Virus record (IMG/VR): IMGVR_UViG_3300012665_001166
Span: 1 to 56,488 of that record
Reading direction: 5' to 3' (one strand)
DNA length: 56,488 nucleotides
From: a virus
Taxonomy: Duplodnaviria > Caudoviricetes
Shown in pieces: positions 1 to 56,488 of the stretch. How positions within the stretch are numbered: the stretch's first letter is position 1; every line of letters begins with the position of its first letter. A program made the translations under genes and the position numbers. The notes under the pieces were generated by a model. That model made no database searches, was not told where the DNA came from, and saw only the letters and a list, made by a program, of their open reading frames with translations.

Positions 1-2
1 CA

Positions 3-2975
3 GGATCTTTTAGTATAGTATCTGCATCATTAGCATCTAGAATATCTAATATATCTACGGATTTCGCTGATATACAGAATAAACCAACTTTACTGTCTAG
101 TTCAAGACAAATAGGATCTGAAATATCAGGATCATTTACACTAGTATCTGCATCATTTGCATCAACTATCGGGAACTTAGATAGTATATATGCTACAGAC
201 AGTCAACTTAACACGGTATCTGGATCCTTTGCAACAACTATCAGTAATTTAGATAATATCTACGCTACAGATAGTGAATTAAACATAGTATCTGGAGCTT
301 TTGCTACAACAATCACTAATTTAAGTACTTCTAACGTAGTTGAAGGTACAAACCTTTACTATAGAGACGATAGAGTAAAGAGTAAGTTAAATAGTGAAGG
401 AGTAGTTAGTGGATCTTCTCAAATTAATGTTAAAAACGTACAATATTACAGTACTTTAGCTACAACAGGGTCGAATACCTTCAACGGTAGCCAAATTATT
501 AATGGAGACCTAGAAGTTAACGGAAAATTAACTGCAACTAGCTTTAATAACGTATTTGTCTCGTCTTCTACACTATATACAAGCGGAAGTACTAGATTCG
601 GTGATAGTTTTGATGATAATCACCGTTTTACAGGCTCTGTATTAGTAGATGGAGGTATAAAAGTACAGATAGGTGGTGTTGAAGCTCACTTCTTTCATGG
701 AAATGTTGACTTTGTACATATAATTAATGCTCCTAGGTTTGTTTCTAGTTCTATTCAAATAGGATCCGAAATATCTGGTTCATTTACACTTGTATCATCA
801 TCTTTAGCACAACGAATCACCGATTTAGATAATGTATACGCTACAGACATACAACTTTCTTCAGTTTCCGGTTCAATAGCTAATGATATCACCTATATAC
901 GTGATAATTTTGCATTTGCTTCAAATGTAAATAATATATCCCAATCATTTGCTAATACAATAGGTAACTTAGATACTATATATGCTACAGACACGCAGTT
1001 ATCAACAGTCTCCTCATCATTAGCTAGCCGTATTGACGGTATATCTACTGATTTTTACGATATTACAAATAAACCAACTCTATTATCAGGATCTACACAA
1101 ATAGCTTCTGAGATATCAGGTTCATTTACAGCAATATCAGCATCATTTGCTAATACAATTAGTAATTTAGGGAGTATATACGCTACAGACGTAGAATTAA
1201 GCAACGTATCAGCGTCATTTGCAACATTTGTAAGCAATCTAGATAACACTTACGCTACAGACTCACAATTAACCAATGTTTCTGCTTCATTTGCAACAGT
1301 TATCAGTAACTTAGATAACATCTATGCTACAGATAGTCAACTAACTAACGTATCTGCATCATTTGCAACTACAATAGGTAATTTAGATAATAATTACGCT
1401 ACAGACTTACAGTTGAGTGATGTTTCTGCTTCTTTAGCTAGTTCTATAAGTAATATATCAACAGATTGGCCGGATATTACAAATAAGCCATCTAATATCA
1501 TATCAAGCTCAGTACAGCTTTATAATAGTACATTAACAGGTATGATTATCTCCGGATCCTTTAGTGGATCTTATGTAGGAGATGGATCTGGGTTAACAGG
1601 AGTACAGACTACAGTAGTTCAGAATGCTACAGTAACGGATAACTTTACAGCTGCTACTTCTAAAGTAATTACTCACAATTTTGGCACTAAAAACGTAATA
1701 GTTTCCGTATACGATTCTAACGATGCAGTAATTATACCAAAATCTATAGTAACTACAGATACAAACACAGTAACTCTAGGCTTTGACTACGCAACAACAG
1801 GTAGAGTAGTAGTAGCAAAAGGTGGACACATAGTATCTGGTAGCCAATTAGTCGATATAGTAGAGGTAGCTACTCAAGCAGATAGCTTTACCTCTCAAAC
1901 TACATATACAGCCACTCACAACTTCGGGACTAAGAACGTATTTGTTACAGTTTACGACAATAACGATAATGTAGTTATACCTGCTATAATTAATACACCA
2001 ACAACTAGTTCGGTACAGTTAACTTTTGCAGAATCTACTACAGGTAGAGTTGTAATTGGTAAAGCAGGACATGTCATAACCCCGGAGAGTGTAAATCTTA
2101 CATTATTCCCATATACAGGTAATGCAAGTATCACTGGATCTTTAGGAGTAACAGGACAATCAGAATTTGGAGGCAACTTAGTACCGAAAACACCACAAGG
2201 AGCAACATTAGGAACTGCAGAAAGACCTTTCCGAGAAATATACTTACAGTCAGGTTCGATTAATATTGAATCAGATACGCCTGGCGACCCTCCTACAAGA
2301 TTTTCTAACGTAGACGGTAACATATTAGTTTCAACAGGTGGTATGCAATTAACAGGTGCTGCTTCTTTTAGAGCAGCTACAGGATCATTTGATTACATAA
2401 GTGGATCAATGACTCAGATTGGAGATTATACACAGTATGGAGATTATAAGTTAGACGGAGATAAAGAAATATCAGGATCACTTAAAATTAGCGGTTCAGT
2501 AACACTTAACGGGAACAAACTTTATAATTTCGGACAATTCTACGATACAACAACACAAAGTGGTTCAGCAAATACTGCTCATTCAATGAAAGTAAACACT
2601 ACTGATATAAGTAGCGGAGTAAGTGTAGTAGATGGAACAAAAATTAAAGTAGATAATAAGGGAGTATACAACGTACAATTCTCTACACAACTAGAACAGA
2701 CAACAAACGGAGCATCTGATATAAGTATCTGGTTAAGAAAAGATGGAGTAAACGTGACTAACTCAAACACTGAAATAACAATAGAGAAAGTAGCAGGCGG
2801 TGGTAAATTAGTAGCTGCATGGAACTATATGATACAGTTAAATGCAAATCAATACGTAGAGTTAGTATGGTCTTCAAATAGTGCCAATACACAACTACAT
2901 TACCACAGTACTCAAACTACACCAACAAGACCAGCTACTCCTTCAGTAATTATAACTGTAACCCAAATAGCATAA
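3..2975 (+). CDS. Large fibre/adhesin-like virion protein, 5'-partial: YATD repeats, two THNFGTKNV domains, C-terminal C1q/TNF-like head
   Basis: Manual translation shows frame 3 open from position 3 (GSFSIVSASLASRISN...) into the listed 1413..2975 ORF, so the TTG at 1413 is internal. C-terminus GVYNVQFSTQL...ISIWLRKDG...QLNANQYVELVW resembles a C1q/BclA-type jelly roll. Confidence 0.75.
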   Translation, partial: GSFSIVSASLASRISNISTDFADIQNKPTLLSSSRQIGSEISGSFTLVSASFASTIGNLDSIYATDSQLNTVSGSFATTISNLDNIYATDSELNIVSGAFATTITNLSTSNVVEGTNLYYRDDRVKSKLNSEGVVSGSSQINVKNVQYYSTLATTGSNTFNGSQIINGDLEVNGKLTATSFNNVFVSSSTLYTSGSTRFGDSFDDNHRFTGSVLVDGGIKVQIGGVEAHFFHGNVDFVHIINAPRFVSSSIQIGSEISGSFTLVSSSLAQRITDLDNVYATDIQLSSVSGSIANDITYIRDNFAFASNVNNISQSFANTIGNLDTIYATDTQLSTVSSSLASRIDGISTDFYDITNKPTLLSGSTQIASEISGSFTAISASFANTISNLGSIYATDVELSNVSASFATFVSNLDNTYATDSQLTNVSASFATVISNLDNIYATDSQLTNVSASFATTIGNLDNNYATDLQLSDVSASLASSISNISTDWPDITNKPSNIISSSVQLYNSTLTGMIISGSFSGSYVGDGSGLTGVQTTVVQNATVTDNFTAATSKVITHNFGTKNVIVSVYDSNDAVIIPKSIVTTDTNTVTLGFDYATTGRVVVAKGGHIVSGSQLVDIVEVATQADSFTSQTTYTATHNFGTKNVFVTVYDNNDNVVIPAIINTPTTSSVQLTFAESTTGRVVIGKAGHVITPESVNLTLFPYTGNASITGSLGVTGQSEFGGNLVPKTPQGATLGTAERPFREIYLQSGSINIESDTPGDPPTRFSNVDGNILVSTGGMQLTGAASFRAATGSFDYISGSMTQIGDYTQYGDYKLDGDKEISGSLKISGSVTLNGNKLYNFGQFYDTTTQSGSANTAHSMKVNTTDISSGVSVVDGTKIKVDNKGVYNVQFSTQLEQTTNGASDISIWLRKDGVNVTNSNTEITIEKVAGGGKLVAAWNYMIQLNANQYVELVWSSNSANTQLHYHSTQTTPTRPATPSVIITVTQIA
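1160..1440 (+). repeat. Tandem 72-nt (24-aa) repeats, consensus NLDNIYATDSQLTNVSASFATTIG
   Basis: GCTACAGA cores recur at ~72-nt spacing near 1182, 1254, 1326 and 1398. Further copies lie near 190, 265, 840 and 985. Confidence 0.9.
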
Positions 2976-3004
2976 TAGTATTACAAGAAGTTGAAAGAAG
3001 TAGA

Positions 3005-3011
3005 TATTTAT
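3005..3011 (+). promoter_or_regulatory. TATTTAT motif, candidate phage late-type promoter
   Basis: Intergenic, ~38 nt before the ATG at 3049. The same motif recurs before many other genes. Confidence 0.55.
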
Positions 3012-3048
3012 TAACAACGTAGCAAAAAGACTATAAAAGAAGAATAAC

Positions 3049-6000
3049 ATGAGAATTGACAATCCAATAGGTATTAACGCCGCACTGACAGGATCCTTTA
3101 GTGGGTCTTTTTATGGAAACGGTAGCGGTTTAACAGGTGTAGCAGCCTCTAACGTAGAGTTTGCTAACGTATTAAATAAACCGACCTTATTATCAGGATC
3201 AGCACAAATTGCATCCCAAATATCTGGTTCATTTACTGCAGTATCTGCATCAATTGCCACTAGATTTGACAACCTAGGTACCGGCTTTGCAACTGATAGT
3301 GAATTAGCAAACGTTTCTTCTTCTTTAGCAGGAGATATTACTAATATCTACAATACTCATGCTACAGATATTGAATTAGCGAATGTTTCTTCTTCATTAG
3401 CAGGAAGCATTACAACTAATTACAACACCTTCGGACAAGTTTCTTCTTCTTTAGCTAATAGAATCACTACAATCACAGATAACTACGCTACAGACGCTGA
3501 GTTAGCAGCTGTTTCTGCTTCATTAGCAGGTAATGTCGCTACAATTTTCAGTACCTATGCTACGGATACTGAATTAGCAAACGTTTCTTCTTCTTTTGCT
3601 ACAAGCGTAACTAGTATTAATAATACAATCAACGGATTAGATAGTACTTACGCTACAGATGCACAACTAGCAGCTGTTTCTTCTTCTTTAGTACAGGTTG
3701 ATAGTAATATAAACGCAACAATAACAGCAGTTTCTTCTTCTTTAGTACAAACTATACAAGGAGTTGATAGTCGATTGACAACAGTATCTGGTTCTTTAGC
3801 AACTAGAATAGATAATATTAATACAAACATAGGTAACTTAGACAGTACATATGCTACTGATGCAGAATTAATATTAGTATCAAGCTCTTTTGCTTCTACA
3901 ACAAGTACCAACGTACAAATAGCTCGTTTAAACTCTGGATCATTTGCAGGAAGAATCGATTCAATAAATTCTACAATTAACAACCTAGGAAGTACTTACG
4001 CTACAGACAGTGAATTAGCTTCTGTATCAAGTTCTTTATCAACTAGAATAGCTGCAGATGAATCTAACTTAACAACTGCAATCGGAGTAAATAATACTCA
4101 AAATAATAGATTAGCTGCTCTTGAAGCTGCTACAGGATCTTATCAAGCAGGATTGACATTTAACGATACTTTCGGACAAGGTGGTATTGACTTTACAAAC
4201 ACATCTGGTACAATTACTGCAAATGCAGTAGGTCTAGGTCCAACTAGTGATGTAGTATTTAATAACGGTACATTTAACGGAAGCGTATTAATAGACGGTA
4301 ACTTAATTGTATCAGGATCTAATACATCTTTACAGGTACAAAACTTACAAGTAGCTGACGCTTTTATATATTTAAACAGCGGTAGTAACTCTACTAACCC
4401 GGATATGGGTTTTGCAGGAAACTATAACGACGGTACTTACCATCACGCAGGTTTTTTTAGAGATGCTTCTGATGCAGGTACATTTAAGGTATTTGAAAAT
4501 TACGGACCAGAACCAGATGCAAGTATCTACATTGATACTACTCATGCTACATTTAGATTAGCACCATTTGCAGCCGCTAAAATTACTGCAACATCTATAA
4601 CCGGATCTTTATCAGGTAACGCTTCTACAGCTTCTAAATTAGCAACTGCTAGAACAATTACATTAGGCGGTGATTTAACAGGTAACGTTTCTTTTGATGG
4701 ATCTGCAGGAGTAACTTTAACAGCAACAATTGCTGCTGACTCAGTTGCTTTAGGAACTGATACAACAGGTAATTATGTAGCAAGTTTAGTAGCAGGCACA
4801 GGAATTAGTTTAGCAAACAACACAGGAGAAGGAGCTACACCTACAATTACAAACTCTGCCCCTGACCAAACAGTAGTATTAACTGCAGGTTCAAATGTAA
4901 GTATTTCAGGAACATATCCTAACTTTACAATTGCATCTACAGATACAAATACAACATATACAGCTTCTACAGGTCTATCTCTAACAGGCACAGCCTTTAG
5001 TATTGATAGCTCAGTTGTAACATTATCAGGAGCTCAGACATTAACTAATAAGACAATAAACGGTTCTCAGTTAGTAGATGCTTCTGTAGCAAATGCTAAA
5101 TTAACTAACTCATCGGTAACTGTAACAGCAGGAACTGGAATGAGTGGTGGAGGTGCTGTTTCATTAGGAAGTTCAATAACTCTAACTAACGCCGGTGTTA
5201 CTTCAAACGTAGCCGGAACAGGTATTTCAGTATCAGGAGGAACCGGAGCAGTAACAATTACTAACTCAGATAGGGGTTCTTCTCAAAATATATTTAAGAA
5301 TATTGCAGTATCAGGACAATCTACAGTAGTAGCTGACGGTAATGACGATACGTTAACTTTTGCAGGCGCAGGAGCTACAACAATCACAACAAATGCTTCT
5401 ACAGATACTATTACAATTTCTTCTACAGATACAACTTACTCGGTAGGTGATGGAGGTTTAACACAAGTTAACTTTACAACTACTCGTAGAGATAAATTAG
5501 ACGGTATTGCTGCTAACGCAAATAACTACTCATTACCTACAGCTACTTCAACAGCTCTAGGAGGTATTGAATTATTTAGCGATACAGCTCAATCAGTAGC
5601 AGCTAATAGTGTATCATCAACAGCTTCTAGAACATACGGATTACAGTTGAATGCTGCTTCACAAGGCGTTGTTAACGTACCTTGGACAGACACAACCTAT
5701 TCAGTAGGTGATGGTGGTTTGACAGCTGTAAACTTTACAACAACTCGTAGAGATAAATTAGACGGTATTGCAGCAGGAGCTACTAACGTAACAAATAATA
5801 ATCAAATATCAAACGGTGCAGGATACATAACAGCATCTTCTTCAGATACTTTAACGAATAAAAGCGGTAACATATCACAATGGACTAACAACTCAGGATA
5901 TATTACATCTTCAGCTACATCTTTAAACCTTTCAGGTAACTTAACAGTGTCATCTGGTAATACAACAGGAGGGGGTATTATATTAGCGGATGATGGAGAT

Positions 6001-6435
6001 ATCGTAGATATGAATGATGCTTATTGTTCTATGAGATTTACCGCAGGTGTAAGAGTATTCTCAGCTAATAGAGGCGGTTCTGCAGTTATTACACTGAGTA
6101 ACGGAGGATCAATAACAGCTTCAGGAGATATAACTGCTTTTTCTGACGAAAGAGTAAAAGAGAATATAAATACAATCGAAAATGCTTTAGATAAAGTAAA
6201 AGCGCTAAGAGGAGTTACATATAACAGAACGGACAAAGAAGATAAATCTGAAAAGATAGGGGTAATTGCTCAAGAGATTCAAGAAGTACTTCCACAAGTA
6301 GTACATGAAGACGTAGATGGTATGTTAGGAGTATCTTACGGTAATATAACCGCAGTACTTATTGAAGCAATGAAAGAGCAACAAGCACAGATTGAATTAT
6401 TAAAAGCAGAAATAGCAGAATTAAAAAATAAATAA
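3049..6435 (+). CDS. Tail fibre protein with YATD repeats and C-terminal peptidase S74 intramolecular chaperone
   Basis: SDERVKENI...GVIAQEIQEVLPQVV...VSYGNITAVLIEAMKEQQ is the S74 autocleaving chaperone signature. SKLATARTITLGGDLTGNVSFDGS is a typical fibre motif. Confidence 0.9.
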   Translation: MRIDNPIGINAALTGSFSGSFYGNGSGLTGVAASNVEFANVLNKPTLLSGSAQIASQISGSFTAVSASIATRFDNLGTGFATDSELANVSSSLAGDITNIYNTHATDIELANVSSSLAGSITTNYNTFGQVSSSLANRITTITDNYATDAELAAVSASLAGNVATIFSTYATDTELANVSSSFATSVTSINNTINGLDSTYATDAQLAAVSSSLVQVDSNINATITAVSSSLVQTIQGVDSRLTTVSGSLATRIDNINTNIGNLDSTYATDAELILVSSSFASTTSTNVQIARLNSGSFAGRIDSINSTINNLGSTYATDSELASVSSSLSTRIAADESNLTTAIGVNNTQNNRLAALEAATGSYQAGLTFNDTFGQGGIDFTNTSGTITANAVGLGPTSDVVFNNGTFNGSVLIDGNLIVSGSNTSLQVQNLQVADAFIYLNSGSNSTNPDMGFAGNYNDGTYHHAGFFRDASDAGTFKVFENYGPEPDASIYIDTTHATFRLAPFAAAKITATSITGSLSGNASTASKLATARTITLGGDLTGNVSFDGSAGVTLTATIAADSVALGTDTTGNYVASLVAGTGISLANNTGEGATPTITNSAPDQTVVLTAGSNVSISGTYPNFTIASTDTNTTYTASTGLSLTGTAFSIDSSVVTLSGAQTLTNKTINGSQLVDASVANAKLTNSSVTVTAGTGMSGGGAVSLGSSITLTNAGVTSNVAGTGISVSGGTGAVTITNSDRGSSQNIFKNIAVSGQSTVVADGNDDTLTFAGAGATTITTNASTDTITISSTDTTYSVGDGGLTQVNFTTTRRDKLDGIAANANNYSLPTATSTALGGIELFSDTAQSVAANSVSSTASRTYGLQLNAASQGVVNVPWTDTTYSVGDGGLTAVNFTTTRRDKLDGIAAGATNVTNNNQISNGAGYITASSSDTLTNKSGNISQWTNNSGYITSSATSLNLSGNLTVSSGNTTGGGIILADDGDIVDMNDAYCSMRFTAGVRVFSANRGGSAVITLSNGGSITASGDITAFSDERVKENINTIENALDKVKALRGVTYNRTDKEDKSEKIGVIAQEIQEVLPQVVHEDVDGMLGVSYGNITAVLIEAMKEQQAQIELLKAEIAELKNK
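5425..5775 (+). repeat. Two 90-nt direct repeats (5425-5514, 5686-5775) encoding TDTTYSVGDGGLTxVNFTTTRRDKLDGIAA
   Basis: Near-identical 30-aa segments 261 nt apart, differing mostly at synonymous sites. Confidence 0.9.
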
Positions 6436-6436
6436 A

Positions 6437-6988
6437 ATGGGTTTACGTTTAAATGTTGATCTAGAGACGAGCGCAGGACCTTCTCAAGAGGTCTATGCTC
6501 GAGTAGAAAGCATCAGTTATAATAAATTTACCTCAGCAGTAATGTTTCAAATTACATACTGGGTAGATCAAAATCATGCAATAAAAGCTACTAAGACTTT
6601 TTTGGATGAAGAGCCGAGAAACATGGTAGGTTTAATTTACGATAGAGTAATTTACTACCCATCAGAAAACTCAGATGAGATTGAAATAAATTTACCGCAG
6701 TACTTAGATGTATTTGCAGTAAATGAAGAAGAGGTAGATATACCTATATACGAGACTAAATTAGGGAAAAGAGAAGTACCTTATGTTAGTTTTGATGAGA
6801 ACGGAGATGAAGTAACTTTATACAGAACTATAACTGAAGAAAAACAAGTTCAGGTAGGAGTTAAAAAAGAAGTAAAAAAAGTAATTGACTACGGTGTATC
6901 GAATAGATTAGCAGAATTTACTTACGAGGTTTTAAAAGGTGAATTAGCAAAATGGTTTCCTAAAGATAATATCGAAACAGTAAAATAA
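6437..6988 (+). CDS. Hypothetical protein, possibly fibre-associated
   Basis: 183-aa acidic ORF starting 1 nt after the fibre stop; no recognised motif. Confidence 0.7.
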   Translation: MGLRLNVDLETSAGPSQEVYARVESISYNKFTSAVMFQITYWVDQNHAIKATKTFLDEEPRNMVGLIYDRVIYYPSENSDEIEINLPQYLDVFAVNEEEVDIPIYETKLGKREVPYVSFDENGDEVTLYRTITEEKQVQVGVKKEVKKVIDYGVSNRLAEFTYEVLKGELAKWFPKDNIETVK

Positions 6989-6989
6989 G

Positions 6990-7454
6990 ATGTCAAGAAA
7001 AACGTACGGTGGATCAAATATAAATTGGGGGTCTTTTGACGAATGGTCAAACTCAGTTTCTTCAGACAGTAACACTTCTATTAGTACTGCCATGAATGAT
7101 ATGTACCCAGCGAACACGTCTCCATTCAGTGCAAGTGAGTTAGCAAATAGTACAATTTTTAAAGGAGTAATACGAGCACAAACAGGAGGCACAGTTGCAC
7201 TTACCGCACCGTACACTGTTACTGCAACTAGTGGAAATATAACATTAAAGAACGTTTTCTTAAATGCCTATAATATAACAATAGTTGCATCCGCTACGTA
7301 CCCTTGGACATTTTCGGCATGGAGATCAGGAGCCGGTGCAACAGGTGATGTAATTTCAACATCAGCTACATTTACCATTACCAATAGCAGTAATGCAGAC
7401 TATGCTAACTACTACGCATACTTCACAACCACTCACTTAAATCCTTACGCATAG
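6990..7454 (+). CDS. Small S/T/A-rich putative virion protein with InlB B-repeat-like C-terminal domain
   Basis: ITIVASATYPWTFSAW...ISTSATFTIT...YYAYF resembles the divergent B-repeat pattern. Confidence 0.55.
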   Translation: MSRKTYGGSNINWGSFDEWSNSVSSDSNTSISTAMNDMYPANTSPFSASELANSTIFKGVIRAQTGGTVALTAPYTVTATSGNITLKNVFLNAYNITIVASATYPWTFSAWRSGAGATGDVISTSATFTITNSSNADYANYYAYFTTTHLNPYA

Positions 7455-7456
7455 TA

Positions 7457-7488
7457 GTTGGATATATGCAAAAAAGTTCGTAATTTTA
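7457..7488 (+). promoter_or_regulatory. Bipartite promoter GTTG-N20-TAATTTTA (Bacteroidota -33/-7 like)
   Basis: Intergenic, heads modification cluster A. The same geometry is seen at six other sites. Confidence 0.6.
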
Positions 7489-7507
7489 ATAATTAATTGA
7501 CTTAGTT

Positions 7508-8362
7508 TTGAAAGTAATTTGGGTTTTAGAAAATATTAAAGATGATGAGAGTATCTACGGAAAACTAAATACTCTTATGCTAATTGCTTCCATACAGTTA
7601 TGGAAGAAAAATCATCCTGCAGACAACTGTGTACTCTATTGTGATAAATTAACCCTACGTTATATAGAGCGTCTCTCTATAGGTCATTTATGGGATAAGA
7701 TAGAAGAATACACTCATACAAGAAACATCGATAGAAACGTATTCTGGGCGGCTAGTAAAGTAGCAGTTCTTTCTCAACAAACAGAACCGGTTATACTAAT
7801 GGATAACGATACCTTAGTATATAAACCAATTGCTCATCTTCTAGATAAAGATATAACATATGTATGTAATCTAGAAAAAGGAAGAGGCTATTACCCGACT
7901 GGGTATGATGAGATAATTAAAAAACTAAGTTACCGTCCTCGATGGAAAACTGATTCTCTTTGCGTAGCATTTTTACATTTACCTGATCCGGAATTTACTA
8001 GACTGTATGCTAATATGAGTTTAGATATGATGGAAGAGATGACAGCTTTAGGTGCACCAAATCCACAATACTTAATCTTCTCAGAACAATTACTTCTCCG
8101 ACATTTGCTAGAAGTAAAACAAAAACCACTAAAAGGTTTAATAAGAACATATTGGGATTGCCAAGCGTGGGAATGGGCAGACGATCATGAAGATGGGTTA
8201 TGGACTTATGAAGAATCTCAGCAATACTTTAAACATTACGGACCTTTAAAAAACTGGATTATCAGAAACGAAGGTGACCAGAATTACGATAGGGTAATAA
8301 AAGAGTTGGAAAATTGCGTAAATATGCCTAACTTAGACCTATCGCACTTAACGGTTATGTAA
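7508..8362 (+). CDS. DUF6734-like protein, putative GT-A fold transferase
   Basis: FWAASKVAVLSQQTEPVILMDND with a DxD motif; paralogous to 21252..22064. TTG start. Confidence 0.55.
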   Translation: MKVIWVLENIKDDESIYGKLNTLMLIASIQLWKKNHPADNCVLYCDKLTLRYIERLSIGHLWDKIEEYTHTRNIDRNVFWAASKVAVLSQQTEPVILMDNDTLVYKPIAHLLDKDITYVCNLEKGRGYYPTGYDEIIKKLSYRPRWKTDSLCVAFLHLPDPEFTRLYANMSLDMMEEMTALGAPNPQYLIFSEQLLLRHLLEVKQKPLKGLIRTYWDCQAWEWADDHEDGLWTYEESQQYFKHYGPLKNWIIRNEGDQNYDRVIKELENCVNMPNLDLSHLTVM

Positions 8363-9085
8363 ATGTCAATAGTAGATTTAAAATATATACAAGAAAAAAT
8401 AACTACTAATAACGGAACTCCAATAGAATATAGGTGGACTCATGGCGCAACAGATAAACATCTAGGAGACGGGTTATTAGTTTATAGCATCATACAGATG
8501 ATGCGAGCAAAAGTATGTGTTTGTATCGGTAGTGGAAGCGGTTTTATTCCCCGTATCATGACACAAGCTAGAATTGACTTACATACACAAAATATATTTG
8601 AAGGAAATGGAGACTATAATTGGGGTGATATTGGTGCTAGTTATCTTGTTGACGCTTGTAATGGCGTTGGGGGCCCTAATGATTTGGATGATGAGAATTC
8701 ATTCTTCCGTAAGAACTTTTATCCTAGATTCATCAAATCGACTTCTGTCGACGCCTATTATAACTTCTTTGTTAAACAAGATATTCAAATAGACTTTCTC
8801 TTTATAGATGGGGATCATTCCTACGAAGGAGTAAAGACAGATTTCGAATTATACTCTAAACTACTTTCAGATAAAGGAATTATTGCTATTCACGACACGG
8901 ATAAAAATTACGAAAAAGCACTTATCATTTCTGAAGATGCAAAAAAAGATTACCACCCATTTACAGGGCCCTCTAAATTTATAGAGGAATTAGGACCAGA
9001 ATGGAAATTGTTTAACTTCTTTAATGAAGGTATATTAAAGGATAAACCATCATCTACAGGACTTACAATTATACAACATGCTTAA
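8363..9085 (+). CDS. Class I SAM-dependent methyltransferase (Methyltransf_24-like)
   Basis: CIGSGSG, DFLFIDGDHSYEGVKTDF and IAIHD motifs. Confidence 0.85.
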   Translation: MSIVDLKYIQEKITTNNGTPIEYRWTHGATDKHLGDGLLVYSIIQMMRAKVCVCIGSGSGFIPRIMTQARIDLHTQNIFEGNGDYNWGDIGASYLVDACNGVGGPNDLDDENSFFRKNFYPRFIKSTSVDAYYNFFVKQDIQIDFLFIDGDHSYEGVKTDFELYSKLLSDKGIIAIHDTDKNYEKALIISEDAKKDYHPFTGPSKFIEELGPEWKLFNFFNEGILKDKPSSTGLTIIQHA

Positions 9086-9917
9086 TTTAGTAACAGTAGT
9101 AGGGCGTAATACACATATCCTTCCGCATATGTTAAAACACTATGAAGGAAAAGTAGATAAGATGTATGTAGCTGTTTATAGACAAGATGAGAATGATGGA
9201 GTATTAGAAGAGGTTTTAGACTTAGGAATAAAACCTTGTATAGTTACAACAGAAGAAAAATACAATTGGGAAAGAGTAACTGCTTTATACAACTACATAA
9301 AAGGAACAAGACCTAACGACTGGTGGATAGTTTCTGATGATGATGAACTACAGGTTTATCCTTATGAAATTTCTGATATAATTAAAGAATGTGAAAAGCA
9401 TAACTTTGATTTTGTAACAGGAGGTTTTTTAGATAGAATAGGACCTGACGGAATATTTCCGGAAGTAACTAGAGATACCGATATACATTCTGCTTTCCCT
9501 TACGCAGGTTTTTTTAGGTACCCAATGTCAAAAGCATGCCCTAATAAGGTAACTCTTATGAAAGGCTTTCAAGATATTTGCTCAGGACAACACTACGCTA
9601 CCTTTAAAGATGGAACAAATAGTTGGGGAAAGTCACACCCTAAAAGAATGCCAATTGAAGAAGTTTTTACTCAAGTACACCACTTTAAATGGGATTCTAC
9701 TTGTGTGGAAAGAATAAAAGAAGTAGCTGATGTCAATAAAACTTATGCGTATTCTGAGGAATACAAAGCGATGTACAATGCAATAAGGGTTTTTGACTGG
9801 AAAATTGATATATGTAATCCTGAATTTAAAGTTGAAAAATTGAATAATTTTTCGTATATTGATTATATGGATTATACTAAATGGAATTTATTAAGAGATA
9901 AAATTGTTACAATATGA
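9078..9917 (+). CDS. Glycosyltransferase family 2-like protein
   Basis: ILPHMLKHY, WWIVSDDDEL (DxDE), GQH and HHFKW motifs. Confidence 0.7.
   Translation: MLNLVTVVGRNTHILPHMLKHYEGKVDKMYVAVYRQDENDGVLEEVLDLGIKPCIVTTEEKYNWERVTALYNYIKGTRPNDWWIVSDDDELQVYPYEISDIIKECEKHNFDFVTGGFLDRIGPDGIFPEVTRDTDIHSAFPYAGFFRYPMSKACPNKVTLMKGFQDICSGQHYATFKDGTNSWGKSHPKRMPIEEVFTQVHHFKWDSTCVERIKEVADVNKTYAYSEEYKAMYNAIRVFDWKIDICNPEFKVEKLNNFSYIDYMDYTKWNLLRDKIVTI
9831..9862 (+). promoter_or_regulatory. Bipartite promoter GTTG-N20-TATATTGA
   Basis: Inside the 3' end of the GT2-like gene, ~50 nt before 9914; matches the recurring motif including TTCG before TA. Confidence 0.5.
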
Positions 9918-10123
9918 GTAAAATACTAAAACAAGACGAATTAGACCTAATCGCTTTAGAAGAAAGAAAGGTTAGAGCTCTAGAGAAAATTGCAGCATCA
10001 GTAGATGCATTGACTATTTGGTTTGAAGAAGTAGATAAAGATGATTGGAGCGAACGCATCCAGTTCTACTTGAATGAGTTTCATAAATTTCAAAAGCCAA
10101 AAGACCCAACTGTAAATGGATAA
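9914..10123 (+). CDS. Hypothetical protein (69 aa)
   Basis: Overlaps both neighbours in operon style (ATGA); helical composition. Confidence 0.65.
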   Translation: MSKILKQDELDLIALEERKVRALEKIAASVDALTIWFEEVDKDDWSERIQFYLNEFHKFQKPKDPTVNG

Positions 10124-11531
10124 ACTGGGTATCATAGTACCTTATAGAGATAGACCTCAACAGCTTTATGATTTTAAATTAAAAATTTCTAGTTACTTAT
10201 TAGCACAAGGAATTAACTACGAATTAATTGTCGTAGAACAAGACCCTGATAAGAGTTTTAACAGAGGAAAGTTATTAAATATTGGATTTCAAAAAGCAAA
10301 GAGGTTAGAGTGTACCTATGTGTGTTTTCACGATGTAGATATGCACCCTATAAAAGTAGACTATAGCCCAGTAGATAAACCAACACAGTTAGCTAATAGA
10401 TTTGTATACGAAGAAGGAGTTAAGAGAACAGTAGCCGATGAATACTTCGGCGGTGTTACTCTATTTCCTATTTCTCAATTCGAAGATGTTAACGGATATT
10501 CTAATGAGTATTGGGGTTGGGGTTTTGAAGATAATGATTTGTTAGTTAGATGTAGAGAGAAAGGTATACCACTTGCAACAAAATTTTACAAACAAAATGG
10601 AGTAAACGGTATAGGGTTAGACTTTAACGGAGAGTCTTCTTTTGTGAGATTACCAAACGTTTGTAATTTTAGAAAACCTCTAACGATATACACTACGTTC
10701 AAGCCTTATAGAATAAAATCAAACCCTGTAGAGATTGCAGATGAACTAGCAGTTTATTCTATACCAGGACGAGATCTAAACCTATCTTATAATTCATTCA
10801 ATACTTATAAGTTTGAGACCTTTGATAAAAACGGGGAACCTCATTCTATTCACTCAAAAAATTTGCCTCCCCTATCTGCTAAGAGTATAGTAACTATAAA
10901 CCCTAAAACTAAAAAGATAGAATTTTACCTTAATGGAGAGAAAGTTGGTACAAAGGGTATAAAAGATACTTTACACCCATATTGGGATCAAAAATATATG
11001 TACCTAGGAGTTGGGGATCCTTTGAGAGAAAAGGTTCAAAAGTACTTTTACGGATATATAACAGAGTTTGCAGTATTTAGTAGAGAATTATCTGCGGAAG
11101 AGATAAAGAGTTTAAATAATAACTCTAGATATAGCTTAACTCAAGAGTTTGATAGATACAGCCCAGGTAATGAACTTGAAGTATACTACGACGGACGACA
11201 TACAATTGGAAATACCTTAGTAGACTTAAGTAGGAATAATAAAGATGGACAGTTAATCAACTGCGGGTTAGTAGAAACATACCAACCTCAAGAATATGTT
11301 CAGTTAATACCTTCACGTAGGTATAGTACTTTCTCAGTTTTAAATCATAAAGAAAATGGATATAAAGACGGGTATTGGGTTAACTGGGCTAGTCGTGAAA
11401 ATCAGTTAAGGTATTATGAAAAAGTTAAAGAAGGAAGTACTCTTGAAAACGATGGCTTAAACAGCCTTAGATACTCTGTAAAAAGCTTATCAAGTAAGCA
11501 GAACTATCACCATTTATTAGTTACGTTATGA
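10116..11531 (+). CDS. GT7 (beta-1,4-galactosyltransferase-like) with inserted LamG/ConA-like domain
   Basis: IIVPYRDR, FNRGKLLNIG, FHDVD, YFGGV, NGYSNEYWGWGFEDND; insert LDFNGESSFV...FYLNG...FYGYITEFAVFSRELS; GT7 tail DGLNSLRY. Confidence 0.85.
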   Translation: MDKLGIIVPYRDRPQQLYDFKLKISSYLLAQGINYELIVVEQDPDKSFNRGKLLNIGFQKAKRLECTYVCFHDVDMHPIKVDYSPVDKPTQLANRFVYEEGVKRTVADEYFGGVTLFPISQFEDVNGYSNEYWGWGFEDNDLLVRCREKGIPLATKFYKQNGVNGIGLDFNGESSFVRLPNVCNFRKPLTIYTTFKPYRIKSNPVEIADELAVYSIPGRDLNLSYNSFNTYKFETFDKNGEPHSIHSKNLPPLSAKSIVTINPKTKKIEFYLNGEKVGTKGIKDTLHPYWDQKYMYLGVGDPLREKVQKYFYGYITEFAVFSRELSAEEIKSLNNNSRYSLTQEFDRYSPGNELEVYYDGRHTIGNTLVDLSRNNKDGQLINCGLVETYQPQEYVQLIPSRRYSTFSVLNHKENGYKDGYWVNWASRENQLRYYEKVKEGSTLENDGLNSLRYSVKSLSSKQNYHHLLVTL

Positions 11532-12946
11532 TAAAACATAAATTAGGAGTTTGTGTTCCTTACCGAAATAGAGAATTACACCTACAGGAGTTTGTACCTA
11601 AAGTAGGTAAGTACTTGAAAGAACAAGGTATAGATTTTCAAATGTATTTCTGCCATCAGGTAGATGATAAGTTATTTAATAGAGGAGCTACAAAAAATAT
11701 TGCAGCTAAACATGCATTTGAAGACGGATGTGATTATATAGTATGGCATGACATTGATATGATCCCGGAAGAGGATTGTGACTATTCATACCCAGAAAAC
11801 GGACCACGTCACATTGCAACAAAAATATCACAAATGGATTACCAGCTAAAGTACCATGAGTACTTCGGTGGAGCTGTTTTATTTACAAAAGAACATGTAG
11901 AAGCTACAAATGGATATTCTAATAACTACTGGGATTGGGGAATGGAAGATGACGACCTATTTTGGAGATGTCATGTAGAGGGTCTTACTAGAAATACGTA
12001 TTTAGGACCTCGTCCTTTAAAACAGAAGTATTGGAGATTTAATGGCGAAGATTCCTATATGAAGATTCCTTTTCATAGAGAGATGAGAGGAATGACAACA
12101 GGGAGTCATACTATTTCAATACTCACTAGAGCATTTCAACAACCAGAAAAAAATCCTATCTTTTTACTAGGAGACCGTAATAACAAGTATGTGGAGTATC
12201 CTATCTTCAGACTACCAGGATACGATTACGGAATCTCTTTCAATAACTCTAGAGCTATGACTCTAACTTTTTGGAATAACTTTGATGCACATAATTACAT
12301 GTGGGTTAAAAGATACGACAACCAGTGGAGTTGGGTTACAGCGGTTATAAATGAGAATACAAAGACAGCTCACTTATACTTAAATGGGACTGAGGTAGAC
12401 TCTAAAGGAGGTTTTGGAAGCCCTTCACCATTGGAATGGGAAGGTAAATTAAAAAGCTACGGAAGTAACTCTGCATACTTAGGTATGACTCCTTCTTTAG
12501 AAGAAGGAAATCCTGTAAAGTATTTTAAAGGTGATATAGCTAAAGTATTTGCTTGGAAACGAGCTTTAAGTCCTACTGAAGTAGCAGCTATACACCTAAA
12601 TCTACCTAAAGGTGATCTTGTATTAAACTTAGATGCTGATTATCCTAGAACAACAGTAGAGAGTTATGGCGTAGAGGAGAGAGAAGAAACATTTAAAATA
12701 CCTAATTCAATTATACCTTATAGAATCGAAGGTAAGTTTAGATGCTTACCACATCCTGATGAAGGAATTGTAAACGGTAGATTTGTGAAGGGAGAGACAA
12801 CAGCAGCTAATGAAAGACGTTACGTACTCCAGATGCAACAAGGAGAGGTAAAATATAAAGAAGACGGAATCAAACAAGTTCAATATACCCTAGTAGAAGA
12901 GAAACAATTAACTCCTTGGGCTAAAATGTTAAATATAACCCTATGA
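11528..12946 (+). CDS. Second GT7 with inserted LamG/ConA-like domain
   Basis: VCVPYRNR, FNRGATKN, WHDID, YFGGA, YWDWGMEDDD; insert RFNGEDSY...LYLNG...FKGDIAKVFAWKRALS; tail DGIKQVQY. Confidence 0.85.
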   Translation: MIKHKLGVCVPYRNRELHLQEFVPKVGKYLKEQGIDFQMYFCHQVDDKLFNRGATKNIAAKHAFEDGCDYIVWHDIDMIPEEDCDYSYPENGPRHIATKISQMDYQLKYHEYFGGAVLFTKEHVEATNGYSNNYWDWGMEDDDLFWRCHVEGLTRNTYLGPRPLKQKYWRFNGEDSYMKIPFHREMRGMTTGSHTISILTRAFQQPEKNPIFLLGDRNNKYVEYPIFRLPGYDYGISFNNSRAMTLTFWNNFDAHNYMWVKRYDNQWSWVTAVINENTKTAHLYLNGTEVDSKGGFGSPSPLEWEGKLKSYGSNSAYLGMTPSLEEGNPVKYFKGDIAKVFAWKRALSPTEVAAIHLNLPKGDLVLNLDADYPRTTVESYGVEEREETFKIPNSIIPYRIEGKFRCLPHPDEGIVNGRFVKGETTAANERRYVLQMQQGEVKYKEDGIKQVQYTLVEEKQLTPWAKMLNITL

Positions 12947-14340
12947 GTTTACAAGAAGTAAAAAATAAACTAGACGGAGTAGGATGTGGATTTTGTTTGG
13001 CAAAATGGACTCAAGTTACTATGCACTTAGGTATGGGTATGACACATTCATGTCACCACCCTTCCCCTCATAAGATACCATTAAAAGAGGTAGAAAGAAA
13101 CCCTTCAGCACTACATAACACTTCTTACAAAAAACAGAAGCGAAAAGAAATGCTAGAAGGGGGAAAACCAGAAGAGTGTAATTATTGCTGGAAAGTAGAA
13201 GAAAGTTCTAACTCTTTTTCTGATAGAGTTTTTAAATCCTCAGAACCATGGTCAATAGATCAATTTGATAAGATTAAAGATAGCCATTGGAGGAATGATT
13301 TTAACCCGAAGTACGTAGAGGTATCTTTCTCAAATACCTGTAACTTTAAGTGTGCTTATTGCGGCCCACAGTATTCATCAAAATGGGTAGAAGAGATTGA
13401 GAAACACGGGGCATACCCAACTAGCTACAATTTTAACGACATTAGCAATATACAGGCAAGAGGAGAAATGCCGTATAAGCATTCTGAAATAAATCCATAT
13501 GTAGAAGCATTTTGGAAATGGTGGCCAGACTTATATAAAGACCTACACACTTTCAGAATAACAGGAGGAGAGCCTTTATTATCTAAAGATACTTTTAAGG
13601 TTCTAGAATATATACAAGACCACCATCATAAGAATCCAAACTTATCCCTTTCTATAAACTCTAATCTTGGTGTTCCGGATAATCTTATAGATAAGTTTAT
13701 TGAGATTGCTAAAGACCTTTGTGAAAATAACAAAGTAAGAGAACTTACTATTTTCACTTCAGTAGAAGCTAAGGGGGCACAAGCAGAGTATACTAGGTAT
13801 GGATTAGAGTATGATAGATTCTGGGCTAATGTAGATAAGATTTTAACTGCTTTACCGAAAGTGACTATCAACATCATGGCAACATTCAATGCACTTTCTG
13901 TATTTAGTTACGATGAGTTAATAGATAAGACTTTTGAAATGAAAAAGAAACATGCTAATGGACAAAGGTATTGGGTATCTGCATTACAGCTAGATACATC
14001 GTACCTAAGATGGCCTACTCATCTTTCCGTAAAAATACTAGAACCAGAACATAAAACTTTAATTTTGAAGTCTGCAGAAAAAGCACTATATTATGGTATC
14101 AAAGAATTTACTAACGACAATTACGGCTTTTCTAACGTAGAGATTCAAAAAATAAAACGAATATATGACTACGCTATTTCAGAAGATGATTTTGATATAG
14201 AAAGAAATAGAAAAGACTTTGTCATATTTGTAGACGAATTAGATAAACGAAGAGGTACAAACTTCTCAGAGACATTCCCAGAACTAAAAGAATTTTATGC
14301 TAAAATTAAAAACAGGAGAACCATGGGTATTTTGGCCTAG
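12943..14340 (+). CDS. Radical SAM protein with N-terminal twitch/SPASM-like domain (1 of 5)
   Basis: CNFKCAYC and ITGGEPL; N-terminal CLAKW...SCHHP...ECNYCW. Confidence 0.9.
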   Translation: MSLQEVKNKLDGVGCGFCLAKWTQVTMHLGMGMTHSCHHPSPHKIPLKEVERNPSALHNTSYKKQKRKEMLEGGKPEECNYCWKVEESSNSFSDRVFKSSEPWSIDQFDKIKDSHWRNDFNPKYVEVSFSNTCNFKCAYCGPQYSSKWVEEIEKHGAYPTSYNFNDISNIQARGEMPYKHSEINPYVEAFWKWWPDLYKDLHTFRITGGEPLLSKDTFKVLEYIQDHHHKNPNLSLSINSNLGVPDNLIDKFIEIAKDLCENNKVRELTIFTSVEAKGAQAEYTRYGLEYDRFWANVDKILTALPKVTINIMATFNALSVFSYDELIDKTFEMKKKHANGQRYWVSALQLDTSYLRWPTHLSVKILEPEHKTLILKSAEKALYYGIKEFTNDNYGFSNVEIQKIKRIYDYAISEDDFDIERNRKDFVIFVDELDKRRGTNFSETFPELKEFYAKIKNRRTMGILA

Positions 14341-14881
14341 TAGTATCTGTGATACGTTTCCTGAACATCCAGGGAATAGAATACTAAGAGGAGATTGTTA
14401 TTTTGAGTTTGATCTTAGGTTTACTTTAAGAGAAGAACCAGTAGAGAGAAAAACAATATTTGCACTACTTCCTAAATACACAGGATTAGATATCCATTCA
14501 GAAGGAATGGTTTTTGCATATACGACAGAAGATGAGACCTCTTATGTAAACTTACCCGCACTAATTAAAGTAGGTGAAGAAGTGTTATTGACAGTAGAAC
14601 ATCAACCAAATAAGTATTTAAGAATATTTATTAATAAGGAACTAATTGAAGAGATTAATTTAGATAATAAGGTTTTTGGTTTAGACGATAGCCCGCATAT
14701 TATATTTGGTGCAGGTAATTTTCCTAAAAACAATTTTAACCTAAACTATACAAGTTTAGATCTTCACGAATTTATATTAAAAGGAATAACAGGAGTACTA
14801 TCTCATCATACTTTTGAGGAGTTTATATTTGATAAGTCTGTTGATATTTCCGGTAACCTAAATTTTATACACAAGTTATAA
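14297..14881 (+). CDS. Stand-alone LamG/ConA-like beta-sandwich protein (putative)
   Basis: Beta-rich, with LRIFINKELI, IIFGAGN and VDISGN segments like the LamG inserts upstream. Confidence 0.45.
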   Translation: MLKLKTGEPWVFWPSSICDTFPEHPGNRILRGDCYFEFDLRFTLREEPVERKTIFALLPKYTGLDIHSEGMVFAYTTEDETSYVNLPALIKVGEEVLLTVEHQPNKYLRIFINKELIEEINLDNKVFGLDDSPHIIFGAGNFPKNNFNLNYTSLDLHEFILKGITGVLSHHTFEEFIFDKSVDISGNLNFIHKL

Positions 14882-16503
14882 TGGGAGTTTTCGCAAAAAA
14901 GGACGATGAATCGTTCCAAGAATATAGAGAAAGGGTTGTAAATAAACTATCCCAATCTTTTTGTGGCGCTAAATGGTACAATGCTACCATCTGGTTAGGT
15001 AACGGTACGACAGCAAGTTGTCATCACCCACCTGCACATAAAATACCTTTAGAGGAAGTAGCAAAATCTTACAAAGCAATTCACAATACAACTTATAAGA
15101 AAGCCATCCGTAAGCAGATGATGGAAGGTGAAAGACCTAAGGAATGTGAATATTGCTGGAAGATAGAAGATTTAGGTCCTGATAAAGTATCTGATAGAGT
15201 TTACAAATCAGTTATTTACACAGATGAAGAATTAAAGCAAGCAAAAGGTGAATTAGGCTATACAGAAGATGTTGACTTAAAAACATTAGAGATTGCTTTT
15301 GACCCTAACTGTAACTTCGGCTGTTCATATTGTAACGCTTCTTTTTCTACTACTTGGCAGAACGATATTAAAAAGTTTGGCCCATATCAGAATTTAGTAT
15401 CTGACGGAGCTGGAGCTTTTCAACATGACGGAAGACATGCAATGCCTTATGGTAGAAAAAACGAAGGTAACCCCTATATAGAAGCTTTTTGGAAATGGTG
15501 GGAAGCAGAATTACAATACTCTTTAAGAGAGTTAAGAGTAACAGGAGGTGAGCCAACTATGTCTCCAGACTTTTGGAAGCTAATGGATTGGTGGAAACGC
15601 AACCCACAATGTGAAGTTCCTTTTGCAGTAAATTCAAACTTAGGTCAGAAGAAAGAGTTACTAGATGCTCTTATAGAATCTACTCACAGTTTTAAAGATT
15701 TTAGTTTATACACTTCTTGTGAAGCAACAGGACTGCAAGCCGAGTATATTAGATACGGCCTTGAATGGGATACTTGGTTAAAAAATATGTACCGAGTTAA
15801 CGAAGAAGCAAACGTAAAGTCTGTAAACGTAATGATGACTATAAACGGATTATGTTTATTTTCAATCACAGAGTTTATGGATGAAATGTTAAAATTAAAA
15901 GCAAAGCATGGCGCTCATGCAGCTATAATGTCTTTTAATATACTACGTTTTCCTTCCTTCCAATCAATAGTAACGCTCCCTGTTTATATTAGAATGGAAA
16001 GAGCAGCTCATATTGAAAAGTGGTTAGAGGAAAATTGGAAAGGAGGCTCTAACGGACTACTTGATATGGAAAGAGATGGTATACTTAGAATGATAGAATA
16101 CATTAAACAAGTAGACACAGGTCATGCTTTTACTTCATCATTAGAGAGTCGAGAAAGAGACTTTAAATCTTTCTACGCTCAATACGATGTTAGACGAAAT
16201 AAAGATATTATCAAAGCATTCCCAGAAATTAAAAAATGGTGGGATTCTATACCAGAAACTAAACTAGATGCTCTTAAGGAGGTAATAGATGGAGATGATG
16301 CTAAGTCAAACAGGTACGTTCACGACGTCTTAAAGAAAGCTAAAGAAGAAGGATGGATACTAAACCCACAATGGCATAACCCAGGATCACAAGAGTATAT
16401 AGAACCAGATAATCAACAGCAAGATGATATGATTGATTTGATTGATTTACTAAAGAAAGAAACTGACTTAAAAGGTCCTGGTATAAAACATAAATTAATA
16501 TAG
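14881..16503 (+). CDS. Radical SAM protein with N-terminal twitch/SPASM-like domain (2 of 5)
   Basis: CNFGCSYC and VTGGEPT; CGAKW...SCHHP...ECEYCW. Confidence 0.9.
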   Translation: MGVFAKKDDESFQEYRERVVNKLSQSFCGAKWYNATIWLGNGTTASCHHPPAHKIPLEEVAKSYKAIHNTTYKKAIRKQMMEGERPKECEYCWKIEDLGPDKVSDRVYKSVIYTDEELKQAKGELGYTEDVDLKTLEIAFDPNCNFGCSYCNASFSTTWQNDIKKFGPYQNLVSDGAGAFQHDGRHAMPYGRKNEGNPYIEAFWKWWEAELQYSLRELRVTGGEPTMSPDFWKLMDWWKRNPQCEVPFAVNSNLGQKKELLDALIESTHSFKDFSLYTSCEATGLQAEYIRYGLEWDTWLKNMYRVNEEANVKSVNVMMTINGLCLFSITEFMDEMLKLKAKHGAHAAIMSFNILRFPSFQSIVTLPVYIRMERAAHIEKWLEENWKGGSNGLLDMERDGILRMIEYIKQVDTGHAFTSSLESRERDFKSFYAQYDVRRNKDIIKAFPEIKKWWDSIPETKLDALKEVIDGDDAKSNRYVHDVLKKAKEEGWILNPQWHNPGSQEYIEPDNQQQDDMIDLIDLLKKETDLKGPGIKHKLI

Positions 16504-16504
16504 A

Positions 16505-17746
16505 ATGCCGCAAGATAAATTAGATCAGTTTCCTATAGAAACAGCAACAGCATGTCAGTTTAAATGGACATGGAGTACATTATTCTTATCTGTCGGTACT
16601 TCTTCTAGTTGCCATAGGTGTAAAGGATGGGATGTATCAGAAAATATGCAAGACTTCCATAACCATCCAGGTAAGGTAGCAGATAGAGAAAAAATGTTAG
16701 AAGGACAATGGCCAGGTAATGGTTGTGAATACTGTAAAAAAATAGAAGATGCAGGAGGAACTAGTGAAAGAACAGCTTACATAAATTCAAGCTTATTAGC
16801 ACCAAAAGAGTTAAGAGAAGATAGTTTTGCAACTAAAGTAACCCCAAGGATATTAGAGGTATACTTTACAAACGTATGTAATCAAAAATGTGTATACTGT
16901 TCTCCATTTTTTAGCTCTCTAATACAAAACGAAATAGATAAGTTTGGACCTTTAGAATCGGAATATGACTTAGACGGATTTAAAGGAAGGTCTGATTACG
17001 AAAAACTCAAAGCTGATTTCTGGATATGGATGGATAAGAACTCAACAGAGTTATACCATTTTCAAATACTAGGAGGAGAGCCAATGTATCAACCCGAGTT
17101 TGAAGAATGTTTGAGTTACTTTGAAGAAAGAAACCACCCTAATACCAATTGGAAGATATTTAGTAACCTAAAACACAACCCTGCTAAGTTTAAAGAAAAG
17201 ATTGAAAGAATAAGTAAGTTAATACAAAGCGGTAAGCTAGAATCTTTTGAAATTGTATGTAGTATGGACTGTTGGGGACCTCAAGCTGAATTTGCAAGAT
17301 ACGGAATGAGTCTAGAAGAATGGCAACAAAATTTTAATACATTACTTGAAGATCCATATGTAAAAATTTCTATACACTCCACAATCACTCCAGTTACTTT
17401 ACCGACAATGGCTGAGTTTTATAGAAAAGTACTAGAGTGGAATAAAATAAAGAAAGTTGACTTTGGATGGAATACAGTTGCAAGACCTACTTTTATGAAT
17501 CCAGACCAATTAGGGACTTATGCAAAACCGTATTTCGATGAACTACTAGAAGTAATACCAGAAGACGATCATAGAAGACAATACCTTCAAGGGTTTGCTA
17601 CACAAGTTACAACTCACCCTATTGATTATGAGTTGATACATAGGTTAAAGAAGTACTTAGATAAGATAGATGAAAGAAGAGGTACCAACTGGAAAGCTTT
17701 ATACCCTTACTTAATTAACATATATGACAAAAATAAAACCATCTGA
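16505..17746 (+). CDS. Radical SAM protein (3 of 5)
   Basis: CNQKCVYC and ILGGEPM; CQFKW...SCHRC...GCEYC. Confidence 0.9.
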   Translation: MPQDKLDQFPIETATACQFKWTWSTLFLSVGTSSSCHRCKGWDVSENMQDFHNHPGKVADREKMLEGQWPGNGCEYCKKIEDAGGTSERTAYINSSLLAPKELREDSFATKVTPRILEVYFTNVCNQKCVYCSPFFSSLIQNEIDKFGPLESEYDLDGFKGRSDYEKLKADFWIWMDKNSTELYHFQILGGEPMYQPEFEECLSYFEERNHPNTNWKIFSNLKHNPAKFKEKIERISKLIQSGKLESFEIVCSMDCWGPQAEFARYGMSLEEWQQNFNTLLEDPYVKISIHSTITPVTLPTMAEFYRKVLEWNKIKKVDFGWNTVARPTFMNPDQLGTYAKPYFDELLEVIPEDDHRRQYLQGFATQVTTHPIDYELIHRLKKYLDKIDERRGTNWKALYPYLINIYDKNKTI

Positions 17747-19073
17747 GGGGAATAAAACATTCTGTATTGCTCCATGGACACATACATACCTTTCGCCACA
17801 AAGCGAAAGAAGGCTTTGCTGTGCATCGAGAGAAAAAGCAGAATGGGCTACACAGTATTTAGATGCAGAAAAAGCCTCAGAAGGAGCTAACTATAGTCCT
17901 ATAACCCTGGAAGAGCATTGGAACTCAGAATATATGAAAGGTATACGTAGAGATTTAATGCAAGGAAAAGAGATACCTCAATGTGCTGTATGTAATGATA
18001 AATTACTAAACATTTCTATATATCGAGATTATTTTACGAAAACATTATTTCCAAATAAGATAGAAGAGGCTTTTGAGAAAACAAGAGAAGATGGTCATAC
18101 AGAGATGAAACCAATTTCTTTCGATTACAGGATAAAAAATCTATGTAATTTTAAATGTAGAATGTGCGGCGATCAATTATCATCATCTTGGGAAGCAGAA
18201 AGAAGAATGATGGGACATTACGATATGCCAGGTAATACAGACTACTGGGCTCAAAAACATAATAAACCTGTTATTGAAACCTTTCAAAGAGATGTTGCTG
18301 AAAAGGAATTATGGGAAGCGGTAAAGAGCGGTACCATAGAAGAAATCTACTGGGTAGGAGGAGAACCTTTAATGTGGGATATACACTGGGAGATAATGGA
18401 CTACTTAGTAAAAACCGGTGGCTCTAAGAATGTATGGATACGTTATAATTCGAATTTTTCTAGAACAACATACAAAGGGTATGACCTTAAGGAATTACTT
18501 CCTCATTTTAAACAAGTACAGATCTGTGCATCTATTGACGGGACAGGAAGTATTGTAGAGTATGTTAGACATGGTATTAAATGGAATGAATGGATAAAGA
18601 ATTTTAAAGAATATACATTTTTAAATAAGCAATATGGTGAGTATGGAATTGCATTTGATCTTACAATAACAACACCAGGTCTATTTAGCTTAAAATCTTT
18701 ATTTGATCTATCAGTTGAACTAGATGTACACACCTTAATAAAAACAACTTTTGCTTTTGATAGTAGTATAATAATGTGCCCTCAAGTATTACCTAGACCT
18801 TTATTTAACGAAGTTATAGACGATGTACTAGACCACATTAGACCTATTGTAGTAGAGAAACCAAAATATAACTACTGGATTACTTGTTTAGAAGATTTAA
18901 AAAATAGACAAACATTCCAAGAGAAGTACGAAGACTGGAGAGACGGTTTTAGGAGAGGTAAAGAAAGGTTAGAACAGGTAGATACTTTCAGAGGAGATGA
19001 AGGTAAGTTGCAAGAAATTTTTAAACAAAATAAAAAAGTATTAGACTGGTGGAATCAAACAAACATGATATAG
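17724..19073 (+). CDS. Radical SAM protein (4 of 5)
   Basis: CNFKCRMC and WVGGEPL; CIAPW...LCC...QCAVC. Confidence 0.9.
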   Translation: MTKIKPSEGNKTFCIAPWTHTYLSPQSERRLCCASREKAEWATQYLDAEKASEGANYSPITLEEHWNSEYMKGIRRDLMQGKEIPQCAVCNDKLLNISIYRDYFTKTLFPNKIEEAFEKTREDGHTEMKPISFDYRIKNLCNFKCRMCGDQLSSSWEAERRMMGHYDMPGNTDYWAQKHNKPVIETFQRDVAEKELWEAVKSGTIEEIYWVGGEPLMWDIHWEIMDYLVKTGGSKNVWIRYNSNFSRTTYKGYDLKELLPHFKQVQICASIDGTGSIVEYVRHGIKWNEWIKNFKEYTFLNKQYGEYGIAFDLTITTPGLFSLKSLFDLSVELDVHTLIKTTFAFDSSIIMCPQVLPRPLFNEVIDDVLDHIRPIVVEKPKYNYWITCLEDLKNRQTFQEKYEDWRDGFRRGKERLEQVDTFRGDEGKLQEIFKQNKKVLDWWNQTNMI

Positions 19074-20272
19074 AAAATATTCCGTATAAGGAAAAATCTT
19101 TTTGCGTACTTCCCTGGATACATTTAGCAACCCACCCTATAGGTACCGTAACTCCTTGTTGTATAACAGATATGGAGAACGATATGAGTACTGCGAAGAA
19201 AGACGGTTTTAATATGTTTTTAAATAAAGATAAATTAGAGGATATAGCAAACTCAGGTTTATTTAAAGATATAAGAAAACAGATGATGAAAGGAGAATAT
19301 CCTTCAGCATGTAAAACTTGTTACTTTTACGAAAAGAGTCAAGTCTATAGTAAGCGAATGGAAAGTAATTTAAAGTTTAAAGAACACATTGAAGCTTGTT
19401 TTGACAATACATTAGAGGACGGAACTCTTAAACAAGTAGATTATAGGTACATTGAATTAAGACTAGGAACAGTTTGTAATTTAAAATGTGTAACTTGTAA
19501 TCCTTTTAGTAGTAATAGGTGGAATGAAGATGTTTCTGCATTTAAAGATACAGAGTTTGAGAAAAGCTATTTTAAATGTGATATAAGAACAGAATGGTAT
19601 AGAGATACTAACTTTTATGATGAGTTATTAACAAAATGTGAATACTTAGAAGAGGTTTGGATCAATGGAGGAGAACCTACTTTGATTAGAGAACATGGAT
19701 ATTTTTTACAAAAGTTAATAGAATTAGGAAAAGCAAAAGATATTAACCTACATTATAGTATTAATATGACAAGCATTCCAGACGATTTTATTAAAATATG
19801 GAAGCAATTTAAACAGGTACGTTTACATTTATCTATAGACGATCTGGAAGAAAGAAACGATTATATAAGATACGGATCGAAATGGGATGTTATTTTTTCT
19901 AATTTTAAGAAAATATTAAAATATAAAAACATATTTACGTTGGAAGTTTGCCAAACTGTAAGTATATTAAATGTAATGAATATAGATAACTTCAAGAAGT
20001 TCTGTCTAGATCATGAAATTACAGTAGCGCACAACTATGTACATCACCCAGCTCTACATCATGTTGCAGTACTACCAGCCCATTTAAAAAAGAAACTACT
20101 TAACAGCATACAGTATCTACGTCCGGATGAGAAAAAAAGACTTGTTGCAGAGTTAGAACAACAGCCGCTTGAAAATACCTTTCAAAAGTTTCAAGAGTTT
20201 ACAAAATTACTAGACATAAAACGAAACATTAAAATACACGATTACTTAGAGGAATGGAAAACGTTAATATAG
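19049..20272 (+). CDS. Radical SAM protein (5 of 5)
   Basis: CNLKCVTC and INGGEPT; CVLPW...PCC...ACKTC. GTG start is uncertain. Confidence 0.9.
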   Translation: MESNKHDIENIPYKEKSFCVLPWIHLATHPIGTVTPCCITDMENDMSTAKKDGFNMFLNKDKLEDIANSGLFKDIRKQMMKGEYPSACKTCYFYEKSQVYSKRMESNLKFKEHIEACFDNTLEDGTLKQVDYRYIELRLGTVCNLKCVTCNPFSSNRWNEDVSAFKDTEFEKSYFKCDIRTEWYRDTNFYDELLTKCEYLEEVWINGGEPTLIREHGYFLQKLIELGKAKDINLHYSINMTSIPDDFIKIWKQFKQVRLHLSIDDLEERNDYIRYGSKWDVIFSNFKKILKYKNIFTLEVCQTVSILNVMNIDNFKKFCLDHEITVAHNYVHHPALHHVAVLPAHLKKKLLNSIQYLRPDEKKRLVAELEQQPLENTFQKFQEFTKLLDIKRNIKIHDYLEEWKTLI

Positions 20273-21255
20273 GTAAAAAAGTCTCTACAGACTATGAAAT
20301 AGTTCGTAACGAATATGATATATTTGCTGAAATAGAAAGACTAGGTAAAGCACATATACTGTTTGACTCAGAAGGTATAAAAAGTACGAAAGACATTCAG
20401 CTATATTCACAAACCTTACTAAACCGTTCGATACTGGGGGCTTCTATGAACGCGTTAGAATCATTTACAGTTAGGTATACCTCTGAAGAAGAAAAAGAAG
20501 CCTGTCTAGAAGCTAAGAAAAAAGGTACAACTAATATAGAAGAAGAGACAGTTAGGTATACAATAAGCCCGTTAGGTTACAGATTGACTAACCCGTTAGA
20601 CAGTATACATAGATCTACAGGTATATTTGGATGTAGTATTACATATGGAATAGGTATTCCTGAAGACCAAACATTTAGTCACTTACTGCAAGAGAATTTA
20701 AAAACCCCTGTCCATAATTTTGGAATACCAGGTGGTTCTATACAGAAAATTAGAAAATCTTTTATATCAATAAACAACTACTATAAGTTGGAAACAGCTA
20801 TACTTGTACTACCCTCTATGAGCAGGTTTGAATTTATAGGAAAAGAACCAGTAGATAAAGTAGATACTTTGTACTCAGAAGGATACGTACCTGCATTTAA
20901 CCCTATTAACCCTGCTCGAAGAGGTTTTTACGAAGCACTTTATACATACTATCAAGATATAACATTTTTCGATGAGTTTAGTAAAAATTTACAATTAATA
21001 AAACTAAACGCGCAGATAAACGGTACAAAGCTTTACCTTTTTACATGGGATTATGTATTACTAAATCTAGCAACTCACTATAAAATTACAGGCTTGGAAA
21101 ATAGCCCTCTTGTTCGTTTTATAGAGAATGACGAACTACAAAGAGGAGAAAAGGTAGTTGATTTCGCTCGAGATGGAATGCACCCGGGATTAAGATCTCA
21201 GAAAAGTATTACAGATTTAATTCTAAGAAAATTAGGAAAGGGTAATTTGATATGA
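20254..21255 (+). CDS. SGNH/GDSL-like hydrolase or acyltransferase
   Basis: FGCSITYG (block I), NFGIPGGS (block II) and DGMHP (DxxH, block V). Confidence 0.7.
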   Translation: MENVNIGKKVSTDYEIVRNEYDIFAEIERLGKAHILFDSEGIKSTKDIQLYSQTLLNRSILGASMNALESFTVRYTSEEEKEACLEAKKKGTTNIEEETVRYTISPLGYRLTNPLDSIHRSTGIFGCSITYGIGIPEDQTFSHLLQENLKTPVHNFGIPGGSIQKIRKSFISINNYYKLETAILVLPSMSRFEFIGKEPVDKVDTLYSEGYVPAFNPINPARRGFYEALYTYYQDITFFDEFSKNLQLIKLNAQINGTKLYLFTWDYVLLNLATHYKITGLENSPLVRFIENDELQRGEKVVDFARDGMHPGLRSQKSITDLILRKLGKGNLI

Positions 21256-22064
21256 GAATAATACAAAGCTTTGTACCTACTTCTTATCAAACAGATTTTG
21301 AAGCATATCTTAGAATGACAGAAGTATCTGTAGAGTCTATTTTAAAGTACCATGATGAAGTAATATTATACACAACTCCAGAAGTTGCAGAATTAGTTAA
21401 AGAAAGAGGTATAGGTTATACAGATATAAATGTAGAATTGTTTAAAGAGGTTGAAAACATACCTCTAAGTAACTATGCAATACCTAAGATACTTTGTTAC
21501 CTAGCACAAAACAAACCGTTTATACATTTAGATTACGATGTAGTGTTACTTAGTAGGCTTATTACACCTAAAGATTTCTTAATAGGGTACTACGACTTTG
21601 ACTTAGTGAATAGAGAAACTAAGCCAACAGACCTAAACACATTGAGTGACTACTACTTAAAAGATCTTGTACAGATACATGAACATCTTCCACCTGAGGT
21701 GCAAAATACAGTGGATTTAAGGTTCTTACCAAATTTTTCAATATTCGGTGTTAATAACCTTAATCTAAATAAAACTATCTTTAAAAGTATACTAACATTC
21801 TACCATAACAATATAGAATCTTTTAAGCAGCTAAATCATGCTCCAAGTATGGTAGAGCAGTTTTTATTTATAGTATACCTCCTTTATTTTTTAGATCGAC
21901 AAAAAACATTAGAGGAAGTTATCACTGTAGTGGAAAAGTGTAATATTGCACCACAGGAGTACCTTAACGGCCATAAGCACTTTGCTAACTTCTTACACCT
22001 ACATTCCGAAAAATACGACTCAGAGTTTTTAATAAAGCTAGACAAGTACATAAATGACAAATAA
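21252..22064 (+). CDS. DUF6734-like protein, putative GT-A fold transferase
   Basis: YAIPKILCYLAQNKPFIHLDYDV, VEQF and HLH motifs; parallels 7508..8362. Confidence 0.55.
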   Translation: MRIIQSFVPTSYQTDFEAYLRMTEVSVESILKYHDEVILYTTPEVAELVKERGIGYTDINVELFKEVENIPLSNYAIPKILCYLAQNKPFIHLDYDVVLLSRLITPKDFLIGYYDFDLVNRETKPTDLNTLSDYYLKDLVQIHEHLPPEVQNTVDLRFLPNFSIFGVNNLNLNKTIFKSILTFYHNNIESFKQLNHAPSMVEQFLFIVYLLYFLDRQKTLEEVITVVEKCNIAPQEYLNGHKHFANFLHLHSEKYDSEFLIKLDKYINDK

Positions 22065-22710
22065 GAAAGCGATTATTATATCCGGACTTCTTTATAATCT
22101 CTCAGATAACTTTATAAAATTTATAGAAGATCTAGGGGAGGAAGTACATACATACGTACATACCTGGAACACCCCAGATAATCTAAGATGGGTTAATAAG
22201 TTGATGAGATATCAACATAAGACTAGAATTACAATTAACATGGAAGTTCCAATGTACGAAGAGAAGAAGTATCTAATACTACACTCTACGTACCAAGCTG
22301 CAAACTTAGTAGATAACTTACACGACTACTCTACTATTATTAAATTTAAACCAGATTTAGAAACAGACCGCATAGAGTATAATAAGAATGTAGAACAGTA
22401 TTTCATAGAAGCTGCTATACATGCACATCCGTTACTAAATGGTAGAAAGAAAGAAGAGTTTGTCTATGGAAGGTACTTATACAAGACATTAGATGAAAGA
22501 ATGTTTACCGCTTATCCGGAAGGTATAGAAAAGCTATTTCATAGAAGCTATACAGATTTTTTTGACGATATATACGGACTTGATTCTTACCTTAAAAAAA
22601 AATATACGGAAAACTACGAAGGGAGCATCCTTTGGACTAATTATATAAAAGAAAGAAAGCTAGGAATTATACAAGACCTAACTCTTAAATTACCAAATTG
22701 TAAAAACTAA
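22054..22710 (+). CDS. Hypothetical protein, possibly glycosyltransferase-like
   Basis: KKAIIISG...YVHTW...YSTIIKFKPDL pattern recalls uncharacterised proteins of polysaccharide loci; weak. Confidence 0.45.
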   Translation: MTNKKAIIISGLLYNLSDNFIKFIEDLGEEVHTYVHTWNTPDNLRWVNKLMRYQHKTRITINMEVPMYEEKKYLILHSTYQAANLVDNLHDYSTIIKFKPDLETDRIEYNKNVEQYFIEAAIHAHPLLNGRKKEEFVYGRYLYKTLDERMFTAYPEGIEKLFHRSYTDFFDDIYGLDSYLKKKYTENYEGSILWTNYIKERKLGIIQDLTLKLPNCKN

Positions 22711-22721
22711 AAGTTATTAAA

Positions 22722-22979
22722 ATGTCACAAGAACAAAAGTTACAACAAGAAGAGATAGACAGTATTAAAATGATACAGTCTCAAAGAATTAAATTAAACG
22801 AAGAGTTAGCAGCAATTTCGTTAGCTGAATTTGAGTTAAAAACTCGTAAACAAGCAGCAGAAAATTTTTATAACTCGTTGAAAGAAGCAGAGAAATCTAT
22901 AGCATCAGACTTACAAATTAAATACGGATTCCAAAAAGTTCATCTGAATTTAGAAACAGGAGAAATATCAGAAGCTTAA
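22722..22979 (+). CDS. Small coiled-coil hypothetical protein
   Basis: 85 aa, E/K/Q-rich, ending KYG...LNLETGEI. Confidence 0.7.
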   Translation: MSQEQKLQQEEIDSIKMIQSQRIKLNEELAAISLAEFELKTRKQAAENFYNSLKEAEKSIASDLQIKYGFQKVHLNLETGEISEA

Positions 22980-23014
22980 AAGATAACGAGTAGAGTGTTT
23001 CAGCTGAATACACC

Positions 23015-23077
23015 TATTTATATACGTAGTTAAATTAAATCTTTTGAAAAGGGTTTCGAATTTATTAAGATATTTAT
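23015..23077 (+). promoter_or_regulatory. Two TATTTAT motifs (23015, 23071) upstream of the tail sheath gene
   Basis: Both lie in the 128-nt intergenic gap before the ATG at 23108. Confidence 0.55.
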
Positions 23078-23107
23078 TTTAGAACCCAACTAACAAATAA
23101 TAGAGAC

Positions 23108-24853
23108 ATGGCAGAAACATTAATTTCACCAGGTGTATTAACGAGAGAAAATGATATTTCGTTCATCCAACCACAAGCGGCTGCAGTAGGTGCAGCGTTT
23201 ATTGGTCCAACAGTAAAAGGCCCGGTAGAGCAACCTACAGTAGTAACTTCTTACGGACAGTACCAAAGATTATTTGGAACCACGATTGCATCTGGTTCAA
23301 ATAGCTATGAGTATTTAACATCAGTTGCAGTAAAGAGTTACTTCGAACAAGGAGGAAACACAGCATTAGTAACTAGAGTAGTATCTGGTTCTTACACAGC
23401 TGCTTCTAACACAACTTTAGCTACAGCAGGTGGATCAGTTACTAACCCTTTCCGTTTAGAAACATTAGGAAAAGGAGACATATACAATAACGCAACAGGT
23501 TCAAACGCCGGAACAGCTGTAACAAGTACAGACGGTTCAATTGCTTTAGGTAAAACAGATAATATCAGATTCGAGATTACAAATGTTAATAGCGATAACG
23601 GTACATTCTCATTGTTAGTACGTAGAGGGGATGATAGTGCAAAGAACAAGATTATCTTAGAAACCTTTAATGATTTATCATTAGATCCAAACTCAGAAAA
23701 CTACATCGAGAGAGTAATCGGTAACCAAGCTGTATCTAAAACAGTTGAAGGTTCAGAAGTATTCGTAAGCGTAACTGGAGAGTATGCTAATAAGTCTAAT
23801 TACATTAGAGTAAGTGCGGTAAATAACCCAACTTTAAACTACTTAGCAAATGACGGTATAACTGTTAATAACAGCTATGACGATTTACTTCCAACAGCAC
23901 AGTTGGGATACTTCTACGGCGCTGCAGGTACTGCATTCCCAGGAGGTAGAAAAGCTAACTTCTTTAAGAATATCACAAACGTAGATACACAAGGTTTAAT
24001 AGCAACTAACTATGCAGATGCTATCTCAATCTTAAATAATAAAGACGAATACCAATTCAATATTGTAACAGCACCAGGTCTTATTTATGACTTCGGTACT
24101 CACAAGACACAATTAGATTCTATCATCTCATTAGTAGAGGGTAGAGGAGATGCAATTGCAGTAATTGACTTAGAGCAATATGGTGCAACAGTATCAAACG
24201 TAACAACAGCAGCAGGAACAGTTAACTCTTCTTATGCAGCTTCTTACTGGCCTTGGTTACAAACTCAATCTTCTACAGGTAAGAACGAATGGGTTCCTGC
24301 TTCAACAGTTATACCAGGAGTTTATGCTTTCACTGATAGTGCAGCTGCTCCATGGTTCGCTCCAGCAGGTTTAGTTAAAGGAGGTATTCCTAACGTAATC
24401 CAAGCAGAACGTAAAGTTAGCCGTGAGCAACGTGACTTATTATATCGTGCTAATGTTAACCCAATTGCTACATTCCCTGGACAAGGTATTGCAGTATACG
24501 GTCAGAAGACTTTACAGAAGAAAGCTTCAGCTTTAGATAGAGTAAACGTACGCCGTTTATTAATCGAATTGAAACGCTTCATCGGAGGTCAAGCTAACAA
24601 CTTAGTATTCGAACAAAACACAATCGCTACAAGAAACAAATTCTTAGCAGTAGTTAATCCTTACTTAGAATCAGTAGTTCAACGTCAAGGTTTATACGCT
24701 TACAGAGTTGTAATGGACGATTCTAACAATACAGCTGATATCGTAGATAGAAATCAGATCGTAGGTCAGATCTTTATCCAACCAGCTAAGACTGCAGAAT
24801 TCGTAGTACTTGACTTCACAATCGAACCAACAGGTGCAACTTTTGTAGCATAA
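23108..24853 (+). CDS. Contractile tail sheath protein
   Basis: SPGVLTREND, GPTVKGPV, PWFAPAG, NPI, VYGQKTLQ, LDRVNVRRLL and IQPAKTAEFV motifs. Confidence 0.95.
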   Translation: MAETLISPGVLTRENDISFIQPQAAAVGAAFIGPTVKGPVEQPTVVTSYGQYQRLFGTTIASGSNSYEYLTSVAVKSYFEQGGNTALVTRVVSGSYTAASNTTLATAGGSVTNPFRLETLGKGDIYNNATGSNAGTAVTSTDGSIALGKTDNIRFEITNVNSDNGTFSLLVRRGDDSAKNKIILETFNDLSLDPNSENYIERVIGNQAVSKTVEGSEVFVSVTGEYANKSNYIRVSAVNNPTLNYLANDGITVNNSYDDLLPTAQLGYFYGAAGTAFPGGRKANFFKNITNVDTQGLIATNYADAISILNNKDEYQFNIVTAPGLIYDFGTHKTQLDSIISLVEGRGDAIAVIDLEQYGATVSNVTTAAGTVNSSYAASYWPWLQTQSSTGKNEWVPASTVIPGVYAFTDSAAAPWFAPAGLVKGGIPNVIQAERKVSREQRDLLYRANVNPIATFPGQGIAVYGQKTLQKKASALDRVNVRRLLIELKRFIGGQANNLVFEQNTIATRNKFLAVVNPYLESVVQRQGLYAYRVVMDDSNNTADIVDRNQIVGQIFIQPAKTAEFVVLDFTIEPTGATFVA

Positions 24854-24866
24854 TTAAAATAATTGA

Positions 24867-24874
24867 TATTTATA
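24867..24874 (+). promoter_or_regulatory. TATTTATA motif before the tail tube gene
   Basis: Intergenic, 16 nt before the ATG at 24891. Confidence 0.55.
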
Positions 24875-24890
24875 TAAAACAGATAATAAA

Positions 24891-25376
24891 ATGGCAGTAT
24901 TAGATTCTAACGAAATTATGTTCAGAGCCTTCGAACCGAAGGTACAGAATAGATTCATCCTATACAGTGACGCTATACCATCTTTCATGGTTAAGGCGGT
25001 AACTGCACCATCTTTCACAGATGAGGAGATCAAATTAGATCACATTAACTCTTACAGAAAGATTCGTGGAAAGAGAAACTGGGAAAACATGGATATGACA
25101 TTGTACGATCCAATTAACCCATCAGGTGCTCAAGCAGTGATGGACTGGGCTCGTCAATCATACGAATCAGTAACCGGTAGAGCTGGTTATTCAGATTTCT
25201 ACAAGAAAGATTTAACTTTGAATCTTTTAGGACCAGTAGGTGATATCGTATCAGAGTGGATCGTTAAAGGAGCATTTATCGTAAATATGGCCCAAGGTTC
25301 TTTGGACTGGTCAACTAGCGATGGTGTTGAATTAACAATCACTGTAGCGATGGACTACTGCGTACTTAACTACTAA
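24891..25376 (+). CDS. Tail tube protein (T4 gp19-like)
   Basis: Follows the sheath gene; EPKVQNRF, GKRNWENMDMTLYDPI, YKKD, W.VKGAF and LDW motifs; 161 aa. Confidence 0.9.
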   Translation: MAVLDSNEIMFRAFEPKVQNRFILYSDAIPSFMVKAVTAPSFTDEEIKLDHINSYRKIRGKRNWENMDMTLYDPINPSGAQAVMDWARQSYESVTGRAGYSDFYKKDLTLNLLGPVGDIVSEWIVKGAFIVNMAQGSLDWSTSDGVELTITVAMDYCVLNY

Positions 25377-25402
25377 TCTGCCTGAAATATATAAAAAAAG
25401 AG

Positions 25403-25428
25403 CCCGGAAAGAAATTTCCGGGTTTTTT
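25403..25428 (+). terminator. Rho-independent terminator
   Basis: CCCGGAAA-GAAA-TTTCCGGG stem-loop followed by T6, just after the tube gene. Confidence 0.9.
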
Positions 25429-25462
25429 GTTGTTTCAAAAAGTTATTTTTCATATATTTATA
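25429..25462 (+). promoter_or_regulatory. Overlapping GTTG-N20-TATATTTA and TATTTATA promoter motifs
   Basis: Directly after the terminator and ~28 nt before the ATG at 25491. Confidence 0.55.
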
Positions 25463-25490
25463 TGAAATAACGTTATTTAAAATAAAATTT

Positions 25491-26231
25491 ATGGATCAAA
25501 CACAAAAATTCCCTACAGAGATTGTAGATCTTCCGTCAAAAGGATTACTATATCCGGTAGACCATCCACTAGCATCAGGTACAGTAGAAATGAAGTACAT
25601 GACAGCTAAAGAGGAAGACATTCTTACTAACCAAGGCTTTATCGAAAGAGGAGTAGTAATTGACAAGTTATTACAGTCTTTGATTGTAACCAAGTTTAAC
25701 TATGATGATCTTTTAGTAGGAGACAAGAATGCTATCTTAATTGCAGCAAGAGTACTAGGATACGGTAAAGATTACGAATTTAACTACCAAGGTAAACCTG
25801 AGAATGTAGATTTATCTTTAATTGAGAATAAAGTTTTCGATGAAAGCTTATTCGTAGATAGAAAGAATGAGTTTACTTTTGAATTACCATCTACAGGAAA
25901 TGTAATTACGTTTAAGTTACTTACCCACGGTGATGAGCAAAAGATTCAACAAGAGATCAAAGGACTTAAGAAGATACAAAAAGAATCTTCCCCAGACTTG
26001 TCTACTAGATTAAAGCACATGCTTCTTTCTGTAAATGGTGCTACTGACTCTAAGAGTATTAGAGACTTCGTAGATAATCATTTCTTAGCAAGAGATTCTC
26101 GTGCATTTAGAAAACATATTGCAGAATTTCAACCAGATGTAGATTTGAAATTCTATCCAGAAAATGGACCAGAAGGAGGGGTTGACATTCCAATCGGGGT
26201 TAACTTTCTTTGGCCTGACGCCAACATATAG
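25491..26231 (+). CDS. T4 gp26-like baseplate hub / tail assembly chaperone
   Basis: VDLPSKGLLY, MTAKEEDIL, LLVGDKNAILIAARVLGYG and FELPSTG motifs; lies between tube and tape measure. Confidence 0.75.
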   Translation: MDQTQKFPTEIVDLPSKGLLYPVDHPLASGTVEMKYMTAKEEDILTNQGFIERGVVIDKLLQSLIVTKFNYDDLLVGDKNAILIAARVLGYGKDYEFNYQGKPENVDLSLIENKVFDESLFVDRKNEFTFELPSTGNVITFKLLTHGDEQKIQQEIKGLKKIQKESSPDLSTRLKHMLLSVNGATDSKSIRDFVDNHFLARDSRAFRKHIAEFQPDVDLKFYPENGPEGGVDIPIGVNFLWPDANI

Positions 26232-26469
26232 AGCAAACATCTTTAATCAGATACATGAAATAGTATTCCACGGAAAAGGTGGATATGATCATGATACTGT
26301 CTATGCAATGCCTATATGGTTACGTAATTATACCTTTCAGAAGATGAATGAATATTACGAAAAAGAACAAGAAGCGATGAATAAATCTAAGAGCAAAGCA
26401 CCTGCTAAATCAGCTCCAAGAGGACCTTCAGTAAGAAAACCTTCTTATAGTACTAAGGCTCGCCCATAA
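26164..26469 (+). CDS. gp51-like / tail chaperone C-terminal extension, possibly made by frameshift
   Basis: Overlaps the upstream gene by 68 nt in the +1 frame; ...DTVYAMPIWLRNY resembles the small gp51-like hub assembly proteins. The start is doubtful. Confidence 0.6.
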   Translation: MDQKEGLTFQSGLTFFGLTPTYRANIFNQIHEIVFHGKGGYDHDTVYAMPIWLRNYTFQKMNEYYEKEQEAMNKSKSKAPAKSAPRGPSVRKPSYSTKARP

Positions 26470-26480
26470 AGCGAGCTTTA
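26454..26480 (+). terminator. Stem-loop at the end of the chaperone ORF (possible terminator or processing site)
   Basis: TAAGGCTCGC-CCATAAA-GCGAGCTTTA, one G-U pair, short U-tract. Confidence 0.45.
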
Positions 26481-26482
26481 CC

Positions 26483-26490
26483 TATTTATA
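26483..26490 (+). promoter_or_regulatory. TATTTATA motif before the tape measure gene
   Basis: Intergenic, 21 nt before the ATG at 26512. Confidence 0.55.
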
Positions 26491-26511
26491 TGATATAAGT
26501 ACCTTCGTTAA

Positions 26512-29500
26512 ATGGCCGATAATAAAGAATTACAAGAAGCAAAAAAACTCTTACAGGAAATAAACACCTTAAGAGGACGTCTTAATCAAACTCCGTTAAA
26601 GATGACGGATAGCGATGCTGTACAAAATATTCAAAGTCTTCGTAACGAACTTAAAGGAGTTCAAAAGTCATTTGAGGATGTAGATACATCTGCAACAAGT
26701 CTTTATGATCAGGTTAGAGCAATTTCATCTGAATTTAAAAACCAACCAGGAGCATTACAGAAGATCAGAGGATCAATGAAAAAGATTACTTCTATTGCAG
26801 AAGATCTTAAATTGCAAGAACAGGGTATTAAAGACTTATCTACAAAACAATTAGATGATCTAAGTCAGAGGTTAAAGGAAAATAAGAAACTATTAGATGA
26901 CGAAACACAACGTTTATTAAACGGAGAAGGTTTATCTGATCTTGCTCAAAGAGAAATCAAAGATCTTCAACAGTATCTAAAAGATCAAGGCGGAATTAAT
27001 AACTTAACTAAGCAGCAAGTAGATGAAGCCCTACAGATGGTAGGTGTATTAAATGATCTTACAGATGAACAAAAAGCTGCGTTAGCTAACTATGTAGACC
27101 AGGGTAATGCAATTGGGGATATTGAAGGTAAACTAGAAGAAGTAAAAGAGCAGCAAAAAGAAGTTAATAAACTCATGGGAGTCGGTGGTGCTGCTATTGA
27201 CGGCATGGACTCCTTAATGGGTAAGCTTGGAATGAATTCTAATAGATTCAAAGATGCAGTAGCAGAAGCTAAAGAGAAGATGAAATCTGCTGCAGAAGAG
27301 ATTCAATCTGGAGCTCGTTCTGGCGGTAAATTATCAGTATTAATGGCAGGCTTAGGGCCTTTAGCAAAAGGCTTTGGAGCAGCATTATTAGACCCTTTAT
27401 CTCTAATACTTAAGATAGTAGATGGTTTTTTCAAAGTAGATAAAGCAAGCACAGACGTACAACGATTAACAGGTCAGAATTCAGATGCAATAGCAGGAGC
27501 AAACATGAGGTACGCTACATCAGTAGATTACCTAGAAACAATATCAGAGCTCACAAGGCAGACTGGTATGAATGCTCAAAATATATTCTCACCAAAGGTT
27601 ATTGCAGGCGCAGCTGAACTAAAGAATACAATGGGACTTGCTGCTGATGAAGCAGGAGGTCTTGCAATAATAGCCCAGACAACAGGTGGTGATATCGATA
27701 AAACAGTTGATAGTATTGTAGATCAGACAAGTGCATTTAATAAAGCTAATAGATCTGCAGTTAACCAGAAACAGGTTTTAAAAGATGTAGCAAAAGCATC
27801 AGATGGAATTAAAGCCTCATTAGGAGGAAATCCCGCTGCTATCGCTAAAGCAGCTACCGCTGCTCGTAGATTAGGAATGGAATTAGGGCAGTTAGATAAG
27901 ATAGCAGGCTCTCTTTTAGATTTTGAAGATTCTATTTCAAAAGAAATGGAAGCTGAACTACTAATAGGTAAGGACTTAAACTTAAATAAAGCTAGAGAGT
28001 TAGCTTTGAATAACGACTTAGCTGGGTTAGGTAATGAGTTATTTAAAAATGCAGCAGACATTAATGAATTCGGTAATATGAACCGTATTCAACAAGAATC
28101 ATACGCCGCTGCATTAGGTATGACTAGAGACGAATTAGGTAAGATAGCATACCAAAAAGCAATTGAGGCAGGAATGACAGAAGAGCAAGCAGAAGCTGCC
28201 GCTGGCGTTCGAGCAGAAGATATGAAAAGAGCAGAAATTCAAGAACAAATTCAAAAATCTCTTGATAAGTTAGCTCAAGCATTTGCACCGCTATTAAGTA
28301 TAATAGGAGACATTGTTAGTATTTTTGCACCAGCTGTACAGATAATAGGAGGTATAGTAGGTTATGCTGTTAAATTCTTAGATACATTAGGTTTAATAAA
28401 ACCTTTAGTTATAGGGATAGTAACTGTAATGGCTGCCGGTAAAATAGCTAGCTTCTTTGGAGCTGCAACATCTGGCGCTTTAAAGTTTGCAGAATCAATG
28501 AAAGGGATGAAATTCTCTTTCAGCGGAATGATGGACTCAGTTAAGAGCTGGGGTGCAGGAGTAAAAGACGCCTTTAAAGGAGGAATGTCAGGTGCAGGTA
28601 AAGTAGCAGATAAGGCAAAAGACACACTTACATCGAAAGCGGTTGATAATACAGCTGATTTAGCCGATAAAACTAAAGGAGCAAAAGGTGATGAAAAACA
28701 AGGACCAGGAGGATTTTTAAAATCACTTGGAGACGGATTAGCATCAATAGGTAAACAGTTTGGAGATGTAGTAAAGGGTGCATTAGCAATTGGAATTGCA
28801 GGTCTAGCATTAGGTGGTTCATTTGCATTAGCTCTTAAAATGGTACAAGATGTTGACCCGGTTACAATGTTAGCATTTGCTGGGTCTATAGGAATTTTTG
28901 GAGCATCATTAGCGTTAGTAGGTAAATTAGGAGACGATGCAATCAAAGGAGCTATTGCAATGGGAATTGCCGGCGTAGCTCTAATACCTGCAGCATACGC
29001 ATTTAGTCTTATGGCAGGTGTCGATCCAATGTCAGTAGTTGCTTTATCAGGAAGCTTAATAGCGTTAGGTTTAGCAGCAGCTCTTATGGGTAACTTAGGA
29101 GGACAGATAATAATGGGAGCTTTAGCTCTAGGAATCTTAGCAGTAGCTTTAATACCTGCAGCATACGCTTTCAGCCTTTTAGGATCTGTAGACCCGATGT
29201 CCATAGTAGCTATGACGGGTAGTTTAATAGCACTAGGTGCCGCAGCTGCACTTATGGGAATGACAGGTCCAATGGTAATAGCAGGAGCATTAGCAATAGG
29301 TATATTAGCACTATCATTAATACCTGCCGCTTATGCGTTTAGTTTATTAGGATCTGTAGATCCAATGGCGATAATGGCTATGACAGGTAGTTTAATAGCA
29401 TTAGGAGCTGCTGCAGCTATCATAGGAATGACAGGACCGATGGTACTGGCAGGAGCTTTTGCGATAGGTATTTTAGCATTGGCTATGATCCCAGCAGCAT

Positions 29501-30246
29501 ATGCCTTTAGTTTATTACAAGGTGTAGACGCAAGCTCAATACTTGCATTCTCAGTTGCATTACCTTTATTAGCATTTGCTACTGCAGGATTAGGATTCGT
29601 AGCCCCGTTTATAGTAGCAGGAGCTGCCGCATTAACAGTATTAGGATTAGCTTTAATACCTGCCGCCGCAGCATTTGGTATAATGGCTGGAGCAGATATT
29701 CAAGGAGTAGTTGATAAACTTTCTATATTAGCTGAAATGGGACCTGGTTTAATTATGGCCGGTATCGGATTAACAGCAGCAGCAGGAGGATTAGCTTTCT
29801 TTGCAGCAGCTCTAGCAGGAGGAAGTCTAATGTCAGGACTTACATCACTGTTTACAGGTGGAGGAATTATAGAAGATCTTCAGAACTTAACAGCAATGGC
29901 AGAACCGTTACAATCAGTAGCAGGTTCATTAACAGCAATAGCCGCAGCTTTAGGAGGAATTGGAGCAGCTTTAGCTACACTAGAAACTGAGAAGTTAGAA
30001 GAAATGCAAGGCTTAATAATGACAGCAGCATTTGCCGCACCTGCAATAGCAGCAGCTGGAGCAATAGGAGATATGATTTCAGGTATCGCCGGTGGCGGAG
30101 AAGGAGGCTCAGCTAAGTCAGAAAGTAATGATAAATTAATTGCAAAAATAGATGAATTGATAGTTGCAGTTAAACAAGGTAAAAACATTAACATGGACGG
30201 TAGAAAGGTAGGTGGTGTATTACAACAGACTGCTACCAATACATAA
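26512..30246 (+). CDS. Tape measure protein
   Basis: 1244 aa, helical and Ala/Gly-rich, canonical position, hydrophobic repeats, C-terminal INMDGRKVG. Confidence 0.85.
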   Translation: MADNKELQEAKKLLQEINTLRGRLNQTPLKMTDSDAVQNIQSLRNELKGVQKSFEDVDTSATSLYDQVRAISSEFKNQPGALQKIRGSMKKITSIAEDLKLQEQGIKDLSTKQLDDLSQRLKENKKLLDDETQRLLNGEGLSDLAQREIKDLQQYLKDQGGINNLTKQQVDEALQMVGVLNDLTDEQKAALANYVDQGNAIGDIEGKLEEVKEQQKEVNKLMGVGGAAIDGMDSLMGKLGMNSNRFKDAVAEAKEKMKSAAEEIQSGARSGGKLSVLMAGLGPLAKGFGAALLDPLSLILKIVDGFFKVDKASTDVQRLTGQNSDAIAGANMRYATSVDYLETISELTRQTGMNAQNIFSPKVIAGAAELKNTMGLAADEAGGLAIIAQTTGGDIDKTVDSIVDQTSAFNKANRSAVNQKQVLKDVAKASDGIKASLGGNPAAIAKAATAARRLGMELGQLDKIAGSLLDFEDSISKEMEAELLIGKDLNLNKARELALNNDLAGLGNELFKNAADINEFGNMNRIQQESYAAALGMTRDELGKIAYQKAIEAGMTEEQAEAAAGVRAEDMKRAEIQEQIQKSLDKLAQAFAPLLSIIGDIVSIFAPAVQIIGGIVGYAVKFLDTLGLIKPLVIGIVTVMAAGKIASFFGAATSGALKFAESMKGMKFSFSGMMDSVKSWGAGVKDAFKGGMSGAGKVADKAKDTLTSKAVDNTADLADKTKGAKGDEKQGPGGFLKSLGDGLASIGKQFGDVVKGALAIGIAGLALGGSFALALKMVQDVDPVTMLAFAGSIGIFGASLALVGKLGDDAIKGAIAMGIAGVALIPAAYAFSLMAGVDPMSVVALSGSLIALGLAAALMGNLGGQIIMGALALGILAVALIPAAYAFSLLGSVDPMSIVAMTGSLIALGAAAALMGMTGPMVIAGALAIGILALSLIPAAYAFSLLGSVDPMAIMAMTGSLIALGAAAAIIGMTGPMVLAGAFAIGILALAMIPAAYAFSLLQGVDASSILAFSVALPLLAFATAGLGFVAPFIVAGAAALTVLGLALIPAAAAFGIMAGADIQGVVDKLSILAEMGPGLIMAGIGLTAAAGGLAFFAAALAGGSLMSGLTSLFTGGGIIEDLQNLTAMAEPLQSVAGSLTAIAAALGGIGAALATLETEKLEEMQGLIMTAAFAAPAIAAAGAIGDMISGIAGGGEGGSAKSESNDKLIAKIDELIVAVKQGKNINMDGRKVGGVLQQTATNT
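28900..29750 (+). repeat. Five 168-nt (56-aa) hydrophobic repeats in the tape measure
   Basis: IPAA(Y/A)AF cores start at 28984, 29152, 29320, 29488 and 29656. Confidence 0.9.
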
Positions 30247-30254
30247 TAATAAAC

Positions 30255-30262
30255 TATTTATA
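30255..30262 (+). promoter_or_regulatory. TATTTATA motif
   Basis: Intergenic, 23 nt before the ATG at 30286. Confidence 0.55.
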
Positions 30263-30285
30263 AACGAACTAATAAATTAAAAACA

Positions 30286-30492
30286 ATGAAAGGAATTTTA
30301 GACAATCAAACTCCAAATTCTAGATTAGGATTGAAGGGTAAGACTCCAAAAGTACCAGTAGGTGCAACAGGTAAGTCTACTCAACATAAGACCTCTTCTA
30401 TTAACAACTTACCAGAGTTTACTAAAGCAACATCAGGTTTAGACCTAAACGGTGCTACACCTTCTAAGTATTTAGATAATCCTCCAGTTTAA
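30286..30492 (+). CDS. Small hypothetical protein in the tail module
   Basis: 68 aa with an A-rich start context and an upstream motif. Confidence 0.65.
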   Translation: MKGILDNQTPNSRLGLKGKTPKVPVGATGKSTQHKTSSINNLPEFTKATSGLDLNGATPSKYLDNPPV

Positions 30493-30494
30493 GT

Positions 30495-32288
30495 ATGCCT
30501 TTACTACCTCTTCAGACCAATCTTAAGAGCTTAAAGTACGGAGATGCAGGACCATATGTCTCAAAAGACATAAACAATCCACCTCGGTATAATGTAATAG
30601 GTAATGAAGTAACTGCACGAGTAGATGATTTAAAACGAATCAGTAAACTACTTGTAGACACTCCTGGATTAAAGTGGACTTTACATCAAGCAACGTTAAA
30701 TCTTGCTTATAATGAAAAGAAAGGCTTCGGGAGAAAGTTACTAAATAGCCTTGGCAATACCGCAAAAGTCATCGGAAGTACTTTAGCACAAGTACCTGTA
30801 AATGGAACAGGTACCCACTTTGTTATTGGCTTTGGAGGAAACGAGTATTTAAAGCAAGGTGGACAGAGAAGTAGCTGGTTAGATAGGTTCTTAAAAACTA
30901 CTGCAGGAACCGGAGGAGTAAACGGAGCAAAATCTGTACTAAACGGTAAAAATGTAATTCTTGACCATAGAGGAGAAGAGGGTTATAGACCGATGATAGA
31001 TACTCAATTTACAGATGAGATTGAGAATAAAGATGCTCGTCCTATAGATGTCGCACAAAGCTATATTAAACAAGACGGAAGCTTACTTGCAAGAGAGAAC
31101 GGAAAAGTAATACCGGATAATATCGGTTTAGATGGGTATAGAACCCCAAATGAAGGTTTAGATAGGATTGATCAAGAGTTAAAAGTAGACATTGATAGTA
31201 CCTATGTAAGACAGGATGGTAGAAGTCTTTTAAAAGGATCAGAAGGTTTAAGTACAGATATAATCGTACCTACTAGACTAGAAAATGATTCTCCAGGTGA
31301 TGTAATTGAAAAGTTTCAAACACCTTTAGCGGACTTAAAAACAGAAGAAGCAGCAAAATACGACATTACAGCAGCTCGAACTAGAGATACTAAAGATCCA
31401 TTCCAGAAGTCTACTAACAAGTTAAACGCAGAGGAAGCTGAAGCAGGTAATAAGACACCTAAAGTCGGTGCTGCTGTAAAAGAGAATAAATTACAACCGT
31501 ATATACAGGCAGGTGGAGAACCTTTACAAGGAGATAAAGCACCCGGTAAAGCTGATTCTGGATTAAATTTTCCTGATGAAAGTAAGTATGATAAAAATAT
31601 TGGAGGAAAAGAATCAGTAGCAAATCCTGCAGTATTAAGAGATTTTAGACAGAAAGGAACAGGAGGAGCAGGTGAATATACTACAAAAAGTGTTGCTGCT
31701 AAAGATAGTGTACGAAAAGAGAAAGAAATAGCTGGTACAAATATAGAAAGGAATGAGGAAATGATTCCTTTTACCTTTACTATAGCAACCCCAGATAGTA
31801 AAGAAACATTACATTTTTGGGCATATTTAGATAGCTTATCTGATAACTATAGTGCTACATGGAATGGGCAGAGATACGTAGGACGTGGAGAATCATTTTA
31901 TAACTACGGAGGCTTTGAAAGAAAAGCTTCACTTGGCTTTAAAGTAGCAGGGCAAAATTATGATGAATTAGCATTGTACTATGAGAGGCTTAATAAATTA
32001 GCTTCCGCAACAGCTCCGACTTACGGTTCAGGTAAGATTTTCATGAGAGGTACTTATGTTATATTAGACATTGGTACATATTTTTCTAACCAACCAGTAC
32101 TCTTTAATAGTGTCGGACTGACTTGGGATGTTGCCACTCCATGGGAAATAGATTACGAGTTGAAAGGATATTCAGAAGTACCTCATGTATTAAACGTTTC
32201 TCTTGATATGACAGTAATCCATACATTTACTCCTACAGTATCAAAAACAGGTCAAGAATATTTTGGATTTAAGCGAAAAAATTCGTAA
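30495..32288 (+). CDS. Baseplate / tail tube initiator-like protein
   Basis: C-terminal FWAYLDSLSDNYSATW...YVGRGESFYNYGGFERKASLGFKV resembles tube-fold initiators; lies after the tape measure. Confidence 0.6.
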   Translation: MPLLPLQTNLKSLKYGDAGPYVSKDINNPPRYNVIGNEVTARVDDLKRISKLLVDTPGLKWTLHQATLNLAYNEKKGFGRKLLNSLGNTAKVIGSTLAQVPVNGTGTHFVIGFGGNEYLKQGGQRSSWLDRFLKTTAGTGGVNGAKSVLNGKNVILDHRGEEGYRPMIDTQFTDEIENKDARPIDVAQSYIKQDGSLLARENGKVIPDNIGLDGYRTPNEGLDRIDQELKVDIDSTYVRQDGRSLLKGSEGLSTDIIVPTRLENDSPGDVIEKFQTPLADLKTEEAAKYDITAARTRDTKDPFQKSTNKLNAEEAEAGNKTPKVGAAVKENKLQPYIQAGGEPLQGDKAPGKADSGLNFPDESKYDKNIGGKESVANPAVLRDFRQKGTGGAGEYTTKSVAAKDSVRKEKEIAGTNIERNEEMIPFTFTIATPDSKETLHFWAYLDSLSDNYSATWNGQRYVGRGESFYNYGGFERKASLGFKVAGQNYDELALYYERLNKLASATAPTYGSGKIFMRGTYVILDIGTYFSNQPVLFNSVGLTWDVATPWEIDYELKGYSEVPHVLNVSLDMTVIHTFTPTVSKTGQEYFGFKRKNS

Positions 32289-32297
32289 ATTAAAATA

Positions 32298-32600
32298 ATG
32301 GATAGATATACACTTATAAAGGAATATAAAACAGCAGAAGGAATGCGATACAGACGCAATCCTATCTATCCTGATATTCCAGAACATGAAGATGATTTCT
32401 ATGTTATAACTACAGGAGGAGATCGATATGATACTCTAGCCCTACAGTATTATAAAGACGCTTCCTTATGGTGGATTATTGCAAGTGCAAACACACATAG
32501 TAGATTTAATTTAATACCAACACCAGGAGTACAGCTAAGAATACCTCACGACAAAGATACTGTACTCTTATCCTATGAAAAGGTAAATAGAGAACGATAA
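32298..32600 (+). CDS. LysM-type baseplate wedge protein (gp53/gpX-like)
   Basis: TGGDRYDTLALQYYKDASLWWIIASAN...GVQLRIP. Confidence 0.85.
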   Translation: MDRYTLIKEYKTAEGMRYRRNPIYPDIPEHEDDFYVITTGGDRYDTLALQYYKDASLWWIIASANTHSRFNLIPTPGVQLRIPHDKDTVLLSYEKVNRER

Positions 32601-35554
32601 TGGCAAGATTTTTAGGAGGTAGTTTACAGCCCGGAGTATCTGCACAATTAACCGCAAGAACTAGTTATTTAAAAGCTGATAAATATGCGGCTGGACTTTC
32701 TGCGTTACATGGTAGCAGTGCTTTTATAAACCTATACTCAAGCGTAACAGGTACCGATCATGCTGCTGAATTCACTAAAATAGAAGGAGGACTAGCTTTC
32801 GGTGCTGATATGATAGAAGGGAACCCAGTTGGGTATAAGCTAACTGCAGCAGGATCTGATGAAAGACTTTTTACACCACGACCTGGTATTATAGATGCAA
32901 AAGTAAAATCAAAAGGAACTTTTGGAGCTTTGAAGGATGTAGAGATTACAATTAAAGCTTATAACGTGGGAGATTTCGATGCAATATACGATTTGTATTG
33001 CCGTCCGGGTTTTAGTTTTCTTTTAGAATGGGGACACTCCGTATATGTAGATGGATCTGGTGGATCAAAAACGATGCAAACTAGAGCAGCCGCTGGTAAA
33101 TTTACAGGTGGATCTAAGTATGAGGACATTATGGCAGCTATTAGAACAGCTAGACATAGTGCGGACTACAACTACGATGCGATAGTTGCAATTTGTAAAA
33201 ATTTTAGTTGGACTTTCAGTGCAGACGGTACATATGATATAACTTTAAGTTTAATATCAAAAGGTGAAGTAATTGAATCTATTAAAACATCTTTTGACCC
33301 AGGAATGGTTGAGAAAAGTGCTGCAAACCTAGCAGCAGGTTTTAATGATAAATCTGAGAGAAAAAGTTTACTCCACTTTTTTTGTAAGCGTATAGAATTA
33401 TCCGCCGCAGATGGAGAGTTGAAAGGAGCTGCAGTTCTTGGTGCTCTAAATGGAGCAGGGAAAGCATCAGGGTTGGCATCTTTATTAAAAGCTGAAGATT
33501 TGTATGTAGCTACCGCCCCTGGTTTTGATATAAAGTCACCTACAAGTTTCTTTGATGATAAGACTACATTTATTTATATTTCACTAAGAACAATTTTAGC
33601 TCTACTAAATACGTCTATGATGTGGGTAGGTAACGATCAAAGAGCTGTTAAATTTAAAACACAACCCGGTAAGTCCGGATATGATGGATACTTTACACAT
33701 CCATGGCATCATAGCATTAATCCATTTGTATGTGTAACACCTAACTTAAACTCAAATAACTCTTTATGGGAATCAAAACCTGCAGGTAAAACTCTTCACC
33801 CAGGAATATCAGCACTGACACCTCAAGATGATATACTAAATATATGTGTTTCTAATTTATACCTTTATGAAAAATTAGATTCAATTTACGATGACGATCA
33901 GGCAATAGAAAAACAACCAGGTGTTTTAGATGTATTAAAAACAATACTAGGAGGGGTAGGAGAAGCGTTAGGTGGAGTTAATGAATTTGACGTAAACTAC
34001 GACGAAGACACAGATGAGTGGTGTATTGTAGATAGAAAATGTAAGATTAGAGGAGATGCAGTTAATGCTGTAAAAGAAATAGATTTAATAGGATTAGGTT
34101 CTTTTGCTTATGATATTAAAACTGAATCTAAGATTACTAATAAATTAGCCAGTCAGGTTTCTATTGCTGCTCAAGCATCAGGTACCGGAACTAAGCAAAA
34201 CGTATCAGAAATGTTACAGTGGAATAGAGGACATACTGATAAAATTTTTCCAAGAAAGAACGAAGGTACAACACAAGCACCACCCAAAGGAGAAACAGCA
34301 GCAGAAAAAGATGCAAAAGCAGAATGGAATGATAGATGTAAGGAAGCATTTGAAAAGTTTAACGGAACAGGATGGTTTACAGACCAGCAATATGACCCGG
34401 ATTTATTTAAAGGTATTCAATCAGGTCATCAGAAGTATCAGTCAATCTTAGTTTCCATGATATGTGGGAAAGAAGGAATGCCTGCACCGGGTACAATACC
34501 TGTAGAATTATCTTTTACTTTACATGGAATAGGAGGATTTAGAATAGGAGAAGTATTTAAACTTTCTGCTAATTCAATGAAAATACTACCTAGGTCTTAT
34601 TCTAATGAGTCAATAGGATTTATTATTACAAGAAATGACCATAGTATAACCGATAATGGTTGGAAGACTGAAATAGGAGCTTTAATGTACAATATTGCAC
34701 CAGCTCCTAAAGTTGATACAGCCGCTCTTGCTAATTTTGCAGCTTCAGGAGGTACAGCTCAACCACAAACTAAACCAGTACCAAAAGACGAAGGAACACC
34801 AGTAGATCCAAATGCTACAGATAAGTTACAAAATCAAACTGCATTAGGAACAAACGTTTCTTATGATAAAGTAAAAGCAGCTGTACAAAATAAAAAGTAT
34901 ACATGGTACAGTGGAGAATTACAGCTGAACATTGTAGGTGTTAGAAACTCAGCCGGACAAATAAGCGACGGAGCTGGTGGTGTAAAACACCCATTAACTA
35001 ATAGGTTTACAGATGTTGTAATTGTAGCGTGGATAGAAGGTGGAAAGAAATTTGCAGAAAGCTACCCAGCAACCACTGTGCCCGGAGCTAGTTGGTCTTT
35101 ATCTACAAATAGAAAATTTGCTTCATCAACAGGTAAAAATCCTAATGGAGTTGGTATTATGAAAGAGAAGCAATTCATAAACCAGTATACACCAGGTATG
35201 CACCACGGAGGAAGTGCCTCACCTCACCTTGCTTTGAGGTCAATGTCAGGACAATCTGCACATAGAGATAAGAATTATAGCGATAATTGGCTTACTTTAG
35301 CAGTAACCCCGGTAGGTAAGTTAGGTGCAAATCAAGCTGGTTTATTTGGTGACGGTGGAGGTATGCAACTACACAATTCAGGAGCCTCTACAGCAGCAAA
35401 TAAAACAGTTGATAACTGGTCAGCAGGCTGTCAGGTATTTGCAAACCAAAAACAACATAATAGATTAATGGAATTAGTAGGTAAGAGCCAGAAAGAAACA
35501 AAAACTAAGGTGTTCTCTTACGTACTTCTTAATAGTAAAGAAATATCATTATAA
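32600..35554 (+). CDS. Baseplate hub-like protein with C-terminal L,D-transpeptidase-like (His/Cys) domain
   Basis: Follows LysM; RPGFSFLLEWGHS and IPVELSFTLHGIGG...W.TEI motifs; C-terminal ATTVPG...QLHNSG...NWSAGCQV. Confidence 0.6.
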   Translation: MARFLGGSLQPGVSAQLTARTSYLKADKYAAGLSALHGSSAFINLYSSVTGTDHAAEFTKIEGGLAFGADMIEGNPVGYKLTAAGSDERLFTPRPGIIDAKVKSKGTFGALKDVEITIKAYNVGDFDAIYDLYCRPGFSFLLEWGHSVYVDGSGGSKTMQTRAAAGKFTGGSKYEDIMAAIRTARHSADYNYDAIVAICKNFSWTFSADGTYDITLSLISKGEVIESIKTSFDPGMVEKSAANLAAGFNDKSERKSLLHFFCKRIELSAADGELKGAAVLGALNGAGKASGLASLLKAEDLYVATAPGFDIKSPTSFFDDKTTFIYISLRTILALLNTSMMWVGNDQRAVKFKTQPGKSGYDGYFTHPWHHSINPFVCVTPNLNSNNSLWESKPAGKTLHPGISALTPQDDILNICVSNLYLYEKLDSIYDDDQAIEKQPGVLDVLKTILGGVGEALGGVNEFDVNYDEDTDEWCIVDRKCKIRGDAVNAVKEIDLIGLGSFAYDIKTESKITNKLASQVSIAAQASGTGTKQNVSEMLQWNRGHTDKIFPRKNEGTTQAPPKGETAAEKDAKAEWNDRCKEAFEKFNGTGWFTDQQYDPDLFKGIQSGHQKYQSILVSMICGKEGMPAPGTIPVELSFTLHGIGGFRIGEVFKLSANSMKILPRSYSNESIGFIITRNDHSITDNGWKTEIGALMYNIAPAPKVDTAALANFAASGGTAQPQTKPVPKDEGTPVDPNATDKLQNQTALGTNVSYDKVKAAVQNKKYTWYSGELQLNIVGVRNSAGQISDGAGGVKHPLTNRFTDVVIVAWIEGGKKFAESYPATTVPGASWSLSTNRKFASSTGKNPNGVGIMKEKQFINQYTPGMHHGGSASPHLALRSMSGQSAHRDKNYSDNWLTLAVTPVGKLGANQAGLFGDGGGMQLHNSGASTAANKTVDNWSAGCQVFANQKQHNRLMELVGKSQKETKTKVFSYVLLNSKEISL

Positions 35555-35555
35555 A

Positions 35556-36710
35556 ATGGCAGATATTAAAAGCGATATACTAAGTTACGTTCCCGGCTCT
35601 CAATATGTTATTGAAGCGCTTGGACAAGCTACCGGAGAGGCATCTAATGAGTATGCGAAATATACAGACATATTAAATAAACCAGTAGACGATTTAGTAG
35701 GTGTTGCGACATCTTGGGGAAGTAAGTACAAAGTAGCTTTAGAAGATTTACTAAAAGGTAACTTTGCCAAAGCTACATTACTTTTTGAAAATGTAGGATC
35801 AAATCCTGCTTATAATATGGTAGCTCCGGGCCTTAAAAATAAATCAACAGAAGCTTTTTACTACCCTAAACCAACAGAAGAAGACTATATACAGGGTACT
35901 TTTAGAAGATACTTTTTACAAGATGTAAGAAACGGAGAAATAAAAGAAATAACATCTGAAACATACAGAAGTATCGCTGATAAAGGATACTATAGAAGAA
36001 CTAAGTTAGAGTGGAACCTCTTGGGACCCTCCGAAGATGAAACAGTTAGTGGATACATTTATCCTGGAGCAGTAGCAAGGAATAGAGACGTTGTAGCACA
36101 AGCAGAAGAGGTTATACCTGGTATGACAGAATTCCTTTCTGATCTAAAGCAATTTGTAGTTGAAGAGGCTTCTAAGTTTAAACAATTAAAGAAAGAAAAG
36201 AACGAGGTAACTACATTAGAAACTCAAGGACTTACTGTAACTGGTGTAACTAATAAGAAAGTAGTAGAAGAAGAAGAATTACCACCTCTTCCTGAACTAC
36301 CTCAATCAGAAGCAAATGCAGGAGAAACCGCCGCAACTGAAGGAACTCAAAGCGCAGACTCGACATCAGCATATGCTAAATCATTAACATGGTATCAAGC
36401 ACAGGTCGGCAATCCTAGTGCAGAAAGATCATGCGGTTCTTTTGTTCCGGTGAGTATGAAGGTATACAATCAAGAAGGTCCTTTATTAGACGATGAAGGA
36501 AATCCTAAAAAAGATATTACGTACTATAGAACTAAAAATGCTGATAACGGAAATATCTACCACCCAGTTAGAAGAATTCCTAGTCTTAACCCGAAGGTAC
36601 AATCGCCAGAATCTTACAACCTATACTACACTATCCGTGTAGAGGGATACGGAGATTATACTGCAAAGATTGATAGAAACGGAAAACTTTACGACATTAA
36701 GCAATGTTAA
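35556..36710 (+). CDS. Hypothetical protein, probably structural
   Basis: 384 aa; YYPKPTEEDYIQGTFRRYF segment; last gene of the tail module. Confidence 0.65.
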   Translation: MADIKSDILSYVPGSQYVIEALGQATGEASNEYAKYTDILNKPVDDLVGVATSWGSKYKVALEDLLKGNFAKATLLFENVGSNPAYNMVAPGLKNKSTEAFYYPKPTEEDYIQGTFRRYFLQDVRNGEIKEITSETYRSIADKGYYRRTKLEWNLLGPSEDETVSGYIYPGAVARNRDVVAQAEEVIPGMTEFLSDLKQFVVEEASKFKQLKKEKNEVTTLETQGLTVTGVTNKKVVEEEELPPLPELPQSEANAGETAATEGTQSADSTSAYAKSLTWYQAQVGNPSAERSCGSFVPVSMKVYNQEGPLLDDEGNPKKDITYYRTKNADNGNIYHPVRRIPSLNPKVQSPESYNLYYTIRVEGYGDYTAKIDRNGKLYDIKQC

Positions 36711-36711
36711 G

Positions 36712-36742
36712 TTTGATCTTAACAGATTAGTTCGTATCTTAA
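36712..36742 (+). promoter_or_regulatory. Bipartite promoter TTTG-N19-TATCTTAA
   Basis: Intergenic, heads the replication module. Confidence 0.6.
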
Positions 36743-36759
36743 GTAAAAGGTTATAAGAA

Positions 36760-38082
36760 ATGTTTTATATAGTAGAGAATAAACAGCAGCTAGATAGGCT
36801 CCGTAGTTACCCGGATGTAGATGTATATGTAGATGTAATTTCATCTAACGATTACTTTCATCCTAAATTCACAACAACTGTAGCAGTTTACATAAGACCC
36901 CTAGATGAATCTGGAGGGTATATTATTCCTGTTAATCATGATGAAGGTTTAAATGTAAGTAAGGAAGAGGTGTTTGATCTCTTAAAAGCTTATAAAAGAA
37001 TCTACGTACTAGATAAGAAAAACTTACTATACCATTTCCCACTTATAGATGCAGTAGATATAAACTTATGGAGAGCTTTCTGGTATTATGACAAAATAGA
37101 AATTCCAAGTAAAATATCAACAATTAACTGGTTTTATAATAAGTTTAAAGATTTTGATAACATTAATCAGATAATACCGCTATCTAAACTACACGAACAA
37201 AGTGAAAAAGTATTTGATGTAATTGAGAAGTATATAGAGGAACCTAAAGATAATGCTTTTAAATTCTATAACGACATCGCAGTTAAAGTCTTTTATTTGT
37301 TAGAACAACACGGACTTAGAGTAATATATCAGCCTTTTGTTGATCTTTTTAAACCAAATACACCGAAGTATAACATAAAAGATAATATTACATATACCTA
37401 TTATAACTTATATAACAGTACATCAAGACCTACTAATGCTTTTAATAGTATAAACTTTGCGGCTATACCAAAAGGGGATGATTTTAGAAAAGCTATTATA
37501 CCACAACATGATTGCTTTGTTGAATTCGACTTCGATGGATACCATTTAAGATTACTATCAGAGCAAATTGACTTTAAGATAGAAGGAGAGTCTGCTCATA
37601 AGGCTTTAGGTAAGTACTACTTCGGTAAAGAAGATCTAACAGAAGAAGAATACTCTCAAGCTAAACAAATTAACTTCCAGGCCATTTACGGGAGAATACC
37701 TGACGGGTATAAGAATCTAGAGATCTTTGTAAAGCTAACAAAGTATATAGACCGTTTATGGGATGAGTTCTCTAAAGGAGAAGTAAGAACACCTTTAAGC
37801 AATAAACCCTTTAATAAACACTTGAAGGAAATGCATCCGCAGAAACTTATGAATTATATCATGCAATCGTTGGAAACTGCAAGAAATGTTCTTATATTGA
37901 AAGAAGTGTTAAAGTATCTTAGAGATAAGAAGACGAAAATAGCTTTATACACCTACGATGCGATACTTTTTGATTATGCTAAAGAAGATGGAGAGCATAT
38001 ACTTACAGAATTAGCCTCAATACTAAGCGAAAATAAAAAATACCCAGTTAAAATAAAAACATCAGAAAACCTGGTTTTGTAA
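36760..38082 (+). CDS. Compact family A DNA polymerase
   Basis: TSRP, motif A FVEFDFDGYHLRLL, motif B AKQINFQAIYG, NYIMQS and motif C YTYDAILFD. Confidence 0.8.
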   Translation: MFYIVENKQQLDRLRSYPDVDVYVDVISSNDYFHPKFTTTVAVYIRPLDESGGYIIPVNHDEGLNVSKEEVFDLLKAYKRIYVLDKKNLLYHFPLIDAVDINLWRAFWYYDKIEIPSKISTINWFYNKFKDFDNINQIIPLSKLHEQSEKVFDVIEKYIEEPKDNAFKFYNDIAVKVFYLLEQHGLRVIYQPFVDLFKPNTPKYNIKDNITYTYYNLYNSTSRPTNAFNSINFAAIPKGDDFRKAIIPQHDCFVEFDFDGYHLRLLSEQIDFKIEGESAHKALGKYYFGKEDLTEEEYSQAKQINFQAIYGRIPDGYKNLEIFVKLTKYIDRLWDEFSKGEVRTPLSNKPFNKHLKEMHPQKLMNYIMQSLETARNVLILKEVLKYLRDKKTKIALYTYDAILFDYAKEDGEHILTELASILSENKKYPVKIKTSENLVL

Positions 38083-38092
38083 AACCTTTTAA

Positions 38093-38100
38093 TATTTATA
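38093..38100 (+). promoter_or_regulatory. TATTTATA motif
   Basis: Intergenic, before 38109; the true start may be a later ATG. Confidence 0.45.
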
Positions 38101-38108
38101 ATTACACA

Positions 38109-38567
38109 ATGGAAAATGTTATGTCTCAAAGTCGATTCGATTACGATATCGATCAAATATATTTAACTGAGGATATGAGTAATAAGCTGTTTTGCACCTT
38201 CTCTACAGGAGAGGAATTAGATGCGACAATAGAAAATATAGTACAAAAATATAGAATTATCTATAATAAAATATTCGTTTTGTATTCCAAAAGCCAAGAC
38301 GAGTACATCTGCACTTACAATGTAGATTTTGGTAATGTTTCTAACTTTATTGATAACACTATTTTAGTGCATCGAAAGAAAGAAGCAAACACCTTGTATA
38401 CGATTAACGCCTTAAATACCCTAATCAAAGAACTTAACAACGGAGTATTAGACACTTCTTTTAAAATCAACTGGACTGACTACAAAAACTGTATTCTCTT
38501 AACGAAAGGTCCGGAATTAAAAAGAGTAAATACGAAATTATTTAAGATCGTAGAGTTGGATAATTAA
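38109..38567 (+). CDS. Hypothetical protein in the replication module
   Basis: 152 aa; KLFCTF, CTYNVD and HRKKEANTLYTINALN segments; function unknown. Confidence 0.75.
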   Translation: MENVMSQSRFDYDIDQIYLTEDMSNKLFCTFSTGEELDATIENIVQKYRIIYNKIFVLYSKSQDEYICTYNVDFGNVSNFIDNTILVHRKKEANTLYTINALNTLIKELNNGVLDTSFKINWTDYKNCILLTKGPELKRVNTKLFKIVELDN

Positions 38568-38586
38568 GAGAAAGTTCGTATATTTA
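38555..38586 (+). promoter_or_regulatory. Bipartite promoter GTTG-N20-TATATTTA
   Basis: 28 nt before the SSB ATG; best match to the recurring motif. Confidence 0.65.
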
Positions 38587-38614
38587 ATAAGTTATAAACA
38601 ATTAAAGTTATATT

Positions 38615-39424
38615 ATGAATCTAGATGCAATCAAAGCAAAGCTGTCTGCGTTAAACAACGGCGGACAAGAAAGAGAGAAAGTAGACTATTCAGCTACCTT
38701 CTGGAAACCCGAAATCGGTAAGAGCACTATTCGTATTGTACCTTCTATGTATGATCCTAATCTTCCATTTAAGGAAGTGAAGTTTCACTATGGAATCGGT
38801 AAATACCCTATGGCCGCTTTATCTAACTTCGGAAAACAAGATCCTATTGAAGAGTTCATTAAGGAATTAAAGAAGACTTCAGATAAGGATAACTGGACAT
38901 TAGCCGGTAAACTTAACCCCAAGACACGTATTTTCGCACCTGTAATTGTAAAAGGTGAAGAAGATAAAGGTGTTCGTTTATGGGGATTTGGTGTAACGAT
39001 CTACAAAGCGTTATTAGCATTAGCTCAAGACGAAGAAGTAGGAGATTACACAGACGTAATGAATGGATGGGACTTAGTAGTAGAAGTTGCTGCAGGTAAC
39101 CCATACCCAACCACATCGGTTCGTATTCGACCTAAACAAACTCCGTTGTCAGATAATGCAGCGCAAGTTGATTTATGGTTAAAGAACCAACCACACCCTG
39201 TTGAGATTCATACTCAATATGATTATGAGTTCATTAAAAAGCAGTTACAAAATTACTTAACACCAGGATCAGCTGAAGACGAAACACCTACAGCATCGGC
39301 TCCTGAAGCAACTAACTCCTTGACTCAGACTCTAGGAAGTCATGCAACTGACTTTTCTTTAGAGACTTCAACTCCAGGAATTAAAGACACGGTAAGTAAA
39401 TTTGATGACCTTTTTAACGAATAA
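38615..39424 (+). CDS. Single-stranded DNA-binding protein (T4 gp32-like)
   Basis: FWKP..G...IRIVP, PF...FHY and GVRLWGFG motifs; acidic tail FDDLFNE. Confidence 0.8.
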   Translation: MNLDAIKAKLSALNNGGQEREKVDYSATFWKPEIGKSTIRIVPSMYDPNLPFKEVKFHYGIGKYPMAALSNFGKQDPIEEFIKELKKTSDKDNWTLAGKLNPKTRIFAPVIVKGEEDKGVRLWGFGVTIYKALLALAQDEEVGDYTDVMNGWDLVVEVAAGNPYPTTSVRIRPKQTPLSDNAAQVDLWLKNQPHPVEIHTQYDYEFIKKQLQNYLTPGSAEDETPTASAPEATNSLTQTLGSHATDFSLETSTPGIKDTVSKFDDLFNE

Positions 39425-39429
39425 AATAA

Positions 39430-40503
39430 ATGGCAAAAAGCGCAACAGCAGAAAAAGCAGCTGCTATAGTAAAGGGTGGATTTAATCTAGGTAATTTCAA
39501 GAAGAAGAAAGGATTTGCTAATGCTTCGGTAAAGTTTAAAGAGCAAGGGTGGATACCTTTGTCAAAAGCTTTCCAAGACATTACCTCTATCCCAGGTATT
39601 CCCACAGGACATATTACCTTACTAAGAGGGCATAGTGATACAGGTAAGACAACTGCCTTGTTAGAAGCAGCAGTAGCAGCACAAAAGCAAGGTATCTTAC
39701 CGGTATTAATTATTACCGAGATGAAATGGTCATGGCAACATGCTAAAGAGATGGGCTTACAGTTTGAAGAAGTCATAGATGAATCAACTGGTGAGATTAC
39801 AGACTACGAAGGTTTCTTCCTTTATGCAGATAGAGGTACATTAAACACTATCGAAGATGTAGCATCTTACATAGCAGACCTTTTAGACGAACAAGCTAAA
39901 GGTAACCTACCTCACGACTTATGTTTCTTCTGGGACTCTGTAGGCTCAGTACCTTGTGATTTATCAGTACGTTCTAATAAGAATAATAATGAATGGAATG
40001 CAGGAGCAATGTCTACTCAGTTTGGAAATAACTTGAATCAAAAGATCTTGTTATCTCGAAAAGAAGGAAGTCCATACACTAATACGTTAGTAGCTATTAA
40101 CAAAGTATGGACACAGAAACCAGACTCTCCGATGTCACAACCTAAGTTGCAAAACAAAGGTGGAATGTCGATGTGGTATGATGCAACATTAGTAATCACT
40201 TTTGGAAACATTACTAACCCAGGTACCTCTAAGATTAAAGCTATAAAAAGCGGATTACAGGTTGAATTTGCTAAGAGAACAAATATACAGATTGAAAAGA
40301 ACCATATTGAAGGAGTACAGACAAGAGGAAGAATTGTAATGACCCCTCACGGTTTTATTGCTGACGATAAGAAAGCAATCGATAAGTATAAAGACCAGCA
40401 CAAAGAACACTGGTTAAAACTTTTAGGATCTATTGATTTTAGTTTAGTCGAAGAAGGTGACATGGAAGAAGATGAAATCCTACCAAACCTACTAGACGAC
40501 TAA
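39430..40503 (+). CDS. RecA/UvsX-like recombinase
   Basis: GIPTGHITLLRGHSDTGKT (Walker A), FFWDSVG (Walker B) and KGG motifs. Confidence 0.85.
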   Translation: MAKSATAEKAAAIVKGGFNLGNFKKKKGFANASVKFKEQGWIPLSKAFQDITSIPGIPTGHITLLRGHSDTGKTTALLEAAVAAQKQGILPVLIITEMKWSWQHAKEMGLQFEEVIDESTGEITDYEGFFLYADRGTLNTIEDVASYIADLLDEQAKGNLPHDLCFFWDSVGSVPCDLSVRSNKNNNEWNAGAMSTQFGNNLNQKILLSRKEGSPYTNTLVAINKVWTQKPDSPMSQPKLQNKGGMSMWYDATLVITFGNITNPGTSKIKAIKSGLQVEFAKRTNIQIEKNHIEGVQTRGRIVMTPHGFIADDKKAIDKYKDQHKEHWLKLLGSIDFSLVEEGDMEEDEILPNLLDD

Positions 40504-41522
40504 TGGACTATAGTAAAATTATAAACAACCTTAAAGAATCCCCGCCTAGAGAGTTAAACGATCATATCTTGATCATAGATTCTATGAATACTTTTATTCG
40601 TAGTTTCTCAACTCTAAGAGCGATGAACCCTCAAGGCCACCATATCGGTGGTCTTGTAGGCTTCTTAAGATCACTAGGATACCTAGTACGTACAATCGAC
40701 CCTACAAGAGTAGTATGTGTATTTGACGGTAAAGGATCTTCTACTAACAGGAAGAATATAGATCCTAACTACAAAGCACAAAGACAGCATACAAGAATTA
40801 CTAACTGGGGTATGTATGAAAATAAGCAAGAAGAATATGAATCACTATCTGCACAATTAGATAGATTAAGAGACTACCTTGAATGCTTACCAGTACAGAG
40901 CCTGACAATGGAAAAGCTAGAAGCAGATGATATCATTGCCGACTTAGCTTTAGGTGCTTCAGCATCAGGTAAACAAGTTACAATTGTTTCTTCTGATAAA
41001 GATTTTCTACAATTAATAGATGGATGTATCTCAGTATACTCTCCTATAAAGAAAACGCTTTATACCAAAGATAATATTGTGCAGGAACTTGAAGTACTTC
41101 CTCAGAATTACAATATTGTAAAAGCTTTATTAGGAGATAACTCAGATAACCTTTCCGGAGTAAAAGGTTTAGGTTTAAAGACCTTGACTAAAGAGTTCCC
41201 GAATCTATTAACAAATCCTAATTACGAGCTAGAAGATATCTATGCAGTATGTGAACAAAACCTAGACGGTAAGTCTATTTTTGCTAAGATAATACACAAC
41301 TGGGATCGGGTAAAAACAAATTACCAACTGATGAATTTGCATGAAGGACAGTTGGATGATAAAGAAATTCTTCATATATTAAGTGTATTGAAAGAGCCTA
41401 TCCCACCTCTACAGACAGGAGCCTTTTTGCATCTATTAGATATAGATAAGATCGAAGGTATTACCAAGAACACAGAAGGCTGGTTAGAGAATTTCAGAAC
41501 ATTAACGGTTTTTAAACAATAA
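40503..41522 (+). CDS. 5'-3' exonuclease / flap endonuclease (T4 RNase H-like)
   Basis: IIDSMN, VFDG, YKAQR, EADDII, IVSSDKDFLQL and GDNSDNLSGVKGLG motifs. Confidence 0.92.
   Translation: MDYSKIINNLKESPPRELNDHILIIDSMNTFIRSFSTLRAMNPQGHHIGGLVGFLRSLGYLVRTIDPTRVVCVFDGKGSSTNRKNIDPNYKAQRQHTRITNWGMYENKQEEYESLSAQLDRLRDYLECLPVQSLTMEKLEADDIIADLALGASASGKQVTIVSSDKDFLQLIDGCISVYSPIKKTLYTKDNIVQELEVLPQNYNIVKALLGDNSDNLSGVKGLGLKTLTKEFPNLLTNPNYELEDIYAVCEQNLDGKSIFAKIIHNWDRVKTNYQLMNLHEGQLDDKEILHILSVLKEPIPPLQTGAFLHLLDIDKIEGITKNTEGWLENFRTLTVFKQ
41351..41382 (+). promoter_or_regulatory. Bipartite promoter GTTG-N20-TATATTAA (intragenic)
   Basis: ~145 nt before the helicase ATG; same geometry as the other sites. Confidence 0.4.
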
Positions 41523-41527
41523 GTTAT

Positions 41528-42865
41528 ATGACATTGCAGAAGTTAACGCAATATGGAAAACCCTTCCAAATTAAAGTAATAGGCGCCTTACTCACAGATA
41601 AAGGCTTCCTACTAACAGTAAGAGACGTATTAAGAGAAGAGTATTTCGATTCAGATACACATAAGTGGATTATCGGACAGATCTTAAAATACTTCGATAA
41701 GTACCATACTACTGTTACTATGGATGTTTTAAAAGTAGAACTTCAGAAGATTGAAAACGAAGTTTTGCAGGTTGCAGTAAAAGAAGAATTACGAAACTCA
41801 TACGCCGCTTCTCAAGATGACTTAGATTATGTAGAAGAAGAATTTACTACATTCTGTAAGAATCAAGAAATGAAAGCAGCTATTTTATCCTCAGCAGACT
41901 TATTAAAGCAGAGCGATTTCGAAGGCATTCGTAACCTGATTGAGAAAGCTATGAAAGCTGCAATGGATAAGAATATCGGACACGAGTATGATAAAGATGT
42001 TGAGTCTCGATATAGAACAGATTACAGACCTACTATTCCTACTCCATGGCCGTTACTAAATGAGTCTATTCAAGGAGGCTGGGGACCTGGTGATTTAATT
42101 ATCGTATTTGGTAACCCAGGTGGTGGTAAGTCTTGGACGATGGTAGCAGCAGCTGCTCATGCTGTAAAGCTAGGCTTCAAAGTAAACTACTATACTCTAG
42201 AATTAGGAGAAGATTACGTAGGTAAGCGATTTGATTGCTACTTTACAGGTTACTCTATTGATGAAGTTAATAAACATAGAAAAGAAGTAGAGACTCAAAT
42301 TAATAACCTTAAAGGTAGATTGATCGTAAAGGAGTATGCTCCTAAAGCAGCGACAGTAAATAACATTAAGAGCCATGTTCAAAAATGTATTGACATGGGA
42401 CATAAACCAGATTTAATTGTTATTGACTACGTAGATTACCTTAAAGCACCTTCTAGAGGTAAATTCTCAGAGCGTAAGGATGAAATTGATGATGTATTTA
42501 TCGCTACTAAGAGTTTAGCTAAAGAGTTAAAAATACCGGTACTAACACCTTCTCAGGTTAACCGTATGGGTGCTAAAGACTCAGTTATTGAAGGTGATAA
42601 AGCAGCTGGTTCTTACGATAAGATGATGGTAGCAGATATTTGTCTTTCATTATCAAGACAGAAGGAAGATAAAGTATTAGGTACAGGACGCTTGCACGTT
42701 ATGAAGAACAGATATGGTCAAGACGGTATGACATATAATGTAAAAATGGATACCAATAACGGACATATCGAGATTGAAGGTAAAGCAAGTATAGATGACG
42801 ATGGCAGCAGTCCGCAAGGTACTCACTTTGAAATTGCTAAGAAATTTTTCGAGCAAAATCAATAA
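41528..42865 (+). CDS. DnaB-like replicative helicase
   Basis: GNPGGGKS, YYTLEL, IVIDYVD, SQVNR and KNRYG motifs. Confidence 0.92.
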   Translation: MTLQKLTQYGKPFQIKVIGALLTDKGFLLTVRDVLREEYFDSDTHKWIIGQILKYFDKYHTTVTMDVLKVELQKIENEVLQVAVKEELRNSYAASQDDLDYVEEEFTTFCKNQEMKAAILSSADLLKQSDFEGIRNLIEKAMKAAMDKNIGHEYDKDVESRYRTDYRPTIPTPWPLLNESIQGGWGPGDLIIVFGNPGGGKSWTMVAAAAHAVKLGFKVNYYTLELGEDYVGKRFDCYFTGYSIDEVNKHRKEVETQINNLKGRLIVKEYAPKAATVNNIKSHVQKCIDMGHKPDLIVIDYVDYLKAPSRGKFSERKDEIDDVFIATKSLAKELKIPVLTPSQVNRMGAKDSVIEGDKAAGSYDKMMVADICLSLSRQKEDKVLGTGRLHVMKNRYGQDGMTYNVKMDTNNGHIEIEGKASIDDDGSSPQGTHFEIAKKFFEQNQ

Positions 42866-42882
42866 CAAATAGTAGTAGAAGC

Positions 42883-42940
42883 TATTTATTTCTACATCCC
42901 CGAAAGCAAAATAATGCTTAGAACCTCGGGGATTTTATTA
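42883..42940 (+). promoter_or_regulatory. TATTTAT motif followed by a bulged hairpin upstream of nrdB
   Basis: ATCCCCGA-AAGCA-(AAATAA)-TGCTT-AGAACC-TCGGGGAT at 42896-42933, then TTTATTA. Confidence 0.5.
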
Positions 42941-42962
42941 TTTAACACATTAAAAATATACT

Positions 42963-43940
42963 ATGGGACTAAGAGATGAAAGAGTTGTTTATAAGCCGTT
43001 TGAATACCCTAAAGCGTATGACTATTGGTTAAAGCAACAACAAGCGCATTGGCTTCATACAGAAGTTCCAATGGCACAAGATGTTACAGATTGGAAATCT
43101 AATTTGAAAGATCATGAGAAGAATGTAGTCGGTGGTATATTAAAAGGATTCGCTCAAACAGAAACAGTAGTAAATGACTACTGGACAGGGTTAGTAACTA
43201 GCTGGTTTAGAAAGCCAGAAATTATTATGATGGGTGTTACTTTCGGATCTTTTGAAACTATACATGCAGAAGCTTATTCATTACTTAACGAACAGTTAGG
43301 TTTAGATAACTTTGCAGAATTCTTAGAAGACGAAGCTACTAAAGCAAAGATTGAATCTTTGATGAATGTTAGAGATAGTCATGACGGAACTCCTGATTGG
43401 CATGAACGAGCTAAATCGTTAGCTATATTCTCAGCATTTACAGAAGGAGTTAATTTATTCTCTTCGTTTGCAGTACTCTTGTCGTTTAAGATGAGAAACA
43501 AATTAAAAGGAATCGGACAGATTGTCGAATGGTCTGTACGAGATGAATCTCTTCACTCAGAGGCAGGTTGTTGGTTATTTAGACAACTACTTTCAGAGTA
43601 TCCAGAGATTAATACAGAAAAATTACAAAGCGAAATCGAAGAAGCAGCTCACTTAGCTCTTAAACTAGAGTTCGATTTTATTGATAAAGTTTTTGAATTA
43701 GGAGATTTAGAGAACTTATCTAAAGAAGATCTTAAGAACTTTATTAAACATAGGGTTAATACTAAAATGGGAGATCTAGGTTTAAAACCTTTGATTCCAT
43801 CTGATCAGATTGATGCAGGAGCATTAAAGACTATGAAGTGGTTTGATGCAGTAATTGCAGGTAAACAGCATACAGACTTTTTTGCAAGTAGAGTAACAAA
43901 TTACTCTAAAGGTCATATGGATTGGTCAAAAGCATTTTAA
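42963..43940 (+). CDS. nrdB: Ribonucleotide reductase class I beta subunit
   Basis: ETIHAEAY, EGVNLFSSF, RDESLH and TDFF...VTNY motifs. Confidence 0.95.
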   Translation: MGLRDERVVYKPFEYPKAYDYWLKQQQAHWLHTEVPMAQDVTDWKSNLKDHEKNVVGGILKGFAQTETVVNDYWTGLVTSWFRKPEIIMMGVTFGSFETIHAEAYSLLNEQLGLDNFAEFLEDEATKAKIESLMNVRDSHDGTPDWHERAKSLAIFSAFTEGVNLFSSFAVLLSFKMRNKLKGIGQIVEWSVRDESLHSEAGCWLFRQLLSEYPEINTEKLQSEIEEAAHLALKLEFDFIDKVFELGDLENLSKEDLKNFIKHRVNTKMGDLGLKPLIPSDQIDAGALKTMKWFDAVIAGKQHTDFFASRVTNYSKGHMDWSKAF

Positions 43941-43962
43941 TAAAATTTAATTAGATTATATA

Positions 43963-45678
43963 ATGGCACTACAAGTAGATACTTCCACCTGGGAAGCAGG
44001 AAAAGATTATCCTGAATGGATGAATGAAATTTCTTTATCAACAATATCAAAAGGATATCTCCTACCAGGAGAGACTCCTCGAAAAGCATATAAACGAGTA
44101 TCAGATACAGTAGCAGCACGATTAGATCGACCAGATTTAGCTGCTAAGTTCTTCAAGTATATGTGGAAAGGTTGGTTAAATTTAGCTTCTCCAGTTTTAT
44201 CTAACACAGGTACTGATAAAGGTTTACCTATTTCTTGTTTTGGTATTGATACTCCGGACTCTATTAGGGGTATTGGATTAACAAATGCTGAATTAATGAG
44301 ATTGACTTCATTAGGAGGTGGTGTTGGTATTGGTCTTTCTAAAATTAGAGGAAGAGGATCTAAAATCGGTAATGGAGATTTAGGACAATCAGAAGGAGTT
44401 ATTCCTTGGGCTAAGATATACGACTCTACTATCATTGCGACTAATCAAGGAGCAGTACGTAGAGGAGCAGCTTCCGTAAACTTAGATATTAACCATCCAG
44501 ATATTAAGGAATTCCTACAGATTAGACGACCTAAGGGAGATCCTAATAGACAGTGTCTAAACCTACATCAATGCGTTGTAGTGGATGATAGCTTTATGCA
44601 AAAGATCGAGCGTAGAGACCCTGAGGCAATGGAAGTCTGGGTAGAAATACTAAAGGCTAGAGTAGAGACAGGAGAACCTTATATTATGTTTAAAGATAAT
44701 GTAAATAACGCTAACCCTCCTGCATATATTAAGAATAATTTAGAAGTAACTATGACGAACATCTGTTCGGAAATTACTTTACATACTGACGAAGAACATA
44801 GTTTTATTTGTTGTCTAAGCTCAGTTAATTTAGCTAAATGGGATGAATGGAAAAACACAGATTTAGTTGAGACTGCAATCTACTTCTTAGACGGAGTAAT
44901 GGAAGAGTTCTTAGTTAAGACTAACGGTAAAGAATCCTTAATTAGAGCTCATCGTTCTGCTAAAAAAGGTAGAGCAATTGGCTTAGGTGTGCTAGGATGG
45001 CATACATTATTACAAGAGAAAAAGATTCCTTTTATTAGTATTGCAGCAAATAGCTTAACACATCAGATCTTCTCTCAAATTAAATCACAAGCAGAAGCTG
45101 CTTCTAGAAAGTTAGCAGATGAATACGGAGAACCAGTTTGGTGTAAAGGTACAGGTATGAGAAATACGCACTTGTTAGCAATTGCTCCGACAGTATCTAA
45201 CTCAACTATCTCAGGAGGTGTATCAGCAGGTATCGAGCCTTTACCGGCAAACATCTATACATTTAATTCAGGAAAGGGAACTTTTATTCGTAAAAATCCT
45301 GAACTAGAAAACTATTTATTAGAGAGAGGTCACAATACAGACGAAGTATGGGATCAGATTATGAAAGATAGAGGTTCTATTGCAAATCTACCAGAAGATG
45401 TTATGCCTACAGAAGATAAACCAATCTTTTTAACATTTGCTGAAATTAACCAATTACAGTTAGTAGAACAAGCAGCAATTCGTCAACAGTATATAGATCA
45501 GACTCAATCTTTGAATTTAGCTTTTGATCCAACAGATAGTCCTAAATTTATCAATTTAGTTCACCAGACGGCTTGGAAGTTAGGAATAAAAACCTTATAT
45601 TATTTAAGAACAGATTCTGTAATCAATGGAGACATTGGCAGTAGAACAGCAGAAGACTGTGTAGCTTGCGACGGATAA
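43963..45678 (+). CDS. nrdA: Ribonucleotide reductase class I alpha subunit (short, no ATP cone)
   Basis: ASPVLSN, PISCF, TNICSEI, AIAPT, KTLYY and C-terminal CVACDG. Confidence 0.95.
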   Translation: MALQVDTSTWEAGKDYPEWMNEISLSTISKGYLLPGETPRKAYKRVSDTVAARLDRPDLAAKFFKYMWKGWLNLASPVLSNTGTDKGLPISCFGIDTPDSIRGIGLTNAELMRLTSLGGGVGIGLSKIRGRGSKIGNGDLGQSEGVIPWAKIYDSTIIATNQGAVRRGAASVNLDINHPDIKEFLQIRRPKGDPNRQCLNLHQCVVVDDSFMQKIERRDPEAMEVWVEILKARVETGEPYIMFKDNVNNANPPAYIKNNLEVTMTNICSEITLHTDEEHSFICCLSSVNLAKWDEWKNTDLVETAIYFLDGVMEEFLVKTNGKESLIRAHRSAKKGRAIGLGVLGWHTLLQEKKIPFISIAANSLTHQIFSQIKSQAEAASRKLADEYGEPVWCKGTGMRNTHLLAIAPTVSNSTISGGVSAGIEPLPANIYTFNSGKGTFIRKNPELENYLLERGHNTDEVWDQIMKDRGSIANLPEDVMPTEDKPIFLTFAEINQLQLVEQAAIRQQYIDQTQSLNLAFDPTDSPKFINLVHQTAWKLGIKTLYYLRTDSVINGDIGSRTAEDCVACDG

Positions 45679-45691
45679 AAAAATAAACTAT

Positions 45692-46954
45692 ATGGAAAGA
45701 TTGTACGTAGGAAATGAGCACGGATTAGAAATGTTTACTATTCCACAGTTCCTAACTAGCGAAGAATGTGATCATATTGTCAGGTTAACAGAGAACGGGA
45801 GCACCCGATCAAGTGTGGCCGGTACTGGAACACAGTCTATTAAGTACGATGAAGGTCGTACTAGCTCTACAGCGGTGCTACTTGATACAGACCCAATCGT
45901 GAGTCAAGTAAATCAAAAAATGTACACAGAGTTAGGGATAGAAGGACCTTATTCAGAACCAACCCAAGGACAGATTTACGAAGTAGGTCAAGAATTTAGA
46001 CACCACCAGGATGCTTTCGGTAAAGACGCATACCACAATCACTGTTTATCAAGTGGCCAAAGAACTTGGACATTTATGATATATCTTAACGATGTAGAAG
46101 AAGGCGGTGAAACAGATTTTCCTACTATTGGGAAAACTTTTACCCCTCAGAAAGGAATGGCAGTTGTTTGGAAGAATTCAAACGGTACCGGGACTGAAAA
46201 CTCTGCTGCTTTGCATGCAGGTTTACCTGTAAAAAGAGGTAGAAAGGTTATTATTACCAAATGGTTTAGAGAAAATGTATTTAATAGTGCAGAAGATGCT
46301 AGATTAGCAAAAGAATACCTAGAAATGACACAACCTCAGCAGATAACACAACCTACCGAAAAAGTATTCTCTAAAAGTGAAGATTTACCAAAATTATCTG
46401 AGTTAGGATTTAAAGTAGTAAAAGTACCTCAAAAAACTTTTCAATTAATACAGGAAGCTTATAATTTACTAAAACCTAGTGTTAGACCGGAAGAGTGGGG
46501 AGGTATTACAAACTTTATACACGATAATCAAGGTAATGCACCGGTAGAGATTTTCCCTATGGATTCTTTTACTAGGATAAGAGAAATAATCGCAGAAGAA
46601 CTACAACCACTCCATGAAGAGTTTATAGGTAATAAAGAAAGATTAATTCCTAAATGGATTTACGGTATTAGATCTTATAAAAGAGGAGCTATACTAGAAC
46701 CACATACAGATACTTTAGTAACTCATCATATTTCTTCTATAGTAATTGTGGATAAACAAGTAGATAGAGATTGGCCCTTAGACATACAAGACCACTTGGG
46801 GAGATGGCATAAAGTTTACGCAGAAGCAGGAGAAATGATTTTATATGAGTCTGCTACAAATAAGCATGGCCGAATCGAACCTTTTGAAGGTGAGTACTTT
46901 AGAAATTTCTTCTTACATTATACATTAGCAGATTATAAATTTGTAGCACAGTAA
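45692..46954 (+). CDS. Prolyl 4-hydroxylase-like protein with two tandem 2OG-Fe(II) dioxygenase domains
   Basis: Domain 1: FLTSEEC, RTSS, Y..GQEFRHHQD, GQRTWTFMIYLNDVEEGGETDFP, LHAGLPV, KVIITKW. Domain 2: YGIRSY, LEPHTD, WPL, GEMILYES, HGR, NFFLHY. Confidence 0.88.
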   Translation: MERLYVGNEHGLEMFTIPQFLTSEECDHIVRLTENGSTRSSVAGTGTQSIKYDEGRTSSTAVLLDTDPIVSQVNQKMYTELGIEGPYSEPTQGQIYEVGQEFRHHQDAFGKDAYHNHCLSSGQRTWTFMIYLNDVEEGGETDFPTIGKTFTPQKGMAVVWKNSNGTGTENSAALHAGLPVKRGRKVIITKWFRENVFNSAEDARLAKEYLEMTQPQQITQPTEKVFSKSEDLPKLSELGFKVVKVPQKTFQLIQEAYNLLKPSVRPEEWGGITNFIHDNQGNAPVEIFPMDSFTRIREIIAEELQPLHEEFIGNKERLIPKWIYGIRSYKRGAILEPHTDTLVTHHISSIVIVDKQVDRDWPLDIQDHLGRWHKVYAEAGEMILYESATNKHGRIEPFEGEYFRNFFLHYTLADYKFVAQ

Positions 46955-49708
46955 ATGGACTATATTGTTGTTGGAACTAGTCGGTGTGAATACCAAGCAT
47001 GGCAGATAAAGTTACTACACTGGTCATTAAAAAAAGTAAATCAAAAAGGTAAATTAGTAGTTTTACTTTCCGGAGATTACGGACATAGAGACGAAACACC
47101 TGATTTTAGTTTTTTATCAGACGCAATAGTAATAGATCAACCAGATTATGCACACTTGTGGCAAGTAGCTAACAACGATTGGTGGGGTGGTATTCCTAAT
47201 AAGTATAGATCTGTAGAATGGTTATGTGAAAATAACTACTTCAAAGAAGAAGATAAGCTTCTATTCTTAGATCCTGATATGGTGTTTACTAAATCAGTAG
47301 ATTTTGATTTAGAAGATGATCATATAATTGGGCAAGACTTTATACATTACATGCCACTTAATGGATGGGAAGATCGAGATAAAGATCCTCTCAATACTAA
47401 AGGAATAATGTACCCTTTTGCTTTGAAATTTAAGACTTTAAAAAAGTTTTATAAGAAGTATACAGAATACTGTGAACAGATCCGTAAAAAAGAAGGTAGA
47501 TGGGAAGCCGAGATGTGGGGATTAGATTATGCTATAAAGGACTCTAATATTAAAGTAGAACTTGTACAGGATATCGGCACCTGTACAGCATGGAATGACC
47601 GCGAAAGAAATATACTAGGAAGTATTATGCATTACCCTAATGTAATACCGGATAAAGAAGGTAATACGTTATTTTTTAAACAAGATCATACTTTCGATCA
47701 AAAAAAGAAGTACGATTTATCTCAAACAACTAGCGAAGCAGGAAATAAAATGGTTACTGGAGTTGATCAATTTAGAACAGATTATGTTTACTATACAAAA
47801 TGGAATTTTGAAAGCATTTTTAAATTCTACGACGGTAGTAAAGGTTATATAGTTTTTAGACCCTGGCCAGGAGGTTTTAATAATATAAGAATGTCATTAG
47901 AGCTAGCAGTTTGTATAGCTTACTTAACAAACCGAAAATTAGTATTAACACCAGAGTATAAAATGTATCTCTTAGAAGGACACTCTAGTATGGAGTCGTT
48001 TTTTGATACCTCTAACCTAGGAGTAATCTCTATTCCGTTTGATAATTTCTGTAAAGAGAAAGGATTAGATGCTAATTACGAAAGTGTAAAAGCAGTATCT
48101 AAAGTACTAGACTACGACGCAGTAAGACATGTAATAAACTTTGAAAAAGTTCCAGTTCCTACTAAGTTTTCAAAACATCGCCCAGTACTTAACAAAGAAG
48201 ACCTTTATACAGGTGAGGAATACTTATTCTTAGAGTCGAATTTACTAGGAGTAACACATCAGACTTTATTTACTAGTTTAGATGTAGAAATTAAAAAACT
48301 TATTGCAAAATATGTACACTATCGAACAGATATTTTTGACTTAGCTTGGCAGTTTATTAATAAATTAGGTGATAAGGAGTATTATTCTATTCATATTAGA
48401 CGAAATGATTTCCAATATAAGGAGTTGTTTATTCCTTGCGAACAGATACTAGAAAATATAAAAGATGTAATTCCGCAAGGAAGTAAGCTGTATATAGCAA
48501 CAGATCATAGAGATCGAGAATTTTTTAAACCATTATCTGAATACTATCAGACATTTTTTTACGAAGATGTAAAAAAAGAAGTAGCTATTTTTACCGAGTT
48601 TGATAATAACTGGATTCCAATTATAGAACAGTTTATATGTACTAGAGGTATTAAGTTTATAGGTAATAGTCATTCAACATTATCTTCTTACATTTACCGA
48701 ATGAGAGGATATATGTCAGATATTGAGGATAAAAATTACTACCTTAATACAGAAACATTTGATCAACATAAACAAATACCTTTTACAGCTGATACACAGT
48801 TTAAAGGGAACTGGTTTAGAGAATATAATGATAGTTGGAGTTTTGGCAACGGAAGTATATTTGTATCAATTGCAAGTTATTGTGATTCTCAGATCATAGA
48901 CACATTAAAAAGCCTATACTCAGAAGCTATAGACCCTAGTAGAGTACACGTAGGAGTTAATCTACAAGATACAGAGGAAGCATACGAAAAGCTAAAGCAA
49001 CTTAACTTTCCAAATTTAAAGATAATATTTACACCTAAAGAAGAAGCAAAAGGTGTTGTATATGCTAGAAATAGAATAAAAAATGAGCTCGTAGGAAATG
49101 AAGATTATTTCTTACAGATAGATTCACATAGTAGATTTAGACAAGCTTGGGATGCAATTTTAATAAATCAGTATAATAGTATAGAAGAAGGTAAGGTAAT
49201 ATTAACCACATATCCTAATCATTTTGACGTCCCAGATTATGAAAAAAAGTATTTAGATAAATCAAATAATACCCCATTACGTATTAGAAGGTTTTTGCAA
49301 GAATCGAGTAACAACGACAACAGGCATATAGCTGAAAATTTACCTACGTTAGAAGACTATAAGGTAGCAGAGACTAGATGGGCTGCTGCAGGATTTTTAT
49401 TTACTAGAAGAGAATGGTTGGAGGAAGTAAAGATACCGAATAATATAAGATTTAACGGAGAAGAAGATTTTCAAACATTTCTCAGTTACTTAAAAGGCTG
49501 GAACTTACGAATTACATCTTTAGCAACAGTGTGGCATAATTACGACTTTAAAACATCTGATACAGATGAACCGTATAGAGAACACAACACTAAGTACTTT
49601 ATAGACGATACAGCAATAGACTTAGTTAATGATTTTCTATTTAACCAAACCCACACACGAACATTAGATGATTTAGAAAGTTATTTTAATATAAAATTAA
49701 AAAGGTAA
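46955..49708 (+). CDS. Tri-domain glycosyltransferase: GT95/GT96-like + O-fucosyltransferase-like + GT60-like
   Basis: N: YQAWQIKLLHWS, PNK, LDPDMVF, WEAEMWG. Middle: GGFNNIRMSLE, HIRRNDF, LYIATD, IEQFIC...FIG..HSTLS. C: IFVSIASYCD, YFLQIDSHSRF..WD, AAGFLF, FNGEE. Confidence 0.78.
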   Translation: MDYIVVGTSRCEYQAWQIKLLHWSLKKVNQKGKLVVLLSGDYGHRDETPDFSFLSDAIVIDQPDYAHLWQVANNDWWGGIPNKYRSVEWLCENNYFKEEDKLLFLDPDMVFTKSVDFDLEDDHIIGQDFIHYMPLNGWEDRDKDPLNTKGIMYPFALKFKTLKKFYKKYTEYCEQIRKKEGRWEAEMWGLDYAIKDSNIKVELVQDIGTCTAWNDRERNILGSIMHYPNVIPDKEGNTLFFKQDHTFDQKKKYDLSQTTSEAGNKMVTGVDQFRTDYVYYTKWNFESIFKFYDGSKGYIVFRPWPGGFNNIRMSLELAVCIAYLTNRKLVLTPEYKMYLLEGHSSMESFFDTSNLGVISIPFDNFCKEKGLDANYESVKAVSKVLDYDAVRHVINFEKVPVPTKFSKHRPVLNKEDLYTGEEYLFLESNLLGVTHQTLFTSLDVEIKKLIAKYVHYRTDIFDLAWQFINKLGDKEYYSIHIRRNDFQYKELFIPCEQILENIKDVIPQGSKLYIATDHRDREFFKPLSEYYQTFFYEDVKKEVAIFTEFDNNWIPIIEQFICTRGIKFIGNSHSTLSSYIYRMRGYMSDIEDKNYYLNTETFDQHKQIPFTADTQFKGNWFREYNDSWSFGNGSIFVSIASYCDSQIIDTLKSLYSEAIDPSRVHVGVNLQDTEEAYEKLKQLNFPNLKIIFTPKEEAKGVVYARNRIKNELVGNEDYFLQIDSHSRFRQAWDAILINQYNSIEEGKVILTTYPNHFDVPDYEKKYLDKSNNTPLRIRRFLQESSNNDNRHIAENLPTLEDYKVAETRWAAAGFLFTRREWLEEVKIPNNIRFNGEEDFQTFLSYLKGWNLRITSLATVWHNYDFKTSDTDEPYREHNTKYFIDDTAIDLVNDFLFNQTHTRTLDDLESYFNIKLKR

Positions 49709-49709
49709 T

Positions 49710-51257
49710 ATGTTTAATTTAGGTTTTTTTGGATCACATAACGGTAGTTTAGCTATCTCTTTTAAAGGAGAGGTTCTAGAAGTAGTGGAACTTGAACGTT
49801 TGATTAACGTAAAGAATGCTGCTTTCTTTTACTGGGGACATCATGATAATATAGTAGAACTATTAACGGAAATTAAAGACTACTTTAAAACAAAATACGG
49901 AGTAGAAAAATACGATAACGTAATATACAACTCAGTAGATAAAGAGATGTGGAAAATATTCCCAGCTAACAATTACCAGTGGGTACCTCATCATGAAGCT
50001 CATGCTTATTCCGGACTATACCAATCTAACTACGACAAGGCTTTGATTATATCTTTCGACGGAGGTAGTGATGAAGGTTTTTTTAATATCTACTTAGGAG
50101 ATAAAAACAGCGATATACCTGTAGATAAAATTTATGTAGGTAAAAAAGACTATGCAGTTTCTTATATGATGCCTGCTCACTTTATCTCAGATATAAAACA
50201 AGAATGGATATACACAGGTAATTTAGTATACGCCGGAAAGCTAATGGGATTAGCCGGCTTTGGAAAAGTAGATCATAACCTTATTCAATCTTTCAGAGAT
50301 TTTTACTCTTCCAACACAACAGACAACATAAGTGAGGCATTAACTCGCTTTATGAAGATATTCAATATAGAATCGGAACAGACACGATTTGAAGGTACCT
50401 ATGCAGTTAACTTAGCCGCTACTAATCAGTATGTTTTTGAGCAGTTATTTGAAGAAGAAACAAGAAACATCTTAGAACTTCACAATAATCTTCCGCTTAT
50501 TATTACTGGCGGATGCGGATTAAACATACTACTAAATACTAAGTTAGCAAAACAAAGAGAAACTTTCGTTACTCCTAACCCAAACGATACAGGCTTAGCA
50601 GTAGGGTTAGTTTGTAGTAAAATAAAACCATATACTCCGGTAGACACAACCTACATAGGCCCAGAAGTATGGGATAGAAAGTTACTACCTAAAGTATTAC
50701 ACGATAGAAAAGGTATTAAGATAGAAATAAAAGAGGTAGTACAAAAGCTAATAGATGGTGAAATTATAGGAGTAGTAAGAGGTAAGTCTGAACACGGACC
50801 AAGAGCTTTAGGAAATAGAAGTATTATATGTGACCCAACAATTGGAGAAATGAAAGATACTTTGAATGCTAAAGTGAAAGGAAGAGAGTATTATAGACCT
50901 TTCGCACCGGTAGTTAGGTTAGAAGATATTAATAAGTATTTTAACTGGGATAAAGAGTCTAGATGGATGTCTTTCTGCCCTGAAGTTAGAGAAGAATACA
51001 AAGGTATATTAAAAGCTATCACCCACGTAGACGGAACCGCTAGAGTACAGACAGTTACAAGAGAACAAAATGAATTCCTTTACGACTTATTAACAGAAAT
51101 GCATAATCAAAAAGGTATTGGAGTAATTTTAAATACATCTTTTAATATAGCAGGAAAGCCTATACTGAATACATATGAAGATGCCCTTTGGGTATTAGAT
51201 AATAAACAAATGGATGGTGTCTTATTAGAAAACTACTATATTAAGAAGAATGGATAA
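49710..51257 (+). CDS. O-carbamoyltransferase (NodU/CmcH/TobZ family), copy 1
   Basis: HHEAHA, DGG, GKLMGLA, EHGPRALGNRSI, REYYRPFAP, HVDGTARVQTV and LNTSFN motifs. Confidence 0.93.
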   Translation: MFNLGFFGSHNGSLAISFKGEVLEVVELERLINVKNAAFFYWGHHDNIVELLTEIKDYFKTKYGVEKYDNVIYNSVDKEMWKIFPANNYQWVPHHEAHAYSGLYQSNYDKALIISFDGGSDEGFFNIYLGDKNSDIPVDKIYVGKKDYAVSYMMPAHFISDIKQEWIYTGNLVYAGKLMGLAGFGKVDHNLIQSFRDFYSSNTTDNISEALTRFMKIFNIESEQTRFEGTYAVNLAATNQYVFEQLFEEETRNILELHNNLPLIITGGCGLNILLNTKLAKQRETFVTPNPNDTGLAVGLVCSKIKPYTPVDTTYIGPEVWDRKLLPKVLHDRKGIKIEIKEVVQKLIDGEIIGVVRGKSEHGPRALGNRSIICDPTIGEMKDTLNAKVKGREYYRPFAPVVRLEDINKYFNWDKESRWMSFCPEVREEYKGILKAITHVDGTARVQTVTREQNEFLYDLLTEMHNQKGIGVILNTSFNIAGKPILNTYEDALWVLDNKQMDGVLLENYYIKKNG

Positions 51258-52155
51258 TACAATTTTTATATCTATTGCTAGTTTTATAGACACAGACTTA
51301 AGAAACACTATACTAAGCTGTATCAACCAAGCTAAACACCCAGAAAAACTTTCTTTTGGGGTTGTATTACAGTACAACAACGAAGAGAGCACTAACGAAA
51401 CTTGTATAGATGATTTAATTAATAAGTACAATATTAGAATAAAGAAATACTGGTTTGAAGAATCTAAAGGAGGATGTTGGGCTAGAAATCAGGTAACTAC
51501 TTTATACCAAAATGAAGACTACATACTTCAGTTAGATGCACATATCAGGATGGTTAAAAACTGGGATGTACTTTTGGTTAAAGAGTATTTAGAATTAAAA
51601 AAAACTGTTAATAAACCGCTACTTTCTTACTTATCACCATCATTTTTTAGAAATGAAGAGTTAGGGTTAGACTACAACTTTAGACATATAGATGATCCAT
51701 ACATTATAAATGTACCTACAATAAAGTCTATTACCGCTGATTACTGGCCTGTGTTTGGAGGGTATGAAGACGAAGCCCATACAAATAAAAAACCTAATAA
51801 TGTATCTTTACTTTACGCCGGTTTTGTATTTACTCAAGGAAGCTGGTTGTTAGAAGTAAAAAATGACCCAGAACACTACTACACAGGAGAAGAATTTGCT
51901 TTATCAATACGATCATTCACTCACGGGTATAATATTTATATACCGAGTCAGATAATGTCTTGGCATTTATCTAGATCTAATCATATACATCATTTCAAAG
52001 TACTAGATGGTAATAAAAACCATATCAAGGCAATGGAACGACTTTATAAACTTATATTTGGAGGAGATTTAGATGAATACGGATTAGGGACTGAGAGAAC
52101 ATTACAGCAATATGAAGAATTTGCAAAAATTAATATAAAAGAAAGAAAAATATGA
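51250..52155 (+). CDS. GT60-like GlcNAc transferase (Gnt1-type), stand-alone
   Basis: IFISIASFID, SKGGCWARN, YILQLDAHIR..NWD, YAGFVF, YYTGEE and YGLGTERTL motifs. Confidence 0.82.
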   Translation: MDNTIFISIASFIDTDLRNTILSCINQAKHPEKLSFGVVLQYNNEESTNETCIDDLINKYNIRIKKYWFEESKGGCWARNQVTTLYQNEDYILQLDAHIRMVKNWDVLLVKEYLELKKTVNKPLLSYLSPSFFRNEELGLDYNFRHIDDPYIINVPTIKSITADYWPVFGGYEDEAHTNKKPNNVSLLYAGFVFTQGSWLLEVKNDPEHYYTGEEFALSIRSFTHGYNIYIPSQIMSWHLSRSNHIHHFKVLDGNKNHIKAMERLYKLIFGGDLDEYGLGTERTLQQYEEFAKINIKERKI

Positions 52156-53723
52156 ACATACTAAGTGTGTTTTTAGGACACAACGCATCAATGACCATTT
52201 CAAAAGATGGAGAGATATTAGAAGTCCTAGAATTTGAAAGACTAACTAATGTTAAAAACGGCGGTTGTTTAGCTCAAGTAGGAGTTAAAGATCCTAAAGT
52301 TATTATGACATTAATTAAGGATCACCTAATGGGAAAATTTGGGGTAAAGCATTTTGATTTACTACTTCTTAACCAGATAGATCTTTCTTTTTTAAGAAAA
52401 CAACATTTCACTACAGATACAGAATTATTAAAATTTTTTAATGCAGAAAGGTATGAATTAGTTAATCATCAACATGGACATATGGCTTGCGCTTTCTACC
52501 AATCTTCGTATAATAGTATAAGAGGATGTAGCTTTGATGGCGGCGGTAATGATGGTAATTTTAACATATTCGACTGTTCTAGAGAAAGCGGAATTAGACA
52601 GATAGCACAGATACCTAACCATACTTTAGGAATGAGATTAGCAGAACTAGGTCAGTATACCAAGTCGCTAAGAAGAGAAAGAGACTTTTGGACAGACGGA
52701 GGTTTAGTATACCCCGGTAAACTTATGGGACTATCCTCATACGGTAAAGTAGTAGATGAATGGCTTCCAGCATTTGAAGAATTCTACTCAGGAGTTTATC
52801 ACTCCAGTGATCTACACGCAAACTACAAAAGACTAAAAGAAAAATTAAATTTACCCGACGAATACGAAGGAGAACTAGAAGTTAATTTAGTAGCTACTTC
52901 ACAAAGAATGTTTGAAGAAAAGTTTGATAAATTAGTAAGACCTTATTTCGAAAATCAGAATTCATTTATAATCACCGGAGGGTCAGCTTTAAATATAATT
53001 AATAATCAACGTTTATCTAAAGAAAGACAAATATTCGTTCCACCTAATCCAAGTGACTGTGGTTTATCTTTAGGATTTATGTTAGATTACTTAAAACCTA
53101 AAACTGCATTTAACGGAACCTATATGGGACCTGAAGTTTGGGATAAATCAATGTTGACAGAGTATGTAGAAAAGTATAACGGTAAGAAGTATAGCTTTGA
53201 TGATATCATCCCAGACTTAATAGCAGGGAAAATTATAGGAGTAGTACGTAAAGGGTCAGAATTAGGACCAAGGGCATTAGGTAATAGAAGTATAATCTGT
53301 CATGCCGCTATACCAGGGATGAAAGATATCTTAAATGCAAAGGTTAAAAATAGAGAAGCATATAGACCATTTGCTCCTGTTTGCCGACTAGAAGATTCTT
53401 ATCAATATTTTGATATTAAGAACACAGACAATAAGTGGATGTCATTTTGCCCTGATGTAAGACCAGAATATAGAGGTATATTATCTTCAGCAACACATGT
53501 TGACGGAACCGCCCGACTACAAACAGTAACTCAGTCGCAAAATGACTGGTTATTTTACTTACTAACCAGATTTAAAGATTTTAATCCTCATCCGGTGTTA
53601 CTAAATACATCTTTTAACATAGCAGGTAAGCCAATATTAAACAGTTACCGAGATGCAATCTGGATGTTAGAAAATACTCAAATGGATGGATTAATATTAG
53701 AAGATTATTATATAAAAAAATAA
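52152..53723 (+). CDS. O-carbamoyltransferase, copy 2
   Basis: HQHGHM, DGGG, GKLMGLS, ELGPRALGNRSI, RPFAP, HVDGTARLQTV and LNTSFN motifs. Confidence 0.93.
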   Translation: MNILSVFLGHNASMTISKDGEILEVLEFERLTNVKNGGCLAQVGVKDPKVIMTLIKDHLMGKFGVKHFDLLLLNQIDLSFLRKQHFTTDTELLKFFNAERYELVNHQHGHMACAFYQSSYNSIRGCSFDGGGNDGNFNIFDCSRESGIRQIAQIPNHTLGMRLAELGQYTKSLRRERDFWTDGGLVYPGKLMGLSSYGKVVDEWLPAFEEFYSGVYHSSDLHANYKRLKEKLNLPDEYEGELEVNLVATSQRMFEEKFDKLVRPYFENQNSFIITGGSALNIINNQRLSKERQIFVPPNPSDCGLSLGFMLDYLKPKTAFNGTYMGPEVWDKSMLTEYVEKYNGKKYSFDDIIPDLIAGKIIGVVRKGSELGPRALGNRSIICHAAIPGMKDILNAKVKNREAYRPFAPVCRLEDSYQYFDIKNTDNKWMSFCPDVRPEYRGILSSATHVDGTARLQTVTQSQNDWLFYLLTRFKDFNPHPVLLNTSFNIAGKPILNSYRDAIWMLENTQMDGLILEDYYIKK

Positions 53724-53727
53724 ACAT

Positions 53728-54726
53728 ATGAAAACAGCATTAGTACTTGGTGCCGGTGGTTTTATCGGTTCACATTTAGTTACAAGATTAAAATCAGAAG
53801 GATATTGGGTAAGAGGTGTAGATATCAAGAAACCAGACTTCTCAGAATCAACAGCAGACGATTTCGTTATTGCAGATTTAAGAGATCCTTTAAAAACATC
53901 TTTGGTAATGTATTCACCTCAACAGGTATCTGCAGCTAGAGCAGGAATGACTCACAGTTTTGATGAAGTTTACCAATTAGCAGCTGATATGGGAGGAGCT
54001 GGTTATATTAACACAGGAGAACATGACGCTGATGTAGTTCATAACTCAATGTTAATAAATCTTAATGTATTAGACCAAGCTTACAAGAAAAACGTTAAAA
54101 AGATCTTCTATGCATCGTCTGCATGCGTATATAACGAACATAACCAGTTAGATCCTGAAAATCCTAACTGTAAAGAAGATTCAGTATACCCAGCTCAACC
54201 AGATTCAGAATACGGATGGGAAAAATTATTTTCAGAACGATTATATACAACTTATAACCGCAACCACGGTATAGATGTTCGAATTGCCCGTTTTCATAAT
54301 ATTTTTGGACCAGAAGGTACATTTGATGGTGGAAAAGAGAAAGCACCAGCAGCTATATGTCGTAAAGTTGCAAGCACACCGACAAACGGAGAAATAGAGG
54401 TATGGGGTGATGGATTACAGACTCGTTCATTCCTGTATATTGATGAAGCAATAGAAGGAGTTCGTCGTCTAATGAATTCAGACTATAAAGAACCAATTAA
54501 TATAGGATCAGAAGAGATTATCTCAATGAATGGGTTAGCTAACTTAGTATCTAAATTAGCAGGTAAGACTATTAATATTAAAAATATACCAGGTCCACAA
54601 GGAGTAAGAGGTAGGACATCAGACAACACTTTGATTAAAGAGAAGTTAGGTTGGGCACCAACACAACCATTACATATAGGTTTAACAGAAACTTATAAAT
54701 GGATAGCAAGTAAAATAGAGTCTTAA
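53728..54726 (+). CDS. NAD-dependent epimerase, GDP-mannose 3,5-epimerase-like
   Basis: GAGGFIG, LAADMGG.GYI, SSACVY, YGWEK, GGKEKAPAAICRK and GVRGR.SDN motifs. Confidence 0.85.
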   Translation: MKTALVLGAGGFIGSHLVTRLKSEGYWVRGVDIKKPDFSESTADDFVIADLRDPLKTSLVMYSPQQVSAARAGMTHSFDEVYQLAADMGGAGYINTGEHDADVVHNSMLINLNVLDQAYKKNVKKIFYASSACVYNEHNQLDPENPNCKEDSVYPAQPDSEYGWEKLFSERLYTTYNRNHGIDVRIARFHNIFGPEGTFDGGKEKAPAAICRKVASTPTNGEIEVWGDGLQTRSFLYIDEAIEGVRRLMNSDYKEPINIGSEEIISMNGLANLVSKLAGKTINIKNIPGPQGVRGRTSDNTLIKEKLGWAPTQPLHIGLTETYKWIASKIES

Positions 54727-54730
54727 TTGC

Positions 54731-54738
54731 TATTTATA
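54731..54738 (+). promoter_or_regulatory. TATTTATA motif before the Pro-rich gene
   Basis: Intergenic, 25 nt before the ATG at 54764. Confidence 0.55.
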
Positions 54739-54763
54739 AAATATAATTAATTAGTAGAGGTAG

Positions 54764-56488: not shown

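Follow-up and report, generated by a model that had tools for sequence, protein, structure and literature searches.

What a virus-encoded prolyl 4-hydroxylase (P4H) modifies is the question raised by the locus described here. In PBCV-1, the best-studied viral case, the target of the enzyme is given as unknown, and hydroxyproline (Hyp) as not detected in virion proteins (PMC7019647). The present locus offers a concrete, testable answer, because a hydroxylase, glycosyltransferases and a candidate substrate are encoded side by side. The window – the whole stretch of 56,488 nucleotides that was analysed – is a myovirus fragment of ~32% of a genome, contains no tRNAs, and has a Flavobacterium phage as its nearest cultured relative; it is from a water-dwelling phage, probably with a Bacteroidota host. 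The best reading of the locus, to which we give a probability of about 0.6, is that it directs cytoplasmic hydroxylation of proline to Hyp and multi-sugar O-glycosylation of phage-encoded repeat proteins. The PBCV-1 observation on virion Hyp counts against it.

At the centre of the locus is a single ORF (Table 1) confirmed to specify one protein of 917 aa with three glycosyltransferase domains. An AlphaFold2 model of the full-length protein has a mean pLDDT of 90.2 and a pTM of 0.87. The sequence has 175 matches at E<=1e-3 among 4103 candidate proteins, and 64 among the 120 matches listed align along 100% of the query, with identities of 44-94%; judged by these comparisons, the protein is real and conserved. 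NCBIfam holds no family at E<=1e-5 for this protein, for the P4H encoded upstream or for a second GT60 glycosyltransferase encoded downstream.

Table 1. Coordinates of the genes, predicted domains and motifs at the locus
Feature	Position	Strand	Remarks
Two-domain 2OG-Fe(II) oxygenase	45692..46954	+	N-terminal half collagen-type P4H
Three-domain glycosyltransferase gene	46955..49708	+	Single ORF, 917 aa, ATG start
Domain 1, predicted HPAT/GT95-family GT-A	46955..47824 (at most 46955-47839)	+	Residues 1-~290 (at most 1-295)
DPD motif, domain 1	47270-47278	+	Residues 106-108
Domain 2, predicted POFUT-like O-FucT GT-B (PF10250)	47846..48715	+	Residues 298-587
HIRRND motif, domain 2	48392-48409	+	Residues 480-485
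RRND motif, domain 2	48398-48409	+	Residues 482-485
STLSS motif, domain 2	48674-48688	+	Residues 574-578
Domain 3, predicted GT60 GT-A (PF11397)	~48854..49705	+	Residues ~634-917
DSH motif, domain 3	49121-49129	+	Residues 723-725
NodU/TobZ-type O-carbamoyltransferase 1	49710..51257	+	Pfam Carbam_trans_C E 1.5e-60, phrog_1601
Stand-alone second GT60 glycosyltransferase	51250..52155	+	PF11397 E 3e-44
NodU/TobZ-type O-carbamoyltransferase 2	52152..53723	+	
SDR sugar-nucleotide epimerase/reductase	53728..54726	+	phrog_540 E 1e-76
Pro/Thr-rich modular repeat protein, candidate acceptor	54764..56488	+	Interrupted by the window end, 575 aa seen

The second and third domains are the more readily assigned. 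Domain 2 matches PF10250 over all of the profile (positions 1-326 of 326; E 1.1e-24, 88.1 bits with a cut-off of 31.5), a match confirmed at the DNA level, and its HIRRND and STLSS motifs align in human POFUT2 with HLRRKD and STFS, as does an ATD block. POFUT1 and POFUT2 proper (GT65/GT68) modify folded EGF or TSR cysteine-knot domains, and the N-terminal catalytic region of the phage domain gave no significant alignment with POFUT2. Foldseek searches with the full model return POFUT2 and POFUT1 (C. elegans and human proteins at the top, E 1e-10 to 1e-8) together with polypeptide GalNAc-transferases, and in the model the fold of domain 2 is a GT-B closest to that of the POFUTs. Domain 3 matches PF11397 best over residues 678-865 (E 1e-36, 127.6 bits, cut-off 21), is covered at residues 634-866 by PHROG 24687 'glycosyltransferase' (E 2.5e-22), and carries a DxH motif, which we take to be the metal motif of the GT60 family; the polypeptide GalNAc-transferase structures among the top matches fit a GT60 GT-A fold. 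Curated Pfam scores, motif conservation and the nearest known folds all back the POFUT-like and GT60-like assignments.

Domain 1 is more distant from described families. The window protein scores 16.5 bits against PF23452 (HPAT; E 0.0057), below the gathering cut-off of 23.9, over residues 8-219 and profile positions 7-230 of 307. Its relatives lie closer: 25 of 38 aligned domain-1 homologues match HPAT at E<=0.01 (best 1.8e-40), and homologues linked to the domain with E-values between 5.5e-38 and 1.4e-21 exceed the cut-off, at 29-39 bits. The domain has 77 representatives at E<=1e-3, and HPAT-bearing clusters make up 16 of its 30 matches in a protein atlas. The predicted structure (pLDDT 91.3) is a GT-A fold with GT-A neighbours at Z 14-17, the nearest solved folds being glycogenin (Z 16.9), the Skp1 alpha-galactosyltransferase Gat1 (6mw8; Z 16.4) and LgtC (Z 15.7); mimivirus R699 is also a neighbour (Z 12.8), and the best BFVD match is a 266-aa glycosyltransferase of cyanophage S-SCSM1. 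A search of the domain profile against solved structures yielded nothing significant (best E 0.11). D106, P107, D108, P154, M187, H226 and K242 are invariant in 57 domain-1 sequences. We conclude that a GT95-like identity of domain 1 is supported, solely through the intermediate homologues, the protein atlas and the modelled GT-A fold. HPAT is a Golgi enzyme that typically has a type II membrane anchor; the window protein lacks one, the predicted model opening straight with strand 1, and some stand-alone domain-1 homologues have hydrophobic N-termini. Three of ten clusters of stand-alone domain-1 homologues carry a name, in each case 'hypothetical protein'.

An earlier note on this DNA had proposed three glycosyltransferase modules, the last two at 47840-48830 and 48850-49708, and the domains fall at those spans (Table 1). 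It had also named DPD, RRND and DSH as catalytic motifs; all are present, and the wider DxD, HxRRxD, S-T-x-S-S and DxH signatures are invariant or nearly so across 22 full-length homologues reaching down to 45% identity. D106, P107, D108, R482, D485, D723 and H725 are invariant in 22/22, R483 and N484 are kept in 21/22 and S724 in 19/22, and the GDP-sugar motifs HIRRND and STLSS are invariant or kept in 21/22. Structure prediction with Foldseek, which the note had suggested as a check, gave the POFUT and polypeptide GalNAc-transferase neighbours and the GT-A fold of domain 1, and the note's family assignments stand for the POFUT-like and GT60-like modules; the GT95-like assignment holds by way of intermediates, with the window's own score sub-threshold. 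Each of the three domains falls in a family in which the characterised members act as protein glycosyltransferases, HPAT being reached by way of intermediates, although for some members of PF10250 the acceptor is a glycan and not a peptide; glycosyltransferase activity here is predicted.

The neighbouring genes form a tight operon in the order P4H, 917-aa enzyme, carbamoyltransferase, GT60, carbamoyltransferase, SDR and then the Pro-rich repeat protein, and the TAA stop codon of the P4H gene directly abuts the ATG of the 917-aa gene. The N-terminal half of the oxygenase matches Pfam 2OG-FeII_Oxy_3 (residues 92-193, E 3.9e-17) and, among solved structures, the P4H of Bacillus anthracis (1e-24), human C-P4H alpha-2 (1.8e-20), PBCV-1 P4H (E 8.3e-17) and Chlamydomonas P4H (E 3e-14); a further, divergent oxygenase-like domain, which matches phrog_2954, makes up the C-terminal half. 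The first carbamoyltransferase scores 168.8 bits against NCBIfam NodU, below the cut-off, and the best named match of the SDR protein is GDP-L-fucose synthase, far below the cut-off (NCBIfam Fcl, 113 vs 500 bits). Transfer of L-arabinofuranose to peptidyl-hydroxyproline, the reaction of the GT95 family, would be a candidate activity of domain 1; the adjacent P4H bears on it only circumstantially, and one lineage has no detectable P4H. For domain 3, membership of GT60 would predict transfer of alpha-GlcNAc to Thr/Ser or Hyp in a polypeptide.

DnaB and both ribonucleotide reductase (RNR) subunits are encoded directly before the cassette, a position that would suit hypermodification of phage DNA, in which the oxygenase would hydroxylate a base that is then glycosylated and carbamoylated. 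No member of the three glycosyltransferase families is known to act on DNA, and the solved-structure matches mark the oxygenase as P4H-type rather than TET/JBP-type. There is also no thymidylate-synthase-like hydroxymethylase in the window, which spans only ~32% of the genome. Phage NodU/TobZ-type carbamoyltransferases can modify DNA bases, and one of the same superfamily makes 5-carbamoyloxymethylcytosine, which favours a DNA acceptor and counts against our preferred reading; in the same report, however, the carbamoyltransferases found beside glycosyltransferases were on unmodified contigs (PMC8670742). We regard modification of DNA as highly improbable.

An auxiliary cassette that builds or remodels a host envelope glycan (LPS, capsule or exopolysaccharide), with the 917-aa protein as an oligosaccharide builder, is another reading of the same genes, and one that we hold to be distinctly unlikely. 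Phage glycosyltransferases often alter host surface glycans, NodU-type carbamoyltransferases, to go by the family name, act on oligosaccharides, and the cultured cyanophage S-SCSM1 has O-FucT, carbamoyltransferase and GDP-fucose synthesis genes in a post-RNR position. The resemblance to S-SCSM1 extends, as annotated, to several 2OG-Fe(II) oxygenases and to the GDP-mannose dehydratase and GDP-fucose synthase; its O-FucT is a stand-alone protein of 380 aa with 29% identity to domain 2, whereas in the window the domains are fused, and tblastn finds no GT60 match in the cyanophage. Yet searches of the cassette recognised no flippase, no polymerase, no lipid-carrier enzyme and no membrane-associated domain, the tightly coupled peptidyl-prolyl hydroxylase has no role in polysaccharide synthesis, and the fold neighbours are peptide-directed enzymes.

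The presence of a P4H right upstream and of a Pro/Thr-rich repeat protein nearby suggests that the phage produces a glycoprotein of its own, plant-like or mucin-like in type. In the candidate acceptor, small globular modules with Cys residues flank two long (T/S)PAP/APVTP tracts. Its composition is 18.8% Pro and 14.6% Thr, and no other ORF among the 42 of the window reaches 10% Pro; full-length homologues in close relatives have 739-966 aa. A collagen-like substrate was considered and rejected, no window ORF containing a (G-X-Y) run of at least four repeats; a short GPPGPP tract ends the Pro-rich protein of locus L044 only. Nine of ten Pro-rich proteins had no match in a PHROG scan (the other only at E~0.009), five of six had none in a Pfam scan (the other at 20.8 bits vs a cut-off of 60), and the N-terminal 195 residues scored no higher than 0.86 against the protein atlas. 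A virion role for these proteins is a guess, because none has a convincing Pfam or PHROG family.

The linkage recurs among relatives. In 42 of 51 loci, corresponding to 14 of 18 lineages, the ORF immediately upstream encodes P4H, and a Pro-rich ORF (at least 15% Pro and at least 100 aa) is present within the fetched flanks of 7/18 lineages with the gene order shuffled, lying on the downstream side in the lineage of the window and on the upstream side in others. These counts do not represent independent events, because the lineages share ancestry. At loci that encode P4H and GT60 without domain 1 (L059, L064, L070, L072 and L075), a Pro-rich ORF is found in 5/5, as against 0/21 loci with GT60 alone; the background of Pro-rich ORFs in an 89%-complete related genome is 3/180.

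Protein glycosylation directed at an acceptor elsewhere – for example the tail fibres encoded at 3-6435, which are rich in Ser/Thr, or another virion protein, or host proteins during takeover – must be weighed against these counts. The fetched sequence of 11/18 lineages has no Pro-rich ORF, in some cases (the L020/L023 group, L094 and L095) with the full 10 kb on at least one side; the tail-fibre ORFs are 26-27% Ser+Thr; no family assignment ties the Pro-rich proteins to virions; and in one lineage, which comprises six loci and includes a genome that is 89% complete, the enzyme is accompanied by a Pro/Ser/Thr-rich ORF with no PF13640 hydroxylase detected. This last lineage implies that Hyp may not be obligatory for domain 1. 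On the other hand, P4H requires a proline-containing target and the tail fibres are only 1-2% Pro, Pro-rich ORFs recur beside the cassette though its gene order is rearranged, and the contrast between 5/5 P4H+GT60 loci and none with GT60 alone counts against such an acceptor. We think it unlikely that the acceptor lies elsewhere.

Several relatives have gene fusions, which suggest that the cassette enzymes are tied to one pathway. The tri-domain enzyme is fused to a second GT60 (1205-1228 aa), to GT_PLOD, the collagen glycosyltransferase domain, in a protein of 1519 aa and to GT2 and GT1 in another of 1532 aa, and O-FucT is joined to a carbamoyltransferase in proteins of 856-860 aa; some close relatives add a GT77-family gene (PF03407). 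The relatives taken from IMG/VR are the best 80 of 331. The family appears to be essentially viral, because only 4 of 185,579 species genomes, all MAGs or SAGs, hold a relative. A megablast search of the gene against 50,697 phage records found no match, and tblastn against the same collection found six partial matches, none covering at least 80% of the query; the fused enzyme is thus in no cultured phage of that collection. Literature searches yielded no description of a phage P4H/HPAT/GT60 glycosylation system.

Under the preferred reading, the 917-aa protein would be a soluble, cytoplasmic enzyme with three active sites acting in a phage protein-glycosylation operon. The scheme takes as its fixed points the domain identities, motif conservation, tight operon and recurrent linkage to P4H and Pro-rich ORFs, all of which are observed; its acceptor, sugars, order of steps and virion location we infer. 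The collagen-type P4H would first make 4-hydroxyproline in (T/S)-P-A/S-P-type repeats of the phage Pro/Thr-rich proteins, and the tri-domain enzyme would then add and lengthen O-linked sugars on Hyp and/or Thr/Ser. Candidates for priming the peptide are the HPAT-like GT-A and GT60 domains, and the POFUT-like GT-B domain may place a GDP-sugar-derived residue, probably a 6-deoxyhexose, on the peptide or on the first sugar. The second GT60 would extend the glycan or add sites, and the two NodU-type enzymes would O-carbamoylate sugars. What results would be an extended 'bottlebrush' protein with a dense coat of glycans, made in the cytoplasm of the bacterium and probably serving as a virion surface fibre or decoration. 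The earlier note had likewise envisaged a single-chain assembly line acting on Hyp/Ser/Thr; the abutting P4H and the nearby Pro/Thr-rich protein speak for this, and the lineage without detectable P4H speaks against Hyp being obligatory.

Known systems resemble this scheme in part. In the extensin pathway of plants and green algae, P4H is followed by HPAT (GT95) and RRA/XEG113 (GT77), with the peptidyl-serine alpha-galactosyltransferase SGT1 (GT96) acting on Ser. The phage locus shares the P4H, an HPAT-family domain and, in some close relatives, the GT77-family gene, as well as candidate substrates with (S/T)-Pro-rich repeats, including TPPPP-type repeats in the Pro-rich protein of L064. It differs in that the phage system would be soluble and cytoplasmic in a bacterial host whereas the plant enzymes are Golgi type II membrane proteins, in the fusion of its domains in one chain with POFUT-like and GT60 modules, and in having no UDP-arabinofuranose supply genes seen in the locus. 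In the Skp1 pathway of Dictyostelium and Toxoplasma, PhyA is followed by Gnt1 (GT60), the two-domain PgtA and AgtA/Gat1. Both systems are cytoplasmic (as predicted for the phage), with a hydroxylase followed by GT60 and multi-domain glycosyltransferases, and the Skp1 alpha-galactosyltransferase is the second-best solved fold neighbour of domain 1. The Skp1 analogy made in the earlier note therefore serves as a comparison of how the system works; it does not extend to the hydroxylase, which is collagen-type by its best structure matches and not PHD/EGLN-type as in Skp1, to the candidate target, a long repeat protein vs a single Skp1 proline, or to the combination of domains.

Two viral comparisons are also instructive. 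Mycobacteriophage virion proteins are glycosylated by phage-encoded glycosyltransferases at capsid or tail-tube C-termini, with no hydroxylase known to take part; the likeness is that of a tailed phage glycosylating its own structural proteins in the host cytoplasm, as proposed here, and the glycosyltransferase families and the targeting of C-termini instead of PT repeats differ. Mimivirus is reported to modify collagen with the bifunctional lysyl hydroxylase/glycosyltransferase L230 and the glucosyltransferase R699 (PMC9546862 and PMC12279948). There too, a virus encodes a repeat-protein substrate (in the phage, a candidate), a hydroxylase and glycosyltransferases, and some relatives of the 917-aa enzyme have a PLOD-type glycosyltransferase domain; the mimivirus system reportedly concerns hydroxylysine of Gly-X-Y collagen in a giant amoeba virus, unlike the prolyl hydroxylase and PT-type repeats of the phage.

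If confirmed, the proposed pathway would widen the range of HPAT-type and GT60-type protein O-glycosylation to include bacteriophages and would provide a compact soluble enzyme with which glycans could be built on PT repeats in bacterial cells. It would also represent a new kind of chemistry at the virion surface, with a bearing on adsorption, on stability and on the evasion of grazing or immunity. More broadly, it is possible, at somewhat less than even odds, that aquatic tailed phages, probably on Bacteroidota, have a whole pathway for hydroxyproline-rich or mucin-like glycoproteins at work in the bacterial cytoplasm, in which a collagen-type P4H, the HPAT-like/POFUT-like/GT60 chain and carbamoyltransferases yield carbamoylated bottlebrush PT-repeat proteins coating or extending from the virion. 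Were this so, it would account for the abundance in water columns of prolyl 4-hydroxylase as a viral gene that is nonetheless 'cryptic', would place GT95, GT60, GT77 and POFUT-type protein O-glycosylation, deemed eukaryotic, in the phage world, and would allow that genes have moved between phages, giant viruses and eukaryotes.

The glycosyltransferase gene that the earlier note placed at 46955..49708 (+) occupies exactly that position and encodes 917 aa, and the POFUT-like and GT60-like modules claimed for it, here domains 2 and 3, both exceed the curated Pfam thresholds. In a profile of 22 full-length homologues the domain 2 blocks HxRRxD, ATD and S-T-x-S align with human POFUT2, and the claimed motifs DPD, RRND and DSH are all present and are conserved across 22 homologues with identity as low as 45%. 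The structure prediction suggested as a check yielded a full-length model (pLDDT 90.2, pTM 0.87) whose closest solved structures are POFUT2 and POFUT1, then polypeptide GalNAc-transferases, the latter matching the GT60 part.

Positions of the tri-domain enzyme's domains and motifs, and of the hydroxylase and Pro-rich genes
Feature	Residues of the 917-aa enzyme	Window position	Description
P4H protein		45692-46954	adjoins 917-aa ORF; P4H stop codon abuts 917-aa start
Motif DPD	106-108	47270-47278	
Domain 2	298-587		O-FucT PF10250, 88.1 bits vs curated cut-off 31.5 (Pfam)
Motif RRND	482-485	48398-48409	
Domain 3	678-865 (best stretch)		GT60 'GlcNAc' PF11397, 127.6 bits vs curated cut-off 21 (Pfam)
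Motif DSH	723-725	49121-49129	
Pro-rich ORF		54764-56488	last window ORF, truncated by window end; 18.8% Pro, 14.6% Thr

Residues 1-295 alone match HPAT (PF23452) below threshold, at 16.5 bits against a cut-off of 23.9. When 1.84 billion representatives were searched exhaustively with HMMER, 77 relatives of domain 1 emerged at E<=1e-3, many of them stand-alone proteins of 250-390 aa, and 25 of 38 aligned relatives match HPAT at E<=0.01 (best 1.8e-40). Relatives tied to the window protein at E 5.5e-38, 1.8e-30 and 1.4e-21 score 30, 35 and 39 HPAT bits, all above the cut-off, and in a protein atlas domain 1 neighbours HPAT-bearing clusters of tailed phages and bacteria. On these sequence relationships domain 1 is read as a probable phage/bacterial branch of the HPAT family; the proposed GT95/96-like module is thus supported as HPAT (GT95) via its relatives, but not by the window's own score. 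The domain 1 model (pLDDT 91.3) has a GT-A fold nearest to solved retaining GT8/GT6-type enzymes – Z scores are 16.9 for glycogenin, 16.4 for the Skp1 alpha-galactosyltransferase Gat1, 15.8 for Bogt6a and 15.7 for LgtC – and D106, D108, P154, M187, H226 and K242 are invariant in 57 domain-1 sequences.

The N-terminal half of the upstream gene product is a collagen-type prolyl 4-hydroxylase (P4H), with its best matches among solved structures being Bacillus anthracis P4H (E 1e-24), human C-P4H alpha-2 (E 1.8e-20), PBCV-1 P4H (E 8.3e-17) and Chlamydomonas P4H (E 3e-14). Its C-terminal half (window 46300-46954) forms a domain of its own (phrog_2954, weak 2OG-FeII_Oxy_4), which stands alone as 177-182 aa, with the P4H half missing, at three other viral loci encoding relatives of the enzyme (L037 8021-8566, L039 15644-16177 and L045 6674-7222). 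Downstream follow, in order, a NodU/TobZ-type carbamoyltransferase, a stand-alone GT60, a second carbamoyltransferase, an SDR sugar-nucleotide enzyme (best named match GDP-L-fucose synthase, scoring far under the cut-off) and the Pro-rich ORF, with 0-4-base overlaps or gaps from gene to gene and 37 bases before the last ORF. In some close relatives (L002 10843-11667, L005, L006, L009 and L010) the first carbamoyltransferase and the second GT60 are separated by an additional gene, whose 274-aa product matches PF03407 Nucleotid_trans of family GT77 (E 8e-8); this gene is absent from the window.

The window, a linear record from IMG/VR, spans 56,488 bases and is estimated to be 32% complete. Nearly all its genes lie on the + strand, including those for tail fibres, tail sheath, a tape-measure-like protein, DnaB, a gp32-like protein, a 5'-3' exonuclease and both RNR subunits. 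The nearest cultured relative, Flavobacterium phage vB_FspM_immuto (tail sheath identity 66%), has no match to the 917-aa enzyme gene. A second unusual cluster lies at 7508-22710 (+), between tail-fibre genes and the tail sheath. Besides a methyltransferase, a weak GT2-like protein and two DUF6734 proteins, it encodes five radical-SAM proteins, one of which carries a SPASM domain, and two proteins that each combine a GT7 (beta-1,4-galactosyltransferase-like) part with a ConA-like lectin domain.

We consider it probable (about 0.6) that the cassette performs prolyl hydroxylation-coupled O-glycosylation of phage-encoded Pro/Thr-rich (PT) repeat proteins in the host cytoplasm. P4H would hydroxylate prolines of these proteins, the HPAT-like domain and GT60 are each candidates for priming the peptide, the POFUT-like domain may either start at Ser/Thr or lengthen the glycan, and the carbamoyltransferases would carbamoylate the glycan. 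The analysis shows the enzyme families, their motifs and fold, the operon structure and the recurrent linkage; we infer this carbamoylation, as we do the acceptor, the sugars, the order of steps and a virion location.

The fused enzyme is common across metagenomes (175 proteins at E<=1e-3; 100% query coverage in 64 of 120 relatives among the matches listed), and 331 IMG/VR stretches carry a relative. Only 4 of 185,579 prokaryotic species genomes do, all MAGs or SAGs (one Bacteroidetes SAG, two Saprospiraceae MAGs and one Alphaproteobacteria MAG), so the family is essentially viral. The best 80 of the 331 stretches gave 77 loci for comparison, and single-linkage grouping at >=80% identity over domain 1 sorts the 51 that bear this domain into 18 lineages. 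At 42 of these 51 loci and in 14 of the 18 lineages the ORF next to the enzyme on its upstream side is P4H; these counts, like those of Pro-rich ORFs, are not of independent events because lineages share ancestry. Among the four exceptional lineages, L037 and L039 have the SDR gene as upstream neighbour instead, L045 has just 253 bases of upstream sequence, and a six-locus lineage has no PF13640 match even in a 166.6-kb, 89%-complete genome. The existence of this P4H-less lineage suggests that glycosylation can, at least partly, start on Thr/Ser. On a contig labelled GVMAG (giant-virus MAG; L047 538-5618), a 462-aa P4H lies immediately upstream of a 1237-aa relative with 33% identity to the tri-domain enzyme.

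Relatives also join the tri-domain chain to a second GT60 (1205-1228 aa), to a carbamoyltransferase (1439 aa), to a second GT60 plus a PLOD-type collagen glycosyltransferase domain (PF25342; P0050, 1519 aa) or to GT2 and GT1 (P0057, 1532 aa); P0017 (1221 aa) is another longer relative. At domain-1-less loci O-FucT and a carbamoyltransferase share a single chain of 856-860 aa. Such 'Rosetta stone' fusions are an argument that the cassette enzymes act on one common product. The O-FucT-carbamoyltransferase fusions of L070/L072 (9986-12556) and L059 (1607-4189) have P4H on one side and GT60 on the other, with up to four Pro-rich ORFs ahead. The gene is in two ORFs in L011 (10001-12665; 601+298 aa) and L013 (7125-9861; 575+335 aa), which may be frameshifts or sequencing errors.

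The 54764-56488 ORF, alone among 42 window ORFs in having >=10% Pro, consists of small Cys-containing modules separated by two long TPAPTPAPTAAPVTPAP-type tracts, and full-length homologues in close relatives (739-966 aa) have the same modular build, followed in L008 and L009 by two more Pro-rich ORFs. At a threshold of >=15% Pro and >=100 aa in fetched flanks, Pro-rich ORFs occur in 7 of the 18 domain-1 lineages (loci from the best 80 of 331 stretches): downstream of the SDR gene in the window's lineage, immediately upstream of it in the P4H-less lineage and L039, immediately upstream of P4H in L036 and L044, and 5-7 kb upstream in L028/L029 and L038. In the same 80 stretches they occur at all five loci with P4H and GT60 without domain 1 (L059, L064, L070, L072 and L075), adjoining the hydroxylase or GT60 gene, and at none of 21 GT60-alone loci, one of which, L068, encodes a protein that falls slightly below threshold, with 13% Pro and 40% Ser/Thr; the background rate is 3 of 180 ORFs in the 166.6-kb genome. 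Repeat types are TPAP, TPSP, PVTPS and TPSITTT, and TPPP and TPPPP in L064; eukaryotic P4Hs, HPAT and GT60 enzymes act on such sequences. The L044 protein (7150-8706) has three units of a (TPAP)n tract plus a ~90-aa module and a short collagen-like C-terminus, GPPGPPGPPGPPGVPGEP. The P4H-less lineage (L041, from the 166.6-kb record, with L032-L034, L040 and L043) combines the tri-domain enzyme with a 668-688-aa TPSITTT/SPVTP repeat protein, with no PF13640 hydroxylase in the 89%-complete genome. Against the proposed acceptor, Pro-rich ORFs are absent from the fetched sequence of 11 of the 18 lineages (best 80 of 331 stretches), among them the L020/L023 lineage, with 34 kb and 36 kb of two partial genomes scanned, and L047, L048, L094, L095 and L097. 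That some other protein is the acceptor is nevertheless considered unlikely.

Modification of DNA rather than protein is very improbable. A phage carbamoyltransferase of the same superfamily makes 5-carbamoyloxymethylcytosine but is reported to be accompanied by a thymidylate-synthase-like gene, and contigs with carbamoyltransferases adjoining glycosyltransferases were unmodified (PMC8670742); no thymidylate-synthase-like gene was found within the window, an estimated 32% of the genome, and the cassette oxygenase is of P4H type.

Hydroxylation-coupled glycosylation of PT-repeat proteins would work like the plant/algal extensin and Skp1 Hyp-glycosylation pathways, and its logic resembles Mimivirus collagen modification and mycobacteriophage virion glycosylation. 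The Skp1 analogy drawn in the earlier note holds for the manner of working but not for membership: the cassette stands outside all four systems because its enzyme is soluble and fused, its hydroxylase collagen-type, its candidate substrate a PT-repeat protein and its carrier a tailed phage. We found no account of a cassette-like phage hydroxylation/glycosylation system in the literature. According to a virome paper (PMC9301287), what viral P4H is used for 'remains cryptic', and a Chlorovirus review (PMC7019647) gives the role of PBCV-1 P4H as unknown.

In the cultured Synechococcus phage S-SCSM1 (L098, record 93780-112751), one of whose 266-aa glycosyltransferases is the top BFVD fold match of domain 1, the genes after RNR, in the position that the cassette takes in the window, encode four 2OG-Fe(II) oxygenases, a stand-alone O-FucT, a carbamoyltransferase and GDP-fucose synthesis. 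As annotated, this region counts in favour of remodelling of host envelope glycans by the cassette, which we regard as somewhat less likely still than a different protein acceptor. For the proposed glycosylation of PT-repeat proteins, S-SCSM1 may provide a culturable handle on a split form of the pathway.

Follow-up and report, generated by a model that had tools for sequence, protein, structure and literature searches.

The Skp1 pathway of Dictyostelium, Toxoplasma and Pythium modifies hydroxyproline (Hyp) with soluble enzymes, namely the prolyl 4-hydroxylase (P4H) PhyA, the GT60 enzyme Gnt1 and further glycosyltransferases (GTs). In the accessible part of PMC8724618, the pathway's enzymes are described as cytoplasmic and often fused into multi-domain proteins, and GT60 as a family of polypeptide α-GlcNAc-transferases that is related to GT27 and includes a cytosolic enzyme acting on Skp1 Hyp. 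Mucin-type O-glycosylation similarly employs GT27 polypeptide GalNAc-transferases (ppGalNAc-T) or protist GT60 polypeptide α-GlcNAc-transferases, and plant and green-algal HRGPs involve P4Hs, HPAT (GT95) enzymes and AGP-type AP/SP/TP modules. Mycobacteriophages encode GTs that modify the phage's own structural proteins. Among O-carbamoyltransferases, NodU and NolO carbamoylate different hydroxyls of one GlcNAc, and the known sugar carbamoylations (NodU, NolO, TobZ and NovN) follow glycosyl transfer.

The window analysed here comprises 56,488 nt of an uncultured tailed phage (Caudoviricetes; IMG/VR record IMGVR_UViG_3300012665_001166), approximately 32% of a genome. In it, nrdB and nrdA (ribonucleotide reductase large subunit; 43963–45678, + strand; Pfam Ribonuc_red_lgC, 4.7e-101), which lie outside the cassette and serve as context only, precede a co-transcribed cassette predicted at 45692–56488, with all genes on the + strand and successive gaps of 0, 1, −8, −4, 4 and 37 nt from 45692 onward. 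As the row of enzyme genes stands directly before a gene for a Pro/Thr-repeat protein, the phage probably sugar-coats its own fibre-like proteins and adds carbamoyl groups. Protein is the best-supported target, and we assign a probability of roughly 0.6 to the reading, drawn from sequence, that the cassette tailors the phage's own Pro/Thr-repeat proteins in the host cytoplasm to yield a carbamoylated O-glycan. An earlier note had proposed carbamoylation of protein-linked GlcNAc; the P4H, the polypeptide-type GTs and the repeat-protein neighbour favour its protein target, and GlcNAc and carbamoylation remain predictions.

The cassette opens with a 420-aa double 2OG-Fe(II) dioxygenase (45692–46954, +), and it is this hydroxylase-like gene that begins 13 nt after nrdA, as the note had said of the cassette. 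The protein matches PF13640 in the Pfam scan (63.5 bits, E 3.9e-17). Its N-terminal half is P4H-like, and its C-terminal half is a second, phage-type dioxygenase (residues 304–414; phrog_2954, 1.6e-16). All nine solved relatives are P4Hs, led by those of B. anthracis (5iax, 7.8e-25) and human C-P4H alpha-2 (7zsc, 1.8e-20) and including those of PBCV-1 (5c5t, 8.3e-17) and Chlamydomonas (2jig). Furthermore, the catalytic columns (H-x-D, the distal His and Lys) line up with those of the solved P4Hs: HHQD pairs with AHYD, LHAG with LHGG, and K190 falls on the conserved 2OG-binding Lys. By its sequence the head gene is a genuine P4H homologue, with P4H activity predicted. Lineage B, which includes a record estimated to be 89% complete, lacks a PF13640 hydroxylase and retains the small second dioxygenase alone, so hydroxylation of proline is optional. 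In Atlas, the nearest clusters of the window's dioxygenase bear prolyl 4-hydroxylase-type names (score 0.92), which we treat as no more than a lead.

The next gene (ORF 46955–49708, +) encodes a 917-aa protein carrying three GT domains. The N-domain (46955–47824) bears an invariant LFLDPDM (DxD) motif, and its AF2 model (pLDDT 85.9) retrieves generic retaining GT-A enzymes in Foldseek, the top matches being LgtC (1g9r, 4.3e-8), the GT6 ABO/BoGT6a enzymes and glycogenin at TM ~0.5, with a GT8-like fold. HPAT is absent among the solved chains listed in that search, and the window's own N-domain has no match to HPAT PF23452 at E ≤ 1. PF23452 does match two of six phage orthologues of the domain (best 2.4e-6; L017, 27.6 bits against a cut-off of 23.9) and the bacterial homologue L124 (1.2e-9, 38.4 bits); the domain in the window is possibly HPAT-like. 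The middle, O-FucT-type domain (47846–48715; PF10250, 1.1e-24) spans residues 298–587 and is present in all six orthologues. The C-terminal domain, GT60a (48848–49549; residues 678–865), matches the GlcNAc family PF11397 with 127.6 bits (1e-36; cut-off 21).

A stand-alone GT60 enzyme of 301 aa, GT60b (51250–52155, +), matches PF11397 more strongly (152.4 bits, E 3e-44; curated cut-off 21). All Foldseek PDB matches of its AF2 model (pLDDT 92.7) listed through rank 34 are polypeptide GalNAc-transferases of GT27 (best 1.5e-11, TMq 0.57–0.68). GT60a and GT60b are paralogues (30% identity over 247 columns) that have D-x-H and later W/H columns in common; D96, H98 and H239 are invariant in all 25 aligned GT60 sequences, and we take D-x-H to be the metal motif. 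GT60b belongs to GT60 by its Pfam match, its GT27-related GT-A fold and its D-x-H plus later His. GT60-like genes are common in bacteria, and since none of the 479 relatives is characterised, polypeptide specificity in bacterial and phage members is extrapolated from the eukaryotic enzymes. In one orthologue, GT60a also gives a weak match to a TET-associated GT (2.1e-4, 21.8 bits), below the cut-off of 27.5.

The two genes flanking GT60b encode CT1 (515 aa; 49710–51257, +) and CT2 (523 aa; 52152–53723, +), the latter starting 4 nt before the end of GT60b. Both carry Carbam_trans_N (PF02543; CT1 61.8 bits, 1e-16; CT2 46.7 bits; cut-off 24) and Carbam_trans_C (PF16861; CT1 204.1 bits, 1.5e-60; CT2 183.1 bits, 4.1e-54; cut-off 27), and by these domains they are NodU/CmcH/TobZ-family O-carbamoyltransferases, with the same two-domain architecture as NodU/NolO, TobZ, NovN and GdmN. 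With CT1 as the query, the nearest solved enzymes (5e-47 to 1e-35), among them 7xb6 (5.2e-47), NovN (9s2t, 1e-41), GdmN and TobZ, all transfer carbamoyl to hydroxyl groups of small molecules or sugars. CT1 has the same PHHxAH, GPRALGNRS, (Y/F)RPFAP and NTSFN sequences as the solved 7xb6, which are presumably the active-site motifs of the solved carbamoyltransferases; CT2 shares the last three, and its first motif, NHQHGH, keeps the spaced histidines alone. NodU/TobZ-type enzymes act on a lipo-chitooligosaccharide or an antibiotic, whereas the acceptor of CT1 and CT2 is probably a phage-made protein-linked glycan, a class of O-carbamoyl acceptor for which a literature search found no documented case. 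The presence of two paralogues in one pathway resembles the NodU and NolO pair. PHROGs classes these carbamoyltransferases and GTs as auxiliary metabolic genes.

The order GT60 domain, carbamoyltransferase, GT60, carbamoyltransferase, described earlier, is borne out by the Pfam matches across 46955–53723; the interval then given for it, 49710–53723, holds CT1, GT60b and CT2, and the first GT60 domain lies upstream, at ~48848–49549. The suggestion that this order reflects a duplicated two-gene unit is not supported. CT1 and CT2 are paralogues with 44% identity over 526 columns, and CT1 is closer to the carbamoyltransferase of Synechococcus phage S-SCSM1 (54%); the two appear from sequence to be members of two old sub-lineages. 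GT60a is the most distant of the 25 aligned GT60 sequences. Interleaving of GT60 and carbamoyltransferase genes is confined to the lineage of the window; in other lineages GT60a and GT60b stand side by side or are fused, and a single carbamoyltransferase usually accompanies them. The interleaved order would instead come from placement of CT1 between the multi-GT gene and GT60b.

Gene orders across phage lineages point to a link between GT60b and CT2. The two genes lie side by side in lineages A, B, D, E and F1, with CT2 directly after GT60b in most lineages. In L007, L011, L012 and L013 both are replaced together (~50% identity each), and CT1 and the epimerase stay 86–98% identical. On these comparisons GT60b–CT2 behaves as a unit, exchanged as a whole between close relatives, consistent with one enzyme working on the product of the other. 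Carbamoyltransferases are accessory, since cassettes without any exist (L066, L070–L073), and CT1 need not be coupled to GT60 products, since in L018 a CT1-type enzyme occurs alongside GT2-type transferases in the absence of any GT60. A GT77-like enzyme is an optional gene in the cassettes of some relatives.

Downstream of CT2 lie an NAD-dependent nucleotide-sugar epimerase/dehydratase (53728–54726, +; PF01370, 2.9e-40; phrog_540, 1e-76) and the candidate substrate, a Pro/Thr/Ala-repeat protein cut by the contig end (54764–56488, +). Its translation contains (VTPAP)n, (TAAP)n and TPSP arrays at residues 192–310 and 400–559, and its DNA has tandem repeats of period 15, 39, 57 and 72. None of its 108 prolines are contiguous (TP 35, AP 39, SP 16, PP 0). 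The full-length orthologue in L007 has 966 aa, and two further proteins of this kind are encoded after it. Despite differing gene orders, 7 of 11 cassette lineages have a repeat-protein gene in the locus on the same strand, compared with 5 of 51 non-cassette viral GT60 loci (615 kb; Fisher p 3.8e-4); the lineages are not fully independent, and the thresholds, like the bacterial leader motif below, were set after seeing examples. Lineages D (three loci) and G (five loci) have no repeat-protein gene within the 13–21 kb covered, despite their hydroxylase and GTs.

In bacteria, GT60b-like, dioxygenase, O-FucT-like and N-domain-like genes also cluster. Small ORFs that combine PT repeats with a conserved RR..AWVAPV leader accompany 20 of 35 loci with the dioxygenase and 1 of 42 without it (p 3.5e-8), and the P4H of L124 carries a fused PqqD peptide-recognition domain. 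Carbamoyltransferases are near-absent from these clusters (1 of 77), so the bacterial comparison leaves carbamoylation unsupported.

For the substrate, the order of steps, the sugars and the carbamoylated site, we infer the following scheme, in which 49710–53723 would be the tailoring part of the cassette. The double dioxygenase would hydroxylate prolines of the non-contiguous AP/TP/SP repeats, and the GT60 enzymes would begin O-glycans on Hyp and/or Thr. The GT-A DxD domain and the O-FucT-type domain, and in some relatives the GT77-like enzyme, would extend these or add sugars, with the epimerase providing a nucleotide sugar. CT1 and CT2 would then O-carbamoylate two different hydroxyls or two different sugars of the glycan at the expense of carbamoyl phosphate and ATP, CT2 probably acting on the sugar that GT60b, its constant neighbour, attaches. 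The cassette products look soluble, and the lack of any hydrophobic 19-mer above KD 1.25 or of signal-like N-termini suggests that they all act in one compartment.

That solubility bears on an unlikely reading in which the cassette remodels a host envelope glycan (LPS core or O-antigen, capsule or S-layer), for example to block superinfection, and the carbamoyltransferases modify polymer sugars beside a repeat protein that is a mere neighbour. The Pseudomonas LPS core bears carbamoylated heptose, carbamoyltransferases from cultured cyanophages and from a pelagiphage are found within clusters of nucleotide-sugar and GT genes (GDP-fucose genes in S-SCSM1, UDP-glucose dehydrogenase and NadE in Bellamy and HTVC008M, heptose genes in P-SSM2), and the PHROGs class would suit such a role. 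However, no membrane protein, flippase, polymerase or lipid-carrier transferase is encoded in the cassette; a prolyl hydroxylase would have no role on a polysaccharide, the polypeptide GalNAc-transferases are the closest folds to GT60b through rank 34, and the repeat-protein linkage holds in both phages and bacteria. It is rather improbable that protein is the target but that the carbamoyltransferases act on a nucleotide-sugar precursor, a free metabolite or directly on a Hyp or Thr hydroxyl. Acceptors in the family are diverse (novobiocin, geldanamycin and tobramycin among solved relatives, and 5hmC in the part of PMC8670742 available), and the L018 arrangement and the CT-less cassettes would suit such a role; against it, GT60b and CT2 stay adjacent and are exchanged as a pair, and the precedents for sugar carbamoylation act after glycosyl transfer.

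Hypermodification of phage DNA, in which a hydroxylated base would be glycosylated by the GT60-like enzymes and/or carbamoylated, as in 5-carbamoyloxymethylcytosine, is disfavoured on sequence grounds and very improbable. The note had raised it from the closeness of nrdA, and the cassette does follow nrdB–nrdA, but beyond the window's lineage that adjacency recurs in L066 alone, and five other lineages have the cassette among tail-fibre genes. Yang et al. (2021, eLife; PMC8670742) reported a phage-encoded 5hmC carbamoyltransferase of the same superfamily as CT1 and CT2, which, in the part of that paper available, co-occurs with a thymidylate-synthase-like hydroxymethylase and deaminases; no such hydroxymethylase partner was found for CT1 and CT2, PF00303 being unmatched in the window and in all five related records (completeness 47–89%, the fullest estimated at 89%). 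Tet_JBP likewise matched in none of the five, although its control also matched nowhere. The weak TET-associated match of one GT60a orthologue favours DNA, whereas the dioxygenase is P4H-type, not TET-type, and the DNA GT-A enzymes in the published account, as far as available, have other motifs and 5mYOX or ThyS partners. The phylogeny against phage DNA carbamoyltransferases that the note had called for used proxies encoded beside dCMP hydroxymethylase/thyA (Bacteroides phage BF486P3 and Acinetobacter phage MD-2021a), with the PMC8670742 enzyme outside the tree. These match the window's enzymes over the C-half only (26–30%), and in a quick tree a branch 2.99 changes per site long (SH-aLRT 100) lies between them and all other rows, placing them very far from CT1 and CT2.

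With protein tailoring as the preferred reading, the cassette resembles the Skp1 pathway in its soluble P4H, GT60 and additional GTs, its GT8-like fold and its optional GT77-like gene. Membership in that pathway was rejected: Pfam scans of the window found no Skp1-like gene, and the candidate substrates encoded nearby consist of long PT/PA repeat arrays. Carbamoyltransferases are absent from the Skp1 pathway, and the phage P4H is nearest to collagen-type, Bacillus and PBCV-1 enzymes. The ppGalNAc-T-like catalytic fold of GT60b and the dense Pro/Thr/Ser repeats recall mucin-type glycosylation, but the phage system has no lectin domain or secretory pathway and adds a prolyl hydroxylase and carbamoyltransferases. 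With HRGPs it shares a P4H, with that of chlorovirus PBCV-1 among its solved relatives, and non-contiguous AP/TP/SP repeats, and some orthologues give the HPAT-like match; unlike HRGPs, its proteins have neither signal peptides nor a Golgi setting. The glycosylation of mycobacteriophage virions differs in using other GT families and neither a hydroxylase nor a carbamoyltransferase.

More tentatively, and with somewhat less than even confidence, the fibre-like proteins may carry Hyp- and/or Thr-linked glycans whose HexNAc is O-carbamoylated at two positions by the two enzymes, with GT60b–CT2 as an exchangeable 'serotype' module diversifying the virion's sugar coat and the CT-less core as a bacterial PT-repeat system. 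If so, carbamoyl-HexNAc (+246 Da) would be a protein modification undescribed for any organism and a new protein-glycan chemistry, extending O-carbamoyltransferases to protein-linked acceptors. Tailed phages would build a eukaryote-like hydroxyproline/mucin-type glycoprotein, carbamoyl-decorated, in the bacterial cytoplasm, paralleling in prokaryotes the Skp1 pathway of protists and the HRGP pathway of plants, and the CT-less hydroxylase–GT core would be a widespread, uncharacterised bacterial system glycosylating exported PT-repeat proteins. As the enzymes are soluble and clustered, they would be testable in E. coli and usable there for glyco-engineering. A possible role would also follow for many genes of aquatic phages that still lack an explanation, among them those annotated 'Nol-like carbamoyltransferase', 2OG-oxygenase and GT.

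The window, with a GC content of 31–41%, is an entire IMG/VR contig and makes up an estimated ~32% of the phage genome. Besides tail fibres, sheath, tube and baseplate parts, its genes specify gp32, DnaB, a RecA-like protein, nrdB/nrdA and a fragment of a family-A polymerase. On the + strand, 13 nt downstream of nrdA (43963–45678), lies a cassette that begins with a 420-residue 2OG-Fe(II) dioxygenase (45692–46954) and a 917-residue multi-glycosyltransferase (multi-GT) protein with Pfam O-FucT and GT60 domains (46955–49708). These are followed on the same strand by the carbamoyltransferase CT1 (49710–51257), the stand-alone GT60 protein GT60b (51250–52155), the carbamoyltransferase CT2 (52152–53723), an NAD-dependent sugar epimerase (53728–54726) and a repeat-protein ORF that runs past the contig end (54764–56488). 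The intergenic gaps are 0, 1, −8, −4, 4 and 37 nt. The previously noted order of GT60 domain, carbamoyltransferase, GT60, carbamoyltransferase is real, both by gene and by Pfam domain (46955–53723). The interval originally assigned to it, 49710–53723, contains CT1, GT60b and CT2; the first GT60 domain (GT60a) falls outside, in the 46955–49708 protein. Megablast found no cultured-phage matches to the cassette.

The earlier note read this order as a duplicated two-gene unit. Tandem duplication of a GT60–carbamoyltransferase unit is rejected on sequence identities, the carbamoyltransferase tree and differing gene orders in related loci. CT1 and CT2 are 44% identical; the carbamoyltransferase of Synechococcus phage S-SCSM1 is 53.7% identical to CT1 and just 37.9% to CT2. 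In a quick IQ-TREE analysis of 34 phage carbamoyltransferases, with SH-aLRT as the sole support and several long branches flagged as unsafe, CT1-type enzymes and the S-SCSM1 enzyme form one group (SH-aLRT 99), which next joins the Bellamy, XacN1 and Stenotrophomonas CM1 enzymes (SH-aLRT 93), and CT2-type enzymes fall into separate groups. GT60a and GT60b are 30% identical. In a 25-sequence alignment, no rows lie farther from GT60b than those of GT60a (23–26% identity), and unrelated viral GT60 genes share 28–37% identity with it.

A multi-GT gene is present in 28 of the 80 viral loci retrieved by the GT60 profile, and among these 28 a carbamoyltransferase separates it from GT60b only in the eight loci of the window's lineage. 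Other lineages have GT60a next to GT60b or fused to it, as one ORF of 1207–1228 residues in loci L038, L040, L041 and L051, and a single CT2-type gene follows. The order in lineage B is epimerase, multi-GT, GT60b, CT2-type, a 260-residue ORF and CT1-type. Five loci (L066 and L070–L073) have no carbamoyltransferase in the examined locus DNA. The multi-GT gene of locus L012 (7246–9996) has an in-frame stop, and that of locus L008 (7125–9858) was recovered by tblastn in two pieces (query residues 1–570 and 576–917); both may reflect decay or assembly errors.

GT60b and CT2 do behave as a unit. The two genes adjoin or overlap in lineages A, B, D, E and F1, and lie one gene apart in loci L052 and L046. 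In the related loci L007, L011, L012 and L013, CT1 and the epimerase are 86–98% identical to those of the window, but GT60b and CT2 are each only ~50% identical; in the quick carbamoyltransferase tree, the window's CT2 groups with locus L005 and lineage D. In 5 of 20 CT1-derived loci, a 274-residue Nucleotid_trans (GT77-like) gene separates CT1 from GT60b. Given this GT60b–CT2 exchange and the optional GT77-like gene among close relatives, the variation resembles that of a glycan-serotype locus.

All nine solved-structure matches of the dioxygenase N-terminal half are prolyl 4-hydroxylases (P4Hs; best 7.8e-25), with which its H-x-D, distal His and Lys columns align. The C-terminal half falls within phrog_2954, a small phage dioxygenase family that includes the product of a 176-residue lineage B gene adjoining CT1 (3.5e-25). 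Atlas look-alikes of the dioxygenase are named P4H-type (score 0.92), a lead only. DUF6065 was considered as a dioxygenase relative and rejected as unrelated; lineages B and C encode a DUF6065 protein (2.4e-64) after the small dioxygenase, downstream of CT1 (L017 12723–13793; L018 12110–13687).

The modelled N-domain of the 917-residue protein (pLDDT 85.9) adopts a GT-A fold, nearest to LgtC, GT6 enzymes and glycogenin, and has an invariant DPD. The HPAT Pfam family has no match (E ≤ 1) in the window's N-domain and matches two of six phage orthologues, with 27.6 bits in L017 against a cut-off of 23.9. For the GT60b model (pLDDT 92.7), all Foldseek PDB matches listed through rank 34 are polypeptide GalNAc-transferases (best 1.5e-11); sequence and profile searches against solved structures gave no match, so that only the fold search yielded relatives. 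GT60 enzymes are described as polypeptide α-GlcNAc-transferases related to GT27, which start mucin-type glycans in protists and include a cytosolic member acting on hydroxyproline (Hyp) of Skp1 (PMC8724618, in the sections available). The nearest solved relatives of CT1 are the small-molecule O-carbamoyltransferases 7xb6, NovN, GdmN and TobZ. In all seven cassette products, hydrophobicity stays at or below KD 1.25 over every 19-mer, and no N-terminus resembles a signal peptide.

The repeat-protein ORF is a candidate substrate. It encodes a 194-residue domain, with no Pfam or PHROG family match and Atlas scores <0.9, followed by arrays such as TPAPTPAPTAAPTAAPVTPAP; its 108 prolines are all non-contiguous. 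The L007 orthologue has 966 residues and is followed by two further repeat proteins of 257 and 251 residues. With a criterion of ≥30% Pro within a 60-residue window in a same-strand ORF, and cassette loci sorted into 11 lineages, a repeat-protein gene was found in 7 of 11, often immediately adjoining the cassette's first or last gene, on a side that varies. None was found in the examined locus DNA of lineages D and G, and an (APTT)n protein in locus L049 passes with a 40-residue window only. Such ORFs occur in 5 of 51 cassette-free viral GT60 loci (615 kb), against 7 of 11 lineages (Fisher p 3.8e-4, a value that overstates independence because the lineages are related). The repeat protein adjoining the cassette in locus L054 (4406–5974) has globular inserts recurring three times between (PTPA)n arrays and ends in a collagen-like GPPGPPGPPGPPGVPGEP stretch.

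Bacterial relatives provide independent support for linkage between hydroxylase, glycosyltransferase and repeat protein. A scan of species-representative genomes, which used GT60 alignment A2 (A4 being too diverse), yielded 479 GT60b-profile relatives. By tblastn, homologues of the dioxygenase C-half occur in 35 of the 77 bacterial loci retained, O-FucT-like sequences in 21, N-domain-like sequences in 13 and the P4H N-half in 4. A carbamoyltransferase was detected by tblastn in 1 of 77, on a 2.6-kb contig of 29% GC that is probably viral. Small ORFs that pair a conserved leader (e.g. TRREVLSTAWVAPVILTVPL...AQ) with downstream PT-type repeats are present in 21 of 77 loci: 20 of the 35 with a dioxygenase match versus 1 of the 42 without (p 3.5e-8, for a leader motif defined after four examples had been seen). 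The leader is twin-arginine-like (..RR..AWVAPV..AQ), with PT/PA repeats after it, and these ORFs adjoin GT60-like, small-dioxygenase and O-FucT-like genes (L124 3599–4594; L128, L129, L137, L140–L142, L145, L146, L148, L150, L153, L156 and others). One carrier, L137, is the cultured bacterium Luminiphilus syltensis NOR5-1B. These loci look like an uncharacterised bacterial system modifying exported Pro-rich proteins.

A Paraglaciecola scaffold (L124) carries two leader-repeat genes, then a PqqD protein, a 1188-residue multi-GT protein (HPAT 38.4 bits, O-FucT, GT60), GT60b, an epimerase and a P4H-type protein fused to a PqqD peptide-recognition domain (RiPP recognition element; 12268–14055, minus strand). 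Alongside this fusion the cluster has a second protein with PqqD, plus an NTP_transf_5 protein. Among cellular copies of the cassette, the closest lies on a Saprospiraceae MAG contig (L127; 33% GC), which additionally encodes a sulfotransferase and PLOD-type GT, GT6 and GT77 domains. Downstream of the L007 repeat proteins (19846–21545) are two proteins with signal-peptide-like N-termini; together with the Saprospiraceae copy at a matching 33% GC, they weakly hint at a Bacteroidota host.

The cassette's closeness to nrdA had raised the alternative that its enzymes hypermodify DNA, a reading that is disfavoured. In the sections available of PMC8670742, the published 5hmC carbamoyltransferase is defined by a thymidylate-synthase-like partner; PF00303 is absent from the window and from five of five related records, one estimated to be 89% complete. 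Two cultured-phage carbamoyltransferases beside hydroxymethylase/thyA genes, used as proxies for the published 5hmC enzyme, lie very far from both CT1 and CT2. Tet_JBP (TET/JBP-type DNA hydroxylation) had no match in five related records, a weak negative since the control was equally silent. In five lineages the cassette or repeat gene adjoins S74-chaperone-domain tail-fibre genes, so the nrdA-side position is not a conserved feature.

O-carbamoylation of a protein-linked glycan is favoured instead. The protein-glycan target proposed in the earlier note is retained, on the P4H, the polypeptide-type GT fold and the linked repeat proteins, without the duplication. What the analysis shows is gene content, family, fold and linkage; the substrate, sugars and sites we infer. 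Repeat-protein prolines would be hydroxylated first, GT60 enzymes could then initiate O-glycans on Hyp and/or Thr, and other GT domains would extend them. Last, CT1 and CT2 might O-carbamoylate two positions, CT2 acting on the GT60b-added sugar. Literature searches by titles and abstract openings, with supplementary gene lists outside their scope, found no report of a phage P4H–GT (hydroxyproline) system; at the same depth, none of the matches listed was relevant to GT60 in phages. Nor did the search return O-carbamoyl groups on a glycoprotein O-glycan, or a phage tail fibre with glycosylated hydroxyproline, for which the matches listed concern collagen by title. Cyanophage studies list carbamoyltransferases and 2OG oxygenases, without a substrate in the sections available (PMC3037559).

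A carbamoyltransferase–GT60-like pair occurs in both Xanthomonas phage XacN1 and Stenotrophomonas phage CM1, at a distance of ~6.5 kb from a giant ORF that contains a Pro-rich stretch (L024 16754–17542; L120 17149–17556); the XacN1 ORF (203370–213311) is annotated as a hypothetical protein. The window itself carries a second tailoring cluster (7508–22710), between an S74-chaperone tail-fibre gene (3049–6435) and the sheath gene (23108–24853). It encodes two DUF6734 proteins, a methyltransferase, a GT2-like protein, two paralogous fusions of GT7 (β-4-GalT-like) with Laminin_G_3 (10116–12946) and five radical-SAM proteins in a row (12943–20272), one with a SPASM domain.
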